A stretch of DNA of 64,000 bases. Source: Clostridia bacterium. GTDB taxonomy: Bacteria; Bacillota; Clostridia; Oscillospirales; CAG-382. The stretch spans positions 14,517 through 78,516 of the forward strand of contig JAFYPA010000083.1 of assembly GCA_017560085.1 (NCBI GenBank). The letters are read 5' to 3'. The position numbers and the translations under genes were made by a program. How positions within the stretch are numbered: the first letter of the stretch is position 1; each line of letters starts with the position of its first letter. The notes beneath the pieces were generated by a model. The model did not search any database and had not been told where the DNA came from. It worked only from the letters and a program-made list of their open reading frames with translations. This document shows positions 1 to 64,000 of this stretch, in pieces.

Positions 1-91
1 AGGAATATTGTTTTCGGACGAAAAAATGCGATATTCAGCAAAAATATGCTAGAACAAAGCAATACTGTGTTAGTGTGCTAAAGCAAATGTA

Positions 92-120
92 TTGAATTCA
101 GGTTTTGTTTATGGTAGAAT
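92..120 (+). promoter_or_regulatory. putative sigma-A promoter
   Basis: TTGAAT (92-97), 17-nt spacer, TGg-TAGAAT (112-120); lies about 27 nt upstream of the 147 CDS, which has an AGGAG RBS. Confidence 0.4.
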
Positions 121-146
121 AATTACATCAAAATATCCTCTTAGGA

Positions 147-1499
147 GTGGCAATGAACAAAAATCTGAAATACTACAGAATAACTCCCTCGGTGGTAAAA
201 GCCGACACGGAGAGTGAAATAGAAATAAGAAGCTTTGATGGCATAATGCGCTTTTTCGATGACACCGAATATGAGGTATCCTTCATTCCCCGTGAGGTGC
301 AGGAGGTGCCGAGAGGCTCGGAAATTAAGCTTCGAAGCTACGACAAAAGCATAGTGCCCATAAAGGTGTATCCCGAAAACGGTGTTATCAAGGTAAAATA
401 TCGATTTACGGACGAGCAGGCGTGGAGGGTGCATATCAGCACAAACGAATATTTAAAGCATCAGAATCCGCTGTACGAAAAATACAGACCCCATTGGGAC
501 GGCTACATAAAAGAGCCTCAAAACGGAATTGATCTGTTTATTTACTCGGTATACGAAGATCTTTACGGCAAAATCGCAAGAAAAGGTGACCTTCATATGC
601 ACACAAATGTCTCGGACGGCAGAGAAAGCCCCGAGCTTGTATGTGCGGAATCTCGCAGAGGCGGCAAGGATTTTATTGCAATTACGGAGCATAATCTGTT
701 TACAAGCCCGGATAGAGCAAGGGAGCTTTCGGATATAAGCCGTGGTCTTGAGGTTATTCCCGGTGAAGAGGTGCATAACGGATACATTGGTGACTTCCAT
801 ATGGTAAACATCGGTGGCACAAAAAGCGTTAACGAGGTTTTCCTTGACAATCCCGAACGGGTAGAGCGTGAGGCTATGGCTCTTGCTGATAAAGTCCAAA
901 TTCCCGAGGGTGTTGACAAGCGTGAATATCTTATGAGAGTATGGCTTTACAATGAAGCAAAAAATAGCGGAGGATTTGTAATTTTCCCACATCCCTTTTG
1001 GAATCTCGGACGATATCACGTTCCGACAAAAATGACACGGGCGATTCTCAAAAACGGTCTTTGCGATGCCTTTGAGGTTGTTGGCGGTGTAAGACCCTTT
1101 GAGGAAAATTTGCAGGTGGCTCTGTGGAATGACCTTCGTGCGGAAGGTGTGAATATCCCTGTTGTAGGCTCGACGGATTCCCATTCTGCTTTGGACTACC
1201 GACACTTTGAAAAGTATACTGTTATCTTTGGAAAAGACGCAATAAAAAGTATTTCCGACGGCTACAGCGTTGCTGTTGAGGCTTTTCAAAACGAGAACAT
1301 AAGAGTATACGGAAGCTACAGACTCAGCGCATATACTCACTTTCTTCTGGAAAACTACTTCCCGATACACGACGAAATGTGTGCGGCGGCAGGTGAATTT
1401 GCAATGCAGTATGTAAACGGCTGTGAGGATGCAAGGGAGCTTTCGGAAAAGGCAGAAGCGAAAATTGAAAAATTTGCAAGAGATTTCTTCGGAATATAA
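147..1499 (+). CDS. PHP-domain metal-dependent phosphoesterase-like protein with an N-terminal domain of about 150 aa of unknown function
   Basis: 450-aa ORF. GDLHMHTNVSDG...AITEHN matches PHP motifs I/II, and later GSTDSH is histidine-rich. AGGAG RBS. Confidence 0.6.
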   Translation: MAMNKNLKYYRITPSVVKADTESEIEIRSFDGIMRFFDDTEYEVSFIPREVQEVPRGSEIKLRSYDKSIVPIKVYPENGVIKVKYRFTDEQAWRVHISTNEYLKHQNPLYEKYRPHWDGYIKEPQNGIDLFIYSVYEDLYGKIARKGDLHMHTNVSDGRESPELVCAESRRGGKDFIAITEHNLFTSPDRARELSDISRGLEVIPGEEVHNGYIGDFHMVNIGGTKSVNEVFLDNPERVEREAMALADKVQIPEGVDKREYLMRVWLYNEAKNSGGFVIFPHPFWNLGRYHVPTKMTRAILKNGLCDAFEVVGGVRPFEENLQVALWNDLRAEGVNIPVVGSTDSHSALDYRHFEKYTVIFGKDAIKSISDGYSVAVEAFQNENIRVYGSYRLSAYTHFLLENYFPIHDEMCAAAGEFAMQYVNGCEDARELSEKAEAKIEKFARDFFGI

Positions 1500-1527
1500 A
1501 TTAAATCAAGAGAGGTTTTAGACAACA

Positions 1528-2424
1528 ATGGAGCTCGGAATAGATATAGGCGGCACAAACGTAAAATTCGGTGTCGTTGACGGACTTGAGATTATATATA
1601 AGTGCGAAATCCCCACGGGAGCAAAAAGACAGGATACGGAAATTGTGGCTGACATTATCACGGAATGCAAGAAGATACTTGCAAAGTACGACAAAATCGA
1701 AAAAATCGGCATAGGCTCTCCCGGAGGAATCGACAGTGAAAACGGTGTGATTCTGGGGGCTGCGAACATCAACTTCAGAAACACTCCCATCTGCAAAATG
1801 ATTACCGATGCCACGGGAATTCCCGCAAGAGTCGGCAACGATGCAAACTGTGCGGTGCTCGGCGAGCTTTATGCGGGCTACGGCAGAGAGTATAAGAATC
1901 TCATCCTTATAACCCTCGGTACGGGCGTCGGTGGCGGCATTATCATTGACGGAAAGCCCTATCTCGGTACAAGAGGCGATGCGGGCGAAATCGGTCATAT
2001 GATTATAAACTGCGACGGAGAAAAATGCGGCTGCGGTCAGGACGGCTGCCTTGAGGCATATGCTTCCGTTACCGCTCTTATAAAGCAGACAAAGAAGGCT
2101 ATCGAGGAAAATCCCGACTGCTATATGGCAAAGCACGCCGAAAAAATAGGCAAGGTTTCGGGAAGAACATCCTTTGACTCAATGAGAGCGGGCTGCCCCG
2201 TGGGAGCGAAGGTTGTCGATAGCTATCTTGGATATCTCGCCATAGGCATAAAGAGCATCTACCAGATTTTCAGACCGGATGCAATCGTTATCGGCGGTGC
2301 TATTTCCAACGAGGGCGAATATATGACAAAGCCGATTATCGAAAAGCTCGGCAATAAAAATGTACTTGTTGCCACATCAAGGCTTAAGAACGATATAGGT
2401 ATAATCGGTGCGGCAAAGTGCTGA
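1528..2424 (+). CDS. glcK: ROK-family glucokinase
   Basis: N-terminal GIDIGGTNVKFGVVD ATP-binding motif and the ROK zinc motif GHMIINCDGEKCGCGQDGCLEAYAS. Confidence 0.8.
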   Translation: MELGIDIGGTNVKFGVVDGLEIIYKCEIPTGAKRQDTEIVADIITECKKILAKYDKIEKIGIGSPGGIDSENGVILGAANINFRNTPICKMITDATGIPARVGNDANCAVLGELYAGYGREYKNLILITLGTGVGGGIIIDGKPYLGTRGDAGEIGHMIINCDGEKCGCGQDGCLEAYASVTALIKQTKKAIEENPDCYMAKHAEKIGKVSGRTSFDSMRAGCPVGAKVVDSYLGYLAIGIKSIYQIFRPDAIVIGGAISNEGEYMTKPIIEKLGNKNVLVATSRLKNDIGIIGAAKC

Positions 2425-2452
2425 TTTGCGCTAAAGAGGTAATATAATTCAG

Positions 2453-3067
2453 ATGATTCTTACGGAAGAAAGCTATATAAACAAAAACTTTTCCGACTAC
2501 GGATACTTTGACGGCGACGAGTTTTCCAAGAAAAGCTTCAAGGGCTGTCATATGCGTGCGATGGACCTGGAGGACAAAATCTTCAGAAAGTGCAGCTTTG
2601 ACGATTGCGATTTCTCAATGACCCACTTTACGGGCACGAAATTCCACGGATGTACATTTCTCAACTGCACATTCTCCAATGCGAACATCCTCGCCGCCTC
2701 CTTTGAGGGATGCCGATTTACGGGCTCATCCTTTGTAGGCTGTGATATGGGCGGAGCGAGCTTTGAGAGCTGTGACTTCTCCTATGCGATTCTCTTCGGT
2801 ATGAGATATAAAAAGAAGGACATTTTCGGAATGAATTTTACCGAGGCAAGACTCAACGACTGTGTTTTTGCCGAGTCCAGATTCTCCTCCTGTAAATTCA
2901 CAAGAGCGGTATTCAACAATGTTTCCTTCGAGAAGTCCGATATCCGCGAGGCGGAATTCTCAGGCTCGAATCTCACTGTCTGCAACCTTCATAAAAGCAA
3001 AATTTCCGTCTCTCAGGCAATAATGCTTGCGGAGAGTATGGGGGCTGTCTGCGAGGATTTTGTGTGA
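2453..3067 (+). CDS. pentapeptide-repeat protein
   Basis: Long run of A(D/N)LxX-type pentapeptides, e.g. CSFDDCDFSMTHFTGTKFHGCTFLNCTFSNANILAASFEGCRFTGSSF. Confidence 0.8.
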   Translation: MILTEESYINKNFSDYGYFDGDEFSKKSFKGCHMRAMDLEDKIFRKCSFDDCDFSMTHFTGTKFHGCTFLNCTFSNANILAASFEGCRFTGSSFVGCDMGGASFESCDFSYAILFGMRYKKKDIFGMNFTEARLNDCVFAESRFSSCKFTRAVFNNVSFEKSDIREAEFSGSNLTVCNLHKSKISVSQAIMLAESMGAVCEDFV

Positions 3068-3156
3068 ATTTGTCGAAAATACTCGTCTTTTTGCACAAAA
3101 ACGCGAGTGTGAATTAGTGCGAAATTACCCCTAACTCCGATTTTTCGCCCGATTAC

Positions 3157-3185
3157 TTGACAAAATACGCGATTTATCATATAAT
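3157..3185 (+). promoter_or_regulatory. consensus sigma-A promoter
   Basis: Perfect TTGACA (3157-3162), 17-nt spacer, TATAAT (3180-3185); 36 nt upstream of the 3222 start. Confidence 0.6.
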
Positions 3186-3221
3186 ATAGCCGTGCTCCAA
3201 AAACACAAAAGGTAGGAATAT

Positions 3222-3449
3222 ATGATAGATATTAACGTAAAGCTTAATACCATGAATGATGTCAAGGAATTCTGCAGCATTCTTTCCGGTTATTCCTTTG
3301 ATGCTCAGCTCGCATCAGGTGGCGACATTGTAAATGCAAAGTCCATAATCGGAATATTCAGCCTTAATCTCAAGGGTAACACGGTTCTCTCCGTTGACAC
3401 GCAGAATCTGCTTGATTTGCCGGAAAAGATTTATAAGTATATGGCGTAA
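3222..3449 (+). CDS. HPr-like (Crh-like) domain protein lacking the His15 phosphorylation site
   Basis: 75 aa. IVNAKSIIGIFSL aligns with the HPr Ser46 region (VNLKSIMGVMSL). The position of GIHARPA reads NTMNDVKEF, so there is no His. Confidence 0.55.
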   Translation: MIDINVKLNTMNDVKEFCSILSGYSFDAQLASGGDIVNAKSIIGIFSLNLKGNTVLSVDTQNLLDLPEKIYKYMA

Positions 3450-3472
3450 AAACAAAATACGGCGAAAGAAAA

Positions 3473-3506
3473 CCGTCTCCGAAAAATCGGGGACGGTAAT
3501 TTTTTA
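3473..3506 (+). terminator. intrinsic terminator, probably bidirectional
   Basis: 10-bp stem CCGTCTCCGA/TCGGGGACGG (one G-U pair), AAAA loop, followed by TAATTTTTTA. An A-rich tract lies on the other side, between convergent genes. Confidence 0.6.
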
Positions 3507-3517
3507 TGTATCCGTTA

Positions 3518-4318
3518 TCAGAACTTGTTTTCGCCGGGCTTTAATTCAACGGGCTTTCCGTCAACGTCAATCCACACGGAAATAGCAGACGGGTTGTATG
3601 CCATATTCTTGTCTATTGAATAGTCAACCATTCTCTGCGCTCTTACATAGTCAAATACCTCGATGTTTGTTGCGTACCATACGTCGGGATGATTTGCCGC
3701 CTTTTCGCAGAAGCCTTCTATTACGTTCCAGTTGTCCTTCATATCAAACTCATATGAATGTCCCCAGATATAAAGAAGAGGCATATTGAGTCTGAAGGGA
3801 GGCATATTTACAAGGTCATCCCAGAGCTTGTCGAGGTTGCCGTTGTGGTGAGTTGTGGGATGAAGAACCATAAAGTCCTCGGGAAGTCTGTAATTGTTTG
3901 TTGCGACGGTTGTTCTTGCGTAGTTCATTCCGCAGTCGTGACAGAGTCTTGCAACTCTTTCGTCATAGGGACCGTTGGGATATGCCATACCTCTTACGGT
4001 ATATCCGCACCACTCTTCAAGAATCTGCTTGTCACGCATAATTTCCTCAAGAATGATTGTGGAGGGAAGCTCGGGAAGTGTGGGATGTGTATGAGAATGC
4101 ACAGCAACCTCGTGTCCCGCATAAAGTGTGGCAACGTCCTTTGTCATAACGTGATCGCCGTTGTCACGCATAAAGCCTGAATTTAAGTTGAATGTACCCT
4201 TCATTCCGTATTTGTTGAAGATTTCTACAAGTCTGTAGTCCTGCTTTTTGCCGTCGTCGTAGCTGAAGGTGAGACAGCCCTTTTTGCCGTCCTTCCAGAG
4301 TCTGTTTTTGATTTTCAT
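3518..4318 (-). CDS. polysaccharide deacetylase (CE4/NodB family), cytoplasmic
   Basis: NodB motifs TFSYDDG and HSHTHP, plus AYPNGPYD. No signal peptide. Confidence 0.8.
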   Translation of the reverse strand: MKIKNRLWKDGKKGCLTFSYDDGKKQDYRLVEIFNKYGMKGTFNLNSGFMRDNGDHVMTKDVATLYAGHEVAVHSHTHPTLPELPSTIILEEIMRDKQILEEWCGYTVRGMAYPNGPYDERVARLCHDCGMNYARTTVATNNYRLPEDFMVLHPTTHHNGNLDKLWDDLVNMPPFRLNMPLLYIWGHSYEFDMKDNWNVIEGFCEKAANHPDVWYATNIEVFDYVRAQRMVDYSIDKNMAYNPSAISVWIDVDGKPVELKPGENKF

Positions 4319-4354
4319 AATAGTTTCCTCTCTTTATATATTCGTATTTTACTT

Positions 4355-5164
4355 TCAGAATTTGTTTTCGCCGGGCTTTAATTCAATCGGCTTTCCGTCA
4401 ACGTCTATCCACACGGAAATAGCAGACGGATTGTATGCCATATTCTTGTCAATTGCGTAGTCAACCATTCTCTGCGCTCTTACATAGTCAAATACCTCAA
4501 TGTTTGTTGCATACCACACATCGGGATGGCCGCCCGCATTTTTGCAGAAGGTCTCGATTTTATCCCACATATTCCAATCCTCAAAATTGTATGAATGACC
4601 GTACATATAGAAAAGCGGCATATTGAGTCTGAAAACGGGGATATTTACAAAATCCTCCCAGAGCTTCATAAGTGTGTCGGGCTCCGTAAACTCGTTGCAG
4701 GTCGGATGGAAGAACATAAAATCCTCGGGAAGACGGAACTTTGATGTGGACGCTCCCGTTCTTGCGTAGTTCATTCCGCAGTCACGGCAAAGATTTGCAA
4801 TTCTTTGGTCAAAGGGACCGTTGGGATATGCCATACCTCGCACGGTGTGTCCCCACCACTGCTCAAGAAGCTGCTTGTCACGCATAATTTCCTCGATAAT
4901 TATTGTCGAAGGAAGCTCGGTGAGGGTAGGATGTGTGTGGGAATGCACTGCGACCTCGTGACCCGTATAAAGTGTGGCAACATCCTTTGTCATAACGTGA
5001 TTGCCGTTGTCACGCATAAATCCGGAATTTAAGTTGAATGTACCCTTCATTCCGTTTTTGTTGAATATATCTACAAGTCTGTAGTCGTGCTTTCTACCGT
5101 CATCGAAGCTGAAGGTAAGACAGCATTTCTTGCCGTCCTTCCATAGTCTGTTCTTGATTTTCAT
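4355..5164 (-). CDS. polysaccharide deacetylase (CE4/NodB family), tandem paralog
   Basis: Same motifs (TFSFDDG, HSHTHP). I place the start at internal Met56 of the ORF track (CAT at 5162-5164) because MKIKNRLWKDGKK matches the paralog N-terminus. This removes the overlap with the upstream gene. Confidence 0.8.
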   Translation of the reverse strand: MKIKNRLWKDGKKCCLTFSFDDGRKHDYRLVDIFNKNGMKGTFNLNSGFMRDNGNHVMTKDVATLYTGHEVAVHSHTHPTLTELPSTIIIEEIMRDKQLLEQWWGHTVRGMAYPNGPFDQRIANLCRDCGMNYARTGASTSKFRLPEDFMFFHPTCNEFTEPDTLMKLWEDFVNIPVFRLNMPLFYMYGHSYNFEDWNMWDKIETFCKNAGGHPDVWYATNIEVFDYVRAQRMVDYAIDKNMAYNPSAISVWIDVDGKPIELKPGENKF

Positions 5165-5282
5165 GGCAGGTATCCTTTCGGTTTGTGTTACTTCAATTAT
5201 ATTTCTTTTGTTCTTGTTTGTCAAGATTTTTCTGTGAATTCCGAAAGAAAAAAGGGACAGCGGAATGTGCCGTCCCATAGCG

Positions 5283-7259
5283 TTATTCTGCGGTATATCT
5301 GAATATTGCGGAGCTTCTCTTTTCGGCAAGTCTTACGGTAAATCCGTTTTCCGAAAGAGCTCCTCCGTCAAGTACGGCTTTCTCGCCCGTGTCGATATTC
5401 GTAAATGTGTAGTTCTTGTCTTTATCCACCGAATAAAGCTCGAAGCACGCCTCGGTAAAGGGGGATGCGTCACGGCGGAACGCAAGAAGAATACCGTCGT
5501 TTTCCTCGGGTCTGTCAAATTGTGTCGCAGACCATGTTGTGTGGTCGTCCGTCGGCTTTGTAAGCGGATAAATATCCTCCGAAAAGTAGGGACGGAGCGA
5601 AAGATATTCCTCAAGACATCCCTTCAGCCACGCAAGCTCATCCTTGTTTTCACCGAAGGGCATATGCTTTGAGAATGTAAAGCAGGTGGAAAGTGCCGTG
5701 CCGTAAGCGCTTCTGAAGTGGTAGGTGTCGTGATAAGTGCTTCCTGCGTTTGTGCCCGAATAAGGCATCCAGGAGCCGAAATTCTGCATATGCGTCTGTG
5801 CAATTTCACTCTCGTAGTTGCCGTAGCAATATGCGTCGCTTCGCCAGAGTGGTATGCTTCTTCTGAGAGTTTCAATATCAATTCGTCTTCCGCCCGAGGC
5901 ACAGTTATCTATAATAAGTCCCGGGAATTCCTCAAGAAGCGTATCCCAGAATCTGTAAAGCCCCATTATGTGCTTGATTTCCGTGATGCCCCGTCTGTCC
6001 TCGGTGTCGTATTTTCTGAAATGCTCCAGAGGTCTGAAGTTGAAATCCTGCCTGTAGCAGTCAATACCCATCGTTCTTATTGCGTTTGCGGTTTCGTTGT
6101 AGATGTAATCCCACGCATCGTCGTTGCCGAGATTCAGAAGAAGGTTGGCTTCTTCATCGTTAAGGGCGAGGAAATATTCGGGATGCTCCTCTGTTACGGG
6201 CATACCCCTTACAACTCTTTCAGGCTCAAACCATAAAAGGAATTTTCTTCCGCTCTCGTGTATTGCCTTTGAAAAATCAAGAAGTCCGTCGGGATGTGTA
6301 AACTCGCTTGGGTGCCAGTCGCCCGTGAATTTCGACCAATGGCAGGAGCGGTCGTATTCGTCTGCCGTGGGAGTTGTTGTGCGACCGTACCAGCCTGCAT
6401 CCATCCAGATATATTCAAAGGGTAGCTTGTTCTCGTCAATTATCTTTACTCGCTTGGTGCAGAGCTCACTTTCAAGTCCACCCCACATATTTGATGCCAG
6501 CGGACCGAATTTCGGTTGTCCTTCACCGCCTATTGCAGAGTAATTTTCCTTGAGAAGCCTTCTCCATTTGTTGTGTGCGTGTACCGAGCCGCAATCGTAG
6601 GGCATAAGTACAATTGAGGATGTGCGGATTTTTTCGCCGGGAAGAAGTCTGAAATGGGTGTCCTCGATTTTTGTCTGAATAAGCACCGAATCGGGATTGC
6701 GCTTCATTCTGCAATTCCATTGTCCCGTCCAGCCTATTGCGAAAATCACACCGAAGCTCTGCTTTTCCACCTCGAAAAAGGGAGCATTTATGTCACTTGA
6801 GCGTGCGCCTGTGCTTGCATAGTTTCTTTCCTGACCTACTCTTATGTGATTGATTCTGCGCTCGCCTATGTATTCATCCACCTCCGTGTGGAACTCGTAA
6901 AGCTGCGCATTTGAGCCGTTGGGGGCGTGGATGATTGTGTGCTGTCTTATGTCGGGATATTCTCTTGAGTATCTGTATTCCTCCTCGTGGGGGAGAGGTA
7001 TTTCCACATCACAGTCCTTGAGTGCGCAGACAATTTCCGTCGGTGCGTCGCCGATGCATTCAAGATAGTTTACCCATTCGTATGAGCCGAATTTTTCGTT
7101 TTTTGTTGCGATGTTGGTTATGCGAAGACCGTTTTCGAAGGTGTATACTCTTGTGAGAGTGCTTCCGCTTTCCCTTTCTTCAAGAGTGTAGTCTTGATTC
7201 CAGGCGTATTTACCATTGTACCAAAAGCTGAAAAGCTTGTTGCTTTTAAGGAATTCCAT
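5283..7259 (-). CDS. GH36-family alpha-galactosidase-like glycoside hydrolase
   Basis: DNCASGGRRID resembles the GH36 C-x-SGGGR-x-D acid/base region, and CYRQDFN resembles the K-x-D nucleophile region. Start moved to Met23 (7259), which has an AAGGAG RBS. Confidence 0.75.
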   Translation of the reverse strand: MEFLKSNKLFSFWYNGKYAWNQDYTLEERESGSTLTRVYTFENGLRITNIATKNEKFGSYEWVNYLECIGDAPTEIVCALKDCDVEIPLPHEEEYRYSREYPDIRQHTIIHAPNGSNAQLYEFHTEVDEYIGERRINHIRVGQERNYASTGARSSDINAPFFEVEKQSFGVIFAIGWTGQWNCRMKRNPDSVLIQTKIEDTHFRLLPGEKIRTSSIVLMPYDCGSVHAHNKWRRLLKENYSAIGGEGQPKFGPLASNMWGGLESELCTKRVKIIDENKLPFEYIWMDAGWYGRTTTPTADEYDRSCHWSKFTGDWHPSEFTHPDGLLDFSKAIHESGRKFLLWFEPERVVRGMPVTEEHPEYFLALNDEEANLLLNLGNDDAWDYIYNETANAIRTMGIDCYRQDFNFRPLEHFRKYDTEDRRGITEIKHIMGLYRFWDTLLEEFPGLIIDNCASGGRRIDIETLRRSIPLWRSDAYCYGNYESEIAQTHMQNFGSWMPYSGTNAGSTYHDTYHFRSAYGTALSTCFTFSKHMPFGENKDELAWLKGCLEEYLSLRPYFSEDIYPLTKPTDDHTTWSATQFDRPEENDGILLAFRRDASPFTEACFELYSVDKDKNYTFTNIDTGEKAVLDGGALSENGFTVRLAEKRSSAIFRYTAE

Positions 7260-7276
7260 AACAGCACGCTCCTTTT

Positions 7277-8155
7277 TTATATAAACATACAAGTCCCCGC
7301 AAGACAAACCGCCATAGCAATCCACTGATTCCTTGACGGTCTTTCACGGAACACAAGCATCCCTGCAATTGCGGAGAAAATGATGCTTCCCGCCGTTACA
7401 AGCGGATAAAGCACTCCCGCGGGAATTGACTTTGCGCCTATAAGCTGTAAATAGTATGAAGCACTGTCCGCAGCCGCCGTAAGAGTAAATAGAATTACCG
7501 TGCTTCTCGTAACACAGCTTCCGAATTTTTCCGAGGCTTTTTTTGTAAGCATTACCGCAACGGGAAAGCAGAGAAGAATCTTCGCAATTGCCATAATGAA
7601 AATAAAGCTTTCCGAGTTTACGGGATTGTACACCGTGTTAATCTGATGTACCTTTGAGGTAACCGACATAAATCCGTTGAGAATAAACACAGCAACGCAC
7701 ATAAGAATCTGACTCCTTGTGGGCTTTATCGCGCCCGTGTTGGAAATAATGACCGCCGCAACGATAAGCACAATACCAAGAAGTCGAAGAAGCGAGAACG
7801 CCTCATCAAGAAAGGCAAGCCCGAAAAGATAAGGCACAAGCATTCCGCCCGTCATAAGAAACATCGTGTAAAGCGGCATATTCCCCGCACGAAGAAGCTT
7901 GAAGCCGATTACCATATAGGAAAGACATATGCCTGTCGCAAGCACCGCCATTATTGCGGAAAAGACGGAAAATTGCAGCTCATACACACCGCAAAGAGTC
8001 AGTACGGAAAAGATTACAAGCGTGGCAAGTCCCGCAAAGGCATTGAAGGTAAGAGTCGCACGGGCACTTGTTCCCGCTATGCTCTGATATTTTTTCTGAA
8101 ACACAAAGCAGAGTGCAAGAAGTGCATCCGCACCGAGAATGAGTAGGTAATGCAT
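7277..8155 (-). CDS. DMT-superfamily (EamA/GlcU-like) transporter with about 10 TM segments
   Basis: 292-aa polytopic hydrophobic protein with a two-halves architecture; embedded in the sugar cluster. Substrate unknown. Confidence 0.6.
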   Translation of the reverse strand: MHYLLILGADALLALCFVFQKKYQSIAGTSARATLTFNAFAGLATLVIFSVLTLCGVYELQFSVFSAIMAVLATGICLSYMVIGFKLLRAGNMPLYTMFLMTGGMLVPYLFGLAFLDEAFSLLRLLGIVLIVAAVIISNTGAIKPTRSQILMCVAVFILNGFMSVTSKVHQINTVYNPVNSESFIFIMAIAKILLCFPVAVMLTKKASEKFGSCVTRSTVILFTLTAAADSASYYLQLIGAKSIPAGVLYPLVTAGSIIFSAIAGMLVFRERPSRNQWIAMAVCLAGTCMFI

Positions 8156-8170
8156 TTTTGATTCCTTTCG

Positions 8171-8203
8171 ATTATTTCAGATTATTTCAGATTATTTCAG
8201 ATT
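8171..8203. repeat. 10-bp tandem repeat (ATTATTTCAG x3.3) spanning a stop codon
   Basis: Read directly: attatttcag attatttcag attatttcag att. The third unit contains the TAA stop (8192-8194, minus strand) of the GH36-like gene. Confidence 0.9.
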
Positions 8204-10213
8204 GTAGAAATACAGCTTCGCACATCTCTTTTCGGGGAGCGTGAGCGTGATTCTGCCGTTTTCCGTCTCGTATTCTTCCGTTGTGTCCTTGTCGCAAAGA
8301 ACAAGCTCTTTTCCTTCGGAGAAGGCAAAATCAAGGGCTATATCGCTGTCCTCGCATTCCTCCTGACGGAATACGAAGAGAATGCCATTTTCCGCTTCCG
8401 CATCGAAATATGTGTATGCCGTGAAGCCCTCAAGGTCGTTTTCGTGATGCCACGGCGTAAGTGTGTAAAATTCCTTCAGAAGATATCCGTTTATCTCCTT
8501 CCATTCCTTGATGCCTGCTCTCAGAATATCGAAATTCTGTGTCGGGTCGTAAACAAGCTGTGTGTCAACATTGAGAGATGGGAGATAGGACGCACGCCAT
8601 ATGTACATATCGCTGTTACCCTTGCCCGAAAGCTCGCCGAGCTTCTCTCTTGTGCAGGCACCACAGAAGGGAATCCATTTATTGAAGGACGAGGTCTGCG
8701 AAAGACGGATGCCCGTGGATGTTCTGTCGTGGTCGGAACGCAGAAGCGGTACTCCGACGTGCATTGATTCAAGGTCGTTTCGACCGCCACCGCCACAGCA
8801 GGAGTCCACAAAGGCACATCCGCCGGTGCTCTTGGTTGCCTCTATTGCCTTGTCCCACAGACGGTAGTGACCGTCAAGACAGGTGATTTCCGTGTAGCCG
8901 TCACGGTTTTCGCCCTGAAGATTATCGCCCGTTGTCCAGTATTCACATCTTGAGCCGTTGTCCTCACGGAGCATATCCACCTTTGTCTTTTCCAGCACGG
9001 ATATGATTCTGTCCTCTGTCCATCTGTAGCATTCGGGGTCTCCGAGATTGCTTGTGAAGGTGTTGTCATTGAGATTTGTGGGAGCAAATGCCCATTCCTT
9101 TCTGTAGCCGTAATTTTTCTCAAGCTCCTCGGGCATACATACCTTTTCCGTGGCAAACCACAAAAGAGTTCTCATTCCGTTGTCCCTTGCAAATTCCACC
9201 GATTCACGGAAGGTGTCATCGGGCCATTTTTCATAGTCAAATTCCCAGGTGCCGAGAGTATCACGCCAGTCGTGTCCTTTTTGGAAGGGGATGGGACTTG
9301 TCTTGTCGGGAGCGACATACCATCCCGCATCCACCCAGCGGAAGTCGACCTTTATATCCTCAGCCATCATCTTTTCAAGCGACGGCTTCCACGTGCTGTA
9401 TCTTTCGGAAATGCTTCCGTCGGAATTGGGATATCCCGTATCGAATGCAAGACAGCAGGTTGAGAATGGCTTCATCGGAGTGCCGTTGCCGTCAAAGGGC
9501 GGAAGAATGTTTGTGATATAATGGCTTCTCCAGTAGTTTGTGGCGTAGTCCTCATTTCGTACCGTGTAATCCGCAATCGAGTAAAGAGCCGTTCTTATTT
9601 CCTCGTTCGGATTGAGATATGTCTTAAGATTTCTCGGTGAGCATCCTTCATAAATAACCTTTCCGTCCTCATATGTAAAGGAAGCCTTCCAAGTACCCGA
9701 CCATCCGAGTGCAAGCATTGTTCCGCCCTTTTCGTGCTCTAAATTGAAATAGGGAAAGAATTCGTGCGTTGCTCTGCCCGTGTTACAGTCAAAGCTTACA
9801 TTTTCGCTTTTGAGGTCTGTGGAATAGGGACGGTAGTAGTTGACGTGGTCACCGAGAATGCCCTTGAGAATGGGGGAATCCGTGGTAAATACCATCTTTG
9901 TGCCGAGCTTTTCTATTATTCCGCATTTTGTACCCGATGTGTTTCTGATTCGTGCAACCCATTCCGTTACGCCGTGGGTATAGTAGTGCTTCAGCGTTAC
10001 CTTGAAGGTGAGCGTGCTTTTAAAATCAAAGGTAAGAACCGCGGTTTCCGTGTCGCCCTTTCTTTCGGAGGCCTTGTCCGTAAGAGTAAAATCCTCACCG
10101 AAGCCGATATATTCCTTGCCGTCGTATGTGAATGTGAATGGAATCCTTTGGGGGCATTGAAGCATTTCAAGGTAAGCCATGTCCGAGGCGGGATTTCTGT
10201 AGTTTCTTATCAT
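8192..10213 (-). CDS. GH36-like glycoside hydrolase (divergent subgroup), cytoplasmic
   Basis: VDSCCGGGGRNDLE and MLREDNG parallel the GH36 motifs of 5283..7259. Same length class. No signal peptide. Confidence 0.6.
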   Translation of the reverse strand: MIRNYRNPASDMAYLEMLQCPQRIPFTFTYDGKEYIGFGEDFTLTDKASERKGDTETAVLTFDFKSTLTFKVTLKHYYTHGVTEWVARIRNTSGTKCGIIEKLGTKMVFTTDSPILKGILGDHVNYYRPYSTDLKSENVSFDCNTGRATHEFFPYFNLEHEKGGTMLALGWSGTWKASFTYEDGKVIYEGCSPRNLKTYLNPNEEIRTALYSIADYTVRNEDYATNYWRSHYITNILPPFDGNGTPMKPFSTCCLAFDTGYPNSDGSISERYSTWKPSLEKMMAEDIKVDFRWVDAGWYVAPDKTSPIPFQKGHDWRDTLGTWEFDYEKWPDDTFRESVEFARDNGMRTLLWFATEKVCMPEELEKNYGYRKEWAFAPTNLNDNTFTSNLGDPECYRWTEDRIISVLEKTKVDMLREDNGSRCEYWTTGDNLQGENRDGYTEITCLDGHYRLWDKAIEATKSTGGCAFVDSCCGGGGRNDLESMHVGVPLLRSDHDRTSTGIRLSQTSSFNKWIPFCGACTREKLGELSGKGNSDMYIWRASYLPSLNVDTQLVYDPTQNFDILRAGIKEWKEINGYLLKEFYTLTPWHHENDLEGFTAYTYFDAEAENGILFVFRQEECEDSDIALDFAFSEGKELVLCDKDTTEEYETENGRITLTLPEKRCAKLYFYNLK

Positions 10214-10224
10214 TTTTCTGCTCC

Positions 10225-12246
10225 TTATTTAAGTGTGTAGTAGTAAAGCTTTGCCGTTCTCTTTGCGGGAAGATTCAAGGTAAGCCTGCATCCTGCGGTT
10301 TCAAACTTTTCGTCTGTGTCCTTGTCGCAAAGCACAAGCTCTCTGCCGTTTGTGTAGCCGAAATTGAGAGCTATTTCCGATTCCTCGCAGTTTTCCTGAC
10401 GGAATACAAATAGAACACCCTTTTCCGCCTCGCTGTCAAAATAGCTGTATGCGGTGAAGCCATCAAGGTCGTCCTCGTGATGCCACGGCGTGAAGGTGTA
10501 AAACTCCTTTAGAAGGTATCCGTTTATTTCCTTCCACTCGCGGAGTCCTTCACGAAGAACCCCGAAATCCTGATCCGGATCCTGCACAAACTGTGAGTCC
10601 ACATTAAGTGCGGCAAGATAGGATGCACGCCAGATATAAGTATCGCTGTCGCCCGTGGCATCAAGCTCGTACTTCTTTGCCTTTGTGTTTGCACCGCAGA
10701 AGGGAATCCACTTGTTGAAGGAGGATGTCTGTGAAAGGCGTATACCCGTTGACATTCTGTCGTGGTCACTTCGCAGAAGGGGAATGCCTCTTCTCATTGA
10801 TTCAAGGTCGTTTCTGCCACCGCCCGAAGCACAGGAGTCCACAAAGCCGCATCCGCCGTGACCGAGGGTGCATTCTATGAATTTATCCCACATTCTGTAG
10901 TGGGCATCTATGAATTTGCATTCGGTAATACCGCTTCTGCCGTCGCCCTCTTTTTTGTCCATATGTCCCCAGAGCCTTGCGGGGTCACCGTTGTTGTCCT
11001 CACGGTACATTTCAACCTTGTTGTGGCGAAGCATATTGCAGATTCGGTCGGTTATCCAGTCGAAGCAATCTGGGTTGCCGATGTTATTTGAAATTACGTT
11101 TGTCTCTTCCATGGAGATTGCCCAGTCCGTATTGTAGCCGAAGTTCCTTGCAAGATTTTCGACGTCCGTAACTCTCTCGGGCTCAAACCATACAAGAGTT
11201 TTCATACCGTTTGCCCTTGCAAAATCCGTGGACTCAAGGAAGGTATCATTCGGCCACTTGTTGGGATCAAGCTCCCATGTGCCGACAGTACCCCACCAGT
11301 CACGATCACCGCCTCGGGGGATACAGCTCTTTTTGTCGGGGGTAATGTACCATCCCGCATCGAACCAGCGAAAGTCCACCTTTGCATCCTCCGCAATCAT
11401 CTTTTCAAGCGAGGGTCTCCAGGTGAAATAACGCTCGGAAATGCTTCCGTCGGATCGTGGAAGTCCCGTGTCCGAATCGAGACAGCAGGTGGAGAAGGGC
11501 TTCATCGGATTTCCCTCCGCGTCCGCCTTGGGGAGAATATAGCTTACATACCAGCTTCTCCATATGTTTGTCGCATAGATTTTGTTTTCGCTACAGTACT
11601 CTATAAACGCAAATCTTGCGGTACGGATTTTTTCGCCCGCCTTAAGATATGTGCAAAGATTGTTTACGGACTTCGCTCTGTATTCGGTAACGCCGTTCTC
11701 GTACACAAAATCCGCAGTCCACGTACCTGCCCAGCCTATCGCGAGAAGGTATCCTCCATTTGAGTTTTCAAAATTGAAATAGGGAAAATAAACGTGAGTC
11801 GCTCTTCCGCTGTCAGATGTGAAATTTACGGATTCCGTTGTAAGGTCGTATTCATAAGGCTTATAGAAGTTTTCGTGGTCACCGAGTATACCCTTGAGAA
11901 TGGGCTGTTCACCGCCAAGCTTCAGCGAGAAGCATATATCCTCGATAATTTCCGAGCTTCCGTCCGAGATATTTTCCGCCTCCATAGTGATATCCGTCGC
12001 ACCGTGAGAAGGGTAGTGGTTGAGAGTAAGCGTGATTTTTAATGTGCCTTTGAGAAGAAGCTCAAGGCTTGTGCATATAATACCGTCCTTTTCCTCCGTC
12101 TTCTTGCTTGCATATGTAAAATCCTCACCGCCAAAGCCCTCATATCTTTTACCGCCGTATGTAAAGGATAGCGGAATAAGTGCGGGATTGCTTATCATTG
12201 CGGAATATTTTCTGTCGGATTCGGTATTTGTGAAATTACGAATCAT
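10225..12246 (-). CDS. GH36-like glycoside hydrolase, paralog of 8192..10213
   Basis: Collinear with its neighbour (VDSCASGGGRNDLE, MYREDNN, identical RSDHDR(T/M)STGIRLSQTSSFNKWIPFCGA block). Start moved to Met19 (12246), which has a GGAGGA RBS. Confidence 0.6.
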   Translation of the reverse strand: MIRNFTNTESDRKYSAMISNPALIPLSFTYGGKRYEGFGGEDFTYASKKTEEKDGIICTSLELLLKGTLKITLTLNHYPSHGATDITMEAENISDGSSEIIEDICFSLKLGGEQPILKGILGDHENFYKPYEYDLTTESVNFTSDSGRATHVYFPYFNFENSNGGYLLAIGWAGTWTADFVYENGVTEYRAKSVNNLCTYLKAGEKIRTARFAFIEYCSENKIYATNIWRSWYVSYILPKADAEGNPMKPFSTCCLDSDTGLPRSDGSISERYFTWRPSLEKMIAEDAKVDFRWFDAGWYITPDKKSCIPRGGDRDWWGTVGTWELDPNKWPNDTFLESTDFARANGMKTLVWFEPERVTDVENLARNFGYNTDWAISMEETNVISNNIGNPDCFDWITDRICNMLRHNKVEMYREDNNGDPARLWGHMDKKEGDGRSGITECKFIDAHYRMWDKFIECTLGHGGCGFVDSCASGGGRNDLESMRRGIPLLRSDHDRMSTGIRLSQTSSFNKWIPFCGANTKAKKYELDATGDSDTYIWRASYLAALNVDSQFVQDPDQDFGVLREGLREWKEINGYLLKEFYTFTPWHHEDDLDGFTAYSYFDSEAEKGVLFVFRQENCEESEIALNFGYTNGRELVLCDKDTDEKFETAGCRLTLNLPAKRTAKLYYYTLK

Positions 12247-12291
12247 ATTGTTTTCCTCCGTTTTCGGAACCTTTTCCCGAATAAAATATCG

Positions 12292-12311
12292 TTGTAACAA
12301 TTATATTACAA
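12292..12311. promoter_or_regulatory. inverted repeat, candidate operator in the divergent promoter region
   Basis: TTGTAA-caattata-TTACAA, a perfect 6-bp inverted repeat between the GH36 cluster and the AraC gene. Confidence 0.3.
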
Positions 12312-12328
12312 AAAATTATATATTTCCA

Positions 12329-12358
12329 TTGATTTTTCACCTGAAAACGTGGTATAAT
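12329..12358 (+). promoter_or_regulatory. putative promoter of the AraC gene
   Basis: TTGATT (12329-12334), 18-nt spacer, extended -10 TGg-TATAAT (12350-12358). Confidence 0.45.
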
Positions 12359-12384
12359 CATCAAAAATCGAAGATTTTCGGAAA

Positions 12385-13266
12385 ATGCAAATTTATTTGG
12401 GAGGAGGGCTCCTATTGGTAGAAGGACGCGTTGTTGAGTATGGGGGACTTGCTCCCTTTAAGCTTCAGATAAAATACGTTGATATTTTGCCTGATGATCC
12501 GACAAACACTCACGAGGATCATATTCACGGCGAGTGCGAGATTTATATAAATCTCACGGGGGACGTTTCCTTTATGGTGGAGAATAAGATTTACCCCATA
12601 AAATCGGGAAGCGTTATTATTACCCGTCCCTGCGAATATCATCATTGCATATACCACAGCAACGAGAGCCACGAGCATCTGTGGATTCTCTTTGAGTCGC
12701 ACGGAAACGAGTCTGTTCTTCCGCTATTCTTTGAAAGACCCCTCGGTGAAAACAATCTCATCCGCCTTTCCGAAAAGCAGAAGCTCAAGGTGCTTGAAAT
12801 CTGCAAGGCAATAATTCACGGTGAACACTCGGAAAAGCAGAGGCTCGCGGACTTTATGCGGATTCTGTGCATCCTCGAAAACGCAGACGGAAGCCTTGAC
12901 GGACCTTCCGATTCCGTGCCCGAGGATATTTCCTCTGCGATTGAATTCATAGGCGAAAACCTCGGAAGTGTTTTTACCGTTGCGGATGTTGCGAAATATG
13001 CCCACATCAGTGTAAATACCCTTGAGAGGCGTTTTCTTGAGGTGCTTAAAACCACACCGTCGGGCTATATAAAAAGCAGAAGACTCGCAAGGGCGGCGGA
13101 GCTTTTACCGAGCTGTAAATCCGTCGGTGAGGTCTGCGAGGAATGCGGATTCCGAGATTATTCAAACTTCATAGCCATATTCAAAAAGCAGTTCGGTGTA
13201 ACGCCGCTGAAGTTTAAGAAAACACACGAAAAAAGAATGTCCGAATATTCGGAGGTAGCAAAATGA
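12385..13266 (+). CDS. AraC-family transcriptional regulator (cupin sensor plus HTH)
   Basis: N-terminal cupin-like HEDHIHGECEIYINLTGD and C-terminal AraC HTH (GFRDYSNFIAIFKKQFGVTPLKFKK). The start may instead be TTG at 12415, which lies 6 nt after GGAGGAGGG. Confidence 0.85.
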   Translation: MQIYLGGGLLLVEGRVVEYGGLAPFKLQIKYVDILPDDPTNTHEDHIHGECEIYINLTGDVSFMVENKIYPIKSGSVIITRPCEYHHCIYHSNESHEHLWILFESHGNESVLPLFFERPLGENNLIRLSEKQKLKVLEICKAIIHGEHSEKQRLADFMRILCILENADGSLDGPSDSVPEDISSAIEFIGENLGSVFTVADVAKYAHISVNTLERRFLEVLKTTPSGYIKSRRLARAAELLPSCKSVGEVCEECGFRDYSNFIAIFKKQFGVTPLKFKKTHEKRMSEYSEVAK

Positions 13267-15263
13267 GCGATAAAAAGAAAATAATAAACTTAGGCATACT
13301 CGCCCATGTTGACGCAGGCAAAACCACCGTTACGGAAAACCTTCTGTACTTCTGCGGAAAGACAAGAAGCCCCGGCAGCGTTGACAGCGGAAATACCGTC
13401 ACGGATAGCAGTGAAATCGAAAAGAAAAGAGGAATTTCCGTTTTCTCCTCGGGAGCGGATATTCAGTACGGCGATTTTACCGTGAACATAATCGACACCC
13501 CCGGACACGTTGATTTTGCGGGGGAGGCGGAGAGAAGCATTATGTCCCTTGATGCGGCACTGATTGTGGTTTCAGCCGTTGAAGGACTTCAATCCCACAC
13601 GGAAAACATTATGCAGACCATCATACATAACAAGCTTCCCTGCGTGTTTTTTGTAAACAAGATTGACAGAGCGGGCAGCAGCTTCAAAAGAGTAGTAAAC
13701 GAGCTTTCCGAGGCATTCGGCAAGAGATTTGTGTGTCTTAATGTCCCCGTGGGAGAGGAATCGAAGGGGTGTAGTGTTGCACCAAACGAGGATTTCCGCA
13801 CCGAAGCTTCCGAGGTCCTTGCGGAATACAACGACAGCATAATGGAAAAATATCTTTCCGACGAAGAAATATCCGACATTGAGCTTCAGAGCGTGCTTTC
13901 AAACGAGTGTGCCAAAGGCGAGGTTTACCCCGTTGTCTGCGGAAGCGCAATGTACGGCATAGGCATCGGTGAGCTTCTTGATGCGGTCGTAAAAAATCTT
14001 CCCGACAGCACGAAAATCGGCACGGACAAGCTCTCGGGCGTTATTTATAAAATCGAGCACGACAAAACCTTCGGTGTTCTTTCCCACGTCAGAATGTTCG
14101 GCGGAAGTCTTAACGCAAGGGATACGGTGGTGCTAAAATCCCCGAAGGACGATGCACCTTCAAATGACGGCGAGGAGAGGGAAGAACGAAGCGAAAAAAT
14201 CGCACAGATACGAAAGAAGGTCGGAGGCAAATTCTTCGATACGGGTACTGTTGAAAAGGGCGATATCGCCGTTCTCTGCGGTCTTTCAAAGGCGAAGGTC
14301 GGCGACTATATAGGCGAAATTACGGCAGAGCGAAGGCTTGACCTTGTAAACCCCTTCCTTCAGGTTTCGGTAATTCCCGAGGATGAAACAAAGCTTACGG
14401 CACTTGCATCTGCTCTTGCCGAGCTTTCCCGTGAAGAGCCGTACATCAACTACAGATGGGAAAAGAGCGAGCGTGAGGTTGTTATCAGCATCACGGGAAA
14501 AATTCAGCTTGAAATCATAGCAAATCTCCTTCTTGAGCGCTACGGTCTTAAGGTGACATTTACTCCTCCGAGCGTAATATACAAGGAAACACCGGGTATG
14601 CGTGCCGAGGGATTTGAGGCGTATACTATGCCCAAGCCCTGCTGGGCGGTCGTACAGCTTCTTCTTGAGCCGACAAAGCGTGGAAGCGGTGTAAGCTTTG
14701 ATATGGGCAACGTACCCAACAATCAGCTTTTCTACAGATATCAGTCCCACATAAAGCAGTCCTTTTTTACAAGCATAGAGCAGGGAATCTACGGCTGGGA
14801 GGTCACCGACTTCAAATGTACTCTTATCGGCGGTGAGCATCATACGATACATACCCATCCGCTGGATTTCTTCGTGGCAACTCCCGTTGCATTCCTGCGT
14901 GGGCTTACCAACTCCCGTTCAAGACTTCTCGAGCCTTATCTTAAGGTAAGAATCGGCGCCCCCGAGGAATATATGGGTAAAATCACGGGTGATATAGTTA
15001 TGATGCGAGGCGAATTCGACACCCCCGTAATCAAAAACGGCAAGACCACAATAGAAGCCTTTCTCCCCGTTGCGGACAGTATGGACTACCCCACAAGACT
15101 TGCCTCACTTACGGGCGGCAAGGGTATGATTCATTCCGCCTTCGGCTTTTACAGAGAATGTCCCGACGGCTTTATGAAGACCTGCAAGCGCCGCGGAGTA
15201 GACCCTCTTGACAGAGCAAAATGGATTCTTCACTGCCGTGGTGCAATTACCGAGGGAATATAA
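13263..15263 (+). CDS. EF-G-family translational GTPase of the Tet(M)/Tet(O) ribosomal-protection type
   Basis: The N-terminus INLGILAHVDAGKTTVTENLLY...NIIDTPGHVDF...NKID is collinear with Tet(M) G1-G4. At 666 aa it is in the Tet(M) size class. GGAGG RBS; ATGA overlap with the AraC stop. Confidence 0.75.
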   Translation: MSDKKKIINLGILAHVDAGKTTVTENLLYFCGKTRSPGSVDSGNTVTDSSEIEKKRGISVFSSGADIQYGDFTVNIIDTPGHVDFAGEAERSIMSLDAALIVVSAVEGLQSHTENIMQTIIHNKLPCVFFVNKIDRAGSSFKRVVNELSEAFGKRFVCLNVPVGEESKGCSVAPNEDFRTEASEVLAEYNDSIMEKYLSDEEISDIELQSVLSNECAKGEVYPVVCGSAMYGIGIGELLDAVVKNLPDSTKIGTDKLSGVIYKIEHDKTFGVLSHVRMFGGSLNARDTVVLKSPKDDAPSNDGEEREERSEKIAQIRKKVGGKFFDTGTVEKGDIAVLCGLSKAKVGDYIGEITAERRLDLVNPFLQVSVIPEDETKLTALASALAELSREEPYINYRWEKSEREVVISITGKIQLEIIANLLLERYGLKVTFTPPSVIYKETPGMRAEGFEAYTMPKPCWAVVQLLLEPTKRGSGVSFDMGNVPNNQLFYRYQSHIKQSFFTSIEQGIYGWEVTDFKCTLIGGEHHTIHTHPLDFFVATPVAFLRGLTNSRSRLLEPYLKVRIGAPEEYMGKITGDIVMMRGEFDTPVIKNGKTTIEAFLPVADSMDYPTRLASLTGGKGMIHSAFGFYRECPDGFMKTCKRRGVDPLDRAKWILHCRGAITEGI

Positions 15264-15280
15264 ATTTCAGCTCCTGAAAA

Positions 15281-15330
15281 AATGTGCAATGTGCAATAAA
15301 ATGTTGAAAAATGTTATAAAATGCAATAAT
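15281..15330. repeat. degenerate heptamer tract (AATGTGC AATGTGC AATAAAATGTTGAAAAATGTTATAAAATGCAATAAT)
   Basis: Read directly. Starts 17 nt after the stop of the Tet(M)-like gene and has the same AATGNNN phase as the other arrays. Confidence 0.5.
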
Positions 15331-15731
15331 TAACACCGTAGTCCCTTTTGTACTAAATTTCATATAAATCACAAAAAACAGCATCATTACGACAGGCTTT
15401 TACGCTTGCGTTTTGATGCTGTTGTCATAAATGGACGAAATTTTGTAATTTTTAGCGTTTTGCGAGATTTTTTCACATAATTTTCACATTCTGCCGAAAT
15501 GGTGCATGTTGGTAATTATTTAGTCATTTAAAACAAAAAATATATTTACAGTCGTTTGTTAAATGTTCAGTTTATTTGCATACGAAATACATAATCTTGT
15601 GGTATCATATTATGGTAAAAGCGGTGGTTTTTTCCTCGCGTCTTAAAAGCATTTGTATGCAAAAGGTGAACGGCATACAAAAGGTATATTTTTGTTCACA
15701 CGCAAACAAGAACAGATAACGGCAGGTTTTT

Positions 15732-16274
15732 ATGAAGCTTTTGATTTCAATCAATTTCGACGACGATACGAAAATTAAATTACATAACCATATGCGCAAC
15801 CTCACCGAGGCGTGTGAGGGTGGCGTATACACCAAGAAGGACAACATCCATCTTTCCCTCGTGTATGTCGGCGAAACAACACAGATAGGTGCAGTGGTGG
15901 AAACGATGGACGCCATTGATTCGGAGCAGTTTGACATTACCCTTTCCGAGGGCGGTCGCTTCAAGCGCTCGGGCGGTGAGGTTTACTGGTGCGGCATTGA
16001 AAAGTCTCCCGAGCTTGTAAGGCTTCAGAAGATACTTTACAGAAGCCTTGTAAGACGAGGCGTAATGAAGGAAAAGAACGACTTCAAGCCCCATCTTACG
16101 GTTTCAAGAGATACGATAATAGCCAGAGACAGTATCCCGAAGGCGGACTTCTTTGAAAAGCTCACGGTAAAGCGCGTGAGTCTTATGAAATGCGAGAGCA
16201 CAAGAGACGGAATGTCCTACACAGAGGTTTACGCCAAGGAGCTTCCTCCGAAGGAATTCGAATTTGATATTTAA
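15732..16274 (+). CDS. thpR: 2'-5' RNA ligase / RNA 2',3'-cyclic phosphodiesterase (2H family)
   Basis: Two H-x-(T/S)-x motifs (HLSLVYVG and HLTVSR) at the spacing typical of LigT/ThpR; 180 aa. Confidence 0.7.
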   Translation: MKLLISINFDDDTKIKLHNHMRNLTEACEGGVYTKKDNIHLSLVYVGETTQIGAVVETMDAIDSEQFDITLSEGGRFKRSGGEVYWCGIEKSPELVRLQKILYRSLVRRGVMKEKNDFKPHLTVSRDTIIARDSIPKADFFEKLTVKRVSLMKCESTRDGMSYTEVYAKELPPKEFEFDI

Positions 16275-16290
16275 ACAGAATAAAATAATA

Positions 16291-16326
16291 ATGCGGTGCT
16301 TCCATATCGGAGGCATCGCATTTTTC
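16291..16326 (+). terminator. bidirectional intrinsic terminator
   Basis: 13-bp stem ATGCGGTGCTTCC/GGAGGCATCGCAT (two G-U pairs), followed by TTTTT and preceded by an A-rich tract. Lies between convergent genes. Confidence 0.65.
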
Positions 16327-16330
16327 AGTC

Positions 16331-16789
16331 TTATTTTCTTGCTTGCTTTCTTCTTGACCTTGAGGAGCTCTTGCCTTTTCCGCCTCTTCCCGCACTCAGC
16401 CTTGCACCGATAAAGGAGAATACAAGCGTAAGAGCAAATACCGTCCCCGCAAAGATGTAATTTACCTCCTCACCCTTTGTGCGAAGCGCAAGATGAACAA
16501 GGATAAGAAGCATAATCATCGCAAAGGAGCTCGCAATCGCCGTCAGGGCATAATGCCTTGTGCTTCCGACTCCCGCAAATGCGGAGACCGCAAGAGCTGT
16601 CAGCGATACCGTCACCGCACAGGCAAGGGTGATGTATTTTTCGGGGGTGCTGCTTTTCATAAGAATCATCGGAATAATAAAAATAAGTGCCACAAGGACG
16701 GCTGTACCCGCAAGTGCTCCGCGGATAACAGAAAGGGGAGCGGAAGCGCCCTTTTTTTGCTTTGTTTCGTTGGTCGTGCTTTTTGTCAT
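16331..16789 (-). CDS. membrane protein (4 predicted TM segments) with a basic C-terminal tail
   Basis: 152-aa hydrophobic ORF with an AAGGA RBS and a C-terminal GRGGKGKSSSRSRRKQARK tail. No family recognised. Confidence 0.5.
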   Translation of the reverse strand: MTKSTTNETKQKKGASAPLSVIRGALAGTAVLVALIFIIPMILMKSSTPEKYITLACAVTVSLTALAVSAFAGVGSTRHYALTAIASSFAMIMLLILVHLALRTKGEEVNYIFAGTVFALTLVFSFIGARLSAGRGGKGKSSSRSRRKQARK

Positions 16790-16906
16790 GGCTTTTTCCT
16801 TTCGTAAGCTTTTCTTTACTTTATTTTACGGAAGAAAAAGGAAAAATATGACAGACCGCGAAAAAAAGCCGCATCCATACGGATACGGCCTTCATTTTTG
16901 CTTTTA

Positions 16907-17251
16907 TTACTTCTTAACCTTGAATGTAGCGGGCTTGCTTTCAGCACTCTCGCTTGCCTTCTTTTCAACGCTTCTGATTGCTGTTACGTGGAACTTGATC
17001 TTTGTTCTGTCAGAGCTTGTTTCGATGACAACAGTGTCCTCTCTCTTGTTTACAACCTTACCCATAATACCGCCGATTGTGATGATTTCATCGCCGATAG
17101 CGAGGTTGTTTCTCATTTCAGCATCTGCTCTGTCCTTCTTCTTCTGGGAACGGCTCATCCATACGAACATAAGAACCATAACGCCGATCATAATAATGGG
17201 CATAAGCATACTTCCGCCTGTACCTGCAGCTGTAAGTGTATAAGTATTCAT
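16907..17251 (-). CDS. yajC: preprotein translocase subunit YajC
   Basis: Single TM segment followed by MRNNLAIGDEIITIGGIMGKVV, the YajC signature. Start moved to Met19 (17251), which has a GGAGGA RBS. Confidence 0.85.
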   Translation of the reverse strand: MNTYTLTAAGTGGSMLMPIIMIGVMVLMFVWMSRSQKKKDRADAEMRNNLAIGDEIITIGGIMGKVVNKREDTVVIETSSDRTKIKFHVTAIRSVEKKASESAESKPATFKVKK

Positions 17252-17390
17252 TTTCTTTTCCTCCGAAATTAAATATTTTGAATAACAATGTGTATTATAC
17301 CACATTCCGATATTATTTGCAACATCAAAAAGGGTAAAAGGGAAAATATTTACAAATTATTCCGTGCCTATTCAACAGAAGGGCGACTTA

Positions 17391-18557
<1,167 letters not shown>

Positions 18558-18561
18558 TTAT

Positions 18562-20769
18562 TTAAGTTCTTGAGAACATTTTGTCAAGCTTTGATTTTGT
18601 AAACTCCAGAAGAACCGGTCTTCCGTGAGGACAGTACAGCACAGCCTCATCCGAAAAGAGAATATCCGCTATCATAGTAGAGGATAGCTTGGATGTTTTC
18701 GTGCCCGCCTTTACCGCTGCCTTGCAGGCTGCCGTGTAAAGAGCTCTGTCGAATATGTCGCCTATAGCTTTGCCTCCGCCTCTTGCAATCTGTCCCGCAA
18801 GGTATACGAAGGTTTCCGATGCGCTTTCGATATCTATTTCCGCGGGAACGCCTCGTATAATATAGGAATTACTTCCGAATTCCTCAAATACATATCCGAT
18901 GTTTTCAAGGTAATCTCCGTTTTCCGCAAGGGCAATTGATTCCTCTGCGGCAAGATCCACCGTGAGAGGCATAAGAAGAAGCTGAGTCCCGCCCTCCTTT
19001 TTGCCCTTCTTGAGGGATTCGTAAATGATTCTTTCGTGTGCGGCGTGCTTGTCTATCATATAAAGAGTATTGTCACGCTGAACGATAATATAGGAATTGA
19101 ACGCCTCACCTATGACGGTTATGCTGTTGGCAACACGGCTCATAAGCTCTGCCGCGGTATCCTCGTCCGTACTCTCACGGAAAGGAATATCAGGCTCGGT
19201 TTTAGCCTTGCCCGGCATACTCCGGAAAAGCGAAATATCGTCGGGAGTGAGCTCCTTTTGCGCTTCTGCGGGGGAGCTTTCCCTTGTGACGCTTACTTCC
19301 TCTGTTTTTTCGCAAGTCTCTGCCTCTGTATCGGCTTCCTCTTTTACCTCGGGAGCATCAAAGACGAGCTGTGTGCTTTTGTTGTCCTCGGGAATTTTGC
19401 ATCCGAATTTTCTCAGTGTCTCATCGTCAACACGCACAAATTCGATAGGCTCGGGCTCCGTACTCTGTATGGGATTTACGACCTTCTCGGGCGTTATTTC
19501 CGCGGGAGCTTTTTCCGGCTCCGATGTCTGCACCTTGTTCTCGGGAGCTTTTGCGTAGTCGGGGAGACTGTAGTCAAAGTTTCGGGAGTTTAATTCCTTG
19601 CCCGAATCCTTGCCGAAGAATTTCTCAATGCTTTCGGGATTTGGAACGGATATTATACCCTTGTCCGCAATCATCTCCGACGGCTTTGAAAGAGCCTCGC
19701 TGAAGGTGGTGCTTCTCTGTGAGGGCTCCGTACCGAACTCACCGAGGTCGCGCTGAGGTCTCGGAAGCGATATGTTTTCCGTGCCTCTGGAAAGCGCGTT
19801 TCGCACGGCGTACATTATTGTTTCAAACACCTGACGCTCGCCGGAGAATTTAACCTCAAGCTTTGCGGGGTGGATGTTGATGTCTACCTTGTCAAAGTCG
19901 ATTGTAAGGAACAGAACGCAGGCGGGGAATTTGCCTATGGGGCAGAAGCTCTTGAAGCCCTCCTCAAGACCTGCGGTCATTGTGCCTGACTTTATATATC
20001 TTTCGTTTATAAAGAAATTCTGAAGGTTTCTGTTAGGTCTTGCAATCTGCGGCTTTCCTATAAAGCCCGAGACGGAAAGACCGTCGAACTCATAGCTTAC
20101 GGGAAGCATATTGTCCGTGAATTCTCTTCCGAGCGAGGCGTAAATACAGTTCTTAAGGCTTCCGTCACCGGGGGTTTTAAGCTTTACCGCTCCGTCGGAA
20201 ATAAAGGTTACCGCGATATAAGGCTTGGAAAGTGCGAACTTTTCCACCGCCGCACCGACCGCCTTGGATTCGGAAACATCCTTACGCAAAAATTTTCTTC
20301 TTGCGGGTACGTTTTCGAAAAGGCTTTCCGCAATAATTGTCGTACCTACGGGACAGCCCGTTTCGTTAATTTCCTTTTTCTCGCCGAAGTCGGCGGCAAA
20401 ATAAGTACCCGTTTCGTCCGAGGCTCGCTTTGTCATTATGCGAAGCCTTGTCACGGCAGATATTGCCGCAAGAGCCTCGCCTCGGAAGCCCAGTGTGCTG
20501 ATTGCCGCAAGGTCGTCCTTTGTTTTTATTTTACTTGTTGCGTGACGCAGAATACAGGTAGGAACATCCTCTGCGGCAATACCGCATCCGTTGTCGCTTA
20601 CTCTTATATAACTGCTTCCGCCGTTTTTTATTTCAACGGTAATCTGTGTAGCACCCGCATCGGCGCTGTTTTCCATAAGCTCCTTTATGGCGCTTGAGGG
20701 CCTTTCGACAACCTCGCCCGCCGCAATAAGGTTCGCCGTATGCTTGTCAAGTACGTTGATTATACCCAA
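18562..20769 (-). CDS. mutL: DNA mismatch repair protein MutL
   Basis: ANLIAAGEVVERPSSAIKELMENSADAGAT GHKL ATPase N-terminus. TTG start at 20769, preceded by GGAGGTG. Confidence 0.95.
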   Translation of the reverse strand: MGIINVLDKHTANLIAAGEVVERPSSAIKELMENSADAGATQITVEIKNGGSSYIRVSDNGCGIAAEDVPTCILRHATSKIKTKDDLAAISTLGFRGEALAAISAVTRLRIMTKRASDETGTYFAADFGEKKEINETGCPVGTTIIAESLFENVPARRKFLRKDVSESKAVGAAVEKFALSKPYIAVTFISDGAVKLKTPGDGSLKNCIYASLGREFTDNMLPVSYEFDGLSVSGFIGKPQIARPNRNLQNFFINERYIKSGTMTAGLEEGFKSFCPIGKFPACVLFLTIDFDKVDINIHPAKLEVKFSGERQVFETIMYAVRNALSRGTENISLPRPQRDLGEFGTEPSQRSTTFSEALSKPSEMIADKGIISVPNPESIEKFFGKDSGKELNSRNFDYSLPDYAKAPENKVQTSEPEKAPAEITPEKVVNPIQSTEPEPIEFVRVDDETLRKFGCKIPEDNKSTQLVFDAPEVKEEADTEAETCEKTEEVSVTRESSPAEAQKELTPDDISLFRSMPGKAKTEPDIPFRESTDEDTAAELMSRVANSITVIGEAFNSYIIVQRDNTLYMIDKHAAHERIIYESLKKGKKEGGTQLLLMPLTVDLAAEESIALAENGDYLENIGYVFEEFGSNSYIIRGVPAEIDIESASETFVYLAGQIARGGGKAIGDIFDRALYTAACKAAVKAGTKTSKLSSTMIADILFSDEAVLYCPHGRPVLLEFTKSKLDKMFSRT

Positions 20770-20795
20770 AGAGTGATTTCACCTCCGGAGAAAAT

Positions 20796-21037
20796 ATAGT
20801 GAAGAGTGAATGGTGAATAGTGAATAGTTTAGGTTAATTTGCTTCGCAAATTTTCATTTGATTTAAAATTGAAGAGTGAAGGTTTTGAAGTGAATGCGTT
20901 GAATTTCGGATAAAACAATTTAAATCCAAATCGAAGAAAGCGAAGCTTTCTACATCAAAGCGAAATTCCGCAGGAATTTCTTAAGGAAAATCTTCGATTT
21001 TCCGGTCTCTTCACTATTCACTCTTCACTATTCACTG
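20796..21037. repeat. intergenic cassette copy A: heptamer-array inverted termini plus four triloop hairpins
   Basis: Left arm 20796-20828 is (GTGAAKA)x4; right arm 21007-21037 is its inverted counterpart. Hairpins: 20836-20852 (AATTTGC-TTC-GCAAATT), 20935-20951 (AGAAAGC-GAA-GCTTTCT), 20962-20980 (GAAATTCC-GCA-GGAATTTC), 20985-21003 (GGAAAATC-TTC-GATTTTCC). Confidence 0.8.
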
Positions 21038-21040
21038 ATA

Positions 21041-23632
21041 TCAGTTCGTGTATTTCTTAAGCTCGTACAGCCTCTGAAGTGCCTCAATCGGCGACATTGT
21101 GTCGAGGTCTGTGTGCTTTATTATGCTGTAAACCTTGTCCTTTGCCAAATCGTCAAAGGAGAGGGTAGGCTCGTCTGTCTGCTTTTTTGCACCCTTGCCG
21201 AGCGGAATGCCTACGCCGTTTTCAAGGCTTTCAAGGACCTCCTTGGCTCTCTTTATTACTTCATTCGGTACGCCCGCAAGCTTTGCTACCTCGATACCGT
21301 AGCTGTCGTCTGCGGCACCCTCCACTATTTTGCGAAGGAATATAAGCTCGTCGCCTCTCTTTTTTGCGGCGATGGAGTAGTTTACTATGCAGGGGAAGGT
21401 TTCGGAAAGCTCGGTAAGCTCGTGATAGTGGGTCGCGAACATTGTCTTTGCTCCGATTTTCTTGCCCGCTGTGTATTCGGCAATGGCTCTTGCAATGCTC
21501 ATACCGTCATAGGTGGACGTGCCTCTGCCGATTTCGTCGTATATAATGAAGCTCTTTTTTGTTGCGTTTGCGAGAATGTATGCCACCTCGTTCATTTCAA
21601 GCATAAAGGTGGACTGTCCCGAAGCAAGGTCGTCGCTGGCACCCACTCTTGTGAATACCTTGTCCACAATACCGATTCTTGCGCTCTCGCAAGGAACGAA
21701 CGAGCCTATCTGTGCCATAATTACGATAAGCGCATTCTGTCTCATATAGGTGGACTTACCAGCCATATTGGGACCTGTGATAAGCATAATTCTGCGGTTG
21801 CCGTCAAGATATGCGTCGTTGGGAACAAACATCTGATTTCCCGACATATACTTCTCGACAATGGGGTGTCTGCCGCCTCTTATTTCAAGCTTGTCAGAAT
21901 AGTCAACCTCGGGGCAGACATAGTTGTTCTTGCTTGCAACATCCGCAAGGGAAACGTAAACATCAAGCTTTGCAAGAAGCGAAGCCGTTCTCTGAAGCCT
22001 TACCACATTTGCGGAAATAAAGGAGCAAAGCTTTACGAAAAGCTCATACTCAAGTGCAACAATCTTGTCCTGTGCACCGAGCACCTTGGATTCCATATCC
22101 TTGAGCTCCTCGGTGATGTATCTTTCGCATCCCGTGAGAGTCTGCTTTCTGATGTAGCGAAGAGGTACCATATCGATATTGGACTTTGTGACCTCTATAT
22201 AGTAACCGAATACACGGTTATAGCCGATTTTAAGATTCTTAATGCCCGTAGCTTCCTTTTCGGCGGCTTCAATCTGGGTAATCCAGCTCTTGCCCTCGCC
22301 CATAATGCTGCGAAGCTCATCCACCTGCTCGCTGTAACCCTCACGGATAAATCCTCCTTCACGCACGGAGAAGGGAGGATTGTCGCAGATTGCGGCGTGG
22401 ATTTCGTTCTTTATGTCGGAAAGCTCGTCGATATTCATATAAAGCTCGCAAAGCTCGGGGCTTGTCATTGTGGCAAGAAGCTCACGGATTCTCGGAAGAT
22501 GCTCGCAGGTGGTCATAAGAGCCACAAGGTCTCTGCCGTTTGCCGTGCCGTAGACTATCTTTGTAAGAAGTCTTTCGATATCGTTGATTCCCGCAAGCTC
22601 AAGCTGAAGCTCCTCCTTTGCGATAAAGCTTCCGAAAAGCTCCTTTACCGCCTCCTGACGGGTGTTTATGAGATTTACCGAAACAAGGGGCTGCTCAACC
22701 CACTTACGAAGAAGTCTTGAGCCCATAGCAGTCTTTGTCTTGTCAAGCACCCAGAGAAGTGTGCCTCTCTTTTCGCGGGTACGCATAGCCTCGCAAAGCT
22801 CGAGGTTTCTTCTTGTGTTTACATCTATCGCAAGGAACTGCTCGTTGTTGTAATATGTAAGCTTGTTGATGCTTGTAACATCGTGCTTCTGTGTTTCCGT
22901 AAGGTAATCAATAAGTGCGGAAAGCGCAATAAGTGCGGGTGATTCGGGGTCTATACCGTACTGTGAAAGGTAATCCTCGCCAAACTGCTTTGTGAGAATA
23001 TCAAGTCCCTTTGTGAATCTCTCGCTGTCGTTTGCACCGAGGAACGCACCGAGTCTGCCTCTTATGTAGTCCGCAAGCTCGTCAAGGCTTTCCTCATCAA
23101 TGTTTGTAATGATTTCACTGGGGTTATAAACCGCAAGCTCTCCCATAAGCCTTGATATTATGTCACCCTGTGAAAAGTCTGTTGCATAAACCTCCGCCGT
23201 GGAAATATCCGCTACCGCAAAGCCCGCACGACTACCCTCAATGTACATAGCACAAAGGTAGTTGTTTTTGCCGTCAAGAAGAAGGCTTCCCTCGGTAACG
23301 GTACCGGGCGTAATGATTCTTACAACATCGCGCTTTACAATGCCCTTAGCCGTCGCGGGATCCTCCACCTGCTCGCAGATGGCAACCTTATACCCGCGGC
23401 TGACAAGCTTCGCAATATATCCTTCCGCACTGTGATAAGGAACACCGCACATAGGCGCACGCTCCTCCATACCGCAGTCACGCCCCGTAAGAGTAAGCTC
23501 CAGCTCACGGGAAGCGGTCTTGGCGTCATCAAAGAACATTTCATAAAAGTCTCCGAGACGGTAGAAAAGAATATGATCCTTGTATTGGTCCTTGACTTCA
23601 AAGTATTGAAGCATCATGGGAGTGTAGGGCAT
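21041..23632 (-). CDS. mutS: DNA mismatch repair protein MutS
   Basis: MLQYFEVKDQYKD N-terminus and Walker A ITGPNMAGKSTYMRQ. Start set at Met14 (23632). The upstream MHYALCI extension is read-through into a heptamer repeat. Confidence 0.95.
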   Translation of the reverse strand: MPYTPMMLQYFEVKDQYKDHILFYRLGDFYEMFFDDAKTASRELELTLTGRDCGMEERAPMCGVPYHSAEGYIAKLVSRGYKVAICEQVEDPATAKGIVKRDVVRIITPGTVTEGSLLLDGKNNYLCAMYIEGSRAGFAVADISTAEVYATDFSQGDIISRLMGELAVYNPSEIITNIDEESLDELADYIRGRLGAFLGANDSERFTKGLDILTKQFGEDYLSQYGIDPESPALIALSALIDYLTETQKHDVTSINKLTYYNNEQFLAIDVNTRRNLELCEAMRTREKRGTLLWVLDKTKTAMGSRLLRKWVEQPLVSVNLINTRQEAVKELFGSFIAKEELQLELAGINDIERLLTKIVYGTANGRDLVALMTTCEHLPRIRELLATMTSPELCELYMNIDELSDIKNEIHAAICDNPPFSVREGGFIREGYSEQVDELRSIMGEGKSWITQIEAAEKEATGIKNLKIGYNRVFGYYIEVTKSNIDMVPLRYIRKQTLTGCERYITEELKDMESKVLGAQDKIVALEYELFVKLCSFISANVVRLQRTASLLAKLDVYVSLADVASKNNYVCPEVDYSDKLEIRGGRHPIVEKYMSGNQMFVPNDAYLDGNRRIMLITGPNMAGKSTYMRQNALIVIMAQIGSFVPCESARIGIVDKVFTRVGASDDLASGQSTFMLEMNEVAYILANATKKSFIIYDEIGRGTSTYDGMSIARAIAEYTAGKKIGAKTMFATHYHELTELSETFPCIVNYSIAAKKRGDELIFLRKIVEGAADDSYGIEVAKLAGVPNEVIKRAKEVLESLENGVGIPLGKGAKKQTDEPTLSFDDLAKDKVYSIIKHTDLDTMSPIEALQRLYELKKYTN

Positions 23633-23650
23633 GGGAAGGTCCTTTCTGAG

Positions 23651-23849
23651 AATGCATAATGCATAATGCATAATGCATAATCAATGTTAATTTGCGTTGC
23701 AAATTTTCATTTTTGAATTTTATTTATTTTAGTTTGAATTTTAGAAATATTTTTGATTGCACACAATACCAATTCAAATTAAATTGAAGGAAGCGAAGCT
23801 TCCATCCACGATTATGCATTATGCATTATGCATTGTGAATTGTGCATTC
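23651..23849. repeat. intergenic cassette copy B: (AATGCAT)4 left arm and inverted right arm, sharing a core with copy A
   Basis: Left arm 23651-23681; right arm 23811-23849 (ATTATGC x3 then ATTGTGAATTGTGCATTC). Hairpins 23689-23705 (AATTTGC-GTT-GCAAATT) and 23789-23803 (GGAAGC-GAA-GCTTCC) correspond to hairpins 1 and 2 of copy A. Confidence 0.8.
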
Positions 23850-23861
23850 GCACTGACTCCG

Positions 23862-24272
23862 TCAGTGCTTACAGTTGCTCTTACAGCTCTCGCAATGTCC
23901 GCTGCAACCGCCCGTTGCGGAGGCTTCTGTGTCGGAAAGGAAGGAGCCGATTGTGGAGTTTACGGCACCGATGAGAACGTTGAATTCCTGCTCTGCTGTC
24001 TGGAATCTCTGGTATACGGGGTGCTCGTTGATTTCGCGGTAAAGAGTTTCCGCTCTTGCTCCGATTGCGTCTATAATCTGCTCGTCTGCGTTGGTAAGCT
24101 CTGCCTGCTTGTCGAGAAGGTCCTTCTGTACCTTGAATTCGGAAAGCTTTGTCTTGAGCTCGTCGTTGGCGAAGAATTCTTCCTTTGCCGCTTTGTATTC
24201 GGCAAACTTCTTGCTTGCCTTGAGTTCTTTTCCGAGTGTCTTTGCGAGTTCTATAATCTGAAGCTCTGTCAT
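23862..24272 (-). CDS. YlbF/YmcA-family protein with a Cys-rich C-terminal tail
   Basis: 136-aa helical protein in the position between miaB and mutS that ymcA occupies in Bacillus. C-terminus GGCSGHCESCKSNCKH. Confidence 0.6.
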   Translation of the reverse strand: MTELQIIELAKTLGKELKASKKFAEYKAAKEEFFANDELKTKLSEFKVQKDLLDKQAELTNADEQIIDAIGARAETLYREINEHPVYQRFQTAEQEFNVLIGAVNSTIGSFLSDTEASATGGCSGHCESCKSNCKH

Positions 24273-24310
24273 TTTTCTGTACCTCTTTCTTTACTGTTTT
24301 TTGTATAAGC

Positions 24311-25735
24311 TTAAATTATTTCAGCATAAACGCTTGCGCCCTCGCTTGAGGTTACCCTTACGTTTATGTATTCACCGTAGTAATCCTTGTCCGTATTGAA
24401 TCGGATTATCTTGTTGCCCGAGTTTCTGCCCGTGCTTGTGCCGTCCTCTTCGGGATGGCTGTCGACGAGAATTCTCATCTCTCTTCCGACAAGTCTCTTT
24501 CCGAGATTTGCGTTGACCTCCGACTCGATTTCAAGAAGCCTTGAGAATCTTGCACTCTTTTCCTCCTTGGTAATCGGGTCGTCCATTTCTGCGGCGGGAG
24601 TGCCGTTTCTCGGAGAGAAGATGAAGGCGTATATCGAGTCGAATTCCACTTCCTTTATTGCGGAAATCGTATCCTCAAACTGCTCGTCCGTCTCGCCGGG
24701 GAAGCCTACTATAATGTCGGTCGTAAGCGTGATGTCGGGCATAGCCGCCTTTATCTTTCTTGCAACCTCGAAATATCTTTCTCTGTCGTAGTGACGGTTC
24801 ATAGCCTTTAAAACCTCACTGCTTCCGGACTGCATCGGCAGATGGAAGTGCCGTGCGATTTTTGGATTTCTCGCCATTACCTCTATAAGCTCGTCGGAGG
24901 CATCCTTCGGGTGGCTTGTCATAAAGCGCACAAGAAAGTCACCGGGAATTTCGCATATCTTTTCAAGTAATTCCGCAAAGGAAATTCTTTCATCCTCGGG
25001 GAGGCTCTTACCGTAGGAGTTTACATTCTGACCGAGAAGGGTGATTTCCTTGTAGCCCTTCTCTGCAAGCTCACGTACCTCGTCAAGAATTGCCTTCGGG
25101 CTTCTGCTTCTTTCTCTGCCTCTTACATACGGAACAACACAATAGGTGCAGAAGTTGTTGCATCCGTACATTACGGAAACCCACGCACGGAAATTACTGT
25201 CACGCTCTACCGCACTGCCCTCCACAATCGAGTAGTCCTCTGTGTCAACATAGTATCTTCTTCTCTTGTTTGTCACAACATCAAAGAGAATTTCGGGGAA
25301 TCTGTGAAGCATATTCGTGCCCGCAACGAAGTCAACATAAGGATAGCTGAACTTTATAGTATTCTTTCTGTGCTCCTGAGCAACCATACATCCCCAGAGA
25401 CCTATAAGAAGCTCCGGATTCTTTTCCTTTAAGTGCTTGAGCTGACCCGTCTTTGAAAGGGCACGAAGCTCTGCGTGCTCACGGACCGCACAGGTGTTGT
25501 ATACGATAAGGTCCGCTTCTTCAATGGAGGAGCATTTCTCATATCCGCATCTTATTGCCCAGCCGAGAATTCTTTCGCTGTCCGCCTCGTTCTGCTGACA
25601 GCCGAAGGTTTCAACGCATACACGGAGCCTTCTTCCGAGTGCCGCTTCCTTGTCCCGGTTTATCCGAAGAAGCTCGTCGCAAAGCTCATACTGCTGTGTT
25701 ATGTCGTTGTAGTTGAAATCTGTGTATTTTTTCAT
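24311..25735 (-). CDS. miaB: tRNA-2-methylthio-N6-dimethylallyladenosine synthase MiaB (radical SAM)
   Basis: N-terminal TFGCQQNEADSE, radical SAM CNNFCTYC and a C-terminal TRAM domain. Confidence 0.9.
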   Translation of the reverse strand: MKKYTDFNYNDITQQYELCDELLRINRDKEAALGRRLRVCVETFGCQQNEADSERILGWAIRCGYEKCSSIEEADLIVYNTCAVREHAELRALSKTGQLKHLKEKNPELLIGLWGCMVAQEHRKNTIKFSYPYVDFVAGTNMLHRFPEILFDVVTNKRRRYYVDTEDYSIVEGSAVERDSNFRAWVSVMYGCNNFCTYCVVPYVRGRERSRSPKAILDEVRELAEKGYKEITLLGQNVNSYGKSLPEDERISFAELLEKICEIPGDFLVRFMTSHPKDASDELIEVMARNPKIARHFHLPMQSGSSEVLKAMNRHYDRERYFEVARKIKAAMPDITLTTDIIVGFPGETDEQFEDTISAIKEVEFDSIYAFIFSPRNGTPAAEMDDPITKEEKSARFSRLLEIESEVNANLGKRLVGREMRILVDSHPEEDGTSTGRNSGNKIIRFNTDKDYYGEYINVRVTSSEGASVYAEII

Positions 25736-25765
25736 AAGTGTTTCTCTCGTTATAAGGTTATCCGA

Positions 25766-26647
25766 TTATTTCGCCTTTTCGTAAAGAGCCTTCATCGCTT
25801 CCGTATCGAAGTTATAGCTCTTACCGCAGAACTGACAGCCTACATCAATGGGCTTGCCGTCGTTGATAATGCTCTCAAGCTCCGCCTTGCCGAGGGAGAT
25901 AAGTGCCTTTTCCACTCTTTCCTGCGAGCAGTCGCAATGATATGAGCAGTCGATTTCGTCGAAAATGTCGATTTCAATGTCACCCATAATTTCCGCAAGA
26001 AGCTCGGTGTTGGTCTTGTCACCGCTGAACATATGGGATACGTTGGAAAGAAGCGGTACACGCTCACTGAGTCTGTCGATAAACTCATCGTCCGCACCGG
26101 GGAGAAGCTGAATAAGAACACCGCCCGCACCAAGTGCCTTGTAGTCCGTTCCGATAAGAACACCGAGAGCACAAACCGTGGGAATCTGCTCACTCTTTGC
26201 GTAGTATTCTGTGATGTCCTCCGCAATTTCTCCCGAAACAATCGGAATCATACCAACATAAGGCTCACCCTCACCGCAGTCACGGATGATGTACATATTA
26301 CCCTGACCTACAGCCCCCGCAACGTCAAGCTTACCCTTTGCATTTACGGGAAGGTCTGCCGTGGGATTTTCCGCACAGCCCTTTACATTGCCGTAGTAGT
26401 CTGCCGTTGCGATAAGCTTGCCGCATACACCGTCACCGTCAAAGGTGAGAGTTGCGCTGTCAGTCTTGTTTTTGAGCATTACGCCGATAAGGGATGCTGC
26501 AGTAAGTGTTCTGCCGAGAGCCGCGGCACAGGTGGGGGAGAGGTGATGAATCTCGATTGCATCGTTCACCATTTCCCTGGAGTTGATTATAAGTATTCTT
26601 GCGTTTCCGCATCTTGTCATTGCTCTTGTGATTGTGTTCTGTTTCAT
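25766..26647 (-). CDS. hslO: redox-regulated chaperone Hsp33
   Basis: C-terminal zinc centre CDCS...CQFCGKSY. Start moved to Met33 (26647), which has a GAGGT RBS; this removes the overlap with the upstream gene. Confidence 0.9.
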   Translation of the reverse strand: MKQNTITRAMTRCGNARILIINSREMVNDAIEIHHLSPTCAAALGRTLTAASLIGVMLKNKTDSATLTFDGDGVCGKLIATADYYGNVKGCAENPTADLPVNAKGKLDVAGAVGQGNMYIIRDCGEGEPYVGMIPIVSGEIAEDITEYYAKSEQIPTVCALGVLIGTDYKALGAGGVLIQLLPGADDEFIDRLSERVPLLSNVSHMFSGDKTNTELLAEIMGDIEIDIFDEIDCSYHCDCSQERVEKALISLGKAELESIINDGKPIDVGCQFCGKSYNFDTEAMKALYEKAK

Positions 26648-26658
26648 TTTGTACCTCG

Positions 26659-27411
26659 TTATATTTTTTTGGCAACTATGTAAAGTCGTTCGTCCTTTTC
26701 CTCGTCCGCTTCGGAAAAAGCATAGTCGGAGAATACTCCGCACATCTCAAAGCCCGCCTCGGAAAGAGCTTTTCTTACGCTTCGCAGAGTATACATTCTC
26801 TCGCGCTGATGCTCGTCCGTTCTTTCGTAGCTTCCGTCCTCGTTTTCCGTGAAGATTGAAAGATAGAAATCGCAGATTTTGCTCTTGGGATTGTAGAAAT
26901 TCTGCCACGCACAAAGAACTCCCTCGTTTTCTATGACGTAGGCGTTGTCGCCGTAGGTGGTCTCAAACTTCTTTTTTGAGTTTATATCAAAGATGAAAAG
27001 ACCGCCGAACGCAAGATTCTGATAAACGGAATTCACCGTCTGAGCAAAATCCGAAGGCTTTGTGAGATAGTTCATACTGTCAAGCAGACAAAGAATCGCA
27101 TCAGCTTTATTGTAAAGCGAGAAGCTTCTCATATCCGAGCTGACAAAGCGAATGTCAAGCCCCGCGCTTCTTGACTTGAATTCAGCCTCCGTGAGCATTT
27201 CAGCGGAAATGTCGGAAGCCGTAACGTCGTAGCCCCTCTTTGACATTTCTATCGCCATACTGCCCGTACCGCAGGCAATCTCGCATATTTTCGAAACGGG
27301 GATGTCGGAATACTTTTCAAAAGCCTTGCATATAAAATCCGCCCAGCCCGCCGTGTCTATTCCGTCGTTGAGTGCATCGTAAACAGATGCCATTGTGTTG
27401 CCGTATATCAT
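26659..27411 (-). CDS. class I SAM-dependent methyltransferase
   Basis: Motif I EIACGTGSMAIEMSKRGYDVTASDIS; 250 aa. Confidence 0.75.
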   Translation of the reverse strand: MIYGNTMASVYDALNDGIDTAGWADFICKAFEKYSDIPVSKICEIACGTGSMAIEMSKRGYDVTASDISAEMLTEAEFKSRSAGLDIRFVSSDMRSFSLYNKADAILCLLDSMNYLTKPSDFAQTVNSVYQNLAFGGLFIFDINSKKKFETTYGDNAYVIENEGVLCAWQNFYNPKSKICDFYLSIFTENEDGSYERTDEHQRERMYTLRSVRKALSEAGFEMCGVFSDYAFSEADEEKDERLYIVAKKI

Positions 27412-27516
27412 TTTTAGTGTCCCTTTGTAAAAAGTGAAATAATCATACAGAATATATTATATCACAAGTAATTGCTTCATTAAACAACAAATTGTTAAAT
27501 ATTAAATATATTGTAG

Positions 27517-27552
27517 TAAAAAGAAAAACGGTGCACCCTGTCGGTACACCGT
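27517..27552 (-). terminator. intrinsic terminator downstream of the DeoR gene
   Basis: Hairpin ACGGTGCACC-ctgtc-GGTACACCGT (one mismatch), followed on the minus strand by TTTTTCTTTTT. Confidence 0.6.
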
Positions 27553-27573
27553 AATTTTTTCTGTTTATGCGCT

Positions 27574-28425
27574 TTATTCGTCCTGAATTGAGCGAAGAAG
27601 CTCAAGCTCCTCGCGGGTCAGAAGCCTTGTGGTCATATCCCTTGTGCTCTTTTCCTTTTCCGCACAGACCACCACACGAAGCTCGGGGTAAGCGGTTGTA
27701 TCAAGGAACGCCACGGGAATGGGCTTGTCCGTAATAAGAATATCTATATCCGCAAGACGGCAGAAGGTGTAGGGAAGATTCTTGTCAAGCTTTGAGGTAT
27801 CCATAAGCATAATAACCGTCTTTGCCTTCTTGACAATAAAATTCTTAAGCTCGCTTTCCGCATAGTTTCCGCATGAAAAGCCGTTATTCTGCGAATATCC
27901 CGAGGGACCGATAAAGGCAATGTCAATGTTTATATCCGACAGAAAATCAATAGCCATACTGCCCGTAACGCTGATACTCTCACGGTTTACGATACCGCCG
28001 ACAAGATTTATAATCGGGTGCTGCTTTTTTGCAAGCTCAAGAGCAATATTCGGGCCCGGAGTGGTGATGTTCATATGCTCGTCGGGAATCATTTCCGCAA
28101 GTCGCATAACCGTAGTACCCGAGTCAAAGAAGTAGGACTTCCCCTTTTCTATAAATTCAAGTGCCTTTGAAGCTATGGCAAGCTTTGAGCTGTAGTTTTC
28201 CTTTTCTCTTTCGGCATAGCCGTCGTCGGAGGTTGAGTTTATGAACTTCATGGAGCGCGCACCACCGCGCACCTTTATAAGCTCGCCCTGCTTTTCAAAA
28301 TATTCAATGTCACGGCGGAGCGTCATGCCCGTAACATCGGGAAATCTTTCCTCAAGCTCCTTTAAGGAAATAAAGGGCTGCGACTGTATAAGTTCTGCAA
28401 TAATCTGTCTTCTTGCGGCCTTCAT
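27574..28425 (-). CDS. DeoR/GlpR-family transcriptional regulator
   Basis: N-terminal DeoR HTH (ISLKELEERFPDVTGMTLRRDIEYFEKQG) and a C-terminal sugar-phosphate sensor domain. Confidence 0.8.
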   Translation of the reverse strand: MKAARRQIIAELIQSQPFISLKELEERFPDVTGMTLRRDIEYFEKQGELIKVRGGARSMKFINSTSDDGYAEREKENYSSKLAIASKALEFIEKGKSYFFDSGTTVMRLAEMIPDEHMNITTPGPNIALELAKKQHPIINLVGGIVNRESISVTGSMAIDFLSDINIDIAFIGPSGYSQNNGFSCGNYAESELKNFIVKKAKTVIMLMDTSKLDKNLPYTFCRLADIDILITDKPIPVAFLDTTAYPELRVVVCAEKEKSTRDMTTRLLTREELELLRSIQDE

Positions 28426-28814
28426 GGTAATATCCTTTCTGTGTATTCCGCATTTTTTGAAAATCGAAAAACGGATATCGGTGCAATATTCTGTCGCTTT
28501 TGCACCTCGCGACTCTATTCTATCACCAAAAAGTTAACTTGTCAAGTCGAAAATAGCAAATTGTTACAATATATCAAAAAGCGGTGTGTTATTTTTGGTT
28601 AATATGACTAACAAATGTTTATTGCTGCAAAACAGAACAAAAGCCGTTCCGATACAAAAACAAAGCCGAAGCGAGTAATTTTTGGCGGATGGCTTGTACT
28701 GCCAGAGTGCCCGAATATATAGGTAAACCTCGGAATTTTTGCGGATTCGTCCGTGATTTCGGTATTGTTCACACAAAGTTTAAATATAATGTTCCCTTTT
28801 TCCCACATAAGTAC

Positions 28815-28843
28815 TTGCATTTTGGAAGAAAATGTATTAAAAT
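28815..28843 (+). promoter_or_regulatory. putative pfkA promoter
   Basis: TTGCAT (28815-28820), 17-nt spacer, TAAAAT (28838-28843). Confidence 0.35.
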
Positions 28844-28928
28844 ATATAGGAATAAGCATTATTCAATATTGTTAAAAAAATATCAATATATATCAGCATA
28901 GAAAATCCCATGCGGAAAGGAATCTAAA

Positions 28929-29999
28929 ATGGAAAAGAAGATATTTAAAAGAATAGGCGTGCTTACCTCCGGCGGCGACGCTCCCGGTATGAATGCGGCG
29001 GTAAGAAGCGTTGTAAGAACAGCACTCAAGAACGGCGTTGAGGTTGTTGGCATAAAGGGTGGCTACAGAGGACTTCTCGAGAATGATATGCAGATTCTCG
29101 GACCGCACGACGTTTCCAACGTTATCAATGAGGGCGGTACATTCCTTTATACGGACAGATGCCTTGAGTTCAAGGAAGAATCCGGCATGCAGAAGGCTCT
29201 CAAGGTTGCTGCAGAGCAGGGCCTTGACGGTATCGTATGTATCGGTGGCGACGGCACGTTCAGAGGTGCTCAGGACCTTTCCAGAAGAGGAGTTCCCTGC
29301 ATAGGCATCACAGGTACAATCGACAACGATGTATCCTCCTCCGACTACACCGTTGGCTTTGATACAGCTATGAACACGGTTGTTGAAATGGTTGACAGAC
29401 TCAGAGATACCTGCGAATCCCACGCACGCTGCAACGTAGTTGAGGTTATGGGCAGAGATGCAGGCTATATCGCAGTAAACACAGCAATCGCAACAGGCGC
29501 AACAGGCTGTGCCGTTAAGGAGCTTCCCTTTGACGAGGATGCACTTATCGAAAAGATTAAGCTCGCAAAGACATACGGCAAGCGCAACTTCATCGTTATC
29601 GTTTCCGAGGGTATGCCCGACGGCTTCGGCGAAGCGCTCGCAAAGAAGATTCAGGCTGAAACAGAGGTTGAAACAAAGTTCGCAAGACTCGCACATGTTC
29701 AGAGAGGCGGCCGTCCCACACTTCGCGACAGAGTAAGTGCAAGCAAGATGGGCGAGCACGCAGTTCAGCTTCTTCTCGACGGCAAGTCCAACCTTGTTGT
29801 TGTTGAAAGAGAAGGCAAGATAGTTTCAAGAGACATCGAATGGGCTCTTATGTACGATAAGGTATACAAGGGAAAGGCAAAGCCCGAGGATATCGCAAAG
29901 CTCGATCCCAAGGTATACGAGGGAATGGTTGAGCTTGCAAACGCAAAGCACGCAGAATTCGAGGATCTCTACAGACTCGCAAACAGCATTTCCATCTGA
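28929..29999 (+). CDS. pfkA: ATP-dependent 6-phosphofructokinase with a C-terminal extension of about 35 aa
   Basis: GVLTSGGDAPGMNAAVR, IGGDGTFRGA and GTIDND. The Gly before TIDND indicates the ATP-dependent type. Confidence 0.95.
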   Translation: MEKKIFKRIGVLTSGGDAPGMNAAVRSVVRTALKNGVEVVGIKGGYRGLLENDMQILGPHDVSNVINEGGTFLYTDRCLEFKEESGMQKALKVAAEQGLDGIVCIGGDGTFRGAQDLSRRGVPCIGITGTIDNDVSSSDYTVGFDTAMNTVVEMVDRLRDTCESHARCNVVEVMGRDAGYIAVNTAIATGATGCAVKELPFDEDALIEKIKLAKTYGKRNFIVIVSEGMPDGFGEALAKKIQAETEVETKFARLAHVQRGGRPTLRDRVSASKMGEHAVQLLLDGKSNLVVVEREGKIVSRDIEWALMYDKVYKGKAKPEDIAKLDPKVYEGMVELANAKHAEFEDLYRLANSISI

Positions 30000-30021
30000 T
30001 TTCAATTTAAAGAATATAAAC

Positions 30022-30062
30022 CGACAGTCGGGCATTTTGCTCGGCTGTCGTTGTTGTTTTAT
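30022..30062 (+). terminator. intrinsic terminator after pfkA
   Basis: 12-bp stem CGACAGTCGGGC/GCTCGGCTGTCG (two G-U pairs), ATTTT loop, then TTGTTGTTTTATT. Confidence 0.6.
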
Positions 30063-30167
30063 TAAAGACAGTATGCCTTCGGATAACAAAAATACTAAAG
30101 ATTTCAAAATATTGTGCATAAATTGTCAAAATTAACTATTATTTAACTAAAAAAATTGAATTTACTA

Positions 30168-30196
30168 TTGAAATTTTACTAAAAATAGTGTATAAT
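30168..30196 (+). promoter_or_regulatory. putative glycogen-operon promoter
   Basis: TTGAAA (30168-30173), 17-nt spacer, TATAAT (30191-30196). Confidence 0.45.
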
Positions 30197-30257
30197 AGGT
30201 ATAAGGTAAGTTATTTTTGCCTTGAAAGCTGAAATTTATCCCTTGAAAGGAAATTTT

Positions 30258-31232
30258 ATGACACCAAAGACTAACGGTTCTTTCGGCATTCCGCCCGGAA
30301 TTCCCGTTTATCAGTATCTGGGAGCACACCCGAAAAAGCATTCGGACGGTAGCGGAAGCTACACCTTCCGGGTGTACGCCCCGAATGCCGACAGAGTTTC
30401 ACTGTGTGCGGATTTCTGCGGCTGGGAGGATGGAATCCCGATGAAGCGGGACGACCTCGGAATATGGGAGGTCACCGCGGAAAATGTCCGTGTATACGAT
30501 TGCTACAAATATAAAATAACACGGAACGGACAAAGCGTTTACAAGGCAGACCCATTCGCGCTCCACACGGAAACTCCGCCGAAAACCGCCTCCAAGATAT
30601 ACGAGCTTCCCGAGGCTTCCTTCGATGAAAGCCCCTTCGAAAAGCGGAAGTATGCGGTCGGTGCGGACTCAAAAATTTATAAGGTGAATCTTGAATTGTG
30701 GAGCAAAAAATCGGACGGCAACCCCTACAGCTACCGTGAGGCGGCGTGTATGCTTGCACCCTTCATAAAGCAGAACGGATATACCCACATCGAAATCGAC
30801 CCGATTTGCGAGTATTTTGAGCAGACCTCGTATTTCGGAAGCTTTACAAGCGGTCTCTTCGCCCCGACCTCAAGATTCGGCACTCCGCAGGATTTTGCGG
30901 ATATGGTCGGCTACCTCCGAAACGCGGGAATCGGTGTAATCCTTCGGCTTCCCTTTGAGGAAATATCAAGATGTGAGCACGGACCTTACCGCTTTGACGG
31001 AACGGCTCTCCTTGAGGAGTCGGACGGTGCACGGCTTTGCGTCGGGAATGAATTTACCTCGCAGCTTCTCATTGCCTGTGCGGACTTCTGGATAAGACGG
31101 TACGGAATAGACGGAATTCGGATTATGCGAAGAACGGCGGATTCCTCGGACGAATGCTTCCTCGAACGGCTTTCGGAGTATATGGCAGGGACACATCCCG
31201 ATATATTCGTTTCGGCTTGCGGTACGGAATAA
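30258..31232 (+). CDS. truncated, catalytically degenerate homolog of 1,4-alpha-glucan branching enzyme (CBM48 N-terminus retained)
   Basis: The N-terminal half aligns with GlgB (YQYLGAHP...FRVYAPNADRVSLCADF...YKYKI...KADPFA). Catalytic region I reads VILRLPFEEI where DWVPGHF is expected, and region II reads GIRIMRR where GFRVDAV is expected. The ORF stops before regions III/IV. Start taken at ATG 30258. Confidence 0.7.
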   Translation: MTPKTNGSFGIPPGIPVYQYLGAHPKKHSDGSGSYTFRVYAPNADRVSLCADFCGWEDGIPMKRDDLGIWEVTAENVRVYDCYKYKITRNGQSVYKADPFALHTETPPKTASKIYELPEASFDESPFEKRKYAVGADSKIYKVNLELWSKKSDGNPYSYREAACMLAPFIKQNGYTHIEIDPICEYFEQTSYFGSFTSGLFAPTSRFGTPQDFADMVGYLRNAGIGVILRLPFEEISRCEHGPYRFDGTALLEESDGARLCVGNEFTSQLLIACADFWIRRYGIDGIRIMRRTADSSDECFLERLSEYMAGTHPDIFVSACGTE

Positions 31233-31368
31233 ATCCTCGTGGGAATTCATAGAATTATATATTGTATTTTGCATTTTAAAACAAAGCACTTGAGCCCTCT
31301 GCGGTGATTTCCGCACGGGTGAAACATAAAAATAAATACCTTCGGGTATAAGACAGGAGTAATGTTAA

Positions 31369-32553
31369 ATGTTCAGAAAAAAGGAATGTGTGGCTATGCT
31401 TCTTGCGGGCGGTCAGGGCAGCAGACTCTACGCTCTCACTTCAAAGGTTGCAAAGCCTGCGGTACAGTTCGGCGGTAAGTACAGAATTATCGACTTCCCC
31501 CTTTCAAACTGTATAAACTCGGGTATTGACACGGTTGGCGTGCTTACACAGTATCAGCCTCTCGTGCTTAACGAATACATCGGCAACGGACTTCCCTGGG
31601 ATCTTGACAGATATTTCGGCGGTGCGTCCATTCTTCCCCCTTATCAGGGCAAGGAGCGTTCGGACTGGTACAAGGGTACAGCCAATGCCATCTATCAGAA
31701 TCTTGAATTTATCGACAAGTTCGACCCCGACTATGTGCTTATTCTCTCGGGTGACCACATTTATAAGATGGACTACTCGAAGATGCTCGAATACCACAAG
31801 GAAAACAATGCCGCCTGCACAATCGCGGTTCTCGATGTTCCGCTTGAGGAGGCATCAAGATTCGGTATTATGAGCGTAAACGAGGACGGCTCAATTTATA
31901 AGTTTACCGAAAAGCCCAAGGAGCCCGACAGCACAAAGGCTTCGATGGGTATCTATATCTTCTCCAAGGACAAGCTTTTCGACTACCTCAGAGCAGATAA
32001 CAAGAATCCCGATTCCTGCAACGACTTCGGTAAGAACATCATCCCCGAAATGCTGAAGAACGGCGAAAGGATGATGGCTTACGAATTCTCCGGCTACTGG
32101 AAGGACGTCGGAACGATTTCCAGCCTCTGGGAAGCCAATATGGACCTTGTGGGCAAGAACGCCACCTTCGACCTTTCCGACGAGGGCTGGAGAATCTACT
32201 CAAGAACGGAAAGCAGACCGCCTCAGTTCCTCGGTGCGGAAGCAAAGGTGGACAACTCCATTCTTACAGAGGGCTGTGAGGTTTACGGTGAGGTTAAAAA
32301 CTCCGTTCTCGGATCGGGCGTAAAGGTTGCAAAGGGCGCAGTTGTCGTGGATTCCGTTATTATGTCTGACGTTGAAATCGAAGAGGGTGCGGTTGTAAAT
32401 TACTGTATCATCGACAGCTACACAAAGGTCGGCAAGAACGCAAAGCTCGGCAAGGTCAAGGACGAAGCCGCAGGCGTTACCGTTATCGGCGAAAAGTGCA
32501 TTGTCCCCGAGGGAACCGTTATCGGCGACAACGAAATGATAACGGAAATATGA
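31369..32553 (+). CDS. glgC: glucose-1-phosphate adenylyltransferase, catalytic subunit
   Basis: [43 protein letters not shown] and a C-terminal left-handed beta-helix. Confidence 0.95.
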
Positions 32554-32571
32554 AAGAGAGGGTGAAGTAAA

Positions 32572-33705
32572 ATGACAGTCGTAGGACTTATATTTTCAAA
32601 CGTATATGACAGAAACATCTCCGAAATGACACGCAAGAGAACAATGGCAAGCGTACCCTTCGGATGCAGATACAGACTTATTGACTTTGCTCTTTCCAAT
32701 ATGGTAAACTCGGGAATAGACAAGGTTGGTATCGTAACACACTATAACTATCAGTCCCTTCTCGACCACATCGGAAACGGTAAGGACTGGGACCTTGCAA
32801 GACGCTCGGGCGGTATCAAGATTCTTCCTCCCTTCATTACGGCGTATGACAGCAATGTTGCAAACAAGCTCTATTCCACAAGACTTGAGGCAATGATTGG
32901 TATAAACAACTTTATAAACCGCTGCACGGAGGACTATGTTGTTCTTTCCGACTGCGATATTATCTGCAACATCAACCTTTCAAAGGTTATAAAGCAGCAC
33001 GAGGAAAGCGGTGCGGATCTTACCGTAGTAACAAAGAAGATGTTCCTCACGGACGACGATGCGGGCAAGCACACCATTATCGAATCGGATGATGAGGGCT
33101 ATGCATCCAATGTATATGTAAGCACATCCAACACAATCGGAATCAATCCCATCTCCACAAACATCTACGTTATCAAGAGAACAACCCTTCAGGGACTTCT
33201 TCTTGAGGCGCTTGCACACGGCTACAAGTCCTTCACGCTTGATGTTCTTACGGTTCTTGCAAAGAAGAGACTGGTTAAGTGCTACGAATTTGACGGCTAC
33301 TATGCATACGTTCATTCCCTTGCGGGCTATTTCTCCACGAGTATGCAGCTTCTTGACCCCAATGTCCGTGCAGGTCTTTTCGGCATAAAGCACAGACCCG
33401 TTATGACAAAGGTGCGTAACTCCGCTCCCACAAAGTACACGGACGGCGCTGTGGTTAACAACTCCCTTATCGCCGACGGCTGTGTAATTGAGGGTGAGGT
33501 AATCGACTCAATCCTCTTCAGAGGCGTAAAGGTTGGCAAGGGTACTGTTATCAAGAACTGTATTCTTCTTCAGGACACATACATCGGTGAAAACTGCAAT
33601 CTCAACTGTGTAATTACGGATAAGAATGTAGTTATCAAGGACGGAAGAAATCTTTCGGGACACGAGTCGATGCCGTTCTTTATTGAGAAAGGGGCAAGAG
33701 TTTAA
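32572..33705 (+). CDS. glgD: glucose-1-phosphate adenylyltransferase, GlgD regulatory subunit
   Basis: Paralog of glgC lacking the GGxGxRL loop (FSNVYDRNISEMTRKRTMASVPFGCRYRLIDFALSNMVNSG). Position immediately after glgC. Confidence 0.9.
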   Translation: MTVVGLIFSNVYDRNISEMTRKRTMASVPFGCRYRLIDFALSNMVNSGIDKVGIVTHYNYQSLLDHIGNGKDWDLARRSGGIKILPPFITAYDSNVANKLYSTRLEAMIGINNFINRCTEDYVVLSDCDIICNINLSKVIKQHEESGADLTVVTKKMFLTDDDAGKHTIIESDDEGYASNVYVSTSNTIGINPISTNIYVIKRTTLQGLLLEALAHGYKSFTLDVLTVLAKKRLVKCYEFDGYYAYVHSLAGYFSTSMQLLDPNVRAGLFGIKHRPVMTKVRNSAPTKYTDGAVVNNSLIADGCVIEGEVIDSILFRGVKVGKGTVIKNCILLQDTYIGENCNLNCVITDKNVVIKDGRNLSGHESMPFFIEKGARV

Positions 33706-33741
33706 AAAAGAATGCATAATGCATAATGCATAATGCATAAT
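33654..33741 (+). repeat. direct repeat DR1 (glgD 3' end, stop codon, A-run and (AATGCAT)4AAT array)
   Basis: 55 nt (33654-33708) are identical to 34038-34092. The array 33711-33741 is identical to the left arm of cassette B. Confidence 0.9.
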
Positions 33742-33819
33742 TAAGACCGCTTGCGGTCGGAGGATTGCTTCTCGATCTTCGTTTGATTGAATTTTAATCA
33801 GAGGAAAGGACGTGATTGG

Positions 33820-34089
33820 ATGAAAAATCTTAAGCTGTTTTTCTCGGCGCTTACGGTTGCGTTTGGGATTCTGGGCTTGACTAAGGCTCTTTCGACAGAT
33901 GTTTCGATGCCGATAATGTTTGTGTGTCTGGCAACGACTATGTTTATTACGTCCAAAGAATACAAGGATAACAATCAAAAAAGGACGGCGGTTTATTTTC
34001 TGCTGTTGGGGGTGTTCCTTGTGGCGGTAACCGTATATTCGGGACACGAGTCGATGCCGTTCTTTATTGAGAAAGGGGCAAGAGTTTAA
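33820..34089 (+). CDS. small 3-TM membrane protein (DUF3953-like) whose last 16 codons are a copy of the glgD 3' end
   Basis: 89 aa with a GAGGAAAGGA RBS. The C-terminus SGHESMPFFIEKGARV is identical to the GlgD C-terminus because of DR2. Confidence 0.5.
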   Translation: MKNLKLFFSALTVAFGILGLTKALSTDVSMPIMFVCLATTMFITSKEYKDNNQKRTAVYFLLLGVFLVAVTVYSGHESMPFFIEKGARV

Positions 34090-34110
34090 AAAGAATGCAT
34101 AATGCATAAT
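34038..34110 (+). repeat. direct repeat DR2 (second copy of the glgD 3' end plus (AATGCAT)2AAT)
   Basis: Identical to DR1 over 55 nt, 384 bp downstream. One A fewer in the A-run and two fewer heptamers. The following CTTCGTTTAATTAAA resembles 33776-33792. Confidence 0.9.
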
Positions 34111-34163
34111 CTTCGTTTAATTAAAACTCCTTGTTTTTGGAGATTAAAAAAGGAGGATATACA

Positions 34164-34727
34164 ATGAATGTTTTTGTAGGCTTGATGGCTTTGCTGATTG
34201 GCTTTGCGAGCGGTAATATGATTGCAGGACAGAATGGAACCGTTGAAGATGTTTACGAATATGAAGAGGTATCCGAATTTGAAATGAGGGTCGTTCCAAG
34301 TGAGGATGAGGTGGATGCAAATCCCCGAAACAGCTTTGGACAGTTTTTCGGCTTTGAGCTTCCCGAGGGGGCTGTGATTGAAAATTACGATTACTCCATA
34401 TCGGGAAACGAACCGAATTATTGTGCCGTTATATCCTGTGATGACAAGGCACTTGCGGAATTGACCGCACAACTGGATGGCTTATATTCTGCTATAAGTG
34501 CGGAGGATGCCGAAGAAGAGGAATTGTGCCGTGAATATTTTGCAGAGCGGGTAGAGTGGTGGAAGCTTAAGGAGCTTTCGCAGGATGTTATGATATATGA
34601 AAGCTTCGAGCGTCATTATGTCAGCGACTGTAAGTGCCTTGCATCCCGTTATGTATATATTACAACCGCTACGGACGGAACAAAAACTGTATATGCGGTG
34701 CGTGCCGCACATATTGATGAGGATTGA
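34164..34727 (+). CDS. hypothetical N-terminally anchored or secreted acidic protein
   Basis: AGGAGG RBS 8 nt upstream of ATG 34164. N-terminal hydrophobic segment MNVFVGLMALLIGFASG. No family recognised. Confidence 0.55.
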   Translation: MNVFVGLMALLIGFASGNMIAGQNGTVEDVYEYEEVSEFEMRVVPSEDEVDANPRNSFGQFFGFELPEGAVIENYDYSISGNEPNYCAVISCDDKALAELTAQLDGLYSAISAEDAEEEELCREYFAERVEWWKLKELSQDVMIYESFERHYVSDCKCLASRYVYITTATDGTKTVYAVRAAHIDED

Positions 34728-34771
34728 ATATTCTGCGTTGCAGATATAATCTGTATGAAAGGAACAAAATA

Positions 34772-36211
34772 ATGAAAAAAATACTTTTCGTAGGAGCGGA
34801 AGCTCTTCCCTTTGCCGCAACGGGCGGTCTTGGTGATGTGCTCGGGTCTCTCCCCAAGGCTCTTTCCGATATGGCGGGAGATGAGGCTGATATCAGAGTG
34901 GTAATGCCGCTTTATGATAAAATTTCCGATAAATATAAAAATGAAATGAAGTTTGTCTGCTCGTTCACCGTGCCGCTTTCATGGAGAAATCTCTACTGCG
35001 GCGTGAAATCCCTTGAGGTGGGCGGTGTGACCTACTACTTTATTGACAACGAATTCTACTTCAAGCGCGGTCCTCTTTACGGTCACTACGATGACGGCGA
35101 AAGATATGCGTACTTCTGCAAGGCTGTGCTTATTATGATGTCGCAGATTGATTTCTACCCCGACATTCTCCACGCACACGACTGGCAGGCGGCTCTTTCC
35201 GTCATTTACGCAAAGAGAAAATTCGCATCCCTTCCCGGATATTGCGGTATGAAAACCGTGTTTACCATTCATAATATCGAATATCAGGGCAAATATGATT
35301 TCGCTATTCTTGGCGACGTTTTTGACCTTGACGAGACCGACAGAAACACAATGGAATACGGCGACTGCATAAATCTTATGAAGGGCGCAATCCAGTGTGC
35401 GGATGCGGTTACAACAGTAAGTCCCAGATATGCGGACGAAATAAAGACTCAGGATTATTCCCACGGTCTGCATTATATCCTTCGTGAAAACGAATATAAG
35501 CTCTTCGGTATTCTCAACGGTATCGACACCGAGCTTTACAACGCAAAGACAGACCCCACAATAGCATACAACTTCACGGACAGAAGCCTTGCAAAGAAGA
35601 CCGCAAACAAGAATGCACTTCAGAAGGAAATCGGTCTTCCCGAAAGAGCGGATGCTCCCATGTATGCAATCATCACCCGTCTTGCATCACACAAGGGTAT
35701 TGACCTTGTTAAGTGCATTATAGGCGAATTTGTGGGTGGCAACGATGTTCAGCTTGTTGTTCTCGGTACGGGTGACAAGGAATACGAAGGCTTCTTCCTT
35801 GAGCTTGAGGACGCATTCCCCGACAAGGTGCGTGCGCTTATCACCTATGACAGAGACCTTGCAAAGAGAATCTATGCCTCCGCAGATATGTTTATTATGC
35901 CCTCCAAGAGCGAGCCCTGCGGACTTGCACAGATGATTGCATCCCGTTACGGCACTATTCCGATAGTCCGTGAAACAGGCGGTCTTTACGACTCCATAAA
36001 GCCCTACTGGGAGGACGGCAAGAAGGCATACGGCAACGGCTTCACATTTGCCAACTACAATGCCCACGAGCTTCTTGACAGACTCTATGCCGCACTTGAG
36101 CTTTACAGAGATAATACCAAGTGGTCGAAATTGGTCAGAGTGGCAATGAAAACAGATTTTTCGTGGGATATTTCGGCACAAAAGTATCTTGAAATGTACG
36201 GCAATTTATGA
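34772..36211 (+). CDS. glgA: glycogen synthase (ADP-glucose type, GT5)
   Basis: MKKILFVGAEALPFAATGGLGDV N-terminus with the KTGGL-type motif. Start moved to Met17 of the ORF track. Confidence 0.95.
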   Translation: MKKILFVGAEALPFAATGGLGDVLGSLPKALSDMAGDEADIRVVMPLYDKISDKYKNEMKFVCSFTVPLSWRNLYCGVKSLEVGGVTYYFIDNEFYFKRGPLYGHYDDGERYAYFCKAVLIMMSQIDFYPDILHAHDWQAALSVIYAKRKFASLPGYCGMKTVFTIHNIEYQGKYDFAILGDVFDLDETDRNTMEYGDCINLMKGAIQCADAVTTVSPRYADEIKTQDYSHGLHYILRENEYKLFGILNGIDTELYNAKTDPTIAYNFTDRSLAKKTANKNALQKEIGLPERADAPMYAIITRLASHKGIDLVKCIIGEFVGGNDVQLVVLGTGDKEYEGFFLELEDAFPDKVRALITYDRDLAKRIYASADMFIMPSKSEPCGLAQMIASRYGTIPIVRETGGLYDSIKPYWEDGKKAYGNGFTFANYNAHELLDRLYAALELYRDNTKWSKLVRVAMKTDFSWDISAQKYLEMYGNL

Positions 36212-36366
36212 TATAATATATTATTATACGTGTTTTAATTGAATTTTTGTTAAAAAGACGGTAAGTTGACATTTTTGTTTTCTGCCGTCTTTGATTGATG
36301 AAAGGGAACTGCATTTTTGCATAGTCATCTTTAAAACACGGAAATCAAAAATGAATGGAGATTTAT

Positions 36367-38787
36367 ATGAATTATTCCCCCGAAAAGAACAAAATCAAGG
36401 AGCTTATCGAAACAAAGCTTGCAAGATACTTCGGCTCTTCCGTAAAGGAAGCGACAAAGGATCAGGTTTACAAGGCGGTTGCACTTTCCGTTAAGGACAT
36501 TCTTACAGACAAGAGAAAGAACTATAAGAATGAGGTCAACGAAAAGGGCGGCAAGAGAGTGTACTATATGTGCATGGAATTCCTTCTCGGAAGAAGCCTC
36601 AAAAACAGCCTTTGCAACCTCGGAATTGACGGAAGCTACAAGGAGGCTCTCGCAGAGCTCGGCTTTGACCTTGCCGATCTTTACGAAATGGAGCCCGACC
36701 CCGGACTCGGTAACGGCGGTCTCGGAAGACTTGCGGCTTGCTTTATGGACTCGCTTTCCTCTCTTGACTATCCCGCTACGGGCTTTTCCATCTGCTACGA
36801 ATACGGTCTTTTCAAGCAGAAGATAGTTGACGGAATGCAGGTTGAGCTTCCCGATGTATGGCTTCCCGGCGGCGAGGTATGGCTTGTTCCGAGAACCGAC
36901 AGAACCTTCAAGGTGCGCTTCGGCGGTCACGTTAAGGAAAAGTGGGACAACGGCAGATGCGAGGTTTACTACGAGGATGCCGAGGAAATGGAAGCTGTTC
37001 CCTACGATATGATGATTTCCGGTGCAGAATCCAAGGCTGTTTCAACACTCCGTCTCTGGAAGGCAAGAGATATCCAGAACTTCAATATGGGACTCTTTAC
37101 ACAGGGTCAGTATTATAATGCTATGAAGGAAAGCACAAATGCGGACATCATTTCCAAGGTGCTTTACCCTTCTGACAATCACAACGAGGGTAAGCTTCTC
37201 AGACTTTCACAGCAGTACTTCCTTGTTTCCGCATCCGTGCAGAGCATTGTCCGTGACCATATGGCGGTTTACAAGACACTTGAAAACTTCTCCGATAAGG
37301 TTGCAATCCACATAAACGATACCCATCCCGCACTCTGTATTCCCGAGCTTATGAGAATACTCATAGACGAATACTACTACGACTGGGACAAGGCGTGGAA
37401 CACTGTTATCAACACCGTTTCCTATACAAACCACACGGTTATGCCCGAGGCACTTGAAACCTGGAATGAGGACCTCTTCAGACTCAAGCTCCCCAGAATC
37501 CACGCAATCATAAAGGAAATCAACGAAAGATTCTGCCGTGCCGCATGGAATATGTTCCCCGGCAACTGGAACAGGATTTCCAATATGGCTATTATCGGCT
37601 ACAATCAGGTAAGAATGGCGAACCTCTCCGTTATCGGCTCTCATACCGTAAACGGCGTATCCGCACTTCATTCCGACATTCTCAAGGAAACCGTATTCAA
37701 GGATTTCTACAGAATGTATCCTGAAAGATTCACCAATGTAACAAACGGTATTGCCCACAGAAGATGGCTCTGCTACTCCAACCCCGGACTTGCATCCCTT
37801 CTTGACGAAACAATCGGTACGGACTACAGAAAGAAGCCCGAAACTCTTGCGGACTTCAAGAAGTTTGCCGACGATAAGGCTGTTCTTGCAAGACTTGGCG
37901 ATATCAAGAAGAACAACAAGATTGCATTCTCTAACTACCTCTTCAACAAGACGGGCGTAAAGCTTGACCCCGATTCACTCTTTGACGTTCAGGTAAAGAG
38001 ACTTCACGAATACAAGCGTCAGCTTCTCAATGCACTCAACATCGTTTCCGTGTATAACGAGCTTCGTGAAAATCCCAATCTCGACATTCAGCCTCAGACC
38101 TTCATCTTCGGTGCAAAGGCGGCTCCGGGCTATACAATGGCAAAGAACATCATAAAGCTCATCTGTATGCTCTCAAAGGATATCGAGAAGGACGCAAGAA
38201 TCCGTGAAAAGCTCAGAGTTGTGTTCCTTGAGGACTACAATGTAAGCCTTGCGGAGGCACTTATTCCCTCTGCGGAAATTTCCGAGCAGATTTCCCTTGC
38301 GGGCAAGGAAGCAAGCGGTACGGGCTGTATGAAGATGATGATGAACGGTGCTCTTACAATCGGAACCTACGACGGCGCAAACGTTGAAATGGTTGCTGAA
38401 ACCGGCGACGAAAATATGTTTATCTTCGGTCTTACCTGCAGTGAGGTTGAGCAGATGTGGCTCTCAGGCTATCAGTCCACAATGTTCTACACGGGCAACG
38501 AAAGACTCCGCCGTGCGGTTGATGCTCTCGGTATCGGCTTTGCGGGCGAAAGCTTCAGGGATATCAGCTCCTATCTCCTTCAGGGACACGGCGTTGCAGA
38601 CCCCTATATGTGCCTTGCGGACTTCGAATCCTACAGACAGGCACACGAAAAGGCACTTGCTATCTACAAGAATCCCGAGGAGTGGAACAGAATGTCCCTT
38701 ATCAACATCGCTTCCTCAGGCAAGTTTGCCGCTGACAGAAGCATTGAAGAGTACGCACAGAGAATCTGGAAGCTCGGCAAAATATAA
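36367..38787 (+). CDS. glgP: glycogen/maltodextrin phosphorylase (GT35)
   Basis: PLP-site region EASGTGCMKMMMNGALTIGTYDGANVE. Start at the second ATG (36367), 6 nt after GGAG. Confidence 0.95.
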   Translation: MNYSPEKNKIKELIETKLARYFGSSVKEATKDQVYKAVALSVKDILTDKRKNYKNEVNEKGGKRVYYMCMEFLLGRSLKNSLCNLGIDGSYKEALAELGFDLADLYEMEPDPGLGNGGLGRLAACFMDSLSSLDYPATGFSICYEYGLFKQKIVDGMQVELPDVWLPGGEVWLVPRTDRTFKVRFGGHVKEKWDNGRCEVYYEDAEEMEAVPYDMMISGAESKAVSTLRLWKARDIQNFNMGLFTQGQYYNAMKESTNADIISKVLYPSDNHNEGKLLRLSQQYFLVSASVQSIVRDHMAVYKTLENFSDKVAIHINDTHPALCIPELMRILIDEYYYDWDKAWNTVINTVSYTNHTVMPEALETWNEDLFRLKLPRIHAIIKEINERFCRAAWNMFPGNWNRISNMAIIGYNQVRMANLSVIGSHTVNGVSALHSDILKETVFKDFYRMYPERFTNVTNGIAHRRWLCYSNPGLASLLDETIGTDYRKKPETLADFKKFADDKAVLARLGDIKKNNKIAFSNYLFNKTGVKLDPDSLFDVQVKRLHEYKRQLLNALNIVSVYNELRENPNLDIQPQTFIFGAKAAPGYTMAKNIIKLICMLSKDIEKDARIREKLRVVFLEDYNVSLAEALIPSAEISEQISLAGKEASGTGCMKMMMNGALTIGTYDGANVEMVAETGDENMFIFGLTCSEVEQMWLSGYQSTMFYTGNERLRRAVDALGIGFAGESFRDISSYLLQGHGVADPYMCLADFESYRQAHEKALAIYKNPEEWNRMSLINIASSGKFAADRSIEEYAQRIWKLGKI

Positions 38788-38796
38788 TAAAGCAAA

Positions 38797-40755
38797 ATGC
38801 AAAACAGCGTAAAAAACAAATTATACGGAATGGGAATCCTCGGTAAGGCTCAGAAATGTGCTCTTGCTTCGGAAAATCCCGTAATAACAATAGAAAAAAG
38901 GGCAGGGGACTGCGATTTCTCAACTCTTGGCGCAATCCCCGAGCCGAAGGAATCGGATAAGCTCTTTTTATCCGTAAGGCTTCCGAGAGAAGCGGGACTG
39001 TGCGGTGTGAAATTCACAATTGCAGGTGACGGCGGTGACAACGCTTACTTTAAGCTGTATTACCGTGGCGACCTTGTGACGGATGAATATTCCGCCGAAA
39101 TTCCCGTATCGGATTTGCCGATGGGGCTTTCAAACGGCCTTTACTACTACCACTTCGAGCTTGATTTCGGCACGTTCACGCTTTACACAAGAAGCATAAA
39201 CAACGCAGACTTCGAGCTTTGCGAGGAATACCCCTACCAAAGATTCCGCCTGCTTGTCCACGAAAGAGACCTTGATACTCCCGAGTGGTTCAAGGGCAAT
39301 ATTATGTACCACATTTTTGTGGACAGATTCTTCAAGGGTACAAGAAGCGTTCCCGTATCAAAAACCGCCGTTATAAATCCCGATTGGGAAAACGGTATAC
39401 CACAGTACGGCGAATACCCGGGGGCATTTGTGGAAAACAATATGTTCTTCGGCGGTACACTCTACGGCATTGCGGAAAAGCTTGACTATCTTGAAGGTCT
39501 CGGTGTGGGATGTATTTATCTCAGCCCGATTTTCAAGGCGTACTCCAACCATAAGTACGACACCGGAGACTATATGACGGTTGACGAAATGTTCGGCGGC
39601 GAGGATGCTCTTCGTGAGCTTATCTCAAAAGCGGAGGAAAGAGGCATAAAAATAGTCCTCGACGGTGTTTTCAACCACACGGGGGACGACAGCCTTTATT
39701 TCAACAGATACGGAAGATATGACAGCCGTGGCGCATACGGAAATGCCGACTCCCCCTTTAGAAGCTGGTACAGCTTTGAGGAGGACGGAAGCTACAAGTC
39801 CTGGTGGGGTATCGAGGTTTTGCCAAAGCTCAACCAGAGAAACCCCGAGTGCAAGAATTACTTCCTCGGAAAAGACGGCGTAATTGAAAAATACTTCGGT
39901 ATGGGCATAGGCGGTATACGCCTTGACGTTGCGGACGAGCTTCCCGATGAATTTCTCGACGGACTCTACGGCGTTGTCAGAGGCGTAAAAAAGGACGGTC
40001 TTATCATAGGCGAGGTATGGGAAAACGCCGCAGATAAGGTTGCCTACGGCGAAAGACGAAGATATTTCAGAGGCGGTCAGCTTGACAGCGTTATGAATTA
40101 CCCTATGAAAAATGCGGTAATCGAGCTTGTCAAAAACGGCGACTCGGAATTTTTCTATAACGTAATAACAGAGCTTTACTCAAGCTACCCTAAGGCGTGC
40201 AGTGATGTTCTTATGAACATCCTCGGTACTCATGACACGGACAGAATTCTGACGGTGCTTGCAGGCGAAAACCCAGATGGCTACACAAACGCAGAGCTTT
40301 CCGTAAAGAGAATGACAGCGGATGAGCGGACAAAGGGCGTGAAAATGCTCTGCACCGCAGCGACACTTCAGTATACGCTGTTCGGCTCTCCTTCGGTATT
40401 CTACGCCGATGAGGCAGGCTCCGAGGGCTACAGAGACCCGTTCTGCCGTATGCCTTACCCGTGGGGAAGAGAAAACGCAGAGCTTCTCGGATTTTACAAA
40501 AAGCTCGGACAAATCAGAAGAAGCGAAAGGGTATTTGCAAAGGGCTCATTTGAGTTTTTAAAGGCTTCGGACGGCTTTGTTTCCTTCAGAAGATTTGACG
40601 GTGACGACGAAATTGTCGTTATGGCAAACTGCGGAAGAAGCGATGTATGCGAAAAGCTTTCCGATAAATACACGAATCTTTATACCGACAGTACCGAGGA
40701 AGCGGAAATCACCGTTTCTCCCATGTCGGCAAAAATACTTAAGAAGCAAAGGTAA
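38797..40755 (+). CDS. GH13 alpha-glycosidase (neopullulanase/cyclomaltodextrinase-like)
   Basis: GH13 regions DGVFNHTG, GGIRLDVADELP, GEVWE and ILGTHDTDR. The exact start (38797 or 38830) is uncertain. Confidence 0.85.
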   Translation: MQNSVKNKLYGMGILGKAQKCALASENPVITIEKRAGDCDFSTLGAIPEPKESDKLFLSVRLPREAGLCGVKFTIAGDGGDNAYFKLYYRGDLVTDEYSAEIPVSDLPMGLSNGLYYYHFELDFGTFTLYTRSINNADFELCEEYPYQRFRLLVHERDLDTPEWFKGNIMYHIFVDRFFKGTRSVPVSKTAVINPDWENGIPQYGEYPGAFVENNMFFGGTLYGIAEKLDYLEGLGVGCIYLSPIFKAYSNHKYDTGDYMTVDEMFGGEDALRELISKAEERGIKIVLDGVFNHTGDDSLYFNRYGRYDSRGAYGNADSPFRSWYSFEEDGSYKSWWGIEVLPKLNQRNPECKNYFLGKDGVIEKYFGMGIGGIRLDVADELPDEFLDGLYGVVRGVKKDGLIIGEVWENAADKVAYGERRRYFRGGQLDSVMNYPMKNAVIELVKNGDSEFFYNVITELYSSYPKACSDVLMNILGTHDTDRILTVLAGENPDGYTNAELSVKRMTADERTKGVKMLCTAATLQYTLFGSPSVFYADEAGSEGYRDPFCRMPYPWGRENAELLGFYKKLGQIRRSERVFAKGSFEFLKASDGFVSFRRFDGDDEIVVMANCGRSDVCEKLSDKYTNLYTDSTEEAEITVSPMSAKILKKQR

Positions 40756-40769
40756 AGGAGGAAAGGGAA

Positions 40770-40859
40770 ATGAACAAAAAAGCAGTCAGAATAATCTGCT
40801 GGGTTCTTGCGGCACTCATGATTCTCTCTGTGCTCACAATTACAATTGCTCAGTTTTAA
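40770..40859 (+). CDS. candidate 29-aa hydrophobic micropeptide
   Basis: Not in the ORF track. ATG at 40770 lies 9 nt after AAAGGAGG. Encodes MNKKAVRIICWVLAALMILSVLTITIAQF (single TM segment) and is followed by the operon terminator. Confidence 0.35.
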   Translation: MNKKAVRIICWVLAALMILSVLTITIAQF

Positions 40860-40877
40860 TTGAATACAACGAAAAAT

Positions 40878-40912
40878 CCCTGTCGATTGCGTGTCGGCAG
40901 GGATGTTGTTTT
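40878..40912 (+). terminator. bidirectional terminator hairpin
   Basis: CCCTGTCGA-ttgcgtg-TCGGCAGGG (9 bp, one G-U pair), then ATGTTGTTTT. Lies between convergent operons. Confidence 0.55.
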
Positions 40913-42233
40913 ATACTGATGCTTTTTCGGCTTCGCCTGAAGCCGATTCTTTTTTCGCCTCGGATTCCGATTCGGCCTCGGCTTCCGATTCCAATGCAAG
41001 CCTTGCGTTGGACAGCATAAGACGGATTCTGTTTTCCTGATTTACCGCCGTTGCGCCCGCATCGTAGTCTATTGCGACTATGTTTATGTCGGGATATTTT
41101 TCCTTGAGAGGCTTCATCATACCCTTACCGCAGATGTGGTTTGGAAGACATCCGAAGGGCTGTGTGCAGACGATATTCTTGGCATTGCTGTGATAAAGCT
41201 CCACCATTTCCGAGGTGAGAAGCCATCCCTCGCCCATTTTCGCACCGAAGCTTATTATGCCCTTTGCAAGGGTAAGAGTCACATCAAAGGGAGTGGGGGC
41301 ATCGAAGGTACCCTCCTCCTTTATTGCCTCGATCATAGCCTTCTGCTTTTTGAGAACGACATTGTATATGATTTCATAAACCGTATACACAAGGGACTTG
41401 AAGCCGTACAGCTTTTTGTCAAGCACAACATTGTAGATACAGTAAAGAATGAAATCCACAAATCCCGGAATTACGGGCTCTGCACCGTTCTTCACAAGGA
41501 AATCCGCAAGATTGTTGTTGCCGAGAGGGGAGTATTTTACAAAAATTTCTCCTACTATACCAACCTTGAGCCTTTGTCCGCGGTTAAGCTCTATTTTTGC
41601 AAAGTCGTCGATAATTTCACGGTATGTTCTTGCCGATTCCTTTTTGGTGGGCATTCGCAGATGATTGTCTCCCGAGGTCAGCTTTGCCACCCATTTTTCG
41701 CATACAAGTGCCGAAGCACCCTTGCTTGCCTCGTAAACCTCACACTGATTGCGAAGATTCATAAGAAGGTCGGCATAAAGAAGTGCGTGAAAAATTTCAA
41801 GATATATCGGAATGGTAATCTTCCAGCCCGAATGCTTTTCAATCTCACCGAAGCTGAATGCAATAACGGGAACATATCCGTAGCCCGCCTTAGAGAGAGC
41901 CTTACGAAGAAGCGAAACATAGTTTGATGCCCTGCAGCCTCCGCCCGTCTGGAAAAGAATCAGCGCAACCTTGTGCGGATCGTATTTTCCGCTTTCTATC
42001 GCATCCAGAAACTGACCGATAACGAGAATTGCGGGATAGCAGGTGTCGTTATGTACATAGCGGAGTCCCTTTTCCGCAAGATGCTTGCCCTCCGATTCGA
42101 GAAGCTCCATGTCGTAGCCGTAATTTTTAAGGACACGCATTATAAGCCTGAAATGCATCGGAAGCATATTGGGAACAAGGATTTTGTACTCCTTCTTCAT
42201 TTCGGCTGTGAATTCAACAAATCCTTCCGTCAA
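40911..42233 (-). CDS. 2-hydroxyacyl-CoA-dehydratase-like / activase-associated protein of unknown function
   Basis: Corresponds to the C-terminal module of the ~1400-aa putative CoA-substrate-specific enzyme activase proteins. TTG start with an AAGGAGG RBS. Acidic SE/AE-rich tail. Confidence 0.65.
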   Translation of the reverse strand: MTEGFVEFTAEMKKEYKILVPNMLPMHFRLIMRVLKNYGYDMELLESEGKHLAEKGLRYVHNDTCYPAILVIGQFLDAIESGKYDPHKVALILFQTGGGCRASNYVSLLRKALSKAGYGYVPVIAFSFGEIEKHSGWKITIPIYLEIFHALLYADLLMNLRNQCEVYEASKGASALVCEKWVAKLTSGDNHLRMPTKKESARTYREIIDDFAKIELNRGQRLKVGIVGEIFVKYSPLGNNNLADFLVKNGAEPVIPGFVDFILYCIYNVVLDKKLYGFKSLVYTVYEIIYNVVLKKQKAMIEAIKEEGTFDAPTPFDVTLTLAKGIISFGAKMGEGWLLTSEMVELYHSNAKNIVCTQPFGCLPNHICGKGMMKPLKEKYPDINIVAIDYDAGATAVNQENRIRLMLSNARLALESEAEAESESEAKKESASGEAEKASV

Positions 42234-45199
42234 GATTTCTGCGCCTCCTTTTCCTCTGATTTTTCAGCCTTTTCGTCAAGTGCGCCGATAAGACTGCGAA
42301 GTCTGATTTTTACAGCACCCAGATTGGTTATTTCGTCAATTTTAATCTGTGTGTAAAGCTTGCCGTGCTCTTCAAGAATTGCCCTTACCTCGTCTGTGGT
42401 AATCGCATCTACACCGCATCCGAAGGAAACAAGCTGAACAAGCTCGATGTTTTCATTCTGTGATGCCACCATAGCCGCTCTGTAAAGCCTTGCGTGGTAT
42501 GTCCATTGGTTAAGTACACGCACCTTCGGAGGCTCTGCAAGATGACAGACACTGTCCTCACTCACAACCACAAAGCCGAGGCTCTTTGCAAGGTCGTCAA
42601 TACCGTGGCAGATTTCCGAGTCAATGTGGTAGGGGCGTCCCGCAAGAATCATTACCCGCTTGCCGTTTTCCTTTGCAAAGCTGAGTGCTCGTTCACCCTC
42701 TGCTCTTACGCTCGCCATGTAGCTGTCATAAAGAGCAAAGCCCTTGTCAACGGCTTTTTTTGCTTCCTTGAGGCTTACCTTGCAAAGCTTCTTTGAAAGA
42801 TAGTCGGAAATGCCCTTTGCGAGCTCCTTCCTGCTGTTTACGTTAAGGTAGGGGTAGAGGAATACAGTATCGCGAAGCTCCTCTATATTGCCCTCTAAAA
42901 GCTCGGAATAGTATGCTACGACGGGACAGTTGTAATGGTTGTCCGAAGCCTTTTCGTCTATGTTGTAGGAAAGACAGGGATAGAAGATTGCATCGCACTT
43001 TTCCTCAAGAAGCCTTGCGATATGACCGTGCATAAGCTTTGCGGGATAGCATACCGTATCAGACGGAATGGAAAGCTGTCCCTTCTCATAGGTTCTTCTT
43101 GTGGACATTTCGGGAACGACAACCTTAAAGCCGAGCTCGCTGAAAATGCCGTACCACAAGGGTAAAAGCTCATACATTCCGAGTGCGAGAGGAAGCCCGA
43201 TTGTTCCTCTTGTGCCTTCTCCGCCCTGCATTTTAAGAAGAGAATTGCGCTTGAATTCGTAGAGATTGGGAATTTCCACATCGGACTTTTCAAGTCCCAG
43301 ACCCTTTTCACATCTGTTGCCCGAAATGAACCTTCTGCCGTCCGAGAAGGTGTTGACCGTCAGATGACAGTTGTTTGTACAGCCCTTGCAGGTCGCAGAT
43401 TTCGATGTGTGCGAAAACTGCGAGAGTGCCTCGGGGGAGATGATTGATGATGCATCGAATCTCTTTGCGTAAAGAGCCGCACCGTATGCGCCCATAAGTC
43501 CCGCAATGGCAGGTCTGATTACATTTTTGCCAAGCTCACGCTCAAAGGCACGAAGCACCGCATCATTATAGAACGTACCGCCCTGAACGACAATATTCTG
43601 TCCGAGCTCGTCCGCACTTGCCGCACGGATAACCTTATATATCGCATTTTTGACAACACTCACGGAAAGACCTGCGGAAATATCCTCAACGCCCGCACCA
43701 TCCTTCTGAGCCTGCTTTACGCTTGAATTCATAAATACCGTGCAGCGTGAGCCGAGGTTAACAGGGTGCTTGCCGTAAATGCCCTTTGAGGCAAATTCGG
43801 CTATTTGGTAGCCCATTGATTTCGCAAAGGTCTCAAGGAATGAGCCACAGCCCGAGGAGCAAGCCTCGTTGAGCATAATGCTGTCAATGGCACCATTCTT
43901 GATTTTGAAGCATTTGATGTCCTGACCGCCGATATCGAGAATAAAGTCAACCTCGGGGCAGAAATACTTTGCGGCGGTATAGTGTGCGATGGTTTCAACA
44001 ATGCCGACATCACAGCCGAAGGCGTTTTTTATAAGCTCCTCACCGTAGCCGGTAACCGCACTTCCGCATATCTTTATTTTTTCGCCGCAGAGCGAGTATA
44101 TTTTCTCAAGCTCGCCCCTTACAACCTCCACGGGATTTCCCATATTCGAGGCGTAGTAGCTGTATATTATTTCATTGCCTTCCGAAAGAAGAACAAGCTT
44201 TGTGGTGGTGCTTCCGCAGTCAATACCGAGAAAGGCTTTTCCGCAGTAATCCGAAATATCCGCCTTTGCAACATCAGCCTTCGCGTGTCTTGCGGAGAAT
44301 TCGGCGTATTCGTCCTCGCTTTCAAAAAGCGCGGGAAGAATGTCCTTGCTTTCCGAGTAGGATTTTGCATTTTCTATAGAGAAAATAAGCTCGGAAAGTC
44401 CGGTGCTCTTTCCGATTTTGCCCGCATAAAGAGCCGTACCGAGTGCTACCGCATATATTGCGTATTCGGGACAGATTGCGTTTTCGGGCGTAAGACCAAG
44501 TGTTTCCGTAAATCTTTCACGAAGTCCTCGGCAGTAGTAAAGAGGTCCTCCGAGGAACATTACCTTGCCTCTTATTTTTCTGCCCTGAGCAAGACCGCCT
44601 ATCGTCTGATTTACAACCGCCTGATAGATGCTTGCGGCAACATCCGACTTGCTTGCACCCTGATTAAGAAGCGGCTGAATATCCGTCTTTGCGAAAACTC
44701 CGCATCTTGATGCGATGGGGTAGAGCTTCTTGTGCTCAAGGCTTGCCGCATCCATTTCGTCGTTTGTCATACAAAGAAGAGTTGCCATCTGGTCAATGAA
44801 TGCACCCGTACCGCCTGCGCAGGAGCCGTTCATTCTCTCGTCGGGAGCACCGTCGAAGAATATGATTTTGGCATCCTCACCGCCGGGCTCTATTACAACT
44901 GAGGTGTCAGGCTCATTTTTTCTTATAACCTCGCCGACAACAAAGACCTCCTGAGCAAAGGGAATATCCGCACACTGTGCAAGTCCCATTCCCGCAGAGC
45001 CCGATATTGCGACTCTTACACTGTCATTGCCGATTATATCACGGATGCCCGAGAGAAGCTCGGCACATTTTTCACGCACTCGCGAAAAGTGTCGTTCGTA
45101 TTTGCTGTATATGATTTTTTCGTCCTCAAGAAGAACGATTTTCGCCGTTGTCGAACCTACATCTATTCCGAGAAGAAGCTCTCTTTTCTGTGCCGTCAC
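42230..45199 (-). CDS. double BadF/BadG/BcrA/BcrD-type ATPase ('CoA-substrate-specific enzyme activase') with a C-terminal extension
   Basis: Two acetate/sugar-kinase-fold ATPase N-termini (LGIDVGSTTAKIVLL and LGIDCGSTTTKLVLL), each followed by a Cys-containing cluster-helix region; 989 aa. Confidence 0.8.
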   Translation of the reverse strand: MTAQKRELLLGIDVGSTTAKIVLLEDEKIIYSKYERHFSRVREKCAELLSGIRDIIGNDSVRVAISGSAGMGLAQCADIPFAQEVFVVGEVIRKNEPDTSVVIEPGGEDAKIIFFDGAPDERMNGSCAGGTGAFIDQMATLLCMTNDEMDAASLEHKKLYPIASRCGVFAKTDIQPLLNQGASKSDVAASIYQAVVNQTIGGLAQGRKIRGKVMFLGGPLYYCRGLRERFTETLGLTPENAICPEYAIYAVALGTALYAGKIGKSTGLSELIFSIENAKSYSESKDILPALFESEDEYAEFSARHAKADVAKADISDYCGKAFLGIDCGSTTTKLVLLSEGNEIIYSYYASNMGNPVEVVRGELEKIYSLCGEKIKICGSAVTGYGEELIKNAFGCDVGIVETIAHYTAAKYFCPEVDFILDIGGQDIKCFKIKNGAIDSIMLNEACSSGCGSFLETFAKSMGYQIAEFASKGIYGKHPVNLGSRCTVFMNSSVKQAQKDGAGVEDISAGLSVSVVKNAIYKVIRAASADELGQNIVVQGGTFYNDAVLRAFERELGKNVIRPAIAGLMGAYGAALYAKRFDASSIISPEALSQFSHTSKSATCKGCTNNCHLTVNTFSDGRRFISGNRCEKGLGLEKSDVEIPNLYEFKRNSLLKMQGGEGTRGTIGLPLALGMYELLPLWYGIFSELGFKVVVPEMSTRRTYEKGQLSIPSDTVCYPAKLMHGHIARLLEEKCDAIFYPCLSYNIDEKASDNHYNCPVVAYYSELLEGNIEELRDTVFLYPYLNVNSRKELAKGISDYLSKKLCKVSLKEAKKAVDKGFALYDSYMASVRAEGERALSFAKENGKRVMILAGRPYHIDSEICHGIDDLAKSLGFVVVSEDSVCHLAEPPKVRVLNQWTYHARLYRAAMVASQNENIELVQLVSFGCGVDAITTDEVRAILEEHGKLYTQIKIDEITNLGAVKIRLRSLIGALDEKAEKSEEKEAQKS

Positions 45200-45333
45200 C
45201 TCGTGTCACCCTTTCCGATACAAATAATTACCTCATTATAATAATATATTATAACATTCAAGTGAAGTTTATGTCAATACCGGAAGGAGTTAAGATGCGG
45301 TTAAGATTTGATGCGTGACTTTACCGAAACGTA

Positions 45334-45362
45334 TTGACAAAGCCCCGATTGGGGTATATAAT
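45334..45362 (+). promoter_or_regulatory. consensus sigma-A promoter
   Basis: Perfect TTGACA (45334-45339), 17-nt spacer, TATAAT (45357-45362). The spacer contains the small palindrome CCCCGATTGGGG. Confidence 0.6.
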
Positions 45363-45398
45363 TGATACATAATTTCTATATATTAACGGAGAAAACAA

Positions 45399-46154
45399 AT
45401 GGAAATAGTATTCCTCGGCAAATCAAAATGGATTCCCGATGAGGTGGGCGGAGATGCTCCCTGCTTTGTCGTTGACGGTAAATATCTTGTCGACCTCGGA
45501 TATAAGTCGGCACTCAAGCTTGCGGATATCGGCATAAGCCCCGCAGAAATAAACCACGTTTTCGTGACCCATTGCCACCACGACCATATACTCGGTATGC
45601 CTCTTTTTCTTTTCTATAAGTCCCAGAAAAACGGCGGACTTACCCACATCTACGGCATATCCGACGAAATAGCCGACACGGTAATGCGTGCCGAATCAAT
45701 GTGCCTTTTTGATAAATACTATAAGGACATAAAATTCACCGAGGTACACGAGCTTTGCGGCGGTGAAGCCTTTGAGGTTGACGACCTTAAGGTAGAATGC
45801 ATGAAGGCAGACCATTCCATCCCCGCTCTTTGCTATAAATTCAGAATAGGCGACAAAACCCTCGGTATCCTCGGCGACTCAAGATACAAGCCTGAAATTG
45901 CCGAATTCTTCAAGGGCTGTGATGCCGTAGTCCACGAGGTATCAATGGGCATAGGCTCTCCCGTACACGAGCGATTCGCAAACGGTCACTCCTGCGCATA
46001 TGATGCCGCAAGAACCGCGGTGGAAAGCGGAACAAAAGCAATCTTCCTCGTCCACTGCTCCCTCGACAGCGCCGAAGGCTGCATAAGCGCAATAAAGGAA
46101 TCCTATGGTGGCGATGTAATAGTCCCCGACCTCGGCAAAAAATACATAATCTAA
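45399..46154 (+). CDS. MBL-fold metallo-hydrolase
   Basis: HxHxDH motif in VFVTHCHHDHILG; 251 aa. Confidence 0.8.
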   Translation: MEIVFLGKSKWIPDEVGGDAPCFVVDGKYLVDLGYKSALKLADIGISPAEINHVFVTHCHHDHILGMPLFLFYKSQKNGGLTHIYGISDEIADTVMRAESMCLFDKYYKDIKFTEVHELCGGEAFEVDDLKVECMKADHSIPALCYKFRIGDKTLGILGDSRYKPEIAEFFKGCDAVVHEVSMGIGSPVHERFANGHSCAYDAARTAVESGTKAIFLVHCSLDSAEGCISAIKESYGGDVIVPDLGKKYII

Positions 46155-46197
46155 AACAAAATGGACGAGACCACAAAATCCCGCCCATTATCTTTTT

Positions 46198-46230
46198 AAT
46201 TGTGCATTGTGCATTGTGAATTGTGCATTC
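46198..46230. repeat. solo heptamer array (ATTGTGC x2, ATTGTGA, ATTGTGC) abutting the proA stop codon
   Basis: Read directly. The 21-mer TGCATTGTGAATTGTGCATTC is identical to the end of the right arm of cassette B (23829-23849). Confidence 0.8.
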
Positions 46231-47487
46231 TTATCTTGTGTGTCCGTTTCCGACAATAACATACTTGTAGGTAGTAAGCTCGCAAAGCCCCATCGGACCT
46301 CTTGCGTGAAGCCTCTGAGTGGAGATACCCATTTCACATCCGAGACCGAATTCACCGCCGTCTGTAAATCTTGTGGAGGCGTTGATGTAGAGCGAGGAGC
46401 TGTCTATGCTTCGTGTGAAGATGTCAGCCGTTTCGCTGTTTTCCGTTACAATTGCCTCGCTGTGACCCGTGGAATGTGCTCCGATGTGGTCTATAGCCTC
46501 GTTTACATCATTTACTACCTTAACTGCAAGAATGTAATCAAGGAACTCGGTATCAAAATCATTTTCTCCCGCACTTGCTCCGTCAATTATTGCGGATGCC
46601 TTCTCGCAAAGACGAAGCTCCACGGGGATTTCTCCTCGCTCGGCTCTGTCCTCTGTGAGGGCTTTTTTTATTTTCGGGAGAATTTCCGGAGCGATTTCCT
46701 CGTGTACCAGACAAACCTCGCAGGCATTGCACACGGAGGGTCTTGATGTCTTGGCGTTGTAGAGAATCTTTATTGCCTTTTCGGTGTCCGCGTCCTTGTC
46801 AATGTAAATGTGGCAGATACCCGTGCCCGTTTCAATACAAGGCACCTTGGCGTTTTCGGTACAAGCCTTTATGAGGCCCGCACCGCCTCTGGGGATGAGA
46901 AGGTCGATATATCCTACACCGGTCATAAGCTCTGTTGCGCTCTGCCTTGTGGTGTCGTCAACAAGGGAAACAAGGTTTTCAGTAAGTCCTACGGATGAAA
47001 GTCCCTTTCTCATAGCATTTACAATAGCCTTTGAGCTGTTGTAAGCCTCTTTACCTCCGCGGAGAATACACACATTACCCGACTTCAGACACAGAGCCGC
47101 CGCATCGCTTGTAACATTCGGGCGGGATTCGTAGATAATTGCCACAACGCCCATGGGAACAGCCTTCTTGCGTATTTCAAGACCGTCCTCACGGATGTAT
47201 TCGGAAAGAACTCTCGTGCAGGGGTCGGGAAGTCTTTTAACGGCAAGAATTCCATCTGCCATAGCCTTGATTCTGTTTTGCGTAAGGCTGAGTCTGTCTA
47301 TCATAACATCGGAGATTTTGCCTCTTGCGTTTTCTACATCAGTAGCATTTGCAAGAAGAATTTCGTCCGTGTCCTCAAGGAGTGCCTTTGCCATAGCCTC
47401 AAGAGCATAGTTCTTTGCTTCCTCTGTCAGAAGAATTGCCGCCTTTTTAGCCTCTTTGGCATTCTGCATTATTTCAAGTGTTGTCAT
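46231..47487 (-). CDS. proA: gamma-glutamyl phosphate reductase
   Basis: Full-length ProA (aldehyde dehydrogenase fold; ...NASTRFTDGGEFG...). Confidence 0.95.
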   Translation of the reverse strand: MTTLEIMQNAKEAKKAAILLTEEAKNYALEAMAKALLEDTDEILLANATDVENARGKISDVMIDRLSLTQNRIKAMADGILAVKRLPDPCTRVLSEYIREDGLEIRKKAVPMGVVAIIYESRPNVTSDAAALCLKSGNVCILRGGKEAYNSSKAIVNAMRKGLSSVGLTENLVSLVDDTTRQSATELMTGVGYIDLLIPRGGAGLIKACTENAKVPCIETGTGICHIYIDKDADTEKAIKILYNAKTSRPSVCNACEVCLVHEEIAPEILPKIKKALTEDRAERGEIPVELRLCEKASAIIDGASAGENDFDTEFLDYILAVKVVNDVNEAIDHIGAHSTGHSEAIVTENSETADIFTRSIDSSSLYINASTRFTDGGEFGLGCEMGISTQRLHARGPMGLCELTTYKYVIVGNGHTR

Positions 47488-47502
47488 ATGTGTAAAACCT
47501 CA

Positions 47503-48270
47503 TTATTTACAGCTGTAAAAGCGTGTGCCGAAGGGGATATTGTCAACTATGTTGTAAAGGATATCGGGATTCTCACCGTTGGCGATAATCATATCCGTGC
47601 CCGCCTCTGTCGCCATCTGTGCCGCACGGAGCTTTGTTTCCATACCGCCCGTACCGAGCTTTGATCCCGCACCGCCCGCAAGAGCGAGAATTTCGGGAGA
47701 GATTTCCCTTACCTCCTCTATAAGCCTTGCGTCGGCATTCTTGTGGGGGTCTGCCGTGTAAAGACCGTCAATGTCCGAGAGAAGCACAAGCAGGTCAGCA
47801 TTAGTCTCTACCGCAACGATTGCGGAAAGAGTATCGTTGTCGCCGATTACGATTTCTTCCGTGGAAACGGTATCGTTTTCGTTTATGATGGGAAGCGCAC
47901 CGAGCTCAAGAAGCCTTGACATTGTGTTGTGGAAGTTGCTTCTTCTGTGCTCGTTGTCAATATCGCTCTTTACGAGAAGCACCTGCGCTACCGTGTGATT
48001 GTATTCCGTGAAAAGCTTGTCGTAGGTGTACATAAGCTCGCACTGACCGACAGCTGCCGCCGCCTGCTTTGTGGGAATGTCCGACGGCTTTTCACCGAGG
48101 GAAAGCTTGCCGACACCCATACCGATGGCACCGGAGGATACAAGCACGATTTCGTTGCCTGCATTCTTAAGGTCGGAAAGCACCTTGCAAAGCTTTTCAA
48201 TTCTTCTTATATTCATTCTGCCGCCCGCGTGGGCAAGGGTCGATGTACCGACCTTAACTACTATTCGCAT
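47503..48270 (-). CDS. proB: glutamate 5-kinase (short form without a PUA domain)
   Basis: MRIVVKVGTSTL...VLVSSGAIGMG amino-acid-kinase fold; 255 aa. Confidence 0.95.
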   Translation of the reverse strand: MRIVVKVGTSTLAHAGGRMNIRRIEKLCKVLSDLKNAGNEIVLVSSGAIGMGVGKLSLGEKPSDIPTKQAAAAVGQCELMYTYDKLFTEYNHTVAQVLLVKSDIDNEHRRSNFHNTMSRLLELGALPIINENDTVSTEEIVIGDNDTLSAIVAVETNADLLVLLSDIDGLYTADPHKNADARLIEEVREISPEILALAGGAGSKLGTGGMETKLRAAQMATEAGTDMIIANGENPDILYNIVDNIPFGTRFYSCK

Positions 48271-48297
48271 AAGTTCAGTCCTTTCGGAATTGCTCTT

Positions 48298-49752
48298 TTA
48301 CATAAGAGTTATTCTTTCAAAGTGTGAGCCCCATTCATAGTCGGAGGCGTAGTCGGGATAAAGCTCCTTTGTTACATAGAACATAACGTCCTTCGCACTC
48401 TCACCGAATATATTGGGAGAAACCTTGAGCTGTGTGGGAGGCACGGTAAGCTCGATACTGCGAAGCTTCTTGCAGTTGTCAAAGGCACCGTCGCGGAAGG
48501 AGGTGAGATTGGAGTTGTCGCTGACAAAGATTCTCTCGAGAGTCTCACTGCTCGAGAATGCATCCTTCTCTATCGCAACCACGGGAAGTCCGTTGTAGGA
48601 TATGGGCATTGTGAGAAGCTTTTCTCTTGTACCCTTTGCGGTAAGTCCTACGAGCACCGCAACCTTGGCACCTGAGATTTCCTCTTCCTTGTATTCGAAG
48701 TAGCCCGTGGTATCATCGTTTACGCTGAAGCCGAAGAAGTCCGCAGGTCTTACGGGAGCCATAGGGAAGGAGAGGGAAAGATTTACACTTGTGTCACCGC
48801 CCGCTCTCATAAGGTCCTTTGCCAGAAGCGAGGTTCTGTATTCAACGCCCGTGTCGTTAAGGTGGTAGTTTGTATCGAAGAAGTATTCCTCGTCCATTAT
48901 GTAGTCGTTGACATTGCTTATAATCTCAAAGTCAAGCTTTTCGCAAAGTGCTGTATAGAAGCCGTATATGCTGTCCTCGGTTGTGTCCTTTGTAAGTCCG
49001 CCCGCATTTATGGGAGGGAAGCTGAAGTAAACCTTTGCACCCTTCTTTTCAGCATCCCTTGCGTACTCGTTGAGGTACTGTGCGAATTCATCGGTAATAA
49101 GCTCGGGAGAAAGGCTTACAAGCTTGTTTTCGTCAACCATTGAAAGCATAGTATTGTACTTTCTCTCGTAGGAGATATCACCGAGGGCGTTGAAGGAATC
49201 CGCTCTGTAAACACCTTCGGGATTGGGCGTTGTGCCTGTGGCGAAAAAGGTCTTCTTGTTCTTGTAGTATTCGGGGAAGGAGGCAAGCACCTTCATAAGG
49301 TCGTCCGAGGGAAGCTTTGAAATCATGGAGTAATCAGCCTCGGATGCCTGCCACATATTTCTTGCGTCAAAGTGAAGGGAATAGGTCTGCGGGTCTGTTT
49401 CGGGACAGATAATAACTATGTCGCCATTGCCTACAGCATCGCGGGAAAGGTCAAGCATAGCCTTTGTTCCGAGGTCTGCGTAAAGACCGAAGTTCACACA
49501 GGGCTTGCCCGTGTATTTTTCAAGTCTCTCACTGTCAAGACCGAATGCCACGTTACTTCCGCCGACAACTATGATTTTCTCGCCCTCAACAGAATAAAGT
49601 CTGTCGTACTTGGGCGCAAGTCCCGCAAGGAAGGTGTTTTCGTACTGTGCGGGAATCATAGCGGACATAAGCGCAAGAAGTATTACCGGCAAAAGGAGAA
49701 CTGCCGAAAAGGGGATTATGTATTTCAGTATTGCTTTAAGTGCATTTTTCAT
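48298..49752 (-). CDS. membrane-anchored DltD/SGNH-like protein fused to a C-terminal BspA-type LRR domain
   Basis: N-terminal TM segment; VVGGSNVAFGLD (Ser block) and DTNYHLNDTG (D/H block) resemble the DltD/AlgX-type esterase fold. The C-terminus VAIEKDAFSSSETLERIFVSDNSNLTSFRDGAFDNCKKLRSIEL is LRR_5-like. Confidence 0.5.
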   Translation of the reverse strand: MKNALKAILKYIIPFSAVLLLPVILLALMSAMIPAQYENTFLAGLAPKYDRLYSVEGEKIIVVGGSNVAFGLDSERLEKYTGKPCVNFGLYADLGTKAMLDLSRDAVGNGDIVIICPETDPQTYSLHFDARNMWQASEADYSMISKLPSDDLMKVLASFPEYYKNKKTFFATGTTPNPEGVYRADSFNALGDISYERKYNTMLSMVDENKLVSLSPELITDEFAQYLNEYARDAEKKGAKVYFSFPPINAGGLTKDTTEDSIYGFYTALCEKLDFEIISNVNDYIMDEEYFFDTNYHLNDTGVEYRTSLLAKDLMRAGGDTSVNLSLSFPMAPVRPADFFGFSVNDDTTGYFEYKEEEISGAKVAVLVGLTAKGTREKLLTMPISYNGLPVVAIEKDAFSSSETLERIFVSDNSNLTSFRDGAFDNCKKLRSIELTVPPTQLKVSPNIFGESAKDVMFYVTKELYPDYASDYEWGSHFERITLM

Positions 49753-49770
49753 TTTTCGGTACTCCTTTCA

Positions 49771-51237
49771 TCAGAACTGGAAATAGATGAACGTGCTGAG
49801 CGTACCCTTGGAGTAAAGGATAAGCCACGCACAGATAACAATCCATATAACGGTAAACGCCTGACTAAGGCTAAAGGAAACCGCCTGCGTGTTCACCGCA
49901 TTGTAGTCTCCCTTGGGATTCATCTTTCTGTCAAGAAGAATAAGCAGAGCGATAGCAAGCACAATCATAAGTGCGGAGGAAAGGCTGAGTCCCATAACCG
50001 ACTCGAGCGAGCCGATACCGCCAAGATTTACAAGCTTTGAGAGAAGCACGCCGAGGTCGGAAATGCTGTTTGCACGGAAGAATATCCACGCAAAGGTAAC
50101 AAGCACAAAGGTGAAGAATGTTCTCCAAACCTTGACAAGTATGCTTTCCTCTGAAAGCCCGATTTTTGAAAGCATAGCGTTTCTTGCCTTTATAGTAAGT
50201 CTTCCGATAATCTGATAGAAGCCGTGAAGCGCACCCCAGATAACAAAGGTCATATTCGCACCGTGCCAGAGACCGCTGACAGTGAATACTATCATAATAT
50301 TCAGCATATTGCGCACCTTCGATCTTCTGTTGCCGCCAAGCGGGATATAAAGGTAATCCTTAAACCAGGAGGAAAGGCTGATATGCCATCTTGCCCAGAA
50401 TTCCTTGATGGATTTTGCACTGTAGGGTCTGTTGAAGTTCTGCATAAGACGGATGCCCATAATTCTTGCACAGCCGATTGCAATGTCGGTGTATCCCGAG
50501 AAGTCGCAGTAAATCTGCATTGCAAAAAGACAGCTTGCAACAATTACCGTAAGACCCGTAGCCTTTTCGGGATTGTTGAATACGGAGTTAACGTAAGGCG
50601 CGATAATATCCGCAACCGCAATTTTCTTGAAGTAACCGATAAGCATAATTGCCGCACCGTTTACAAAGTTGTCTCTTGTGAGCTTATGCTCCTTTTTGAG
50701 CTGAGGAAGAAGATTCTCCGGCCTTTCGATAGGACCCGCAACAAGCTGAGGGAAGAAGGTTACGAAAAGAGCATAGTAGAGGAAATTCTTCTCCGCATCA
50801 ATACTCTTTCTGTAAACGTCTATAACATAGGAGAGCGTCTGGAAGGTGTAGAAGGAAATACCTACGGGAAGTATCAGCTCAAGTGCACCGGATACTGCGT
50901 TAGGCTCTCCCGTAAAGAGAGAAACCACAGAGCCTACGGTAGACACAAAGAAATTGAAGTACTTATAGAAGAACAGTACCCCCAGACAGGCAATAAGTGT
51001 TACCGTCAGAAGAAGTCTGCGAACACCCTTTTTCTCGGTTTTCTCCATAAGAAGTCCGGAGACATAGGAAACAACCGTCGTAAAGAGGATAAGTCCCATA
51101 AGCTTCACATTCCAGCAGGCGTAGAAGTAGTAGCTGAGAATAAGAAGCGGAACGACTCTGTATTTTCTGGGTGTCAGGAAGTGGAACAGCAGAACAATGG
51201 GGAAGAAAGCAAGGAATGCAAGTGAATTGAATGTCAT
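49771..51237 (-). CDS. MBOAT-family membrane-bound O-acyltransferase (AlgI/DltB/PatA-like)
   Basis: Polytopic protein with the MBOAT signature FWARWHISLSSWFKDYLYIPLGGNR, including the catalytic His. Confidence 0.9.
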   Translation of the reverse strand: MTFNSLAFLAFFPIVLLFHFLTPRKYRVVPLLILSYYFYACWNVKLMGLILFTTVVSYVSGLLMEKTEKKGVRRLLLTVTLIACLGVLFFYKYFNFFVSTVGSVVSLFTGEPNAVSGALELILPVGISFYTFQTLSYVIDVYRKSIDAEKNFLYYALFVTFFPQLVAGPIERPENLLPQLKKEHKLTRDNFVNGAAIMLIGYFKKIAVADIIAPYVNSVFNNPEKATGLTVIVASCLFAMQIYCDFSGYTDIAIGCARIMGIRLMQNFNRPYSAKSIKEFWARWHISLSSWFKDYLYIPLGGNRRSKVRNMLNIMIVFTVSGLWHGANMTFVIWGALHGFYQIIGRLTIKARNAMLSKIGLSEESILVKVWRTFFTFVLVTFAWIFFRANSISDLGVLLSKLVNLGGIGSLESVMGLSLSSALMIVLAIALLILLDRKMNPKGDYNAVNTQAVSFSLSQAFTVIWIVICAWLILYSKGTLSTFIYFQF

Positions 51238-51497
51238 TTTTCTTCCTCCTCTGCCTTAATGCCCTTGATTTTTTCGCATATTACCGAGGCAATAAGCGAT
51301 ACGGTAAGCATAAAGAATACGTCCGTAAGATTACCGCCGAAATAAACCGTTGCCGCAATGGCAAGAGCGTGAATTACCGCTCCGATATAGGATACGACCG
51401 TGCGACCCTTAAGAATCGCACATACAACAGAAGCAATTACCGCAAGCACAGGGATGAGCAAAAGAAGCGGTGCTTCGAAAAATATAAGATTCGTCAT
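51234..51497 (-). CDS. small 3-TM membrane protein translationally coupled to the MBOAT gene
   Basis: 87 aa. Its stop overlaps the MBOAT start (ATGA), and its start abuts the stop of the upstream gene. Confidence 0.5.
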   Translation of the reverse strand: MTNLIFFEAPLLLLIPVLAVIASVVCAILKGRTVVSYIGAVIHALAIAATVYFGGNLTDVFFMLTVSLIASVICEKIKGIKAEEEEK

Positions 51498-53621
51498 TTA
51501 TTTTGCCTCCCAAAAGCTAAGGTCTTCGCCTGAAATGTCAATGGGTGTGTACTTGTCGCCGGTGTAAGCACAGAAGTCGCGCAGAAGTCTTGCGGTTCTG
51601 ATTCTTCTGCCGTGCTCGTTAAGGTGGTAGTCTGTGTTGGACATATACTTTCCGGGGAAGATATAGTCGTGTACCTTGGAAATTACCGGGGCGTTGAGAT
51701 TCTCGTTCATAAATCTGTCGTAGCTGTCGTAGGCAGCCTTGTTTCTGAACTGCTCAAGCACCGCATTGTAGTTGAAGGACGGATAGGAAACAAGCACGGT
51801 TGCGCCTCTTGCCGTAATTCCGTCGTAAATTCCGCACAGATTCTGTGCCTCCTCCTTGGAGATAAAGGTATCGCTGAACTCGAATCTGCCGTTTGTACCT
51901 GAAAAGAAGTCGTCGCTGTTGTAGTTCTGCTGAAGCGAGGTCTTTTCTCCGCGCTTGTTGTGAACGCTGGGATTTGCGTTGTAGTCACCGCCGAAGTTTA
52001 CGCCTCTTGTCTTGTTGAAGGTGGAGAGGGCATCAAAGAAGTGGGTGTACTTTGAGAAGTCAACAAGGGAGAGAATGTTGTAGTTGGACTCAAGTCCTTG
52101 GAATGTAAGAGCATTGATTTCGTATGTACCTCTGCAGAATTCCATCTGCTCGAAGTTGTGAATCATATAGTCGCCCTCACCGAGCGTGTTGCCAATACAG
52201 TCAAGAATAAGCGAAATGTTGAACGCCGCATCCGTACCGAAGTTCACGCAGTAATACTTACCGCCGAGGCTTTCCTCCATAAGAAGGGTGTCAAGACCGT
52301 GGTCCGTGTTGGAGCCTGAAAGAACAACCACCTTGGGCTTGTCGTCGGGAAGGGAGATAAGATACTGATACTTTATGGAGAAGTTTCTGTAGTTTGAGGT
52401 ATAAACGGGACGGATAGCCGCATCAACATGAATCCTTTTGATTTTCGCACTCTCAAGGAAGAAGTCCGCGGGCACATCTCTTATCGCATCCGACATATGT
52501 ACCTTTTCGAGATTGGGACAGTCGTAAACAGCACCGCTCTCACCGCTTGTAAGATAGCAGGGAAGCATAATCGTCTTTATGTTGTCACCGCTGATTGCAC
52601 CTGCGGCAATGCGGATAACCTTCTTGCCGTCAATGATTTCGGGAATGACAAGCTTCTCCTCGTTGCCGTTGTACTTGTTGATAACAATTCCGTCCTCAAA
52701 GTCCGCATACTCAAAGAAGGAAAGGTCGGAATACTTTTCCCATACGCAGAAAAGGGGAGTAACACTGCGCTCACCGGGAGCGAATCTTGCCGTATGACCG
52801 AGACCGTAAACATTTCCGCTTCCGTCGGCATTATCCGAGAAGCCGACAAGCTTGTAGCCCTCGCGGATGAAAAGCTCGTTTGCACCGGGCAGAGTGTTGG
52901 GCATAAGGAAATAACGGTCGTAGCTCTGTGCCGTGTAGAATTCGTCCTCCGAATCCTTTATGCTGCCGCCGTTGGGATAGTATACGAGAATCTTGGACTC
53001 ACTGAGCACCGCCGCGGGCTTTGTGGTCTTGTCCTCAACCTTGGGTGCAGTACCCTTGAAGTTTGCGTGGACTGTTGTTGCCCCGTCCAGAATAAAGGTG
53101 TAGGAGCGGTCTGTGGTGAGAAGCTCACCACCGTTTGAAAGTGTCTTATCCGCAGACCAGCCGAGGAATTCGTAGTCCTTCTTGGGCGTTGCGGAAACGG
53201 AAATCTTCGTGCCTGCCGCATATTTTCCCGTGGGGATGCTGGATTCGGTATATCCTCCGCCGCTGAGCGACTGAAGGCTGAAGGTGTATTTTCTCTTGTT
53301 CTTTGTGTTTTCCGCGGAAAACTCATAGGTTGTGGGGTACTTCACATCCGAAATAACAATCTGTCCCTTTTTGAAGGTGACATTTTCGGGGAATTCATCA
53401 TTGCCGAATTTGAAATTCTTTTCAAGCTCAATGTCAAATACCGCCGTGCCTCCGCTTGTAATACTCAAGGGATTTTCACTTGTAACGGTGTAGCCGTTGC
53501 CGCCCAGAAGCATAACCTTTACGGCATCTGCACCATTGCCGTCGCCCGGAGTCTGCACATTGCAGGCACTAAGAGCAAGACACAGCGATGCGGACAGCGT
53601 ACACAAAATCTTTTTGTTCAT
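51498..53621 (-). CDS. lipoprotein with Listeria-Bacteroides repeat domains, BspA-type LRR and a DltD/SGNH-like domain
   Basis: Lipobox LALSAC. YEFLGWSADKTLSNG and GYKLVGFSDNADGSG (Flg_new-type repeats). LRR_5-like GKKVIRIAAGAISGDNIKTIMLP. VVLSGSNTDHGLD and NTDYHLNEHG parallel 48298..49752. Confidence 0.5.
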   Translation of the reverse strand: MNKKILCTLSASLCLALSACNVQTPGDGNGADAVKVMLLGGNGYTVTSENPLSITSGGTAVFDIELEKNFKFGNDEFPENVTFKKGQIVISDVKYPTTYEFSAENTKNKRKYTFSLQSLSGGGYTESSIPTGKYAAGTKISVSATPKKDYEFLGWSADKTLSNGGELLTTDRSYTFILDGATTVHANFKGTAPKVEDKTTKPAAVLSESKILVYYPNGGSIKDSEDEFYTAQSYDRYFLMPNTLPGANELFIREGYKLVGFSDNADGSGNVYGLGHTARFAPGERSVTPLFCVWEKYSDLSFFEYADFEDGIVINKYNGNEEKLVIPEIIDGKKVIRIAAGAISGDNIKTIMLPCYLTSGESGAVYDCPNLEKVHMSDAIRDVPADFFLESAKIKRIHVDAAIRPVYTSNYRNFSIKYQYLISLPDDKPKVVVLSGSNTDHGLDTLLMEESLGGKYYCVNFGTDAAFNISLILDCIGNTLGEGDYMIHNFEQMEFCRGTYEINALTFQGLESNYNILSLVDFSKYTHFFDALSTFNKTRGVNFGGDYNANPSVHNKRGEKTSLQQNYNSDDFFSGTNGRFEFSDTFISKEEAQNLCGIYDGITARGATVLVSYPSFNYNAVLEQFRNKAAYDSYDRFMNENLNAPVISKVHDYIFPGKYMSNTDYHLNEHGRRIRTARLLRDFCAYTGDKYTPIDISGEDLSFWEAK

Positions 53622-53683
53622 ATGTCTTTCCGTTTTCCTTTCGGTTTTTTGCTTTGTTTTATAAAAAACAAAAATACATAGTC

Positions 53684-53712
53684 ATTATACTCCAAAAAAC
53701 TCCGTAATGCAA
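53684..53712 (-). promoter_or_regulatory. putative promoter of the lipoprotein/MBOAT operon
   Basis: On the minus strand: TTGCAT (53707-53712), 17-nt spacer, TATAAT (53684-53689). Confidence 0.5.
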
Positions 53713-53765
53713 TAGAAAACTGTAAAAAATAGATTTAATTTCTAATTATTTATATAATATTAACG

Positions 53766-53797
53766 CAAAAAAAGGAAGTCCCGCAAAAGGGACTTCC
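53766..53797 (-). terminator. intrinsic terminator after the prsA-like gene
   Basis: GGAAGTCCC-gcaaaa-GGGACTTCC, a perfect 9-bp stem, followed on the minus strand by a T-run of 8. Confidence 0.75.
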
Positions 53798-53816
53798 CTG
53801 TGTGATTCGCTTTTTG

Positions 53817-54950
53817 TTATTCGGCTGTCTTGAGAGTACCGATATTCTGCATTGTGAGCTCATTGAACTTGTCCGTATAAACAACGGGAAGAGTTGCAAC
53901 ATATTCCTGAAGCTCAGCTGTGAGGCTGTCGCCTGTCATGGTGTTGAGAATTTCCCAGTAGGTTTCGCCGTCCTCGTCAAGGATTGCGGCAAAGTCAAGG
54001 GGAAGCTTCTTGATGATGTGGTAGCCGTAGCTTGTTTCAATAGGCTCGCTGATTTCGTTGTTCGCAAGTCTGAAGGATTCGTCCTCGAATTCCTTTACCA
54101 TCATACCGTATGTGAAGGTGTAGCCCTCGGGATTGCCCTCCATTCCGGGGTCCTCGCCGTACTGCTCAACGAGAGAGTAGAAGTCCTCACCGTTCTTAGC
54201 CTTGCCCGCGATTTCCTTTGCAAGCTCAAGCTTCTTTGCCTTTTCCTCCTCGGGAAGAGCATTGCCCTCATCGTCGAGAGTGCCGATAAGAACGTGCTGA
54301 ACATGAACATAGTTTTCGTCAGCGTACTTTACAACCTCATCGTCGGGAGCGCTTGCCTTGAGAAGAAGTGTGCTGTATTCGTCGTACTTGAGAAGGTGCT
54401 TGAAGGTATCTGCTGTAACGAAGCTGTAATCAAGAGCTTCAGCAAAGCCCTCACTGCCGTACTGATGGCGGAGGCTTTCGAAGTTGGAGTCGATGTTGAT
54501 GATGTTCTCGTCCGTAAGCTCAAGCTTGTACTTTTCAGTTGCGAGAAGCTTTATGCCCGCAAACTGCTTGTACTGGTCAACGATGGTTGCCTTGTAGGAG
54601 TCTGTGTTTTCGGGTGTCCAGTAGGACTCGTCACCGTTGTCGTAGTAGGACTTCTGTGTCATTGCGTAGTAGATGAATTCCGCAAAGGTGATGGGATGTC
54701 CGCCGATTGTGAACATAACCTCGTCGTCGGAGTAGTTCCAGATATAGTCGGAATATCCGAGCTGCTCGGGGAGATCCGTTGTTCCCTCGGGCTGAGCGGT
54801 CTCTGTGCCGACCTCACCTGCGGGAGCTTCAATCTGTTCGCCCTTTACCGTGTCGTTTGTTACTTCGTTGTTCTTCTTTCCGCATCCGCCGAGTGCTGCA
54901 GCACCGAGTGCAAGAGCGAGAAGGAGTGCTGTGATTCTTGTCTTTTTCAT
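53817..54950 (-). CDS. prsA: PrsA-like lipoprotein peptidyl-prolyl isomerase (parvulin type)
   Basis: Lipobox ALGGC and the parvulin domain HVQHVLIG...FEDESFRLANNEISEPIETSYGYHIIKK. Confidence 0.8.
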   Translation of the reverse strand: MKKTRITALLLALALGAAALGGCGKKNNEVTNDTVKGEQIEAPAGEVGTETAQPEGTTDLPEQLGYSDYIWNYSDDEVMFTIGGHPITFAEFIYYAMTQKSYYDNGDESYWTPENTDSYKATIVDQYKQFAGIKLLATEKYKLELTDENIINIDSNFESLRHQYGSEGFAEALDYSFVTADTFKHLLKYDEYSTLLLKASAPDDEVVKYADENYVHVQHVLIGTLDDEGNALPEEEKAKKLELAKEIAGKAKNGEDFYSLVEQYGEDPGMEGNPEGYTFTYGMMVKEFEDESFRLANNEISEPIETSYGYHIIKKLPLDFAAILDEDGETYWEILNTMTGDSLTAELQEYVATLPVVYTDKFNELTMQNIGTLKTAE

Positions 54951-55091
54951 GTTATTTTACCTTTCTTACCGACCGAAATCGGAATTTTGCTTATTGAACT
55001 TTCTAATTATAACAGTTTTATGTGACATTCATATGAATATTATCCGAATTATTCGCACAATCCGAAATATTTTTACGTGCCCGTTTATCAA

Positions 55092-55628
55092 TTATCCGAG
55101 CATAAATTTGTCGATTCCCCACTTTTTTCTGTAAACTCTTGTATAGGCAAGAGTAAAAACTCCGATTGCGATATCGTAAACCGCAAAAAATACATTTGCC
55201 ATAAGCCAGAGAGCAAGAAGCATCGTCCTGCTCTCCTCAGCCTCTGCGGACAGCAGAATTTTCGTCATAAGGAAATACACCGAAATTATTGCTGTATTGA
55301 ACAGCATATACTTAAGAATCCACGAAAACAGCCTCGGAAGCCTTGCAAAATATTCCCGTATAATCGGGTAATACCCGAAATACAATACAAAGTAAAGCGA
55401 AACCGTCGCCGAGGGGAACAACAGCAGAAGAAGCACCGAGGAAACGGAATAAATCAGTATCTGATATCTTTTTCCAAGCTCCGTTCCCGACAGTGCCACA
55501 ACCGCAGATGCGGCGGTAACAGCCGTTAAATCCGCAACATCAAGCACACAGCCCACAAGGGAAATAACTGTGGTCAGCGCACACAGAAGCGAGGCTACGG
55601 CAAGCCTTTTTGTTTCTTTTCTTTTCAA
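55092..55628 (-). CDS. polytopic membrane protein, family not recognised
   Basis: 178 aa with 5-6 hydrophobic segments. Last gene of the DUF5685/J-domain string. Confidence 0.5.
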   Translation of the reverse strand: MKRKETKRLAVASLLCALTTVISLVGCVLDVADLTAVTAASAVVALSGTELGKRYQILIYSVSSVLLLLLFPSATVSLYFVLYFGYYPIIREYFARLPRLFSWILKYMLFNTAIISVYFLMTKILLSAEAEESRTMLLALWLMANVFFAVYDIAIGVFTLAYTRVYRKKWGIDKFMLG

Positions 55629-55658
55629 TATAATCCTCCGAAAAAGCGATAAGATAAA

Positions 55659-56270
55659 TCAGAAGCAGCACCGCAGGCAGTCGTAAAGCGAGCTGCAGCA
55701 GCAAAGACAACTACAGGGGTCACAGCAGGAGCAACCAAGCGGAATAAAGCTTGTGTCGTTTCCGCCCGTATATTCGGTATACCCTTGCGAGCGTGAGCTT
55801 ATACTCTCGTATGCAGTCCTGTATTCCTCGTTTGACGGGTCCATGGAGTGAGCCATACCGAATTCCCTTGAGGCTCTTGCATTGTTGTTGAGCCTTAAGT
55901 AAACATGACCCATAATATAGTGCCATTCCGCATCTCTGTACCCCTCAGGAATGCTCTGCAAAAGAGAGAGCGCACCGAGAACATTGCCCGCATTGAGATA
56001 ATCTCTTGCGGTGCTTTTCATCCTTTCGTATGCATTGGTGTCACCATAGGAGGCGTTGCCACCGTAGTAATTGCCACCACTTGATTTTCCGCTTCGCATA
56101 TCCTGAATTTTATCGTAAGCGGCATTTATTTCACGCATTTTTTCTGCGGCATATTCGCTTCCGCCGTTGGTGTCGGGGTGGTATTTTTTTGCGAGTGCCC
56201 TGTATGCCGACTTGATTTCATCATCGGTAGCAGTGGGGGACACGCCGAGGATTTCGTAGGGTGTTTTCAT
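55659..56270 (-). CDS. J-domain protein with a TPR-like middle region and a poly-Cys C-terminus
   Basis: J domain [29 protein letters not shown] with the HPD motif intact. C-terminus [26 protein letters not shown]. Confidence 0.8.
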
Positions 56271-56302
56271 TTATGGATTTATTCCTTTCGGGAAATATAA
56301 TG

Positions 56303-57193
56303 TCAGTGTCTTTTGCATTTGTCACAGTCCTTGTCCTTGCAGAGTATTCCGTCAAGCACCGAGGGACAGCCGAGATAAAGTATATTCAGTGCGATTTCGC
56401 ACATATCAAAGAGTGACGCTGGAAGCTCACTTTTTCGCCTCATAAGTATATCCGCCGCCGTATCCGTGCCGCGTGCTATGGAATTCCGCCCCTTGCGAAG
56501 AGCCGTCAGAGCCTCGTCCGAGCTTCCGTATTCGTTGAGATACGGATTGAAGCTGTGGGATTTTTCGTCCTTTTCAAGGTCGTCCGCCGCATCTGCACAG
56601 TATATGAACCTTCCGACCTCAAAGCCGACGGTGTAGGCGTCCTCCTTGGCCTCGTCCGCAAGACCCAGCTTCAAAAGATAACCCATCATATCACCGAAGG
56701 TCTCGGAAAGGTCGTATACCGAGCCACCGTTTTTTTCAAGCAGAGCAGTCCTTTCCATACAGTCGGAGATTATCATATCCACATCACGGAAGCCCTGCTT
56801 CAGAGCCTTTTTTCTCATATGTGACGCAAAGGGGAGAAGAAGCCTTGAGAACAGAGATTTCACAAGGCCGTCATCCTTTATGTTGTCAACAAGCTTGTAA
56901 TAGGTGAGCACGGAGAAAATCGCGGAGGAAAGCCCCAGCGCACCGTTATCCGAGATGACCTTCTTTTTTGCAAAGAGGTGAAATCCGCAACGAGCCGATT
57001 CTGTGGTGTATTCGGTTTTTTCGAATATCATCCGCACCGCGGCGAAAAACGTGTAGTCATAGCTCAGAAAGAACCGTGAGAATAAGCTTATATGCTTTCC
57101 CGCACTCCTGCAAAGACCGCAATACAGCGAGCGGTACAGCTTTATCTGCTTTACCTTCAGCTCGTCCTCGTACGGCTTTATATATCCGAACAT
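56303..57193 (-). CDS. DUF5685-like protein
   Basis: The N-terminus MFGYIKPYEDELKVKQIKLYRSLYCGLC matches my recollection of the DUF5685 family signature. C-terminal tail CKDKDCDKCKRH. Confidence 0.55.
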   Translation of the reverse strand: MFGYIKPYEDELKVKQIKLYRSLYCGLCRSAGKHISLFSRFFLSYDYTFFAAVRMIFEKTEYTTESARCGFHLFAKKKVISDNGALGLSSAIFSVLTYYKLVDNIKDDGLVKSLFSRLLLPFASHMRKKALKQGFRDVDMIISDCMERTALLEKNGGSVYDLSETFGDMMGYLLKLGLADEAKEDAYTVGFEVGRFIYCADAADDLEKDEKSHSFNPYLNEYGSSDEALTALRKGRNSIARGTDTAADILMRRKSELPASLFDMCEIALNILYLGCPSVLDGILCKDKDCDKCKRH

Positions 57194-57236
57194 AGCCTTA
57201 CCTCCTTACACAATAATATATTGCGAGGCATACGGT

Positions 57237-57617
57237 TTAGATGCAATTAGTTTTTCGCTTTATAATTAAATGTTTAATTATAAATTCAACAACCATAATT
57301 ACTAAATAACTAATACTATAAGTAATAGTTGCTATAAAGTAAGTTAAATGTCCTTCTAAATCGTACCAAATTTGTTTATCTATTAAACTATGATAATAAA
57401 GCTGACCATTAATACACATTCCAACAGAAGAAGATAACAAAATGAGTAAGCATCCAAACCAAAACTCTTTTCGGCTATTGCTTAAAATCAAATTTAAAAT
57501 TGATACAATAAGAGTCCATATCCAAATTGTTTTCATAAAATCTGTTCCAACATTTCCAAATATAACACACGGAACTAATATTGAAACATTTAAAATACTT
57601 AACACCACTTTTCTCAT
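57237..57617 (-). CDS. low-GC orphan 4-TM membrane protein
   Basis: Start set at Met24 (57617), 6 nt after AAAGGAG. The protein is strongly hydrophobic, and its A+T content is far above that of flanking genes. Confidence 0.5.
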   Translation of the reverse strand: MRKVVLSILNVSILVPCVIFGNVGTDFMKTIWIWTLIVSILNLILSNSRKEFWFGCLLILLSSSVGMCINGQLYYHSLIDKQIWYDLEGHLTYFIATITYSISYLVIMVVEFIIKHLIIKRKTNCI

Positions 57618-57769
57618 ATCGGTACTCCTTTCGACAAATTTCGACATATCCATATACATTATATACTCTCTTTCGTGAAAATACAAGTCCCCCTGTGTGA
57701 AATTATGCTGAACACGGCGGTGTTTTATGTATGTTCGGTAAATGTTTATATTATTTTTTTAAATTATTA

Positions 57770-57798
57770 TTGAAAAAGGGCGGAAAATATGGTATCAT
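57770..57798 (+). promoter_or_regulatory. putative promoter
   Basis: TTGAAA (57770-57775), 17-nt spacer, extended -10 TGg-TATCAT (57790-57798). Confidence 0.45.
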
Positions 57799-57829
57799 AA
57801 TACGAATACTAAAATGGAGGACTATTTCA

Positions 57830-58261
57830 ATGAAGGTACTCGGACAGTTCAAAAAGTTTTTCGGCGTAAGCTCTGTGCTTTATACCTGCCTTTCCTTTGC
57901 GATTATATTGCTATATAAAAAAGGAAACCCGGTTAAGTGGGAATGGTATCAAATGGATGTTGGAAATTTGTTTTTCGATATCCTTGTATTTGCCGCTATC
58001 GCAGGTGCGGTTATAACACTTGTTGACCTCATCCCGAAGCTTCCCGCGGTGGTAAAGAGCCTTATAAAGCTCGTGCTTATCTATGCGGATTTCTACTTCT
58101 GGATGCTCAGAGGCAACGGCAACGCAAGCCATATTATGATTATGAGCACAATCTATGTTGCGGTATTTTTCGCAATCACGGGCATCGGTGCTCTTCTCGG
58201 TCTTATCGGCAAAAAGAAGAAGAACGATGAATACAACAGCGTTTACGGCGAGGATAAGTAA
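57830..58261 (+). CDS. membrane protein (4 TM segments)
   Basis: Start at Met34 of the ORF track (57830), which has a GGAGGA RBS; 143 aa. Confidence 0.55.
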   Translation: MKVLGQFKKFFGVSSVLYTCLSFAIILLYKKGNPVKWEWYQMDVGNLFFDILVFAAIAGAVITLVDLIPKLPAVVKSLIKLVLIYADFYFWMLRGNGNASHIMIMSTIYVAVFFAITGIGALLGLIGKKKKNDEYNSVYGEDK

Positions 58262-58293
58262 TATATTTTATACGGAAAGAAAAGAATAACCAA

Positions 58294-59553
58294 ATGGAAA
58301 AAATGAAATTTGCCGCCACCTGTCTTTTCGGACTTGAAAGGCTTGTCGGCGAGGAAATAGACGCCCTCGGCTACAAAAGACTCGAAACCATTGACGGCAG
58401 AGTCTACTTTGAGGGCGACATTACGGCGATTGCCCGCTGTAATATGTGGCTCAGATGTGCAGAGCGTGTATTTATAGTTGCGGGTGAATTCGAGGCAACC
58501 ACCTTTACCGAGCTTTTTGACGGTACAAAGGCGATTCCGTGGGAAAACTACATTGGAGAAAATGATGCATTCCCGAATTCGGGTCACTCCATAAAGTCAC
58601 AGCTTGTGAGCATCCCCGACTGCCAGAGCATAGTTAAAAAGGCTATGGTGGAAAGACTCAAGAGCGTTTACGGTGTTGACTGGTTCGAGGAAAACGAAAC
58701 CAAGGTAAGAATCGAGTTCTTTATCCTCAATGATAAGGCAACTCTTATGATTGATACCTCGGGCGAGCCTCTCTTCAAGCGAGGCTACAGAGAAAAGGCG
58801 GCGGAAGCCCCTCTTCGTGAAACTCTTGCGGCGGCACTCGTTAAGCTTTCAAGACCCAGAGAAAACGTTATCACCTGGGACCCCTTCTGCGGAAGCGGAA
58901 CAATCGCCATTGAGTCTGCGCTCATTATGACAAACACAGCCCCCGGCATAAGAAGACGCTTCTCCTCCGAGCATTACAGATGGATACCCAAGAAGGTATG
59001 GCAGGATGCAAGAAAGGAAGCGGCGGATGCGGTAAACCTTGACACAACCTTCAAGGCGTGGGCATCAGATATCGACCCCGAATGCGTACAGCTTGCAAAG
59101 GACAACGCCAAGCGTGCGGGAATGGAGAACTACATCAAGATTTTCCAAAAGGACGCACTTTCAATTTTCGACAACGGCGAGAGAACAACCATCGTATGTA
59201 ACCCGCCCTACGGCGAAAGACTCGGCTCAATCCGTGAAGCAAGAGAGCTTTACAAAAAGCTCGGAAAGACGCTTTCGACTCTCGTTCCCCCGTGGCAGAT
59301 GTACCTTCTTACAAGCGAGGAGGAATTCGAAAGGCTTTACGGCAAGCGTGCAAACAAGGCACGAAAGCTTTACAACGGTATGATAAAGTGCTATCTCTAT
59401 CAGTACTTCAAGGATTTTGGAGACAAGAAGCCCTTCGAAGGCAAGAAGCCGCATGATAAGGACTTCGGCGATAAAAAGTCACACGGTGACAGGAAGCCCT
59501 TTGGCGAGAAAAAGCATTTTAACAAAGACGAAAAAAGAGGCGAAAAGAAATGA
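58294..59553 (+). CDS. THUMP-domain class I SAM-dependent RNA methyltransferase with a Lys-rich repeat tail
   Basis: THUMP N-terminus, DPFCGSGTIAIE (motif I) and NPPYGERLG (motif IV). C-terminal FGDKKPFEGKKPHDKDFGDKKSHGDRKPFGEKKHF repeats. Confidence 0.85.
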   Translation: MEKMKFAATCLFGLERLVGEEIDALGYKRLETIDGRVYFEGDITAIARCNMWLRCAERVFIVAGEFEATTFTELFDGTKAIPWENYIGENDAFPNSGHSIKSQLVSIPDCQSIVKKAMVERLKSVYGVDWFEENETKVRIEFFILNDKATLMIDTSGEPLFKRGYREKAAEAPLRETLAAALVKLSRPRENVITWDPFCGSGTIAIESALIMTNTAPGIRRRFSSEHYRWIPKKVWQDARKEAADAVNLDTTFKAWASDIDPECVQLAKDNAKRAGMENYIKIFQKDALSIFDNGERTTIVCNPPYGERLGSIREARELYKKLGKTLSTLVPPWQMYLLTSEEEFERLYGKRANKARKLYNGMIKCYLYQYFKDFGDKKPFEGKKPHDKDFGDKKSHGDRKPFGEKKHFNKDEKRGEKK

Positions 59554-60236
59554 TTATCGATTTGCACGTTCACACGCAGGAGGTAAGCGGCTGCTCAAAC
59601 GTCAGCGTGGAGGATATGATTGACAAATACCACGCAAAGGGCTATGATGCGGTTGTGATTACCAATCATTTCTGCAGATATACAAGAGATTTCGGCAAGT
59701 TTGAGAAATGGGACGACTTCGTTGATTTCTTTATGGTACCGGTAAATCGGGGCAGGGAATACGCAAAGAAGTACGGAATGAAGATATTCTGGGGCATAGA
59801 GCTCCGCTTCAACTGTGACTACGCCAACGACTTCCTTGTTTACGGAATCACCGAGGAATTTCTGAAGGAGCATCCGAATATGCTTGATATGAGCATCGCG
59901 GAATTCTCTCCCCTTGCCCGTGAGGCGGGATGCCTTATCTATCAGGCGCACCCGTTCCGTGACTGGATTCAGGTTATACCGCCGAAATTCCTTGACGGAG
60001 TTGAGGTCAATAACGGACATCCCTATCAGAACTCAAGAAACGACTTTGCAAGGCTCTGGGCGGATGCCAACGGGCTCGGTATGATTTCAGGCTCGGACTT
60101 CCATCAGGACGGCTACGAGGCGCACGGCGGAATCGTGACATTCAAGGATATAGAAAGCAACGAACAGCTTTGCGATATTCTCCGAAGCGGTGAATATAAT
60201 CTCATCTGCGATAAGACAGGCGGACTTTCAAGATAA
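59550..60236 (+). CDS. PHP-domain phosphoesterase
   Basis: MIIDLHVHT... VITNHF ... QAHPFR ... SGSDFH PHP motifs. ATGA overlap with the upstream gene. Confidence 0.75.
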   Translation: MIIDLHVHTQEVSGCSNVSVEDMIDKYHAKGYDAVVITNHFCRYTRDFGKFEKWDDFVDFFMVPVNRGREYAKKYGMKIFWGIELRFNCDYANDFLVYGITEEFLKEHPNMLDMSIAEFSPLAREAGCLIYQAHPFRDWIQVIPPKFLDGVEVNNGHPYQNSRNDFARLWADANGLGMISGSDFHQDGYEAHGGIVTFKDIESNEQLCDILRSGEYNLICDKTGGLSR

Positions 60237-60322
60237 CAAGGTCGTATTCTGTCGTATTAGCAGACACGGCGGTTGTTTGCAAATTTTGAATGTTAAAAAA
60301 ATGTAAACAACTGTAAAAACAC

Positions 60323-60351
60323 TTGATTTTTCAATATTATTGTACTACAAT
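60323..60351 (+). promoter_or_regulatory. groESL promoter
   Basis: TTGATT (60323-60328), 17-nt spacer, TACAAT (60346-60351); immediately upstream of CIRCE. Confidence 0.6.
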
Positions 60352-60364
60352 ACTCAATGTAGTT

Positions 60365-60391
60365 TTAGCACTCGCGCTTAAAGAGTGCTAA
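60365..60391 (+). promoter_or_regulatory. CIRCE operator (HrcA binding site)
   Basis: TTAGCACTC-gcgcttaaa-GAGTGCTAA is a perfect match to the CIRCE consensus TTAGCACTC-N9-GAGTGCTAA. Confidence 0.95.
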
Positions 60392-60409
60392 AGACAGAGT
60401 AAAAAATAA

Positions 60410-60727
<318 letters not shown>

Positions 60728-60746
60728 GAATCAAAACTGCGTTTTG

Positions 60747-60854
60747 AAAATGCACAATGCAAAATGCAAAATGCAAAATTGATGTGAAAATTTCTTCGAA
60801 ATTTTTATTTTATTGAAATCGCCTGCGGGCGAGGGGAATCGGGGGGTTCCCGAT
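60747..60854. repeat. partial intergenic cassette (copy F) inside the groES-groEL spacer
   Basis: Array AAATGCACAATGCAAAATGCAAAATGCAAAAT (60747-60779). Hairpins 60787-60805 (AAAATTTC-TTC-GAAATTTT), 60819-60832 (TCGCC-tgcg-GGCGA) and 60838-60854 (ATCGGG-gggtt-CCCGAT). Confidence 0.65.
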
Positions 60855-60865
60855 ATATTCCCTAA

Positions 60866-62509
<1,644 letters not shown>

Positions 62510-62530
62510 TAAAATCACAATAAACCATAA

Positions 62531-62563
62531 GAGTCACACCTTTGCGGGTGTGGCTCTTTTTTT
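62531..62563 (+). terminator. intrinsic terminator after groEL
   Basis: GAGTCACACC-tttgcg-GGTGTGGCTC (10 bp, one G-U pair), followed by TTTTTTT. Confidence 0.8.
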
Positions 62564-62870
62564 GTCTGCCCTCGAAAAAAACGGAGAAAAATGGCAAAAT
62601 ATGACTAAAATGCGGCTGTAAAAAGCTTTTTCGTGAAAATCGTCGAACAATGCACAATGTAGAAAAACTATGTAGAATATTGTATAATATATACATAATA
62701 TAATGGCAATAAATGGCAGAAAATAAAAGTGAAAAATCCGTGGAGCGAATTTGAAATTAAGATATATATTTTTAACAAATTATACTGTAAAATCAAAATA
62801 TAATATGATATAATAATATGTGGCTGTAAATACCGCGCGAAATCAAGTATAAGTTAAAATAAAAGAAGCA

Positions 62871-62918
62871 GTGCAAAGTTTGAATGTATTATTATGAGTA
62901 ACTTTGTGCACTTTTTTT
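62871..62918 (+). terminator. orphan terminator-like hairpin with no upstream CDS
   Basis: GTGCAAAGTT ... AACTTTGTGCAC (10 bp including two G-U pairs, 19-nt loop), followed by TTTTTTT. Lies 300 nt beyond the groEL terminator. Confidence 0.4.
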
Positions 62919-63015
62919 GAGTGGTAACAAACAATATATTTGTTCGATTAAAAAACTATCCCCGCCGCCGATGAATTTATTCCTCAAAGCAGGGGAGTGC
63001 CTTTAAATGACAGAC

Positions 63016-63044
63016 TTGACAAAAAACAGAATTTGTGGTATTCT
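63016..63044 (+). promoter_or_regulatory. putative strong promoter with an extended -10
   Basis: TTGACA (63016-63021), 17-nt spacer ending in TGg, then TATTCT (63039-63044). Would give a leader of about 200 nt before the 63247 start. Confidence 0.5.
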
Positions 63045-63246
63045 ATCAGTATGAAAATTTGCGGCATTTTTGCGCCAATTTTTTCGTGTACCCGTTTGCC
63101 CAAATTTAACGATGGGGACGGAAAATGACTTCCTGTGTGTTTATATGATGCTGTAATATCGCGGGGATATTATTTGTATATATAATAAATAGGAAGAAAA
63201 CGCAGAGTGCTGCTCTGTGCAAACTCAAATATAGGGGGAACAGTTA

Positions 63247-64000
63247 ATGAAAACGTCAAAGAACTTCGGACGCGGTAAAAGAATAGCCGTATCCATCCTG
63301 GCACTGTCGTTGATATCTCAGAGCTTTATCGGTTCTGCATTTGCGGCTGAGGACAGTACCAACGAGAATTATTTCTTTGAAGCAAACAACGTTCATTCGG
63401 ACGAAGAACTCTGGGAAAAAGCCCAGAACGGTGACGAGGAAGCCAAGGCTAAGCTTGCCGAGATGAAGGCAAACCGTCTTGAGGCCTCCGCTACCAAGCA
63501 CAACCTCGATGCCATGAACGAAATCCTCACGGCTACAACATACGCTGACTACCGTGCGGATAATGAGGATCGCGGTCGTGTAAAGGCTACTAAGACAATT
63601 ACGGTTAATGCTGCCGATTTCGATAAGGAAGCAACTGCCAAGCATTTTGGTCTCGAAAAGTACGACGAGGCTGCGGCAGAGGCTCTTGCATATTGGCCCG
63701 ACGTTAAGGCTGACGGCTATGTTGAAGGCTGGGACGGTGAATCCCTTCTCACCTACGACGACGGCAGAGTATACTGGACGTTCACAATTCCGGAGGACGG
63801 TCTTTATACAATCGAGGCTGACTACTATCCGATAGTTGACGATAAGGATACAGGTGTGACTGTAGGTAACAAGTCCTCCATCGAAAGAATCCTTCTTATC
63901 GACGGTCGTGTACCCTTCGATGAAGCCCGCTACATCACCTTCACAAGAAACTGGATTGAGGACTATACTCCCGCAGGCTATGTTCAGCCCACACAGTTCT
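63247..64000 (+). CDS. secreted protein, N-terminal part (runs off the window end)
   Basis: Not in the ORF track because it has no stop in the window. ATG 63247 after GGGGGA. Signal peptide MKTSKNFGRGKRIAVSILALSLISQSFIGSAFAAED. The frame is open to 64000. Confidence 0.6.
   Translation, partial: MKTSKNFGRGKRIAVSILALSLISQSFIGSAFAAEDSTNENYFFEANNVHSDEELWEKAQNGDEEAKAKLAEMKANRLEASATKHNLDAMNEILTATTYADYRADNEDRGRVKATKTITVNAADFDKEATAKHFGLEKYDEAAAEALAYWPDVKADGYVEGWDGESLLTYDDGRVYWTFTIPEDGLYTIEADYYPIVDDKDTGVTVGNKSSIERILLIDGRVPFDEARYITFTRNWIEDYTPAGYVQPTQF

Follow-up and report, generated by a model that had tools for sequence, protein, structure and literature searches.

Arrays of about four heptamers next to gene ends have been on record in cyanobacteria since 1990, and from 2007 onward such repeats have been recognised as generally over-represented in prokaryotes, for which no explanation has been given. 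Heptamer SSRs of this kind near ORF ends occur in Nostoc, Xanthomonas and Beggiatoaceae, and their units include the STRR of Nostocales, GGGGA(C/T)T in Nostoc, GGGAATC in Xanthomonas, and TAACTGA in Beggiatoaceae, Cyanobacteria and Bacteroidetes (PMC4692102, PMC4679880). Polymerase slippage has been named as the cause of the prokaryotic excess (Mrazek 2007, as cited in PMC4692102). The published arrays favor about four units, are intergenic, lie nearer to the end of the upstream ORF (mean about 28 nt) than to the downstream ORF, have the repeat on either strand relative to that ORF, often have stop codons in or at the array, and occasionally form inverted pairs. They are bare, with essentially one unit per genome, and their function is either unknown or ascribed to G-quadruplexes.

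A second described group is that of the REP/REPIN/BIME repeats, extragenic palindromes that bear a GTAG or CGTC tag and are moved by RAYT HUH transposases (PMC3733652, PMC3116915). These are short hairpins situated just outside genes, occurring alone or in facing pairs, in which case the two fold together into a longer hairpin (PMC3733652, PMC3116915). They are dispersed and strain-variable, may occupy operon spacers and sites in or near repair genes, and are recognised as single-stranded DNA. Firmicutes and Clostridia are not mentioned among the REP hosts in PMC3733652.

The locus considered here resembles both groups. In the window (the whole 64-kb stretch that was analysed, from an uncultured gut Clostridia bacterium), mutS (21041-~23632) and mutL (18562-20769), both on the minus strand, flank a spacer of 271 bp. 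Nearly all of it is taken up by a palindromic element of about 240 bp (E1, 20796-21036; length 241 bp), which spans the whole interval from the mutS stop codon to the mutL RBS. The first-pass annotation had proposed such a structured spacer element, and its arms, hairpins and coordinates were all correct. The longest ORF in E1 is of 31 aa. A mini-ORF (MKICEAN, longer through the arrays) that arises from AAATGAA plus the hairpin lacks a Shine-Dalgarno sequence, and its frame varies with stem length; it was dismissed as coincidental. Rfam covariance models gave no match at the gathering score in the window and none at E <= 10 in 20700-23950, in agreement with the earlier view that no ORF or known repeat family is involved, and tRNA/tmRNA scans gave no match either. 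BLAST against phages and plasmids found no annotated relative, the sole matches being heptamer arrays of Nostoc, and a literature search found no mention of the literal element sequences.

The outer parts of E1 are two heptamer arms. The left arm (20796-20828, plus strand) reads (ATA) GTGAAGA GTGAATG GTGAATA GTGAATA (TRF period 7, 4.7 copies) and ends 9 nt from CACCTCC (20780-20786), the mutL RBS, whose context had been placed, rightly, at the element edge. The right arm (21007-21036, plus strand) reads TCTTCAC TATTCAC TCTTCAC TATTCAC (TRF period 7, 3.9 copies) and lies 4 nt from the mutS stop codon (21041-21043, minus strand). TRF and an inverted-repeat search both bear out the claim of inverted arrays of four heptamers at the two ends, which are complementary over 30 nt at 87% or over 25 nt at 92%. 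Inside the left arm is the left module core (20829-20864, plus strand; covariance-model score 65.6 bits), made up of the linker TTTAGGTT, the hairpin H1 (AATTTGC-ttc-GCAAATT, 20836-20852) and the T-rich tail TTCATTTGATTT (20853-20864). The right module core (20922-20961, minus strand; 38 bits) likewise has a linker, GCTTTGATGT, a hairpin, H2 (AGAAAGC-ttc-GCTTTCT, 20935-20951), and a tail, TCGATTTGGATTT (20922-20934); on the plus strand H2 contains GCGAAGC, as had been noticed. The centre between the cores (20865-20921) is AT-rich, unconserved between copies, and contains degenerate heptamers at 20870-20895. Twin hairpins, GAAATTCC-gca-GGAATTTC and GGAAAATC-ttc-GATTTTCC, joined by TTAAG, occupy the space between the right module core and the right array (20962-21003). 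They have no counterpart in a sister element, E2, where the E1/E2 alignment shows a gap, and on that ground are read as probably a nested addition to E1. All four perfect triloop hairpins reported at first (loops TTC, GAA, GCA and TTC) are indeed present, at 20836-20852, 20935-20951, 20962-20980 and 20985-21003.

E2 (23651-23848, plus strand) is situated in the ylbF-mutS spacer. Its arms are (AATGCAT)4 at 23651-23681 and (ATTATGC)3 ATTGTGA ATTGTGC at 23811-23848, and its hairpins are H1 at 23689-23705, with a tail to 23717, and H2 (GGAAGC-gaa-GCTTCC) at 23789-23803. The left core of E1 has an exact 27-nt match to 23686-23712 of E2. A lone module is found in the groES-groEL spacer (60731-60817, plus strand), with a hairpin at 60731-60747, an array (AAAATGC)4.7 at 60747-60779, and a second hairpin, AAAATTTC-ttc-GAAATTTT, at 60787-60805 followed by the tail TATTTTATTGAA. 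A covariance model of the module recovers five modules in the window and no others at E <= 1. Where at least three further related copies had been claimed, this model finds one full and one half copy only; in total, the window has two full elements (E1, E2), one lone module and four bare heptamer arrays. The bare arrays are (AATGCAT)4.4 at 33711-33741 (plus strand), 5 nt past a stop codon, with a second short copy at 34094-34110; (ATTGTGC)4.4 at 46199-46229 (minus strand), 1 nt past the stop of the minus-strand gene 46231-47487; and a short decaying array, (AATGTGC)2.4, at 15281-15297 (plus strand), 18 nt past the stop of gene 13263-15263.

Several counts set these features apart from chance. 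Period-7 arrays number seven in the window, against none of periods 5, 6, 8, 9, 11 or 12 and one of period 10. They sit 1-20 nt past stop codons or just ahead of an RBS, and have the properties of heptamer SSR/STRR-type arrays. Of perfect hairpins with a triloop and a stem of 7 bp or more there are 11, compared to 4.65 in shuffles, and eight of the 11 are in the three element-bearing spacers. A strict scan for the module finds five in the window and 0.175 in shuffles, and all five adjoin a heptamer array. As RNA, E1 folds at -70.8 kcal/mol in the sense and -83.2 in the antisense direction (shuffle means, -41.5 and -50.4; z = -7.0 and -7.5), with none of 200 shuffles as good, so that its arms and hairpins score far beyond the shuffled expectation. 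Independently assembled contigs of other samples carry the identical E1 sequence (L223, L224, L225) and E2 sequence (L221), and the elements are therefore not assembly artefacts. E1 is thus a real copy of a structured, dispersed, non-coding element family, built of two facing modules of heptamer array and mini-hairpin.

The repeating unit of the family is the half-element, or module, and a full element is two modules facing across an unconserved centre; the centres of different copies have no homology. Twenty-one modules align as array, linker, hairpin and tail: about four heptamers, the array abutting the neighbouring gene, a linker of about 9 nt, a perfect hairpin of 6-8 bp whose loop is TTC (GAA on the opposite strand) and whose closing pair is always C·G, and, last, a T-rich tail, TTCATTTGATT. 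The flanks are KGWT and TTCATTTGATT, with no GTAG or CGTC tag. In the stems 94% of the cells are paired, both sides have changed in six of seven pairs, and 36 cells are compensatory, values that none of 500 shuffles reach and that are inflated in so far as the set was partly gathered by demanding perfect stems. The pairs are Watson-Crick only, with no G·U. A GNA loop closed by C·G is present in 13 of 17 modules, and GCGNAGC is known to be an extraordinarily stable DNA mini-hairpin (PMC13037366). Stems of Watson-Crick pairs only and C·G-closed GNA loops are hints that the hairpin may function at the level of DNA.

The covariance model also recovers modules outside its training (L117, L219, and L206 near 9150). 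Apart from the five modules in the 64-kb window, one was found in the flanks of the window (L212) and five in 22 kb of L206, a related genome. In 1.34 Mb of more distant relatives the model has no match, and none of 24 comparable hairpins there adjoins an array. The exact core pattern is absent from the GTDB species representatives, which hold no close representative of the lineage (best MutS, 68% identical). Among the metagenome matches listed for a loosened core pattern, most are unrelated terminator-like hairpins of the type GGATGAAAATTTGCgaaGCAAATTTTCATCC, and only L117, L125, L153 and L161 are true family members. A viral scan for the H2-type module gave chance matches in coding DNA only, besides the one phage copy already found. 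Judged from the sequences compared, the only carriers of the module family are uncultured Oscillospirales-like Clostridia of one genus-level clade, together with at least one phage. Within this range the same core of 24-45 nt recurs at unrelated loci, in the phage and inside a 16S rRNA helix, where it contributes to an insert of 178 nt located at the helix 6 tip.

The sites vary in occupancy among relatives and strains. The mutS-mutL gap is 11-100 bp in about 50 relatives, as opposed to 271 bp here; in all, about 60 relatives have a short, empty spacer at this site, and 20-60 nt suffices for most. The spacer is empty in a relative with a 72%-identical MutL, as is the ylbF-mutS spacer in a 69% relative; in a 75% relative the spacer is occupied, but by different content. 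Contigs at least 99% identical across groES part from the window 2 nt past the groES stop and have a full element there whose arms are new (AGTGGAC), in the order groES-element-pgk. In two other samples the upstream neighbour of a sequence-identical E1 is another gene, in the order GDPD-E1-mutL, with the junction falling exactly on the outer array edge. The contigs with these alternative junctions (L218, L223, L224) are short, and the joins could be chimeras formed at a repeat. The check that the first-pass annotation had proposed, for empty alleles at mutS-mutL, thus came out in its favor, with empty spacers in relatives and different alleles in conspecific strains. Dispersal and distribution also fit its description of the element as possibly mobile or recombinogenic; mobility itself is an interpretation of the distribution, and within one genome no recent identical copies were found at two resolved loci.

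The arms behave differently from the hairpins. Arm alignment scores within a copy are 20-28 in seven of 11 elements and 10-16 in the other four, while scores between elements with unrelated heptamers are mostly 4-10. The arms are copy-specific, matched inside each copy and unlike across copies. The outermost sequences, where a transposase would usually recognise an element, are the least conserved portion. One genome can have several units (GTGAATA, AATGCAT, AAAATGC, AGTGGAC), and the heptamers of different copies form a loose family, G-M-A-W-W-R-T. An array identical to TATTCAC x4 is present in a Nostoc plasmid, between two genes and beside a hairpin and a GTTATCA array.

How do these properties compare with those of the known systems? 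The first-pass annotation had called the element MITE-like, which holds for its small size and non-coding nature. Since the arms differ between copies, and since inspection of the flanks of E1, E2 and the phage copy showed no target-site duplication, two of the features that define MITEs, constant TIRs and a TSD, are lacking; as to the third, a parent IS, the gene tables, covering about 60 kb around the element, list no related autonomous IS with the same ends. Correia/NEMIS, ERIC, RUP and BOX elements are similar in being 100-250 bp, ORF-less, with inverted termini and located between genes that are (or here would be) co-transcribed. Transcripts of elements of this group form a long hairpin that can be cut by RNase III or RNase E, or can terminate or stabilise the mRNA. 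However, these elements have family-constant TIRs, a TSD (TA for Correia) and often a parent IS; constant TIRs and a TSD are absent here, and the gene tables list no parent IS. The attC sites of integrons, too, are imperfect palindromes at gene 3' ends whose pairing arms vary from site to site and which act as folded single strands, but the arm ends here have no RYYYAAC/GTTRRRY cores, the gene tables list no integrase, the neighbours of the elements are housekeeping genes and an rRNA gene, and the conserved part is internal rather than terminal. Arms of short tandem repeats in variable number are a feature of eukaryotic Foldback (FB) transposons, and invasion of intergenic regions and of tolerated rRNA loops is shared with mitochondrial double-hairpin and repetitive hairpin elements (PMC2800124), with Rickettsia palindromic elements and with rRNA intervening sequences; all of these are from other hosts and unrelated in sequence, and FB tips are family-constant.

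REP/REPIN/BIME is a nearer analogue than MITE. The placement of hairpins just outside genes, singly or in facing pairs, the dispersal and strain variation, and the presence in operon spacers in or near repair genes are all alike, and recognition as single-stranded DNA would be a further shared trait. Unlike REPs, the window modules are untagged and have a conserved flank, AATCAAATGAA/TTCATTTGATT; their hairpins are AT-rich with triloops, each unit is bordered on its outer side by a heptamer array that varies from copy to copy, and no RAYT gene is seen in the gene tables, nor any transposase, recombinase, integrase or invertase gene. With the published heptamer SSRs, the arrays share unit length, copy number and placement, but here there are several units in 64 kb, copy-specific inverted pairs and an attached hairpin module. 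The element had been thought unfamiliar from the literature; the heptamer arrays themselves have been described already (PMC4692102, PMC4679880), and it is their coupling to a conserved hairpin module that has not been described before.

We consider it about an even chance (probability roughly one half) that the mutS-mutL spacer is occupied by one copy of an undescribed REP/REPIN-like (or MITE-like) family of mobile or recombinogenic palindromic repeats. Such elements would spread or be reshuffled at the DNA level by way of single-stranded hairpins, as REPs are with RAYT-type HUH enzymes, and/or by recombination between copies. The heptamer arms would be fast-evolving slippage arrays and not fixed transposase-binding ends, and could be kept complementary in each copy by fold-back/panhandle templated repair or by selection for pairing. 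If transcribed within mutS-mutL, the element would fold into a long stem-loop, whose basal stem of 25-30 bp would extend from 4 nt past the mutS stop to 9 nt before the mutL RBS, and it would work there as an attenuator, an insulator or a processing site, leaving mutL partly uncoupled from mutS. The TTGAT of the tail resembles the target pentanucleotide of ISDra2, and is noted as a lead only. A REP/REPIN-like reading does not account for the 7-nt periodicity, nor for why arrays tend to have about four units.

The transcript could instead be the primary site of action. E1 would then be an immobile cis-acting RNA element, evolved in place, that tunes the mutS:mutL (and groES:groEL) ratio, its stop-proximal module being a weak intrinsic terminator or attenuator and its two-array stem an RNase III site, or a means of joining the mutS stop to the mutL RBS. 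The exact stop-to-RBS fill, the strong predicted folds, the single orientation consistently shared by arrays past stop codons, and the finding that Xanthomonas heptamer arrays are mostly transcribed (PMC4692102) accord with such a role. So do terminator-like predictions on the sense strand inside the elements (23803-23789 and 20980-20962) and a promoter-like TTAACA-16-CATTAT in E2 that points at mutS; in the E1 core no promoter was found at the tool's threshold. However, the stems have only 1-3 G·C pairs and the T-tracts are interrupted (TTCATTTGATT), while the same genome also uses canonical GC-rich terminators. The hairpins are without any G·U, and the sense strand has the weaker fold in five of six copies, so selection on the mRNA fold is unsupported by the G·U strand asymmetry test. 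The occurrence of the same core at unrelated loci, in phage and in a 16S rRNA helix, and the sufficiency of a 20-60 nt spacer in most relatives, make an RNA element evolved in place unlikely. An effect on RNA is compatible with a REP/REPIN-like explanation as a secondary effect.

It is also quite unlikely that the element is a functionless by-product that never transposed, formed by 7-nt slippage near ORF ends and by template switching at mini-hairpins that inverts arrays. Slippage has been credited with the heptamer excess (Mrazek 2007, as cited in PMC4692102). There are bare arrays as well as an inverted array pair without a core (L020, 8849-8909); template switching (quasi-palindrome correction) yields perfect Watson-Crick palindromes, and the arms are copy-specific. 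These processes leave unexplained why linker, loop and tail are conserved across loci, genomes and phage, why array and module are tied in this clade and not in 1.34 Mb of relatives, and why conspecific strains differ by whole cassettes.

A more particular proposal, to which we give a small probability, is that the arms, rather than being transposon ends passed on by descent, arise through templated reiteration or panhandle repair, which also keeps the two flanks of the hairpin module in register with each other; the process would be coupled to an enzyme that recognises the single-stranded GNA-triloop hairpin by its structure. If true, the ends of a mobile element would here be formed in a new way, and the proposal would offer a mechanistic origin for the excess of ~4-unit heptamers beside ORF ends in many phyla.

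The arrays might also be bound by protein. The omega protein of pSM19035 binds WATCACW heptads, and ATTCACT is one position off this consensus; the heptamers could be operator- or centromere-like sites for a ribbon-helix-helix-type protein, one dimer per 7 bp, with the palindromes as further operators. About four contiguous units, direct and inverted, near gene starts, and the loose G-M-A-W-W-R-T family would suit such binding, but units vary widely within one genome, many arrays follow the stops of genes that converge, a position with no target for regulation, the stems covary freely and so are not one operator, and no candidate protein was identified, all of which makes protein-binding sites very unlikely. 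An inverton, in which the arms are recombination sites and a core promoter/terminator flips to control mutL and mutS, is the least probable of all: inverted repeats of 25-30 bp around a core of 130-180 bp, the two hairpin types on opposite sides in the orthologous ylbF-mutS elements that the window and L206 carry, and the mutL expression switch known from SpyCIM1 (PMC4689407) are set against quasi-symmetry that makes a flip indistinguishable from divergence, the lack of a nearby invertase in the gene tables or of a convincing E1 promoter, and a single orientation in four independent assemblies.

The heptamer repeats here are coupled, physically and evolutionarily, to a conserved covarying mini-hairpin module, and true GTAG-tagged REP hairpins are directly beside heptamer arrays in the related genomes L020, L047 and L206. 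This coupling and the REP neighbours together suggest that heptamer arrays may arise as a by-product of hairpin-element biology or be one of its components. In Streptococcus pyogenes, a mobile island inserted at the mutL 5' end switches the mutator phenotype (PMC4689407); given this precedent, the position between mutS and mutL, and the joining of E1 to another gene elsewhere, recombination at the elements could alter mismatch-repair expression or gene order. The elements also break or mis-join metagenome assemblies and mislead gene callers, which place start codons within arrays and modules. In one 16S rRNA gene, the V1 region is enlarged by about 180 nt.

The window comes from a ruminant gut metagenome, where it forms part of a scaffold of 109 kb (ENA ERZ28653921), and the host is an uncultured Clostridia/Oscillospirales-like bacterium whose MutS is at most 68% identical to that of any GTDB species representative. 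On the minus strand, ylbF (23862-24272) is followed by mutS (21041 to about 23632) and mutL (18562-20769), and the 271-bp spacer between the latter two holds E1, an element of about 240 bp (20796-21036). The features that the first-pass annotation described in this spacer are all present. The left arm, GTGAAGA GTGAATG GTGAATA GTGAATA (20796-20828), and the right arm, TCTTCAC TATTCAC TCTTCAC TATTCAC (21007-21036), both have a period of 7 in Tandem Repeats Finder and are inverted repeats of each other, 87% complementary when 30 nt are compared and 92% when 25 nt are. Between the arms lie four perfect hairpins with 3-nt loops, one containing GCGAAGC. E1 is AT-rich (GC 0.32 vs about 0.48 in the flanks) and non-coding, with no ORF longer than 31 aa, and its folding beats dinucleotide shuffles by about 30 kcal/mol on either strand (z -7.0 and -7.5). 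E1 is a genuine element, and its family is undescribed.

The ylbF-mutS spacer is occupied by a sister element, E2 (23651-23848). E1 and E2 have the AAGCGAAGCTT hairpin in common and match exactly over 27 nt (GTTAATTTGCnnnGCAAATTTTCATTT); the arms of E2 use another heptamer, AATGCAT. Two of the E1 hairpins (20962-21003) are extra and are missing from E2. They form a twin-hairpin unit, hairpin-T(T/A)AAG-hairpin, which recurs inside or beside elements of a relative (L206 9590-9625, 14536-14571, and 6095-6140); such units may belong to a small repeat family of their own that is nested in the elements. When all copies found in the window and elsewhere are aligned, the conserved repeating unit is the half-element, or module. 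It comprises, in order, a heptamer array, a linker (..AATTnTKGTT), a perfect stem of 6-8 bp with a 3-nt loop, and a T-rich tail (TTCATTTGATT and variants). The loop is TTC in 11 of 17 modules and GNA on the opposite strand in 13 of 17, and the closing pair is invariably C·G; a GNA triloop closed by C·G is a stable DNA mini-hairpin motif (PMC13037366). A full element consists of two facing modules, with the arrays outward and in contact with the genes on either side. The centres vary in length from about 0 to 110 nt and show no homology between copies; from short versions (loci L125 and L153) it follows that arm-hairpin-tail-hairpin-arm is sufficient. Only one module (60731-60817) is present between groES and groEL.

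The aligned modules have thirteen different stem sequences, and, in a set partly gathered by requiring perfect stems, 94% of cells are paired, six of seven pairs change on both sides, and 36 cells are compensatory. This level of covariation is reached by none of 500 shuffles, and the signal collapses when partner columns are slid. When hairpins must have a stem of 6 bp or more, a triloop closed by C·G, and a T-rich tail, this strict scan yields five matches in the window vs 0.175 in shuffles, all five adjoining a heptamer array. A covariance model recovers exactly the same five and also detects untrained modules elsewhere (L117, L219, and L206 near 9150). The module is restricted in range: across 1.34 Mb of sequence from 80 relatives at a greater distance, the model detects no module, and none of the 24 comparable hairpins there has an adjacent array.

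Period-7 arrays number seven in the window and six in 58 kb of the closest relatives. Arrays with other periods from 5 to 12 are essentially missing; the over-representation is specific to period 7. In seven of nine arrays, the first unit lies at most about 20 nt from a stop codon; the remaining two are inverted partners that end just before an RBS. The units form a loose family, GAATAGT, GCATAAT, GCACAAT, GCAAAAT, and GAATTGT differing by one or two substitutions. The arms are copy-specific. Alignment scores between arms of the same element are 20-28 in 7 of 11 elements and 10-16 in the other four; comparisons across elements whose heptamers are unrelated mostly score 4-10. Elsewhere in the window, an exact 55-nt direct repeat (33654-33741 and 34038-34110, copies 384 nt apart) takes in the 3' end and stop codon of the gene at 32572-33705 together with an AATGCAT array, and the copies bracket a 100-aa ORF (33787-34089). 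This region looks like a small insertion or duplication with its junctions at a heptamer array.

The arrays as such are not new, since heptamer SSRs have been described previously. A heptamer-repeat excess in prokaryotes was reported in 2007 (as cited in PMC4692102). In Xanthomonas (GGGAATC) and Nostoc (GGGGA(C/T)T), four units are preferred, the upstream ORF is 28 nt away on average, and the repeats are mostly transcribed and at times form inverted pairs (PMC4692102). The TAACTGA repeats of Beggiatoaceae, Cyanobacteria, and Bacteroidetes adjoin start or stop codons (PMC4679880). BLAST of E1 against plasmids gives matches in Nostoc only. In plasmid pC052_D of Nostoc sp. C052 (L211, 217240-217330), the interval that separates mobF from a gene for a restriction endonuclease has a (GTTATCA)n array starting at the stop codon, followed by the hairpin CCATCAATtcATTGATGG and then by (TATTCAC)4, the unit of the E1 right arm. 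Rfam, a literal-sequence search of a paper library, and a REP survey (PMC3733652) yielded no array coupled to a conserved covarying hairpin module, no copy-specific inverted arm pairing, no genome with several heptamer units, and no occurrence in Clostridia. We class the E1 family with the intergenic palindromic repeat elements, here joined to the heptamer SSRs already on record. In related Clostridia MAGs, GTAG-tagged, GC-rich REP-type hairpins (e.g., GTAGGGGAGGGGtctCCCCTCCC) abut heptamer arrays (L020 6830-6996; L047 12600-12760; L206 9220-9262 and 14355-14395; L117 150-330). That they do so in L020, L047, and L206 suggests that the hairpin-array association is general. L206 also carries a dispersed composite repeat of the right-module hairpin unit (H2), array, and REP.

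Occupancy of the sites varies among relatives. In about 50 of them, mutS and mutL are 11-100 bp apart. One relative, with 72% identity in MutL, has an empty spacer of about 60 nt there. In another with 69% identity (L207), the ylbF-mutS spacer is empty, and a restriction-modification pair (NgoPII-type endonuclease and C5 methylase; 8123-9971) lies between mutS and mutL. In L206, a 75% relative, both spacers hold module-bearing elements, differently built. In a Ruminococcus MAG (L063, 12590-12789), the 212-bp mutS-mutL spacer has an unrelated core (GGGAGGGCggaGCCCTCCC) and heptamer-periodic inverted arms (GAAGACT GAAAAAT GAATAAC GAATAAT / ...CAATTTT CAGTATT); this looks like an independent element in the same position. 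Insertions appear to recur at the mutS-mutL junction in the host's group.

Strains differ as well. Conspecific contigs at least 99% identical through groES diverge 2 nt past its stop codon. Allele 1 is the lone module of the window; in allele 2 (L218 810-1128; L219 810-903), the same left-module (H1) hairpin belongs to a full element whose arms are AGTGGAC/AGTGGGC. Beyond this element, L218 continues not into groEL but into the 3' end of a convergent pgk-like gene, and L219 parts from L218 immediately past the H1 hairpin. E1 itself is present, sequence-identical, in three other assemblies (one base off in the first array in L223 and L224). In L223 (~940-1220) and L224 (~400-683), which come from different samples and assemblers, the far-side gene is GDPD-like, not mutS, and its TGA stop (...NGMTCNFPDKLAETLKE*) falls in the first heptamer of E1. 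This junction reflects either a second E1 copy or a recombination or rearrangement at the array edge that displaced mutS. A chimeric assembly at the repeat could also place a foreign gene there, but such a join would itself need a second E1 copy.

Copies occur in a phage and an rRNA gene. The phage, found in four IMG/VR contigs, carries its copy between two genes, with GGATTTA/GGGGATA as arms. In L153 (305-483), the Rfam SSU model confirms that a 16S rRNA gene has 178 nt inserted at the tip of its helix 6, and a copy of the element makes up part of this insert. Helix 6 itself is unusually long, with some 27 bp of additional stem beneath the element, and the whole insert may be an intervening sequence.

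The element is likely mobile. It would be mobile or recombinogenic DNA, now or recently, of the REP/REPIN type, acting via single-stranded hairpins. The arms would be slippage arrays that stay complementary either through fold-back repair or because pairing is selected for. On the mutSL mRNA, the basal stem of 25-30 bp, together with terminator-like hairpins near the stop codon, could attenuate the transcript or lead to its processing. A role purely at the RNA level is disfavored: the module stems have no G·U pairs, which a DNA-level palindrome fits better than an RNA-only structure, the sense strand folds more weakly in five of six copies, and one core is found in unrelated contexts. A classical MITE is also disfavored: no TSD flanks E1, E2, or the phage copy, the copies have no constant TIR, and the gene tables for about 60 kb around the element contain no parent IS.

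The elements also affect gene calling. The mechanical ORF start of mutS at 23671 is an ATG within one of the E2 arrays (AATGCAT), and the conserved N-terminus (MPYTPMMLQY) begins near 23632. Gene callers and mechanical ORF lists start ORFs within elements both here (23632-23671) and at L212 4768, where the called start of a GH106 gene is the ATG in AAATGAA and its reading frame runs through hairpin and array (MKVAKQPTLIMHYALCIMH...). Other modules give rise to similar mini-ORFs of 7-19 codons. These ORFs and ORF starts are probably spurious. Upstream of groES, as expected for HrcA control, there is a CIRCE-type inverted repeat (TTAGCACTC-N9-GAGTGCTAA; ~60364-60390), which is kept in all aligned strains.

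Follow-up and report, generated by a model that had tools for sequence, protein, structure and literature searches.

A doublet of covarying hairpins and register-locked heptad arrays between ymcA and mutS of a Clostridia bacterium: a probable REPIN/MITE-like intergenic repeat

The spacers on either side of mutS in a Clostridia bacterium (contig JAFYPA010000083.1) hold short tandem repeats and hairpins, and this raises the question of whether they are control DNA of the mismatch-repair genes or repeats that have entered the operon. The whole stretch of DNA that was analysed, 64,000 nucleotides long, is referred to as the window; all positions are counted from its first letter. The genes of the locus are arranged as follows:
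24311-25735, minus strand: MiaB-like radical-SAM enzyme, first in the gene order
23862-24272, minus strand: Com_YlbF/YmcA-family protein (ymcA)
23630..23646, minus strand: start of mutS, with the true ATG at 23632-23630 (first base 23632) and the ribosome-binding site GAAAGGA at 23646-23640; MutS has 863 aa, as in all orthologues
18562-20769, minus strand: MutL, last in the gene order

The ymcA-mutS spacer is occupied by the element referred to as copy B and the mutS-mutL spacer by copy A. A sequence-only reading of this DNA had placed the left arm of copy B 18 nt from the mutS start, which was confirmed for the ATG at 23632, and had called the N-terminal sequence MHYALCI spurious; this extension is a real open reading frame starting at an ATG inside the heptamer arm. 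The public gene call uses this start for MutS (876 aa vs. 863 aa in the orthologues): ATG-rich arms mislead gene callers and have left a false 13-residue extension in the public record. For this organism, an uncultured Oscillospirales-like clostridium, the best MutS match among species-representative genomes is 68% identical. A separate hairpin, CACTGAC-TCC-GTCAGTG, lies across the ymcA stop codon (23851-23867), and tandem paralogous genes are found at 3518-5329 and 8192-12300.

Copy B spans positions 23651-23848 and is made up of the following parts:
23651..23685, plus strand: left arm, (AATGCAT)x4 and the hairpin-proximal heptad AATCAAT
23686..23712, plus strand: motif of unit 1, i.e., GTT, the hairpin AATTTGC-GTT-GCAAATT (23689-23705) and the tail TTCATTT; the 27-nt core (23686-23712, plus strand) reads GTTAATTTGC-GTT-GCAAATTTTCATTT
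23713..23775, no strand: AT-rich interior, with little conservation between copies and a promoter signal that is not significant
23776..23814, minus strand: unit 2, with linker GAT, hairpin GGAAGC-TTC-GCTTCC (23803-23789) and tail TTCAATTT
23807..23848, minus strand: right arm, reading AATGCAC AATTCAC (AATGCAT)x3 AATCGTG on the minus strand

Copy A spans positions 20798-21036 (scores in brackets are those of the covariance model described below):
20798..20832, plus strand: left arm, AGTGAAG AGTGAAT GGTGAAT AGTGAAT AGTTTAG, adjoining the mutL ribosome-binding site
20833..20859, plus strand: motif of unit 1, i.e., GTT, AATTTGC-TTC-GCAAATT and TTCATTT (51.3 bits)
20923..20961, minus strand: unit 2, with hairpin AGAAAGC-TTC-GCTTTCT (20951-20935) and tail TCGATTT (33.9 bits)
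20962..21003, minus strand: two extra hairpins, GAAATTCC-TGC-GGAATTTC (20962-20980) and GGAAAATC-GAA-GATTTTCC (20985-21003)
21007..21036, minus strand: right arm, (AGTGAAT/AGTGAAG)n, beginning 4 nt past the mutS stop codon

Each copy combines a pair of inverted, mutually facing units of ~70 nt into a doublet, and is not the single cassette with one core that had been proposed; solo units and solo arrays also exist. A unit consists of 4-7 tandem heptads, a linker that is usually G-T-T, a hairpin of 6-9 bp and the tail TTCATTT, the hairpin apex being a TTC loop closed by C-G (C-TTC-G). The two interior hairpins that had been taken as different are one motif read on opposite strands; on the plus strand, the hairpin of unit 2 in copy B reads GGAAGC-GAA-GCTTCC (23789-23803). 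The opposite-strand apex C-GAA-G is the stable DNA mini-hairpin of the d(GCGAAGC) type. An interpretation of the TTC loop as a UUCG tetraloop was rejected, because the closing bases do not fit. In copy A the hairpin AGAAAGC-GAA-GCTTTCT (20935-20951) had been incorrectly taken as the end of the interior: the two extra hairpins lie between this GCGAAGC hairpin and the right arm.

The core of copy A (20833-20859) is identical to that of copy B at 24 of 27 positions and the loop alone differs, just as had been claimed. The core pattern matched twice in the window vs. 0.00 times expected (100 shuffles), and with this common core A and B represent the same type of element. Their interiors align at only ~70%. 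The similarity is not limited to AT-rich runs and the hairpin stems covary, so neither of the conditions named as refuting in the sequence-only reading applies. The inverted heptamer arms reported for copy B were found as described and are mutually complementary (32 nt at 94%, or 24 nt at 100%).

A covariance model was built from 16 units. Over the window the model returned exactly five units, four in A and B and one between groES and groEL; in copy B, unit 1 was matched at 23678-23717 (40.3 bits) and unit 2 scored 40.9 bits. Over the 16 units, which were chosen partly by eye as hairpins, 96.4% of the cells of a 7-bp stem were paired, vs. 70.6% in shuffles, and pairing fell to 46-56% when the partners were slid by one column. 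Compensatory changes on both sides were present in six of the seven stem pairs, and 25 doubly changed cells were counted vs. 6.6 expected. The stems include AATTTGC/GCAAATT, GAAATCC/GGATTTC, GGAAGC/GCTTCC, GGAAAC/GTTTCC, AATTGC/GCAATT and GATTTAC/ATAAATC; the closing C-G is present in 15 of the 16 units. As a null control, 120 viral-contig sequences were taken that match these flanks with no restriction on the stem (GTT-N6-CTTCG-N6-TTCATTT): none had 6/6 pairs, and pairing was at chance level. The unit stem is thus free to change by paired substitutions while the apex C-TTC-G is fixed, and the hairpin structure is under selection, in line with the earlier claim that structure is conserved through paired changes. 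Doublets were found as copies A and B and in loci L084, L089, L090 and L096, and singlets at 60747 in the window and in L083, L088 and L097.

Apart from the two doublets, the window contains one solo unit and several solo arrays:
15281..15297, plus strand: short (AATGTGC)x2.4 array, 18 nt past the stop codon of the gene 13263-15263
33711..33741, plus strand: solo (AATGCAT)x4.4 array, 5 nt past a stop codon and followed by a degenerate unit (…CTTCGTTTGATTGAATT)
34094..34110, plus strand: short (AATGCAT)x2.4 array, abutting CTTCGTTT directly
46199..46229, minus strand: solo array AATGCAC AATTCAC AATGCAC AATGCAC, 1 nt past the stop codon of the gene 46231-47487
60747..60816, plus strand: solo unit between groES and groEL, made up of AATGCAC (AATGCAA)x3 AATTGAT, a hairpin and a T-rich tail

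The hairpin of the groES-groEL unit is GAAAATTTC-TTC-GAAATTTT (60786-60805; covariance model match 60777-60816, 38.7 bits). The arrays at 15281, 33711, 34094 and 46199 are without an intact hairpin, and that at 34094..34110 resembles the stemless remnant of a unit. All of these solo units and arrays lie 1-19 nt past a stop codon in sense orientation, with the coding strand A-rich. At 33654-34110, a 55-nt exact direct repeat and the AATGCAT arrays bracket an 89-aa open reading frame. An argument for mobility from the occurrence of both orientations was dropped, because the doublet is pseudo-symmetric.

Seven period-7 arrays were counted in the window vs. 0.04 expected from 100 composition-preserving local shuffles. 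The heptads keep a fixed phase relative to the hairpin: after correction of two hairpin starts, 15 of 17 arrays share an identical register with a 3-nt linker. Across the 17 units, heptad position 1 (-10, -17, -24, -31 and -38 from the hairpin) is A in 14-15, a purine occupies position 2, and A predominates at positions 5-6; G, T and T at -3 to -1 are found in 15, 12 and 14 units, respectively. The degenerate consensus, A-R-N-K-A-A-Y, resembles the reverse complement of the tail (AAATGAA), and the hairpin-proximal heptad always deviates from the other heptads of its array. Within this frame the heptads vary among the copies of the window and of other loci (AATGCAT, AGTGAAT, GAACTAG, AATTAAC, AAAACGT), and complementarity is kept within each copy. 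The 64 kb of the window alone contain at least five different heptads.

The mutS-adjacent arm at the ymcA-mutS site is (ATGCATT)4 in the window, (ACGCATT)3 in L097 (MutS 90% identical), i.e., with one change throughout the array, and (CTAGTTC/CTAGCTC) in L096 (MutS 94%), whose arrays read literally as (UAGNNNN)5. Since the arm sequence differs at an orthologous site, the arms turn over and are homogenised as arrays. The sequence-only reading had suggested that arms are regenerated or selected rather than copied verbatim; the arms are indeed not verbatim copies, but the heptads are not freely variable either, given their consensus and fixed register. The slipped-strand variation in copy number that it expected was not seen in the independent assemblies overlapping the arms, which are consensus assemblies and not read pile-ups: the heptad count equals that of the window in L001 (part of copy B) and in L101/L224, L225, L226 and L227 (copy A). 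Most arrays contain stop codons in all three frames. A function of the heptads as three-frame stop codons was rejected, as it fails for AATGCAC, AATGCAA and AATGTGC and such codons are partly expected from an A-rich strand.

Orthologous loci were collected via MutS homologues, and the two spacers were compared (MutS identity to the window; spacer lengths):
Window and L101, MutS 100%: ymcA-mutS 229 nt, filled; mutS-mutL 271 nt, filled
L096, MutS 94%: ymcA-mutS 244 nt, filled; mutS-mutL 219 nt, filled
L097, MutS 90%: ymcA-mutS 190 nt, one unit; mutS-mutL 40 nt, empty
L098, MutS 87%: ymcA-mutS 52 nt, empty; mutS-mutL 48 nt, empty
L222, MutS 87%: ymcA-mutS 39 nt, empty; contig ends at the mutS stop codon
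L099, MutS 86%: ymcA-mutS 48 nt, empty; mutS-mutL 68 nt, empty
L100, MutS 85%: ymcA-mutS 52 nt, empty; mutS-mutL 30 nt, empty
L223, MutS 84%: ymcA-mutS 54 nt, empty; contig ends 33 nt past the mutS stop codon

The empty spacers of the relatives with 84-87% MutS identity (L098, L099, L100, L222, L223) measure 30-68 nt, and the empty spacers contained no heptad array of three or more copies. L223 (empty) and L101 (filled) come from the same sample. The short, empty spacers of close relatives show that the element was inserted, polymorphically among relatives, and is not an ancestral mutS control region; the copy in the ymcA-mutS spacer was inserted recently. As mutS lies 39-54 nt past ymcA in the element-free relatives, the gene arrangement suggests that mutS is probably operonic. 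No direct repeat of the kind left by a target-site duplication was found flanking A or B, the filled and empty sites being too diverged for an exact map. The 40-nt mutS-mutL spacer of L097, classed as empty, holds a run of two to three heptads (AAATTCC AAATTCC GAATTCA).

Locus L096 carries elements at both sites of the window, with different arms. Its two elements have a 43-nt identical stretch in common, and the alignment score of these paralogues (165) exceeds that of the orthologous pair in the ymcA-mutS spacer (window B vs. L096 B, 19); units have therefore been exchanged between copies within a genome. Between copy A of the window and its counterpart in L096 the mutL-side arm is still common (score 111).

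Two loci from two other samples, L225 and L226, encode a MutL identical to that of the window and are 99.97% identical to it from 17742 (L225) or 17966 (L226) up to 21036. Past this position they are unrelated to the window and carry a GDPD-like pseudogene in place of mutS; the breakpoint at 21036/21037 is the exact outer edge of the right arm of copy A. The sole difference from the window is a SNP in the second heptad, which would be the expected trace of recombination inside the array with another AGTGAAT-type array. As two separate assemblies agree, the junction is probably real; in principle, it could alternatively be an assembly join between two near-identical copies. The search for another context of the GDPD-like gene gave just one 639-nt contig (a 94% relative), from which the array is absent.

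Relatives of the element were sought outside this species. The strict core pattern retrieved five true relatives from metagenome contigs (29-41% GC), with the full 27-mer and heptad arms of AACGAAT, AATGAAT, AATTAAC/AGATAAC or AAAACGT; three of these, L084, L089 and L090, are doublets. In L089 the units are near-identical, including the linker AATGGCGGTT, and the stems differ by paired changes. The L090 element is located between rplJ and rplL, that of L088 in the yabP upstream region, and that of L084 adjoins an SLH-domain gene; from these neighbours the contigs of this group are also assigned to Firmicutes. The host genes have no functional theme (mismatch repair, chaperonin, ribosomal protein, sporulation). 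In related MAGs (927 kb), 26 of the 63 tandem arrays with at least three copies have period 7, and some of these adjoin GTAGGGG-type REP-like hairpins.

The strict core pattern had no match in 185,579 species-representative genomes, a set that lacks the source species, and the covariance model found in 862 kb of related loci no members besides the near relatives of the window and the five metagenome contigs; weak matches in L007 and L062 were discarded as lying within coding sequence. A loosened unit pattern gave chance matches only in viral contigs. Against Rfam, the window yielded nothing at gathering score, nor did the region 20700-23900 at E<=5. The sole blastn match among plasmids and phages was a Nostoc heptamer array (plasmid, to copy A). 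Literature searches for heptamer repeats returned no description from Firmicutes. The element family is hence undescribed so far and unlike anything in Rfam. No transposase, RAYT, Y1 transposase, HutP or other partner protein was found among 10 small open reading frames scanned in the 64-kb window.

Secondary structure was predicted for the whole spacers, as RNA or single DNA strand. Folding energies of -71.1 kcal/mol (z = -7.9) for copy B and -73.6 kcal/mol (z = -5.8) for copy A were obtained, with the arms forming a predicted stem of ~25-33 bp. The hairpin of unit 2 in copy B passes a simple terminator scan in the direction of the ymcA transcript; the hairpin of the 27-nt core, which is AT-rich with two G-C pairs, fails it, and the unit tails are TTCATTT and not a clean T-run. 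Promoter-like matches in the element are not above chance (5 vs. 4.6 expected). One of them, TTAACA-16-CATTAT, is formed by core and arm together, with the -10 hexamer inside the arm.

On balance, copy B probably belongs, though with considerable reservation, to an undescribed non-coding family of palindromic REPIN/MITE-like repeats in Clostridia. Behind this assignment stand features that the data show directly: units of modular build, hairpins under structural selection, heptads locked in register, insertions that are polymorphic among relatives, copies that exchange sequence, and a breakpoint at an arm edge. By analogy with such repeats, the hairpin and its conserved flanks would probably be recognised by a trans-acting, structure- or single-strand-specific enzyme of the HUH/RAYT type. 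The matched heptad arms would permit fold-back of the whole element; they may undergo concerted evolution, driven by slippage and by the exchange of sequence among arms and copies, and either this process or selection for fold-back could keep them complementary. If miaB, ymcA, mutS and mutL are transcribed together, the ~25-33 bp stem of the spacer would close two small hairpins, each with a T-rich tail, and the folded spacer could act as a leaky terminator or processing site in the operon; expression of mutS would then depend on read-through or on the weak promoter-like hexamers of core and arm. Against a repeat family stand the lack of a partner gene among the small open reading frames scanned, the lack of a visible target-site duplication, the presence of five units only in 64 kb, the failure of the strict core pattern in 185,579 species-representative genomes and the difference of the arms between copies, unlike classical terminal inverted repeats. 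Furthermore, the sense orientation past stop codons of the solo units and arrays, the conserved register and the range of 4-7 heptads are explained no less readily by a selected host function than by selfish spread.

The main rival is therefore a host module at gene ends, in which the unit is a selected cis-acting RNA element and not a selfish one. It is considered possible, if less than likely, that the heptad array after the stop codon, the hairpin and the U-rich tail constitute an attenuator, a terminator or a 3'-end stabiliser in operons, with the heptads as a platform for an oligomeric RNA-binding protein that contacts one A-R per 7 nt, much as HutP recognises (NAG-N4)3, and the doublet serving between cistrons as an insulator in both directions or as an RNase III site. 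The placement of all solo units and arrays of the window 1-19 nt past stop codons in sense orientation agrees with such a function, as do the phase-locked A-R register, the narrow range of heptad number, the terminator scan of unit 2 in copy B and the long stem that a transcribed spacer would form. The arrays of L096 read as (UAGNNNN)5, and HutP binds XAG-rich sites (PMC2425495); rplJ-rplL and groES-groEL are operons whose cistrons need unequal expression. However, the same operons work in close relatives with empty spacers of 30-68 nt, the host genes have no common theme, the short AT-rich stems would make weak terminators, AG is absent from many heptads (AATGCAT, AATGCAA), and no candidate binding protein is encoded among the 10 small open reading frames of the window. 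The strain breakpoint at an arm edge and the copy exchange are the behaviour of repeat DNA. The two readings are not exclusive.

A more speculative and rather doubtful proposal sees the unit as the cis-acting part of a genome-wide system of Clostridia, so far unrecognised, in which an oligomeric protein reads the unit. Such a protein would probably be a ring of ~5-6 subunits, docking on the C-TTC-G hairpin and recognising one A-R in every 7 nt of the strand next to it, and its control might cover termination, processing or recombination at the ends of genes. The doublets flanking mutS could then be recombination substrates by which mutS is uncoupled or deleted, giving rise to mutator lineages, a course at which the L225/L226 junction hints.

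That the arrays form a contingency locus, in which slippage-prone heptamers switch the expression of mutS and mutL and hence the mutator state, is very improbable. Tandem 7-nt units do lie 18-27 nt upstream of the start codons of both genes, TTAACA-16-CATTAT places a -10 hexamer within an arm, and the homogenisation of orthologous arrays implies slippage or exchange over evolutionary time. Yet the heptad number is unchanged in the consensus assemblies of L001, L101/L224, L225, L226 and L227; neither the -35/-10 spacer nor the coding frame includes an array, so a change in copy number would produce no obvious switch; promoter matches are at chance; and the same arrays stand behind unrelated housekeeping genes.

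A chance resemblance between spacers that are AT-rich and of low complexity, or an artefact of assembly, would agree with the AT-rich, poorly aligning interiors but is ruled out by the exact core, the excess of period-7 arrays, the covarying stems, and the recurrence of the same sequences in independent assemblies and of the same architecture in unrelated contigs.

If read as a REPIN/MITE-like family, the element would add a repeat of unusual design, a covarying hairpin joined to register-locked heptads, to the few known bacterial intergenic repeats, in uncultured gut Clostridia, where such repeats are largely uncharted. The long mutS and mutL spacers of this lineage are recent insertions and not regulatory DNA. 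The arms mark structural breakpoints between strains beside mismatch-repair genes and, if this is confirmed, rearrangement there could affect the mutation rate. The fixed 7-nt register is a concrete handle for the search for a binding protein.

Among known systems, the REP/REPIN repeats are short extragenic hairpins with conserved flanking bases, non-coding and mobilised by RAYT transposases; REPINs replicate as pairs of inverted units, each pair folding into one long hairpin, and single units also occur (PMC3116915, PMC3337134). The element is like them in its palindrome kept by compensatory change, its inverted doublets and singlets, its extragenic position and the variation of copies between relatives. 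It is unlike them in its flanks, which are G-T-T ... TTCATTT and not 5' GTAG (GTAGGGG-type hairpins were found in other MAGs only), in the phase-locked heptad arrays, which are absent from REPs, and in its hosts, which are Clostridia and not Proteobacteria; moreover, the 10 small open reading frames of the window include no RAYT. A REPIN population would be expected to number tens to hundreds of copies per genome and to include a cognate single-copy RAYT gene with repeats on its flanks; the 64 kb of the window hold five units.

Correia/CREE of Neisseria and BOX, RUP and SPRITE of the pneumococcus are bacterial MITEs or composite repeats of 100-300 bp without open reading frames and with inverted ends. 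Such MITEs are intergenic, also inside operons, show presence/absence polymorphism, and can introduce a terminator, a promoter or an RNase III site; in the modular BOX, one module of 45 nt is repeated in tandem. The element shares the small size, the lack of coding sequence and the presence or absence among related genomes. MITEs have terminal inverted repeats that are conserved from copy to copy and match an IS; the arms of the element, by contrast, differ from copy to copy and are complementary only within one. No flanking target-site duplication was observed, its repeated module has 7 nt instead of the 45 nt of BOX, and it has no sequence similarity to Correia/CREE, BOX, RUP or SPRITE.

Intergenic tandem heptanucleotides are known as the STRR or Nostoc heptamers of cyanobacteria (10.1101/2022.06.06.494920) and as the TAACTGA repeats of Beggiatoaceae, Cyanobacteria and Bacteroidetes (PMC4679880). 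Their arrays of 2-6 or more copies lie near gene ends or starts, the neighbours are housekeeping genes including DNA-repair genes, and a binding protein is suspected (10.1101/2022.06.06.494920, PMC4679880). The element has in common with them the intergenic tandem heptads and the excess of period 7 over other periods. With those repeats each genome has one fixed heptamer or a few, and neither a linked hairpin nor inverted arms are described, whereas the heptads of the element differ from copy to copy, are tied to a covarying hairpin, occur in inverted pairs and belong to a different phylum.

The HutP site of Bacillus subtilis consists of XAG-N4 with 7-nt periodicity, in 3+3 repeats by the hut terminator hairpin, and HutP acts at the leader of a single regulated operon (PMC2425495). 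The period of 7 with a conserved A-R and the (UAG-N4)n sequence of some arms are alike; the element differs in occurring at many sites behind unrelated genes and in having AG in some arms only. The Foldback (FB) transposons of Drosophila have long inverted arms of short tandem repeats, the number and sequence of which vary between copies; they are eukaryotic, of kilobase scale, and sometimes have a coding middle. With no relationship implied, the arms of the present element follow the same design.

Two contigs from other samples (L225 and L226) match the window through mutL, with MutL 100% identical to that of the window, and continue as far as position 21036. The breakpoint, 21036/21037, is the exact outer edge of the right arm of copy A, the inverted heptad-armed hairpin doublet in the mutS-mutL spacer. 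Within the matching sequence a single SNP was found, located in the second heptad. Upstream of copy A (L225:1-952 and L226:1-415), mutS is replaced by a GDPD-like pseudogene, and mutS and mutL may be uncoupled in these strains. Another sample contains the C-terminal fragment of the GDPD gene in a copy with 94% identity (L228:186-545). Because no heptad array is present in the unrelated sequence following that fragment, the array adjoining the GDPD gene in L225 and L226 is not ancestral to the gene.

A second segment of the window contains an exact 55-nt direct repeat, with a heptad array after each copy:

33654-33708, first copy, followed by 4.4 copies of AATGCAT
34038-34092, second copy, followed by 2.4 copies of AATGCAT

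The repeat pair and its arrays enclose a small ORF (33820-34089, 89 aa) for which no Pfam match was obtained, and whose final 17 codons duplicate the 3'-terminal stretch of the NTP-transferase gene that lies upstream. The segment 33654-34110 looks like an insertion or duplication with heptad arrays at its bounds. Elsewhere in the window, two pairs of neighbouring paralogous genes on the minus strand (3518-5329 and 8192-12300; 74-89% identity across stretches of 200-300 nt) appear to be tandem gene duplications.

At window 23633-23671, the public gene call for this MutS (L101/L224) gives an 876 aa protein starting at an ATG within the heptamer arm of copy B, the doublet in the ymcA-mutS spacer. 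All orthologues are 863 aa long and start at the position equivalent to window 23632, where the RBS is GAAAGGA; the wrong N-terminus in the public annotation is due to the repeat element. Immediately outside the right arm of copy B, a perfect 7-bp hairpin (CACTGAC-TCC-GTCAGTG, 23851-23867) spans the ymcA stop codon. In a relative with 90% MutS identity, the "empty" 40-nt mutS-mutL spacer (L097:4085-4124) carries AAATTCC AAATTCC GAATTCA directly 3' of the stop codon, possibly as a proto-array, possibly as a remnant.

Heptad arrays in related MAGs (GAATTAA, TAATTCG) immediately adjoin GC-rich hairpins starting with GTAGGGG:

L020:1890-2060, array with hairpin
L047:6600-6760, array with hairpin
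L083:150-290, array with hairpin

These hairpins look like classical REP sequences, and several hairpin families may be accompanied by heptad arrays. The only plasmid BLAST match to copy A, at 21007-21036, was a 32-nt heptamer array on a Nostoc plasmid (NZ_CP040276.1:217292-217323), where the annotation places it within a restriction endonuclease gene. Heptads of this type therefore recur among cyanobacteria.

Follow-up and report, generated by a model that had tools for sequence, protein, structure and literature searches.

The 55-nt direct repeat between glgD and glgA in the stretch of DNA that we analyzed (the window, 64 kb) is probably the scar of a join between two alleles of one locus. 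In the reading that we favor, an A-type allele, in which glgD is followed by a small membrane-protein gene, was broken after codon 73 of that gene and illegitimately joined to a fragment of a B-type allele, in which glgD is followed by a different gene (ORF2). This fragment begins 51 nt before the glgD stop, and the second copy of the repeat appears to be the start of the second allele, not an attR. Comparisons with related sequences indicate that the glgD-glgA spacer is a polymorphic slot in an uncultured Oscillospiraceae-like lineage. The features of the region are as follows.

32572 to 33705, + strand: glgD, 377 aa, intact (annotated as GlgD by NCBI; Pfam NTP_transferase and hexapeptide domains)
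33654 to 33708, + strand: copy 1 of the 55-nt repeat, the native glgD tail with its stop and A-run
33711 to 33741, + strand: AATGCAT array of 4.4 units, 5 nt past the glgD stop
33742 to 33819, + strand: A-type leader of the small gene, including its RBS, 93-97% identical to the leader in L087 and L088
33745 to 33758, + strand: hairpin GACCGCTTGCGGTC in the A-type leader
33760 to 33780, + strand: predicted terminator-like hairpin in the A-type leader
33777 to 33797, + strand: U-rich tail CTTCGTTTGATTGAATTTTAA after the terminator-like hairpin
33820 to 34089, + strand: chimeric small membrane-protein ORF, 89 aa, which terminates inside copy 2
34037 to 34039, + strand: the sole novel junction, where the small gene (…GTAACCGTATAT) is joined to glgD from codon 362 onward (TCGGGACACGAG…)
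34038 to 34092, + strand: copy 2 of the 55-nt repeat, apparently the start of the B-type allele fragment (34038-34771)
34094 to 34110, + strand: AATGCAT array of 2.4 units
34111 to 34163, + strand: B-type leader, with CTTCGTTTAATTAAA, a hairpin CTCC…GGAG and the ORF2 RBS
34164 to 34727, + strand: ORF2 (187 aa), which has a single hydrophobic segment at the N-terminus and matches no family
34728 to 34771, + strand: 44-nt spacer with the glgA RBS (TGAAAGGA), of the type found in B-type and empty-slot relatives
34772 to 36211, + strand: glgA, whose 5' end is 98.8-99.2% identical to that of conspecific A-type strains

The 55-mer (TTCGGGACACGAGTCGATGCCGTTCTTTATTGAGAAAGGGGCAAGAGTTTAAAAA) is exact at both sites, which are 384 nt apart, as the preliminary description had reported; the chance expectation for such a repeat is 0.00. 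It consists of the final 16 codons of glgD, the stop codon and an A-run, and its first base is the third position of the codon before those 16. If indels are allowed then the repeat extends to about 88 nt. There is no third copy within the window, even at up to 3 mismatches. After each 55-mer comes the AATGCAT array that had been described, and then CTTCGTTTGATTGAA (from 33777, copy 1) or CTTCGTTTAATTAAA (from 34111, copy 2). The C-terminus of GlgD (LSGHE[ST]MPFFI[EG]KG..V) is kept in all relatives, so copy 1 is the ancestral copy of the tail. A segment of the first copy (33742-33774) had been taken for a 33-nt insert, but L087 and L088, which are conspecific strains, have it as a regular part of the small-gene leader, and copy 2 is the copy without it. 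The broader claim, that the duplication is real and of recombinational origin, is supported.

The structure can be reduced to one novel join between two sequences that are each contiguous elsewhere. In the A2 alignment, the window is identical to the unbroken small gene that L087 and L088 carry up to …CCGTATAT and is thereafter identical to its own glgD tail, and the two sides overlap by a single T (34038). The junction (34037|34038) falls within coding sequence, 56 nt upstream of the heptamer array. The chimeric ORF therefore takes codons 1-73 (33820-34038) from an 82-aa family and its last 16 codons and stop from glgD, and it ends in SGHESMPFFIEKGARV, the same as GlgD. Nine native codons (NVISMIFGV) are missing, that is, 73 of 82 are kept, and the third hydrophobic stretch is shorter; in conspecific and sibling strains the native C-terminus is …YNVISMIFGV. 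The preliminary description of an 89-aa ORF with three TM segments and a GlgD-like C-terminus within copy 2 was correct, in that we see three predicted hydrophobic stretches (residues 4-24, 28-45, and 54-76, approximately). Compared with L088, the window has gained 734 nt and has lost the nine codons, the stop, and a 64-nt spacer. Two other similarities were set aside: a 76% match over 25 nt between the small gene (33888-33912) and the glgD tail is off the breakpoint and is regarded as chance, and TTTCGG, which the native end of the small gene has in common with the glgD tail, is 18 nt away from the true breakpoint and played no part in the join.

The relatives of this bacterium carry several alternative states of the slot: it may be empty, or it may hold the 82-aa gene (A-type), the 187-aa ORF2 (B-type), or other cargo. 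The preliminary description had suggested looking for an empty site at the glgD-glgA junction, and there are such sites: glgD abuts glgA in L001, L003, L005-L010, L101, and L102, which are more distant relatives. Two conspecific strains, L087 and L088 (98.6-99.2% nucleotide identity), have the leader, a small gene with its native end, a 64-nt spacer, and glgA. The sibling-species strains L092 and L093 have glgD, heptamers, the leader, the small gene, and glgA. None of these four has the repeat. The slot of L087 holds two genes, gene X and the small gene; gene X was considered as a homologue of ORF2 and was rejected (BLASTP, E = 2.7). L103 stops just past glgD, and the part of its spacer that is visible matches the A-type L093. 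A search for conspecific glgD 3' ends returned only relatives of at most 87% identity.

These occupied sites bear directly on the proposal that the repeats bracket a captured gene. L087, L088, L092, and L093 hold the small gene at this location, with its own C-terminus and without the repeat. The preliminary description had named relatives of just this kind, with an unrelated C-terminus and no direct repeats, as evidence against its own proposal, and we do not think that the proposal can be maintained.

The B-type side of the window runs from the glgD tail through heptamers and a short leader to ORF2 and glgA. The sibling strain L096 has glgD, heptamers, a leader, a homologue of ORF2, a 44-nt spacer, and glgA. 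Because copy 2 is colinear with this allele (glgD tail, heptamers, leader, ORF2, glgA), we take copy 2 to be where a second allele begins. The part of the B-type leader near the RBS aligns with the ORF2 leader of L096. Furthermore, L096 and the A-type L092 have near-identical flanks up to …GAATTTTAAT and then again from the ATG of glgA. The pure B-type allele was seen only in L096, which belongs to a sibling species, and it is absent among the window-species strains that we compared. Nevertheless, the second allele appears to have come from the same species, as the glgD tail has 6 differences in 51 nt from the species of L096 and 0 in 55 between the two copies in the window.

ORF2 is nearly an orphan: its sole relative is P0122 in L096, with 74% amino acid identity. 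It is under purifying selection (dN/dS of 0.21), and so is the small gene (dN/dS of 0.05-0.43). Neither protein matched a family above threshold in Pfam, NCBIfam, PHROGs, or PADLOC. When we scanned JGI metagenomes with a degenerate MPFFIEKGARV* pattern and with the ORF2 protein, nothing was found, so the clade seems to be missing from that collection.

The small gene belongs to a larger family. There are 371 matches at E ≤ 10, with 76-97% identity among the 120 matches listed, and without exception these listed matches cover only the first ~74 residues of the window's protein. Family members lie in a number of chromosomal settings that are unrelated to one another, and also on phage contigs: IMG/VR has 4 loci that match the small protein, while tblastn found no match in INPHARED phages or in PLSDB plasmids. 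Given these varied contexts, and because the gene is missing from the glgD-glgA junction of distant relatives, the idea that it is an accessory and mobile gene is supported.

How the second allele arrived can be suggested from these comparisons: we infer the entry of the DNA, the enzymes, and whether there were one or two steps from sequence. In the most economical route, DNA with the other allele would have been taken up from a conspecific strain. Homologous recombination, either in glgA or in glgC/glgD, would have integrated one end, while the other end would have joined illegitimately; overall this amounts to homology-facilitated illegitimate recombination (HFIR). A homologous anchor is present beside the event: glgD upstream is intact, and the 5' end of glgA could serve as an anchor because of its high identity to conspecific A-type strains. 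Alternatively, a 384-bp tandem duplication might have come first, and its second unit might then have been exchanged for the other allele by homologous recombination, with the same product. Either way, the join happens to be in frame, so that the small gene borrows the last 16 codons of glgD, its stop, and its downstream spacer.

Other explanations seem less probable than this join between alleles. A local copy-and-paste event is unlikely in our view. By that account, a copy of the glgD tail and its spacer overwrote the small gene at its 3' end, in an ancestor with the order glgD, small gene, ORF2, glgA, whether by ectopic gene conversion or by template switching. The existence of another two-gene slot (in L087) makes such an ancestor easier to imagine, and 100% identity over 55 nt fits a recent intragenomic copy. 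But conspecifics diverge by ~1%, so 0 differences in 55 nt would also be expected from a conspecific donor; two illegitimate junctions would be required, not one; no arrangement of the small gene and ORF2 without the tail was found; and the colinearity of the right side with the glgD-ORF2 allele of L096 would be left unexplained. An artefact of assembly is less likely still. Since the source is a MAG and A-type and B-type alleles co-occur in the clade, coexisting strains might have been stitched together within one metagenome. The ENA scaffold L089 carries the same sequence (0 mismatches in 9134 nt), and the chimeric ORF is found in contigs of 261,740, 109,331, and 92,504 nt as well as in a Logan contig, although these may stem from a common sample. 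A de Bruijn assembler cannot invent the k-mers of a junction with a 1-nt overlap, and the junction is in contigs of three different sizes. The Logan contig (L091), from another assembler, starts precisely at base 34038, where copy 2 begins, which would be expected from reads with two left contexts for the 55-mer.

The preliminary description had offered two explanations of its own. One was integration at the 3' end of glgD, which would regenerate the gene and leave attL/attR-like repeats. Integrative elements that target 3' ends classically leave the end of the gene behind as a direct repeat, islands that target tRNA or tmRNA genes both insert into and regenerate gene 3' ends, the repeat here is the 3' end of glgD, and the small-gene family is mobile. 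Even so, we consider site-specific integration to be extremely improbable. In the 329-nt interval, whose sole gene is the 89-aa ORF, and within about 10 kb of it, we found no integrase or transposase. Terminal inverted repeats are absent, and conspecifics hold the gene at this very site but have no repeats. Since the cargo gene is cut short by the right repeat, the "insert" is not a complete unit and, unlike such an island, is not self-contained. That no recombinase is present had been stated before, and we can confirm this for 24.3-46.2 kb, where the neighbors are MiaB-like, Hsp33, methyltransferase, DeoR, PFK, glg genes, amylase, and BcrAD-type proteins; a 440-aa ORF (40911-42233) has no Pfam match. 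Nor does the interval resemble a transposon, IS, or MITE, as no inverted repeat pairs the ends of the insert and the direct repeat is 55 nt long, versus 2-14 bp for a target duplication. As for integron cassettes, the 3' end of a cassette carries an attC, an imperfect palindrome whose cores read RYYYAAC…GTTRRRY, and integrons have an IntI/attI platform. No attC-like palindrome could be seen by inspection downstream of the small gene in the window, L087, L088, L092, or L093, and there is no integrase. A junction motif (AATTCCAA-N4-TCGAAC) beside the 82-aa gene of L081 and L085 is otherwise found only in L082; it is not a general cassette boundary, so the integron-like idea was dropped.

The other explanation was slippage or template switching between the heptamer arrays, with the repeat family driving the capture of cassettes. 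This is very improbable, although arrays follow both copies, a difference of 4.4 versus 2.4 units is typical of slippage, and arrays are about 12 times commoner in the window than in L001-L080 (where there are 0.08 per 10 kb). The sole novel junction is in coding sequence rather than in an array, and the window's other arrays are not accompanied by a duplicated gene tail: the suggestion that other gene tails would be found duplicated beside heptamers has no instance within the 64 kb. Also, the arrays are already there in L092, L093, and L096, and short heptamer-like duplications lie past the glgD stop even in the empty-slot L001. Because heptamers are found in A-type, B-type, and even empty-slot strains, they must predate the event. 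Copy 2 is colinear with an allele that was observed independently in L096, so the evidence does not link the heptamer family to the event, and its proposed tie to the capture of gene cassettes is unsupported. The idea of a tandem duplication fares better, as it is close to one version of our preferred explanation; it is the part played by the heptamers that fails.

The heptamer arrays are a real feature of this lineage nonetheless. Intergenic tandem units of 7 nt, in at least 2 copies, are over-represented, and under a strict period-7 criterion the 64 kb have 6 arrays, versus 0-1 in shuffled sequences. All 7 sense arrays begin 1-20 nt past a stop codon, and in two spacers, one between a ylbF/ymcA-like gene and mutS and the other between mutS and mutL, a heptamer array is paired with an inverted array. 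The unit varies (AATGCAT, ATTGTGC, ATAGTGA, or AAAATGC), and a single fixed unit upstream of starts is not what we see. The window's other heptamer spacers contain no small cargo ORFs. Heptamer arrays also appear to follow stop codons throughout the genome. Known intergenic heptanucleotide repeats include long simple sequence repeats (LSSRs) and the TAACTGA repeats of Beggiatoaceae and cyanobacteria (PMC4679880). Those and the arrays in the window share their 2-5 units of 7 nt, their intergenic location in many unrelated operons, and a variable copy number. However, TAACTGA lies just before starts, not after stops, and the units in this lineage vary by locus and even at the orthologous site (AATGCAT, AATGCAA, AATTCGG, GATTCGG). 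The whole window had 0 matches to Rfam at gathering thresholds, so the leader and heptamer modules do not belong to a curated RNA family. The leader motif CTTCGNTTNATTGAATTTTAA was considered as a dispersed repeat and rejected, as it occurs once in the window with 3 mismatches allowed; unlike this motif, a looser architecture of a hairpin and a U-rich tail does recur.

Several known processes resemble the event that we propose. HFIR has a homologous anchor and an illegitimate end, with insertion coupled to deletion, and it is known from S. pneumoniae, A. baylyi, P. stutzeri, and conjugation in E. coli (PMC3240628). The window has a homology-anchored end, an illegitimate end, and an insertion with a small deletion, but the mechanism here is deduced from the product. 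Also, characterized junctions of HFIR usually have 3-10 nt of microhomology, while the overlap here is 1 nt, and the donor here would be another allele of this locus, which makes the product mimic a partial tandem duplication. Tandem duplication at microhomology between sister chromosomes gives one novel junction and an unstable head-to-tail repeat at the boundary. The window shares the single junction, the boundary repeat, and the expected instability via the repeats, but its units differ in content (the small gene versus ORF2), so a pure duplication would not be enough without a later allele swap. Finally, T6SS effector-immunity and Rhs/CDI loci form arrays by sequential, or "C-terminal", displacement, and the logic of HFIR has also been suggested for arrays in which 3' pieces of the conserved gene upstream are retained (PMC5361080). 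As in those arrays, there is a conserved upstream anchor gene, a resident module has been pushed downstream while keeping a 3' fragment of the anchor gene, and alternative modules share one slot in the population. On the other hand, the cargo in the window has no toxin or immunity signature, there is a single step, the operon is a housekeeping one for glycogen, and the glgD fragment is fused in frame to another gene.

We view this as ordinary genome plasticity with a chimeric ORF as the outcome. The event was probably a recent one-off, so the biological stakes are modest, and the 55-nt repeats should permit deletion back to a B-type allele. Still, small genes have a hot spot in the glgD-glgA spacer, and the window offers a natural snapshot of how accessory genes can pile up in a core operon by one illegitimate join. 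There is a warning here as well: the 3' end of a gene, when directly repeated, resembles the scar of an att site, yet in this case the repeat seems to be the edge of a second allele. A more ambitious reading concerns the post-stop module, which has a heptamer array, a stable hairpin, and a U-rich tail and in some cases ends in an inverted heptamer array right ahead of the following RBS. It would be a lineage-specific intergenic element, and promoterless small genes that resemble phage morons would preferentially land or be exchanged there within core operons. We doubt this. If it were true, then the slot, with its empty, small-gene, ORF2, gene X plus small-gene, and hybrid states, would be the first visible example of an "operon slot" cassette system, and such a system would have no known recombinase.

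Phage morons are small accessory genes that lie between late regulators and packaging genes. The 82-aa family resembles them, in that it sits between a phrog_36 regulator and HNH/terminase genes and is a lone small gene in many chromosomal settings, but the 82-aa gene here is promoterless and lies inside a core metabolic operon. The 82-aa membrane protein is highly conserved, mobile, and moron-like, and on IMG/VR contigs it is found between the phrog_36 late regulator and the HNH and terminase genes.

The best explanation for the structure between glgD and glgA is that one illegitimate join fused two alleles of this slot. The preliminary description reported an exact 55-nt duplication, and the copies at 33654-33708 and 34038-34092 are indeed identical; no third copy occurs in the 64-kb window with up to three mismatches allowed, and none is expected by chance. 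The 55-mer comprises the final 16 codons of the ORF at 32572-33705 (377 aa), its TAA stop codon, and an A-run. The ORF encodes GlgD, with an NTP_transferase and a hexapeptide domain, and an identical protein from a "Clostridia bacterium" MAG is named GlgD by NCBI. As was also described, AATGCAT heptamers follow both copies (Tandem Repeats Finder counts 4.4 units for copy 1 and 2.4 for copy 2), the related motif CTTCGTTT(G/A)ATT(G/A)AA lies beyond both, and an 89-aa ORF with three hydrophobic stretches (33820-34089) ends with the same 16 residues as GlgD. The operon order is PFK, a CBM48 protein, glgC, glgD, this small ORF, ORF2, glgA, glgP, and an amylase-family gene. A repeat search across the whole 64-kb window found no other duplicated gene tails.

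Second gene of the slot
34164-34727, ORF2, 187 aa, without a family match

The nearest relatives of this GlgD (80 loci from GTDB genomes, 58-87% identity) are from uncultured Oscillospiraceae or Eubacteriales MAGs from ruminant and human guts. In the ten closest relatives inspected (L001-L010), GlgD ends in LSGHE[ST]MPFFI[EG]KG..V and glgA lies 0-250 nt away; two other loci (L101 and L102) have the same end and the same adjacency. Because these features are constant, the tail is native to glgD, and the 55-mer that closes the small ORF is a derived copy. In L002, the glgD-glgA spacer (7132-7400) carries a hairpin-containing unit of ~60 nt twice in tandem (AAGAACGCTTTGCGTTCTT), which is a further sign that this spacer is prone to repeat expansion.

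Among 5.8 billion proteins, 371 match the window's small protein, and the best 120 of these are 76-97% identical to it. Nearly all members of this family are 82 aa, every one aligns to residues 1-74 of the window's protein only, and their native C-termini read …VTVYNV[IA]S[ML]I[FW]G[VI]. The window's own species is also represented by two short contigs, L087 and L088: the small gene is 98.6% identical and the first 249 nt of glgA are 98.8-99.2% identical. Both have the same leader, a native-ended small gene, a 64-nt spacer, and glgA (the A-type allele), and the glgD-tail repeat is absent. So the proposed integration bracketed by the 55-mers is not supported, as conspecific strains have the small gene without the repeats. 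In sibling species (L092 and L093), the order is glgD, heptamers (AATTCGG or AATGCAA), a hairpin/leader, the native-ended small gene, a spacer, and glgA. The small gene is under purifying selection (dN/dS of 0.05-0.43, with synonymous sites saturated against more distant members). In comparisons of the window with the sibling species, synonymous divergence is only 0.26-0.35 for the small gene against 0.62-1.07 for glgD next to it, which hints that the cargo was exchanged more recently than the operon. In A-type alleles, a short array of inverted heptamers (caattttgcattttgcat) closes the spacer behind the small gene, directly ahead of the RBS of glgA.

A-type spacers with inverted arrays
L087, 574-637
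L088, 344-407
L092, 558-643
L093, 754-815

The small gene is thus framed by heptamers and inverted heptamers, as in the empty frames of two spacers that flank mutS. The right-hand part of the frame, the inverted array, is absent from the window's hybrid.

ORF2 is a near-orphan whose sole relative, the protein P0122, is 74% identical. The locus of P0122 (L096, a sibling-species strain) has glgD, heptamers, a hairpin/leader, the ORF2 homologue, a 44-nt spacer, and glgA (the B-type allele). The sequences of L096 and of A-type L092 are near-identical as far as …GAATTTTAAT, a stretch that takes in the glgD tail, heptamers, and leader; beyond it the two are completely different until identity returns at the ATG of glgA. 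Because near-identical flanks surround wholly different cargo, the slot has two alternative fillings with sharp boundaries within one population. One conspecific strain, L087, carries a third cargo: gene X (3-179, ending …RYIDIATGESDTRIINKNK) lies 5' of the small gene and is followed by two AATTCG[AT] units. Gene X is unrelated to ORF2.

When aligned, the window matches the native small gene of L087 and L088 to …GTAACCGTATAT, and from the next base on it matches its own glgD tail. Either parent could supply the T at 34038, which is the single ambiguous base at the join. From 34038 to the start of glgA, the window is co-linear with a B-type allele: tail, heptamers, a short leader (its RBS-proximal portion can be aligned with L096), ORF2, and the 44-nt spacer, whose TGAAAGGA RBS is also present in empty-slot relatives. 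This second allele probably came from the window's own species, because the tails differ at 0/55 positions between the window's copies and at 6/51 positions from the L096 species. Relative to L088, the window lacks nine codons, the stop codon, and the 64-nt spacer, and has gained 734 nt. The segment 33888-33912 (encoding LSTDVSMP) resembles 33651-33675 (LSGHESMP) at 19/25 nt, but it is away from the breakpoint and this likeness is probably due to chance.

A single illegitimate join with homologous exchange on the opposite side would be enough to produce this structure. Alternatively, a 384-bp tandem duplication could have arisen first, its second unit then being exchanged for the B-type by homologous recombination; both routes yield the same product and cannot be separated here. 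The join preserves the reading frame, for which the odds were one in three, and the third hydrophobic segment of the chimera shrinks from ~29 to ~23 residues, followed by a polar tail. Direct repeats are subject to repeat-mediated deletion, so the 55-nt repeats should permit loss of the 384-bp unit, which would restore the B-type allele. Because of this, the hybrid is probably either young or selected. On this explanation, the event is a fresh case of a known class: insertion with one illegitimate join plus homologous exchange is homology-facilitated illegitimate recombination (PMC3240628). The same logic has been proposed for effector-immunity/Rhs arrays, whose displaced modules retain a piece of the 3' end of the conserved gene that precedes them (PMC5361080).

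As far as our tools reach, we reject att-type integration, transposon insertion, and an integron cassette, because the cargo is incomplete and conspecifics have this site filled without any repeats. There is also no recombinase in the 55-mer interval or anywhere in 24.3-46.2 kb, and there are no inverted repeats at the ends of the interval. Nor is the suggested heptamer-mediated capture supported, as the arrays are away from the junction. Heptamers at the slot predate the event: they are found in both A-type and B-type strains, and short, heptamer-like sequences occur in some empty-slot relatives. Could the junction be an artefact of an assembly that mixed A-type and B-type strains? The assemblies that carry the chimera may share one sample. 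But de Bruijn assemblers cannot create novel junction k-mers from two separate strains, so these strains alone would not account for it. Furthermore, the chimeric protein is found on contigs of 261,740, 109,331, and 92,504 nt; another locus (L089) has zero mismatches to the window across 9.1 kb; and a Logan contig, from a different assembler, begins exactly at 34038, where the left contexts of the two 55-mers diverge. An artefact is therefore unlikely.

Heptamer arrays are a feature of this genome: by a strict period-7 criterion they occur at ~0.9 per 10 kb in the window versus 0.08 in L001-L080, a ~12-fold excess; shuffled windows have 0-1 each.

Heptamer arrays in the window, counted with Tandem Repeats Finder and by eye
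15281-15329
20796-20828/21007-21036
23651-23681/23811-23848
33711-33741
34094-34110
46199-46229
60747-60779

Spacers with a sense array after the stop codon and an inverted array ahead of the RBS
20770-21040, minus strand, mutS-mutL
23633-23861, minus strand, YlbF/YmcA-like gene-mutS

All seven sense-oriented arrays begin 1-20 nt past a stop codon, either of a housekeeping gene (EF-G family, mutS, YlbF/YmcA-like, glgD, aldehyde-dehydrogenase family, and groES) or of the chimeric ORF. The units of the arrays are related but not identical (AATGCAT, AATGTGC, ATAGTGA, ATTGTGC, and AAAATGC), and the unit of the orthologous arrays after glgD differs by species (GATTCGG, AATTCGG, AATGCAA, or AATGCAT). 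Units of 7 nt dominate long simple repeats (Mrázek's finding, summarised in PMC4679880) and intergenic heptamer repeats are known elsewhere, but the placement after stop codons and the variable units set the window's arrays apart from those. The paired arrays enclose ~130-180 nt of AT-rich DNA with small hairpins such as GGAAGC-TTCG-CTTCC, and the two spacers have 75% internal identity over 60 nt. Their predicted RNA has a 25-30-bp stem (MFE of -71 kcal/mol, z = -8.2), and Rfam has no match for them; they are MITE-like or processing-stem-like. The hairpin and U-rich "CTTCGTTTGATTGAATTTT" after the glgD array have a weak intrinsic-terminator-like score.

The 82-aa gene is mobile: an identical protein (P0002) is encoded in four or five neighbourhoods at least that are unrelated to one another, and relatives at 85-89% identity are on four IMG/VR viral contigs. 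There it occupies the position of a moron, with a late transcriptional regulator (phrog_36) on one side and HNH/terminase genes on the other. Across L081-L086 and L097-L100, its surroundings comprise these viral ones and unrelated ones with AAA_33/glyoxalase, LysR, ECF transporter, HTH/DUF6487, and DUF998 genes, and the family is highly conserved despite this (76-97% amino acid identity among the matches listed). The gene moves together with ~25 nt of upstream and ~20 nt of downstream sequence, and an imperfect 26-nt direct repeat (AATTCCAA-N4-TCGAACAGTTA) flanks it in L081 and L085.

Elsewhere in the window, the usual position of glgB (30222-31232) has an ORF of only 336 aa with a CBM48 match alone, and a 652-aa alpha-amylase-family gene (38797-40755) lies behind glgP. 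This may reflect a split, truncated, or relocated branching-enzyme function. Finally, two pairs of minus-strand ORFs (3518-4318/4355-5329 and 8192-10213/10225-12300) are tandem paralogues, because they are adjacent and 74-89% identical in DNA.

Follow-up and report, generated by a model that had tools for sequence, protein, structure and literature searches.

Tandem repeats of heptanucleotides in bacteria have a history that goes back to about 1990, and intervening sequences (IVSs) of 23S rRNA with an S23p gene have been known since 1993. To our knowledge, neither the heptamer repeats nor the S23p-bearing IVSs have an accepted mechanism, and no IVS has been described that is dispersed to some 200 sites in one genome. 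In heterocystous cyanobacteria, the STRR heptamers, reported by Mazel et al. in 1990, are said to be abundant intergenic tandem heptamers, and Mrazek and colleagues reportedly proposed a slippage origin for heptamers. Neisseria Correia elements are transcribed, non-autonomous inverted-repeat MITEs, the paired arms of which are RNase III substrates. Their terminal repeats are of unique sequence, their target duplication is TA and they share a single conserved sequence; the elements described here show none of this.

The closest described arrays are the G-rich heptamers of Xanthomonas (GGGAATC) and Nostoc (GGGGA(C/T)T), whose function is unknown (Rehm et al. 2015, PMC4692102). Like the arrays here, they are dispersed 7-nt tandem arrays with about four units preferred, are over-represented between co-directional ORFs and under-represented between divergent ones, lie near stops on the coding strand and near starts on the non-coding strand, occur also in inverted pairs, and vary in length and sequence between close relatives. 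A rule of placement at stops is therefore already published for other bacteria. Unlike them, the units here are A/T-rich and cannot form a G-quadruplex, so the G4 explanation of the four-unit preference does not transfer. The host here is a Firmicute, and a linker and variable-stem hairpin module, not described in Rehm 2015, accompanies the arrays.

TAACTGA direct repeats of Beggiatoaceae, cyanobacteria and Bacteroidetes (MacGregor 2015, PMC4679880) are likewise abundant intergenic tandem heptamers, with 2–6 copies per set, that abut gene boundaries for an unknown cause. Unlike the arrays here, their sets are mostly found a few nucleotides before starts and are almost never inverted, and no hairpin module has been reported for them. 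REP, BIME and REPIN sequences with their RAYT transposase (PMC3116915, PMC3733652) resemble the elements here as short extragenic palindromes, often in inverted doublets, that lie in 3′ UTRs and operon spacers and are lineage-amplified. They lack heptamer arrays, and their stems are conserved and carry a GTAG or CGTC tag, in contrast to the hypervariable stems of the present elements; in this genus, RAYT and the arrays do not go together. The 23S rRNA IVSs of Coxiella burnetii and Leptospira have terminal inverted repeats that make a stem of about 28 bp, with the S23p gene in the loop (Warrier et al. 2016, PMC4990558). In the Coxiella IVS, the 28-bp terminal stem is cut by RNase III, and tandem heptamers, the number of which varies by strain, precede the S23p ORF in the region of the 5′ arm (PMC4990558). 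IVSs sit in rRNA helices (23S helix 25 or helix 45), whereas all element copies studied here sit between protein-coding genes, and most of these are gene-less or half-elements, unlike the S23p-carrying IVSs.

Here 'the window' refers to the whole 64-kb stretch of DNA that was analysed. The array under study follows proA in the window, where four features were located.

46198–46230, minus strand: solo heptamer arm (units AATGCAC, AATTCAC, AATGCAC, AATGCAC, then AAT), with neither a linker/hairpin module nor a partner arm
46231–46233, minus strand: proA stop codon TAA, 1 nt (G) upstream of the array
46231–47487, minus strand: proA, gamma-glutamyl phosphate reductase, Aldedh family (Pfam); proB adjoins
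46150–46189, minus strand: terminator-like hairpin (46189–46160) and U-rich tail, fold z = −3.4

Read on the minus strand, the order is the proA stop, G, the heptamer array, UAAAAAGAU, the terminator-like hairpin and the U tail. The array is thus inside the 3′ UTR, between the stop codon and the terminator-like hairpin. As the original prediction had it, the proA copy is a lone arm, and its last 21 nt recur at the end of the right arm of cassette B (listed below): the 21-mer GAATGCACAATTCACAATGCA is an exact match between the proA arm and the gene-proximal end of that arm (23841–23861). The exact 31-mer array of the proA site has 12 copies in the genome with one unit order, which speaks for copying and against local slippage. 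The proA stop position is kept in six congeneric species, the 3′ flanks of which were unalignable and yielded no empty site. No empty proA site was found among four strain contigs either, all of which carry the identical arm, and strain polymorphism sought at two further loci was not found. We give an even chance to the reading of the proA array as a half-element, that is, one arm of a lineage-amplified modular family of foldback repeats.

The window holds eight further arrays or arms.

15281–15297, plus strand: weak AATGTGC array of 2.4 units, 17 nt past the stop of an EF-G/Tet(M)-like gene, with the mini-hairpin TTCAGctcCTGAA between
20796–20828, plus strand: left arm of cassette A, AGTGAAT/AGTGAAG units, abutting the Shine-Dalgarno (SD) sequence and start of mutL, not a stop
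21010–21036, minus strand: right arm of cassette A, 4 nt past the mutS stop TGA, in mutS sense
23651–23681, plus strand: left arm of cassette B, 4.4 units of AATGCAT, antisense to mutS and 17 nt ahead of its ATG
23811–23861, minus strand: right arm of cassette B (AATGCAC, AATTCAC, three AATGCAT, then AAT), 13 nt past the stop of a YlbF/ymcA-like gene
33711–33741, plus strand: arm of 4.4 AATGCAT units, 5 nt past the glgD stop, with a GC hairpin and, beyond it, an AT hairpin downstream
34094–34110, plus strand: short AATGCAT array of 2.4 units, 4 nt past the stop of a small ORF that repeats the glgD tail
60747–60779, plus strand: AATGCAC/AATGCAA arm, about 21 nt past the groES stop, with the mini-hairpin CAAAACtgcGTTTTG before it and a linker and hairpin after it

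All seven arrays that had been predicted to follow stops in the sense of the upstream gene do so. Their spacers of 1–21 nt, remeasured as 17, 4, 13, 5, 4, 1 and 21 nt, differ by 0–2 nt from those first given. The stronger wording, that every array abuts a stop, already fails in the window at the left arms of both cassettes, which lie at mutL and mutS. As RNA, the arms of cassette B are predicted to pair into a 25-bp perfect stem with 7 further pairs (z = −6.5), like the terminal stem of an IVS. A search of the window against Rfam 15 gave 0 matches at the gathering score.

Throughout the genome (3.1 Mb), 199 period-7 arrays were found. Perfect period-7 arrays number 147, compared with 0–22 for periods 4–12 and 0 in the shuffled genome. 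The unit families include AATGCAT, AATGCAC, AATGCAA, AGTGAAT and AATTCGG and contain no G-tracts; the consensus A(A/G)TGNNN proposed from the window is incomplete, as AATTCGG and TAGGAAC-type units fall outside it. Array length has a strong mode at 31–33 nt, or 4.4–4.7 units (111/199), and unit number changes by whole units (24, 31, 38 and 45 nt). The inner phase before the linker is the same in 124/142 arrays. A perfect hairpin of at least 5 bp lies within 48 nt of 157/189 arms, compared with 26 in shuffles; 96 of these 157 hairpins begin at offset 7, and they comprise 54 distinct stems between conserved flanks, YGAGGTTGA and TCTTCA. The module therefore reads as an optional mini-hairpin, 3–6 heptamers (usually 4.4, in the fixed phase ending in AAT), the YGAGGTTGA linker, a perfect hairpin of 5–8 bp with a variable stem and a TTC loop, and an A/T-rich tail.

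Two facing modules make a cassette, in which the inverted repeats at the outer ends are the heptamer arms, predicted to form a duplex of 25–31 bp as RNA. There are 33 facing pairs genome-wide, 19 of which share a unit where 11.5 are expected (P = 2e-4). Roughly 30 cassettes have no gene. No recurrent ORF or transposase was found between distant facing arrays, and an autonomous element is rejected on that ground, as is a classical MITE, for which a target duplication was also lacking at the junctions compared.

By their sequence, TAATGCA and TAGTGAA units give overlapping stop and start codons, with 4-codon mini-ORFs in every frame. All three frames are closed by 140/194 arrays, and the stop-adjacent arrays show no enrichment in this respect (30/37, compared with 72% overall). 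Three-frame stops are thus rejected as the general function, since whole unit families, namely AATGCAC, AATGCAA and AATTCGG, fail to close the frames; the original prediction had been right to doubt them.

Placement was counted for 142 arrays in defined spacers, with genes called by an uncurated codon-usage caller. The check first proposed, a genome-wide scan set against chance, does reveal an excess at stops: 37/142 arrays begin no more than 8 nt past a same-sense stop (3.8 ± 1.9 expected), and 47 within 20 nt (8.9 expected). The association is also oriented as claimed, with 54 sense and 3 antisense arrays within 25 nt of a stop. Near starts, on the other hand, 20 arrays are antisense and 1 is sense. 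The 5′ neighbour is the start of an opposite-strand gene in 60/142 arrays, of which 20 pile up 16–25 nt from the start codon; this antisense class abuts the SD, sitting just outside it. A stop lies within 20 nt of only about 40% of the arrays with a definable neighbour. Further arrays follow mini-hairpins or terminator T-runs or sit in long spacers, and in 18 cases a mini-hairpin touches the stop instead of the array. 'Every' was therefore wrong because of the SD-abutting antisense class and these other arrays. Divergent spacers hold 12 arrays where 38 are expected. The overall pattern is the polarity of an inverted-repeat element, with arrays facing outward, in sense at stops and antisense at SD sites. 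This extends the published placement rule (sense past stops, antisense before starts, about four units) to A/T-rich units in a Firmicute, and the G-quadruplex explanation is therefore not general.

The two-armed cassettes leave residual spacers of 13–60 nt, with an SD-side flank of 16–22 nt. The stop association persists when they are set aside, as the true solo arms of co-directional spacers comprise 33 sense and 12 antisense ones (p = 0.0025), and 22/33 of the sense arms lie within 7 nt of the stop even where 100–500 nt of spacer follow. There are also spacers made of an array only, which joins the stop to the next SD (C11 8849 and C65 11157). Insertion oriented by replication, as for IS200/IS605, was rejected, because solo arms are 75% sense on leading- and lagging-strand genes alike (18:6 and 9:3, respectively, by a noisy GC-skew proxy that agrees with gene-strand bias in 29/37 windows).

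Full-length relatives of the element, in this genome (G000) and in related ones, carry an S23p/IVP gene (PF05635) between such arms. G000 has seven PF05635 genes. One of them (C6:7191-7508) lies between two array-linker-hairpin modules, and the element spans the stretch between a point 7 nt past a stop and the following SD; in three others, a module of this kind lies immediately upstream. PF05635 genes between heptamer arms are also found in a second species (G001:C45) and several relatives, but not in the roughly 30 gene-less cassettes or at the proA solo arm. Among 11 relatives, period-7 arrays occur on 9/22 flanks of IVP genes and in 3/74 control windows (p = 5e-5), and in G016 the sole site with three AATGCAT units is 75 nt from the sole IVP gene. 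Within G000, an automated criterion for IVP-array association gave 3/7 compared with a base rate of 14%, which is marginal (p = 0.06) because the C6 arms are too degenerate for the detector. Array number across relatives is not tracked by IVP copy number. The S23p/IVP protein matches the Xanthomonas S23p pentamer 2GSC (E = 2e-23), and a PDB sequence search with it returned S23p-type entries only; a literature search gave no usable support for kinship of S23p with Avd. The IVP cassettes appear to share the architecture of 23S rRNA IVSs, and by that analogy RNase III may cut them here.

Strain and species comparisons show rapid turnover. Strain alleles that share one centre have arms that are both AATGCAT, both AATGCAC or both AATGCAA, and unit order varies between alleles. 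Presence, unit, hairpin and centre differ among strains with identical flanking proteins; hairpins are nested within hairpins; and four strains lack an element, with a spacer of 18 nt compared with 339 nt in other strains. A 24-nt deletion between TCGAAT repeats shifts one array from 27 to 3 nt past TAA (L058 compared with L050). At groES-groEL, the entire stop-to-SD spacer is swapped between strains, with a non-homologous two-armed AGTGGAC cassette in other strains; this spacer is 36–50 nt in four congeners and 159–356 nt in three element carriers. There are 176 hits in this genome and 30 in a single congener, with none among 27 relatives, and the second species (G001) has the same placement tendency. 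No clean pair of empty and filled sites with intact flanks was recovered among the strain loci compared, and neither a target-site duplication nor a clean insertion junction was found at any junction compared.

The explanation that we favour, with confidence that goes about halfway, is that the stop rule stems mainly from an outward-facing architecture, residence in dispensable slivers and better retention of the stop-side arm. Arrays would be the outward tips of the element by construction, the ARTG strand pointing away from whichever gene is touched, so that any gene boundary reached would be met by an array pointing away from it. Elements would survive only in the dispensable transcribed sliver from a stop codon to the next signal, an SD or a terminator, and would be depleted from promoter-bearing divergent spacers. 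Later turnover, such as nested hairpin insertion and swapping of centres and tips, would be internal, while small deletions would trim the outer spacer, so that the tips stay pinned to gene ends. Half-elements would be kept more often at stops than at SD sites, which would explain why solo arms with upstream-gene sense are in excess. The anatomy, the statistics, the polymorphism among strains and the IVP link are direct observations; we infer RNase III cutting, the mode of spread and this retention bias. The solo asymmetry and the stop-hugging of the sense arms count against the model, as they seem to force the appeal to differential retention. Besides, a polarity that tracks gene direction and not the replication proxy is equally expected from a function linked to transcription or translation. 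Of the three explanations offered originally (target-site selection at gene 3′ ends, a role in translation termination or at mRNA 3′ ends, and selection against insertion elsewhere), the last, together with retention, is favoured on this architecture; targeting and an RNA-level role are weakened and have become less probable. The inverted-repeat polarity, the fixed-phase linker/hairpin module, the gene-bearing S23p/IVP relatives and the published placement rule had all been missed.

It is conceivable, though rather doubtful, that the arrays are cis-acting RNA signals of 3′ UTRs and intercistronic spacers whose placement is selected for. Such a signal would be an A/U-rich, unstructured, phased platform past the stop and beside a hairpin, with a role in endonuclease processing (by RNase III where arms pair, or by a cut of RNase Y type next to the hairpin), in mRNA 3′-end stability, or in termination/re-initiation. 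Solo arms that follow gene direction on both strands and hug stops, array-only spacers between stop and SD, the overlapping stop/start codons of TAATGCA and TAGTGAA units, and perfect pairing maintained through 54 different stems all speak for it. So do arrays between a stop and a terminator, which must be transcribed because of that location. In E. coli, REP sequences within 15 nt of stop codons reportedly influence translation (Liang, Rudd and Deutscher, 2015). Such a role is hard to reconcile with the polymorphism among strains with identical flanking proteins, with strains that manage with an 18-nt spacer and with the lineage-specific expansion; moreover, the served genes share nothing, units with or without start/stop codons are used alike, and the antisense class at SD sites would require a second function. 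Active homing, in which an enzyme acting in trans would insert one-armed units, with the array end leading, into A/T-rich nucleotides 3′ of stops and terminator T-runs, is in our judgement unlikely. It would account for the sharp peak of array distance at −4 to +8 nt from the stop, present also in long spacers, for several arrays that begin 0–4 nt past a terminator T-run, for the C-poor 6 nt before arrays (5–9 C among 142), for the roughly 10 stop TAAs in phase with the first unit, and for different elements in the one groES spacer of different strains. However, any stop in this genome is followed by 10 nt that are already 62–73% A+T, so an A/T-rich target motif is not distinctive, and TAA is not preferred over TGA beside arrays (24/37 compared with 66% genome-wide, the use of TAA, TGA and TAG being that of the genome). 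The junctions compared lack duplications and clean edges, the filled alleles of the ACT-gene spacer hold arrays 36–39 nt from the stop, and no candidate enzyme co-occurs: no reverse transcriptase was found in G000–G002, and a RAYT-like gene is absent from G001 and G002.

This same gene, which lies between ruvA and ruvB (G000:C21:6490-7026) and scores 76.9 bits against the NCBIfam model REP_Tyr_transpos, just below the cut-off of 80, is a reason to consider the elements as REP/REPINs spread by a RAYT transposase, as is their nature of extragenic palindromes, often in inverted pairs. We regard this as very improbable, since the flanks of the gene are free of arrays and hairpin modules, G001 and G002 bear arrays without it, and the stems, unlike a single conserved REP, are hypervariable and lack a tag of GTAG or CGTC. 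Equally hard to believe is that the arrays are ordinary long simple sequence repeats (SSRs) made by polymerase slippage in place, with no mobile element. Changes of unit number by whole units (24–45 nt) and the differing unit order of strain alleles would suit slippage, and heptamers are an over-represented class of long SSR in many bacteria, according to work cited in PMC4692102. The module structure largely refutes it: 12 identical 31-mers keep the same internal order of variants, a fixed inner phase is followed by a conserved linker and hairpin, inverted arms have matched units, and length has a strong mode.

Besides the extended placement rule, this genome adds that the arrays belong to a defined linker and hairpin module and that S23p genes lie between such arms. 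A broader proposal, which we put forward as a long shot, is that the dispersed heptamer arrays of bacteria (STRR, Xanthomonas, Nostoc and those here) are the arms of one widespread class of element, with the S23p/IVP pentamer as its protein. The toroidal pentamer might read 4–5 phased heptamers, one per protomer, and might mobilise the element to the nucleotides 3′ of stops or couple it to RNase III excision from operon transcripts. If so, the stop rule would be the trace of homing or processing left by a new kind of mobile element, one whose removal takes place in the RNA. Two old puzzles become testable at the bench, through S23p binding to arrays, RNase III excision and the landing of new copies at stops.

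Incidentally, a contig end lies within 600 nt of 46/199 arrays, and arrays account for many assembly breaks in annotation. ORF starts are over-extended because antisense arrays contain ATG and stay open in three frames.

The proA gene and its 3′ flank carry the following features, all on the minus strand.

46231-47487, minus: proA (Aldedh family), adjoined by proB
46233-46231, minus: proA stop codon TAA
46230-46198, minus: array AATGCAC AATTCAC AATGCAC AATGCAC AAT, with a single G between TAA and the array
46189-46160, minus: 13-pair terminator-like hairpin with a U-rich tail, 3′ of the array and preceded by UAAAAAGAU

Because the array sits between the stop codon and the terminator-like hairpin, it is a solo arm within the proA 3′ UTR, as the original prediction of a lone arm had it. 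Its predicted 21-nt identity with the right arm of cassette B was confirmed and involves the gene-proximal ends of both arms (GAATGCACAATTCACAATGCA; 23841-23861 in B). The exact 31-mer of the proA array occurs 12 times in the genome, and the arm is identical in 4/4 strain contigs. The stop position is ancestral. The protein ends at the same residue in six congeneric species, whose 3′ flanks are unrelated. In the congener G001 (L002, G001:C22), the proA stop TGA is directly followed by ATGCAAAATACAAAAGCATGA, apparently a decayed AATGCAA-type array occupying the same position.

All seven stop-adjacent arrays in the window hold, with spacers of 17, 4, 13, 5, 4, 1, and 21 nt; in the two long ones, at the EF-G/Tet(M)-like gene and groES, a perfect mini-hairpin separates the stop from the array. 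On the other hand, the claim that every array abuts a stop fails within the window itself. The left arm of cassette A (between the mutS stop and the mutL start) is antisense to mutL and 11 nt away from its SD, and that of cassette B (between the YlbF/ymcA-like stop and the mutS start) lies 17 nt from the mutS ATG and antisense to mutS, neither abutting a stop.

Placement was then scored genome-wide. A period-7 scan of the assembly (3.10 Mb, 128 contigs, 46% GC, with the window as contig C73) yielded 199 arrays, 46 of them no more than 600 nt from the end of a contig. Their units are AATGCAT (107), AGTGAAT/G (30), AATGCAC (26), AATGCAA (14), AATTCGG (12), and a few others, and their length has a sharp mode of 31-33 nt (111/199). 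Perfect arrays numbered 147 at period 7, 0-22 over periods 4-12, and 0 in the shuffled genome. With gene boundaries from our own codon-usage gene caller and SD-refined starts, 142 arrays fell in defined spacers.

The 5′ neighbor in the ARTG sense is a same-strand gene stop for 82/142 arrays. Within 8 nt of a stop lie 37 arrays, when 3.8 ± 1.9 are expected from random placement with each array kept in its own spacer and orientation; within 20 nt lie 47, when 8.9 are expected. A second mode of the array-to-stop distance appears at 15-28 nt, with a mini-hairpin intervening. For the other 60/142, the 5′ neighbor is an opposite-strand gene start, and 20 of these 60 cluster immediately beyond the SD, at 16-25 nt from the start codon. 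Orientation is nearly absolute, with 54 sense and 3 antisense arrays at stops, and 20 antisense and 1 sense at starts. The predicted oriented association with stops stands as a genome-wide tendency. Arrays are rarer in divergent spacers (12 versus 38 expected, p = 2e-6). Stop-codon identity has no effect (TAA at 24/37 array stops versus 66% genome-wide), and A/T-rich post-stop regions are a genome-wide feature, not specific to arrays. A 212-kb sample of a second species, G001, gave a same-sense stop within 16 nt for 9/29 arrays.

The polarity of the arrays reflects an inverted-repeat element rather than transcription, with the ARTG strand directed away from whichever gene is adjacent. The array ends in a fixed phase, ...AAT, in 124/142 cases (sense orientation), followed by Y-R-A-K-G-T-T-G-A. 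For 157/189 arms, a perfect hairpin with a stem of 5 bp or more follows within 48 nt, versus 26 in shuffles; 96 of the hairpins begin at offset 7, and they comprise 54 distinct stems with mainly a TTC loop. Modules such as a GC hairpin AAGACCGCWWGCGGTCTT or an A/T hairpin GAAAATTTTTCGGAGAAAAATTTTT are optionally inserted. A cassette consists of two facing modules with arrays outermost. Among 33 facing pairs genome-wide, both arms have the same unit in 19, versus 11.5 expected (P = 2e-4). As RNA, the arms of cassette B form 25 perfect base pairs and a further 7 pairs (z = −6.5).

Three features of such elements would explain most of the stop-codon rule: their tips face outward by architecture, they would survive only in the dispensable stretch from a stop to the next signal, and turnover would occur inside the element with trimming outside. 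The solo arms exceed what this explanation covers, in both their stop-side excess and their polarity. In co-directional spacers, true solo arms are stop-side (sense) in 33 cases versus 12 (p = 0.0025), and 22/33 sense arms are at most 7 nt from the stop, even with 100-500 nt of spacer beyond. Their polarity tracks gene direction, not the GC-skew replication proxy, which is noisy. Homing to stop codons and an RNA-level role of the arrays are both live rival accounts of this placement. We tentatively attribute both the excess and the polarity to preferential retention of stop-side halves; promoters and leaders lie on the SD side.

Turnover was examined with strain contigs encoding identical flanking proteins and with relatives. 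The AATGCATx3 pattern matches 176 times in this genome and 30 times in one congener; two family members have 1-2 matches, and 27 other relatives have none. The groES-groEL spacer has two non-homologous alleles beside an identical GroES, a solo AATGCAA arm (window 60728-60886) and a two-armed AGTGGAC cassette (L013-L018), with identity returning only at TAAGA and the SD. This spacer measures 36-50 nt in four congeners and 11-12 nt in two members of the family, compared with 159-356 nt in the three element-bearing genomes. In four strains, an ACT-domain gene (L050-L059; G000:C36:28169-28815 region) is preceded by a spacer of 18 nt; the corresponding spacer in others measures 339 nt and is filled with elements. 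On the 3′ side of this gene, one conserved center carries AATGCAT, AATGCAC, or AATGCAA/ATTTTGC arms, both sides switching unit jointly; one strain retains the arrays with different hairpins and a different center, and in one strain a 24-nt deletion between TCGAAT repeats leaves the array 3 nt rather than 27 nt past TAA. No clean insertion junction was found among the alleles compared. At the dCMP-deaminase locus, mini-hairpins are nested within a hairpin. Comparison of L044 with L043 (G000:C124:19943-20136 region) shows two additional mini-hairpins nested in the array-adjacent hairpin of one strain; small palindromes thus insert into one another.

Elements also surround genes for the 23S rRNA intervening-sequence protein (S23p/IVP, PF05635), which may be akin to DGR Avd proteins. 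This genome has seven such genes. The gene at C6:7191-7508 is enclosed by a complete cassette, in this order.

Upstream TAA; 7 nt; CTAGGAA-type array; AATGTTGA; AAGCTTCGCTT hairpin; gene; hairpin; inverted array; SD of the next gene

In G002, another array-bearing congener, the orthologous site has the same layout with another unit, changed on both arms. Three further copies in this genome have an AGTGAAT or AATGCAC array, linker, and hairpin immediately 5′; the G001 C45 copy has an AATGCAT array on one side and ATTATGC arrays on the other; and in the relative G016 the sole AATGCATx3 site is 75 nt from the sole IVP gene. Across 11 relatives, period-7 arrays occur at 9/22 IVP gene flanks versus 3/74 control windows (p = 5e-5), and an automated test on this genome alone was marginal (p = 0.06). 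The remaining S23p/IVP genes (L087-L090, L094; G000:C35:13645-13941, C118:4997-5308, C29:14591-14905) show a second repeat style, a 7-9-nt word (e.g., GCTAAAT or CATGAATTG) alternating with 11-13-nt mini-hairpins and then mirrored. The IVP protein has a match (E = 2e-23) in 2GSC, the S23p pentamer of Xanthomonas campestris. The Coxiella intervening sequence has a terminal stem of 28 bp that RNase III cleaves, and tandem heptamers, variable in number between strains, 5′ of the S23p ORF (PMC4990558).

The same placement rule is known for G-rich heptamers of Xanthomonas and Nostoc, which form arrays of about four units between aligned ORFs and in inverted pairs, on the coding strand at most 50 bp from a stop and, ahead of ORFs, on the non-coding strand (Rehm et al. 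2015, PMC4692102). The four-unit preference was ascribed there to G-quadruplex formation, whereas the A/T-rich units here follow the rule without any G-quadruplex potential. Further heptamer sets have been described (MacGregor 2015, PMC4679880; Geobacter genome paper, PMC2700814), and none of these three papers ties arrays to a linker-hairpin module or S23p. The 64-kb window has no Rfam match, and no reverse transcriptase was found in G000-G002. A gene for a RAYT-like HUH tyrosine transposase was found outside the window, flanked by ruvA and ruvB (G000:C21:6490-7026; 76.9 bits against NCBIfam REP_Tyr_transpos, cut-off 80). REP/RAYT membership was rejected because its flanks lack repeats and the gene is absent from G001 and G002, the two closest array-bearing congeners.

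In three long spacers (G000 C47:~8170-8510, C39:~58240-58620, C32:~47840-48350), a conserved stretch of ~200 nt (…cacggaataccttcgccacttagaacggcaggaaggtaagcaacac…gcgagtgaagccaat…tcaaattttttgc) recurs 3′ of solo arms and could represent a structured leader or a further repeat family. At window 23631-23671 and numerous further loci, antisense arrays contain ATG and have all three frames open, and antisense reading meets no stop in any frame in 160/194 arrays. ORF finders therefore overextend gene starts, as in the 876-aa mutS ORF call starting at 23671.
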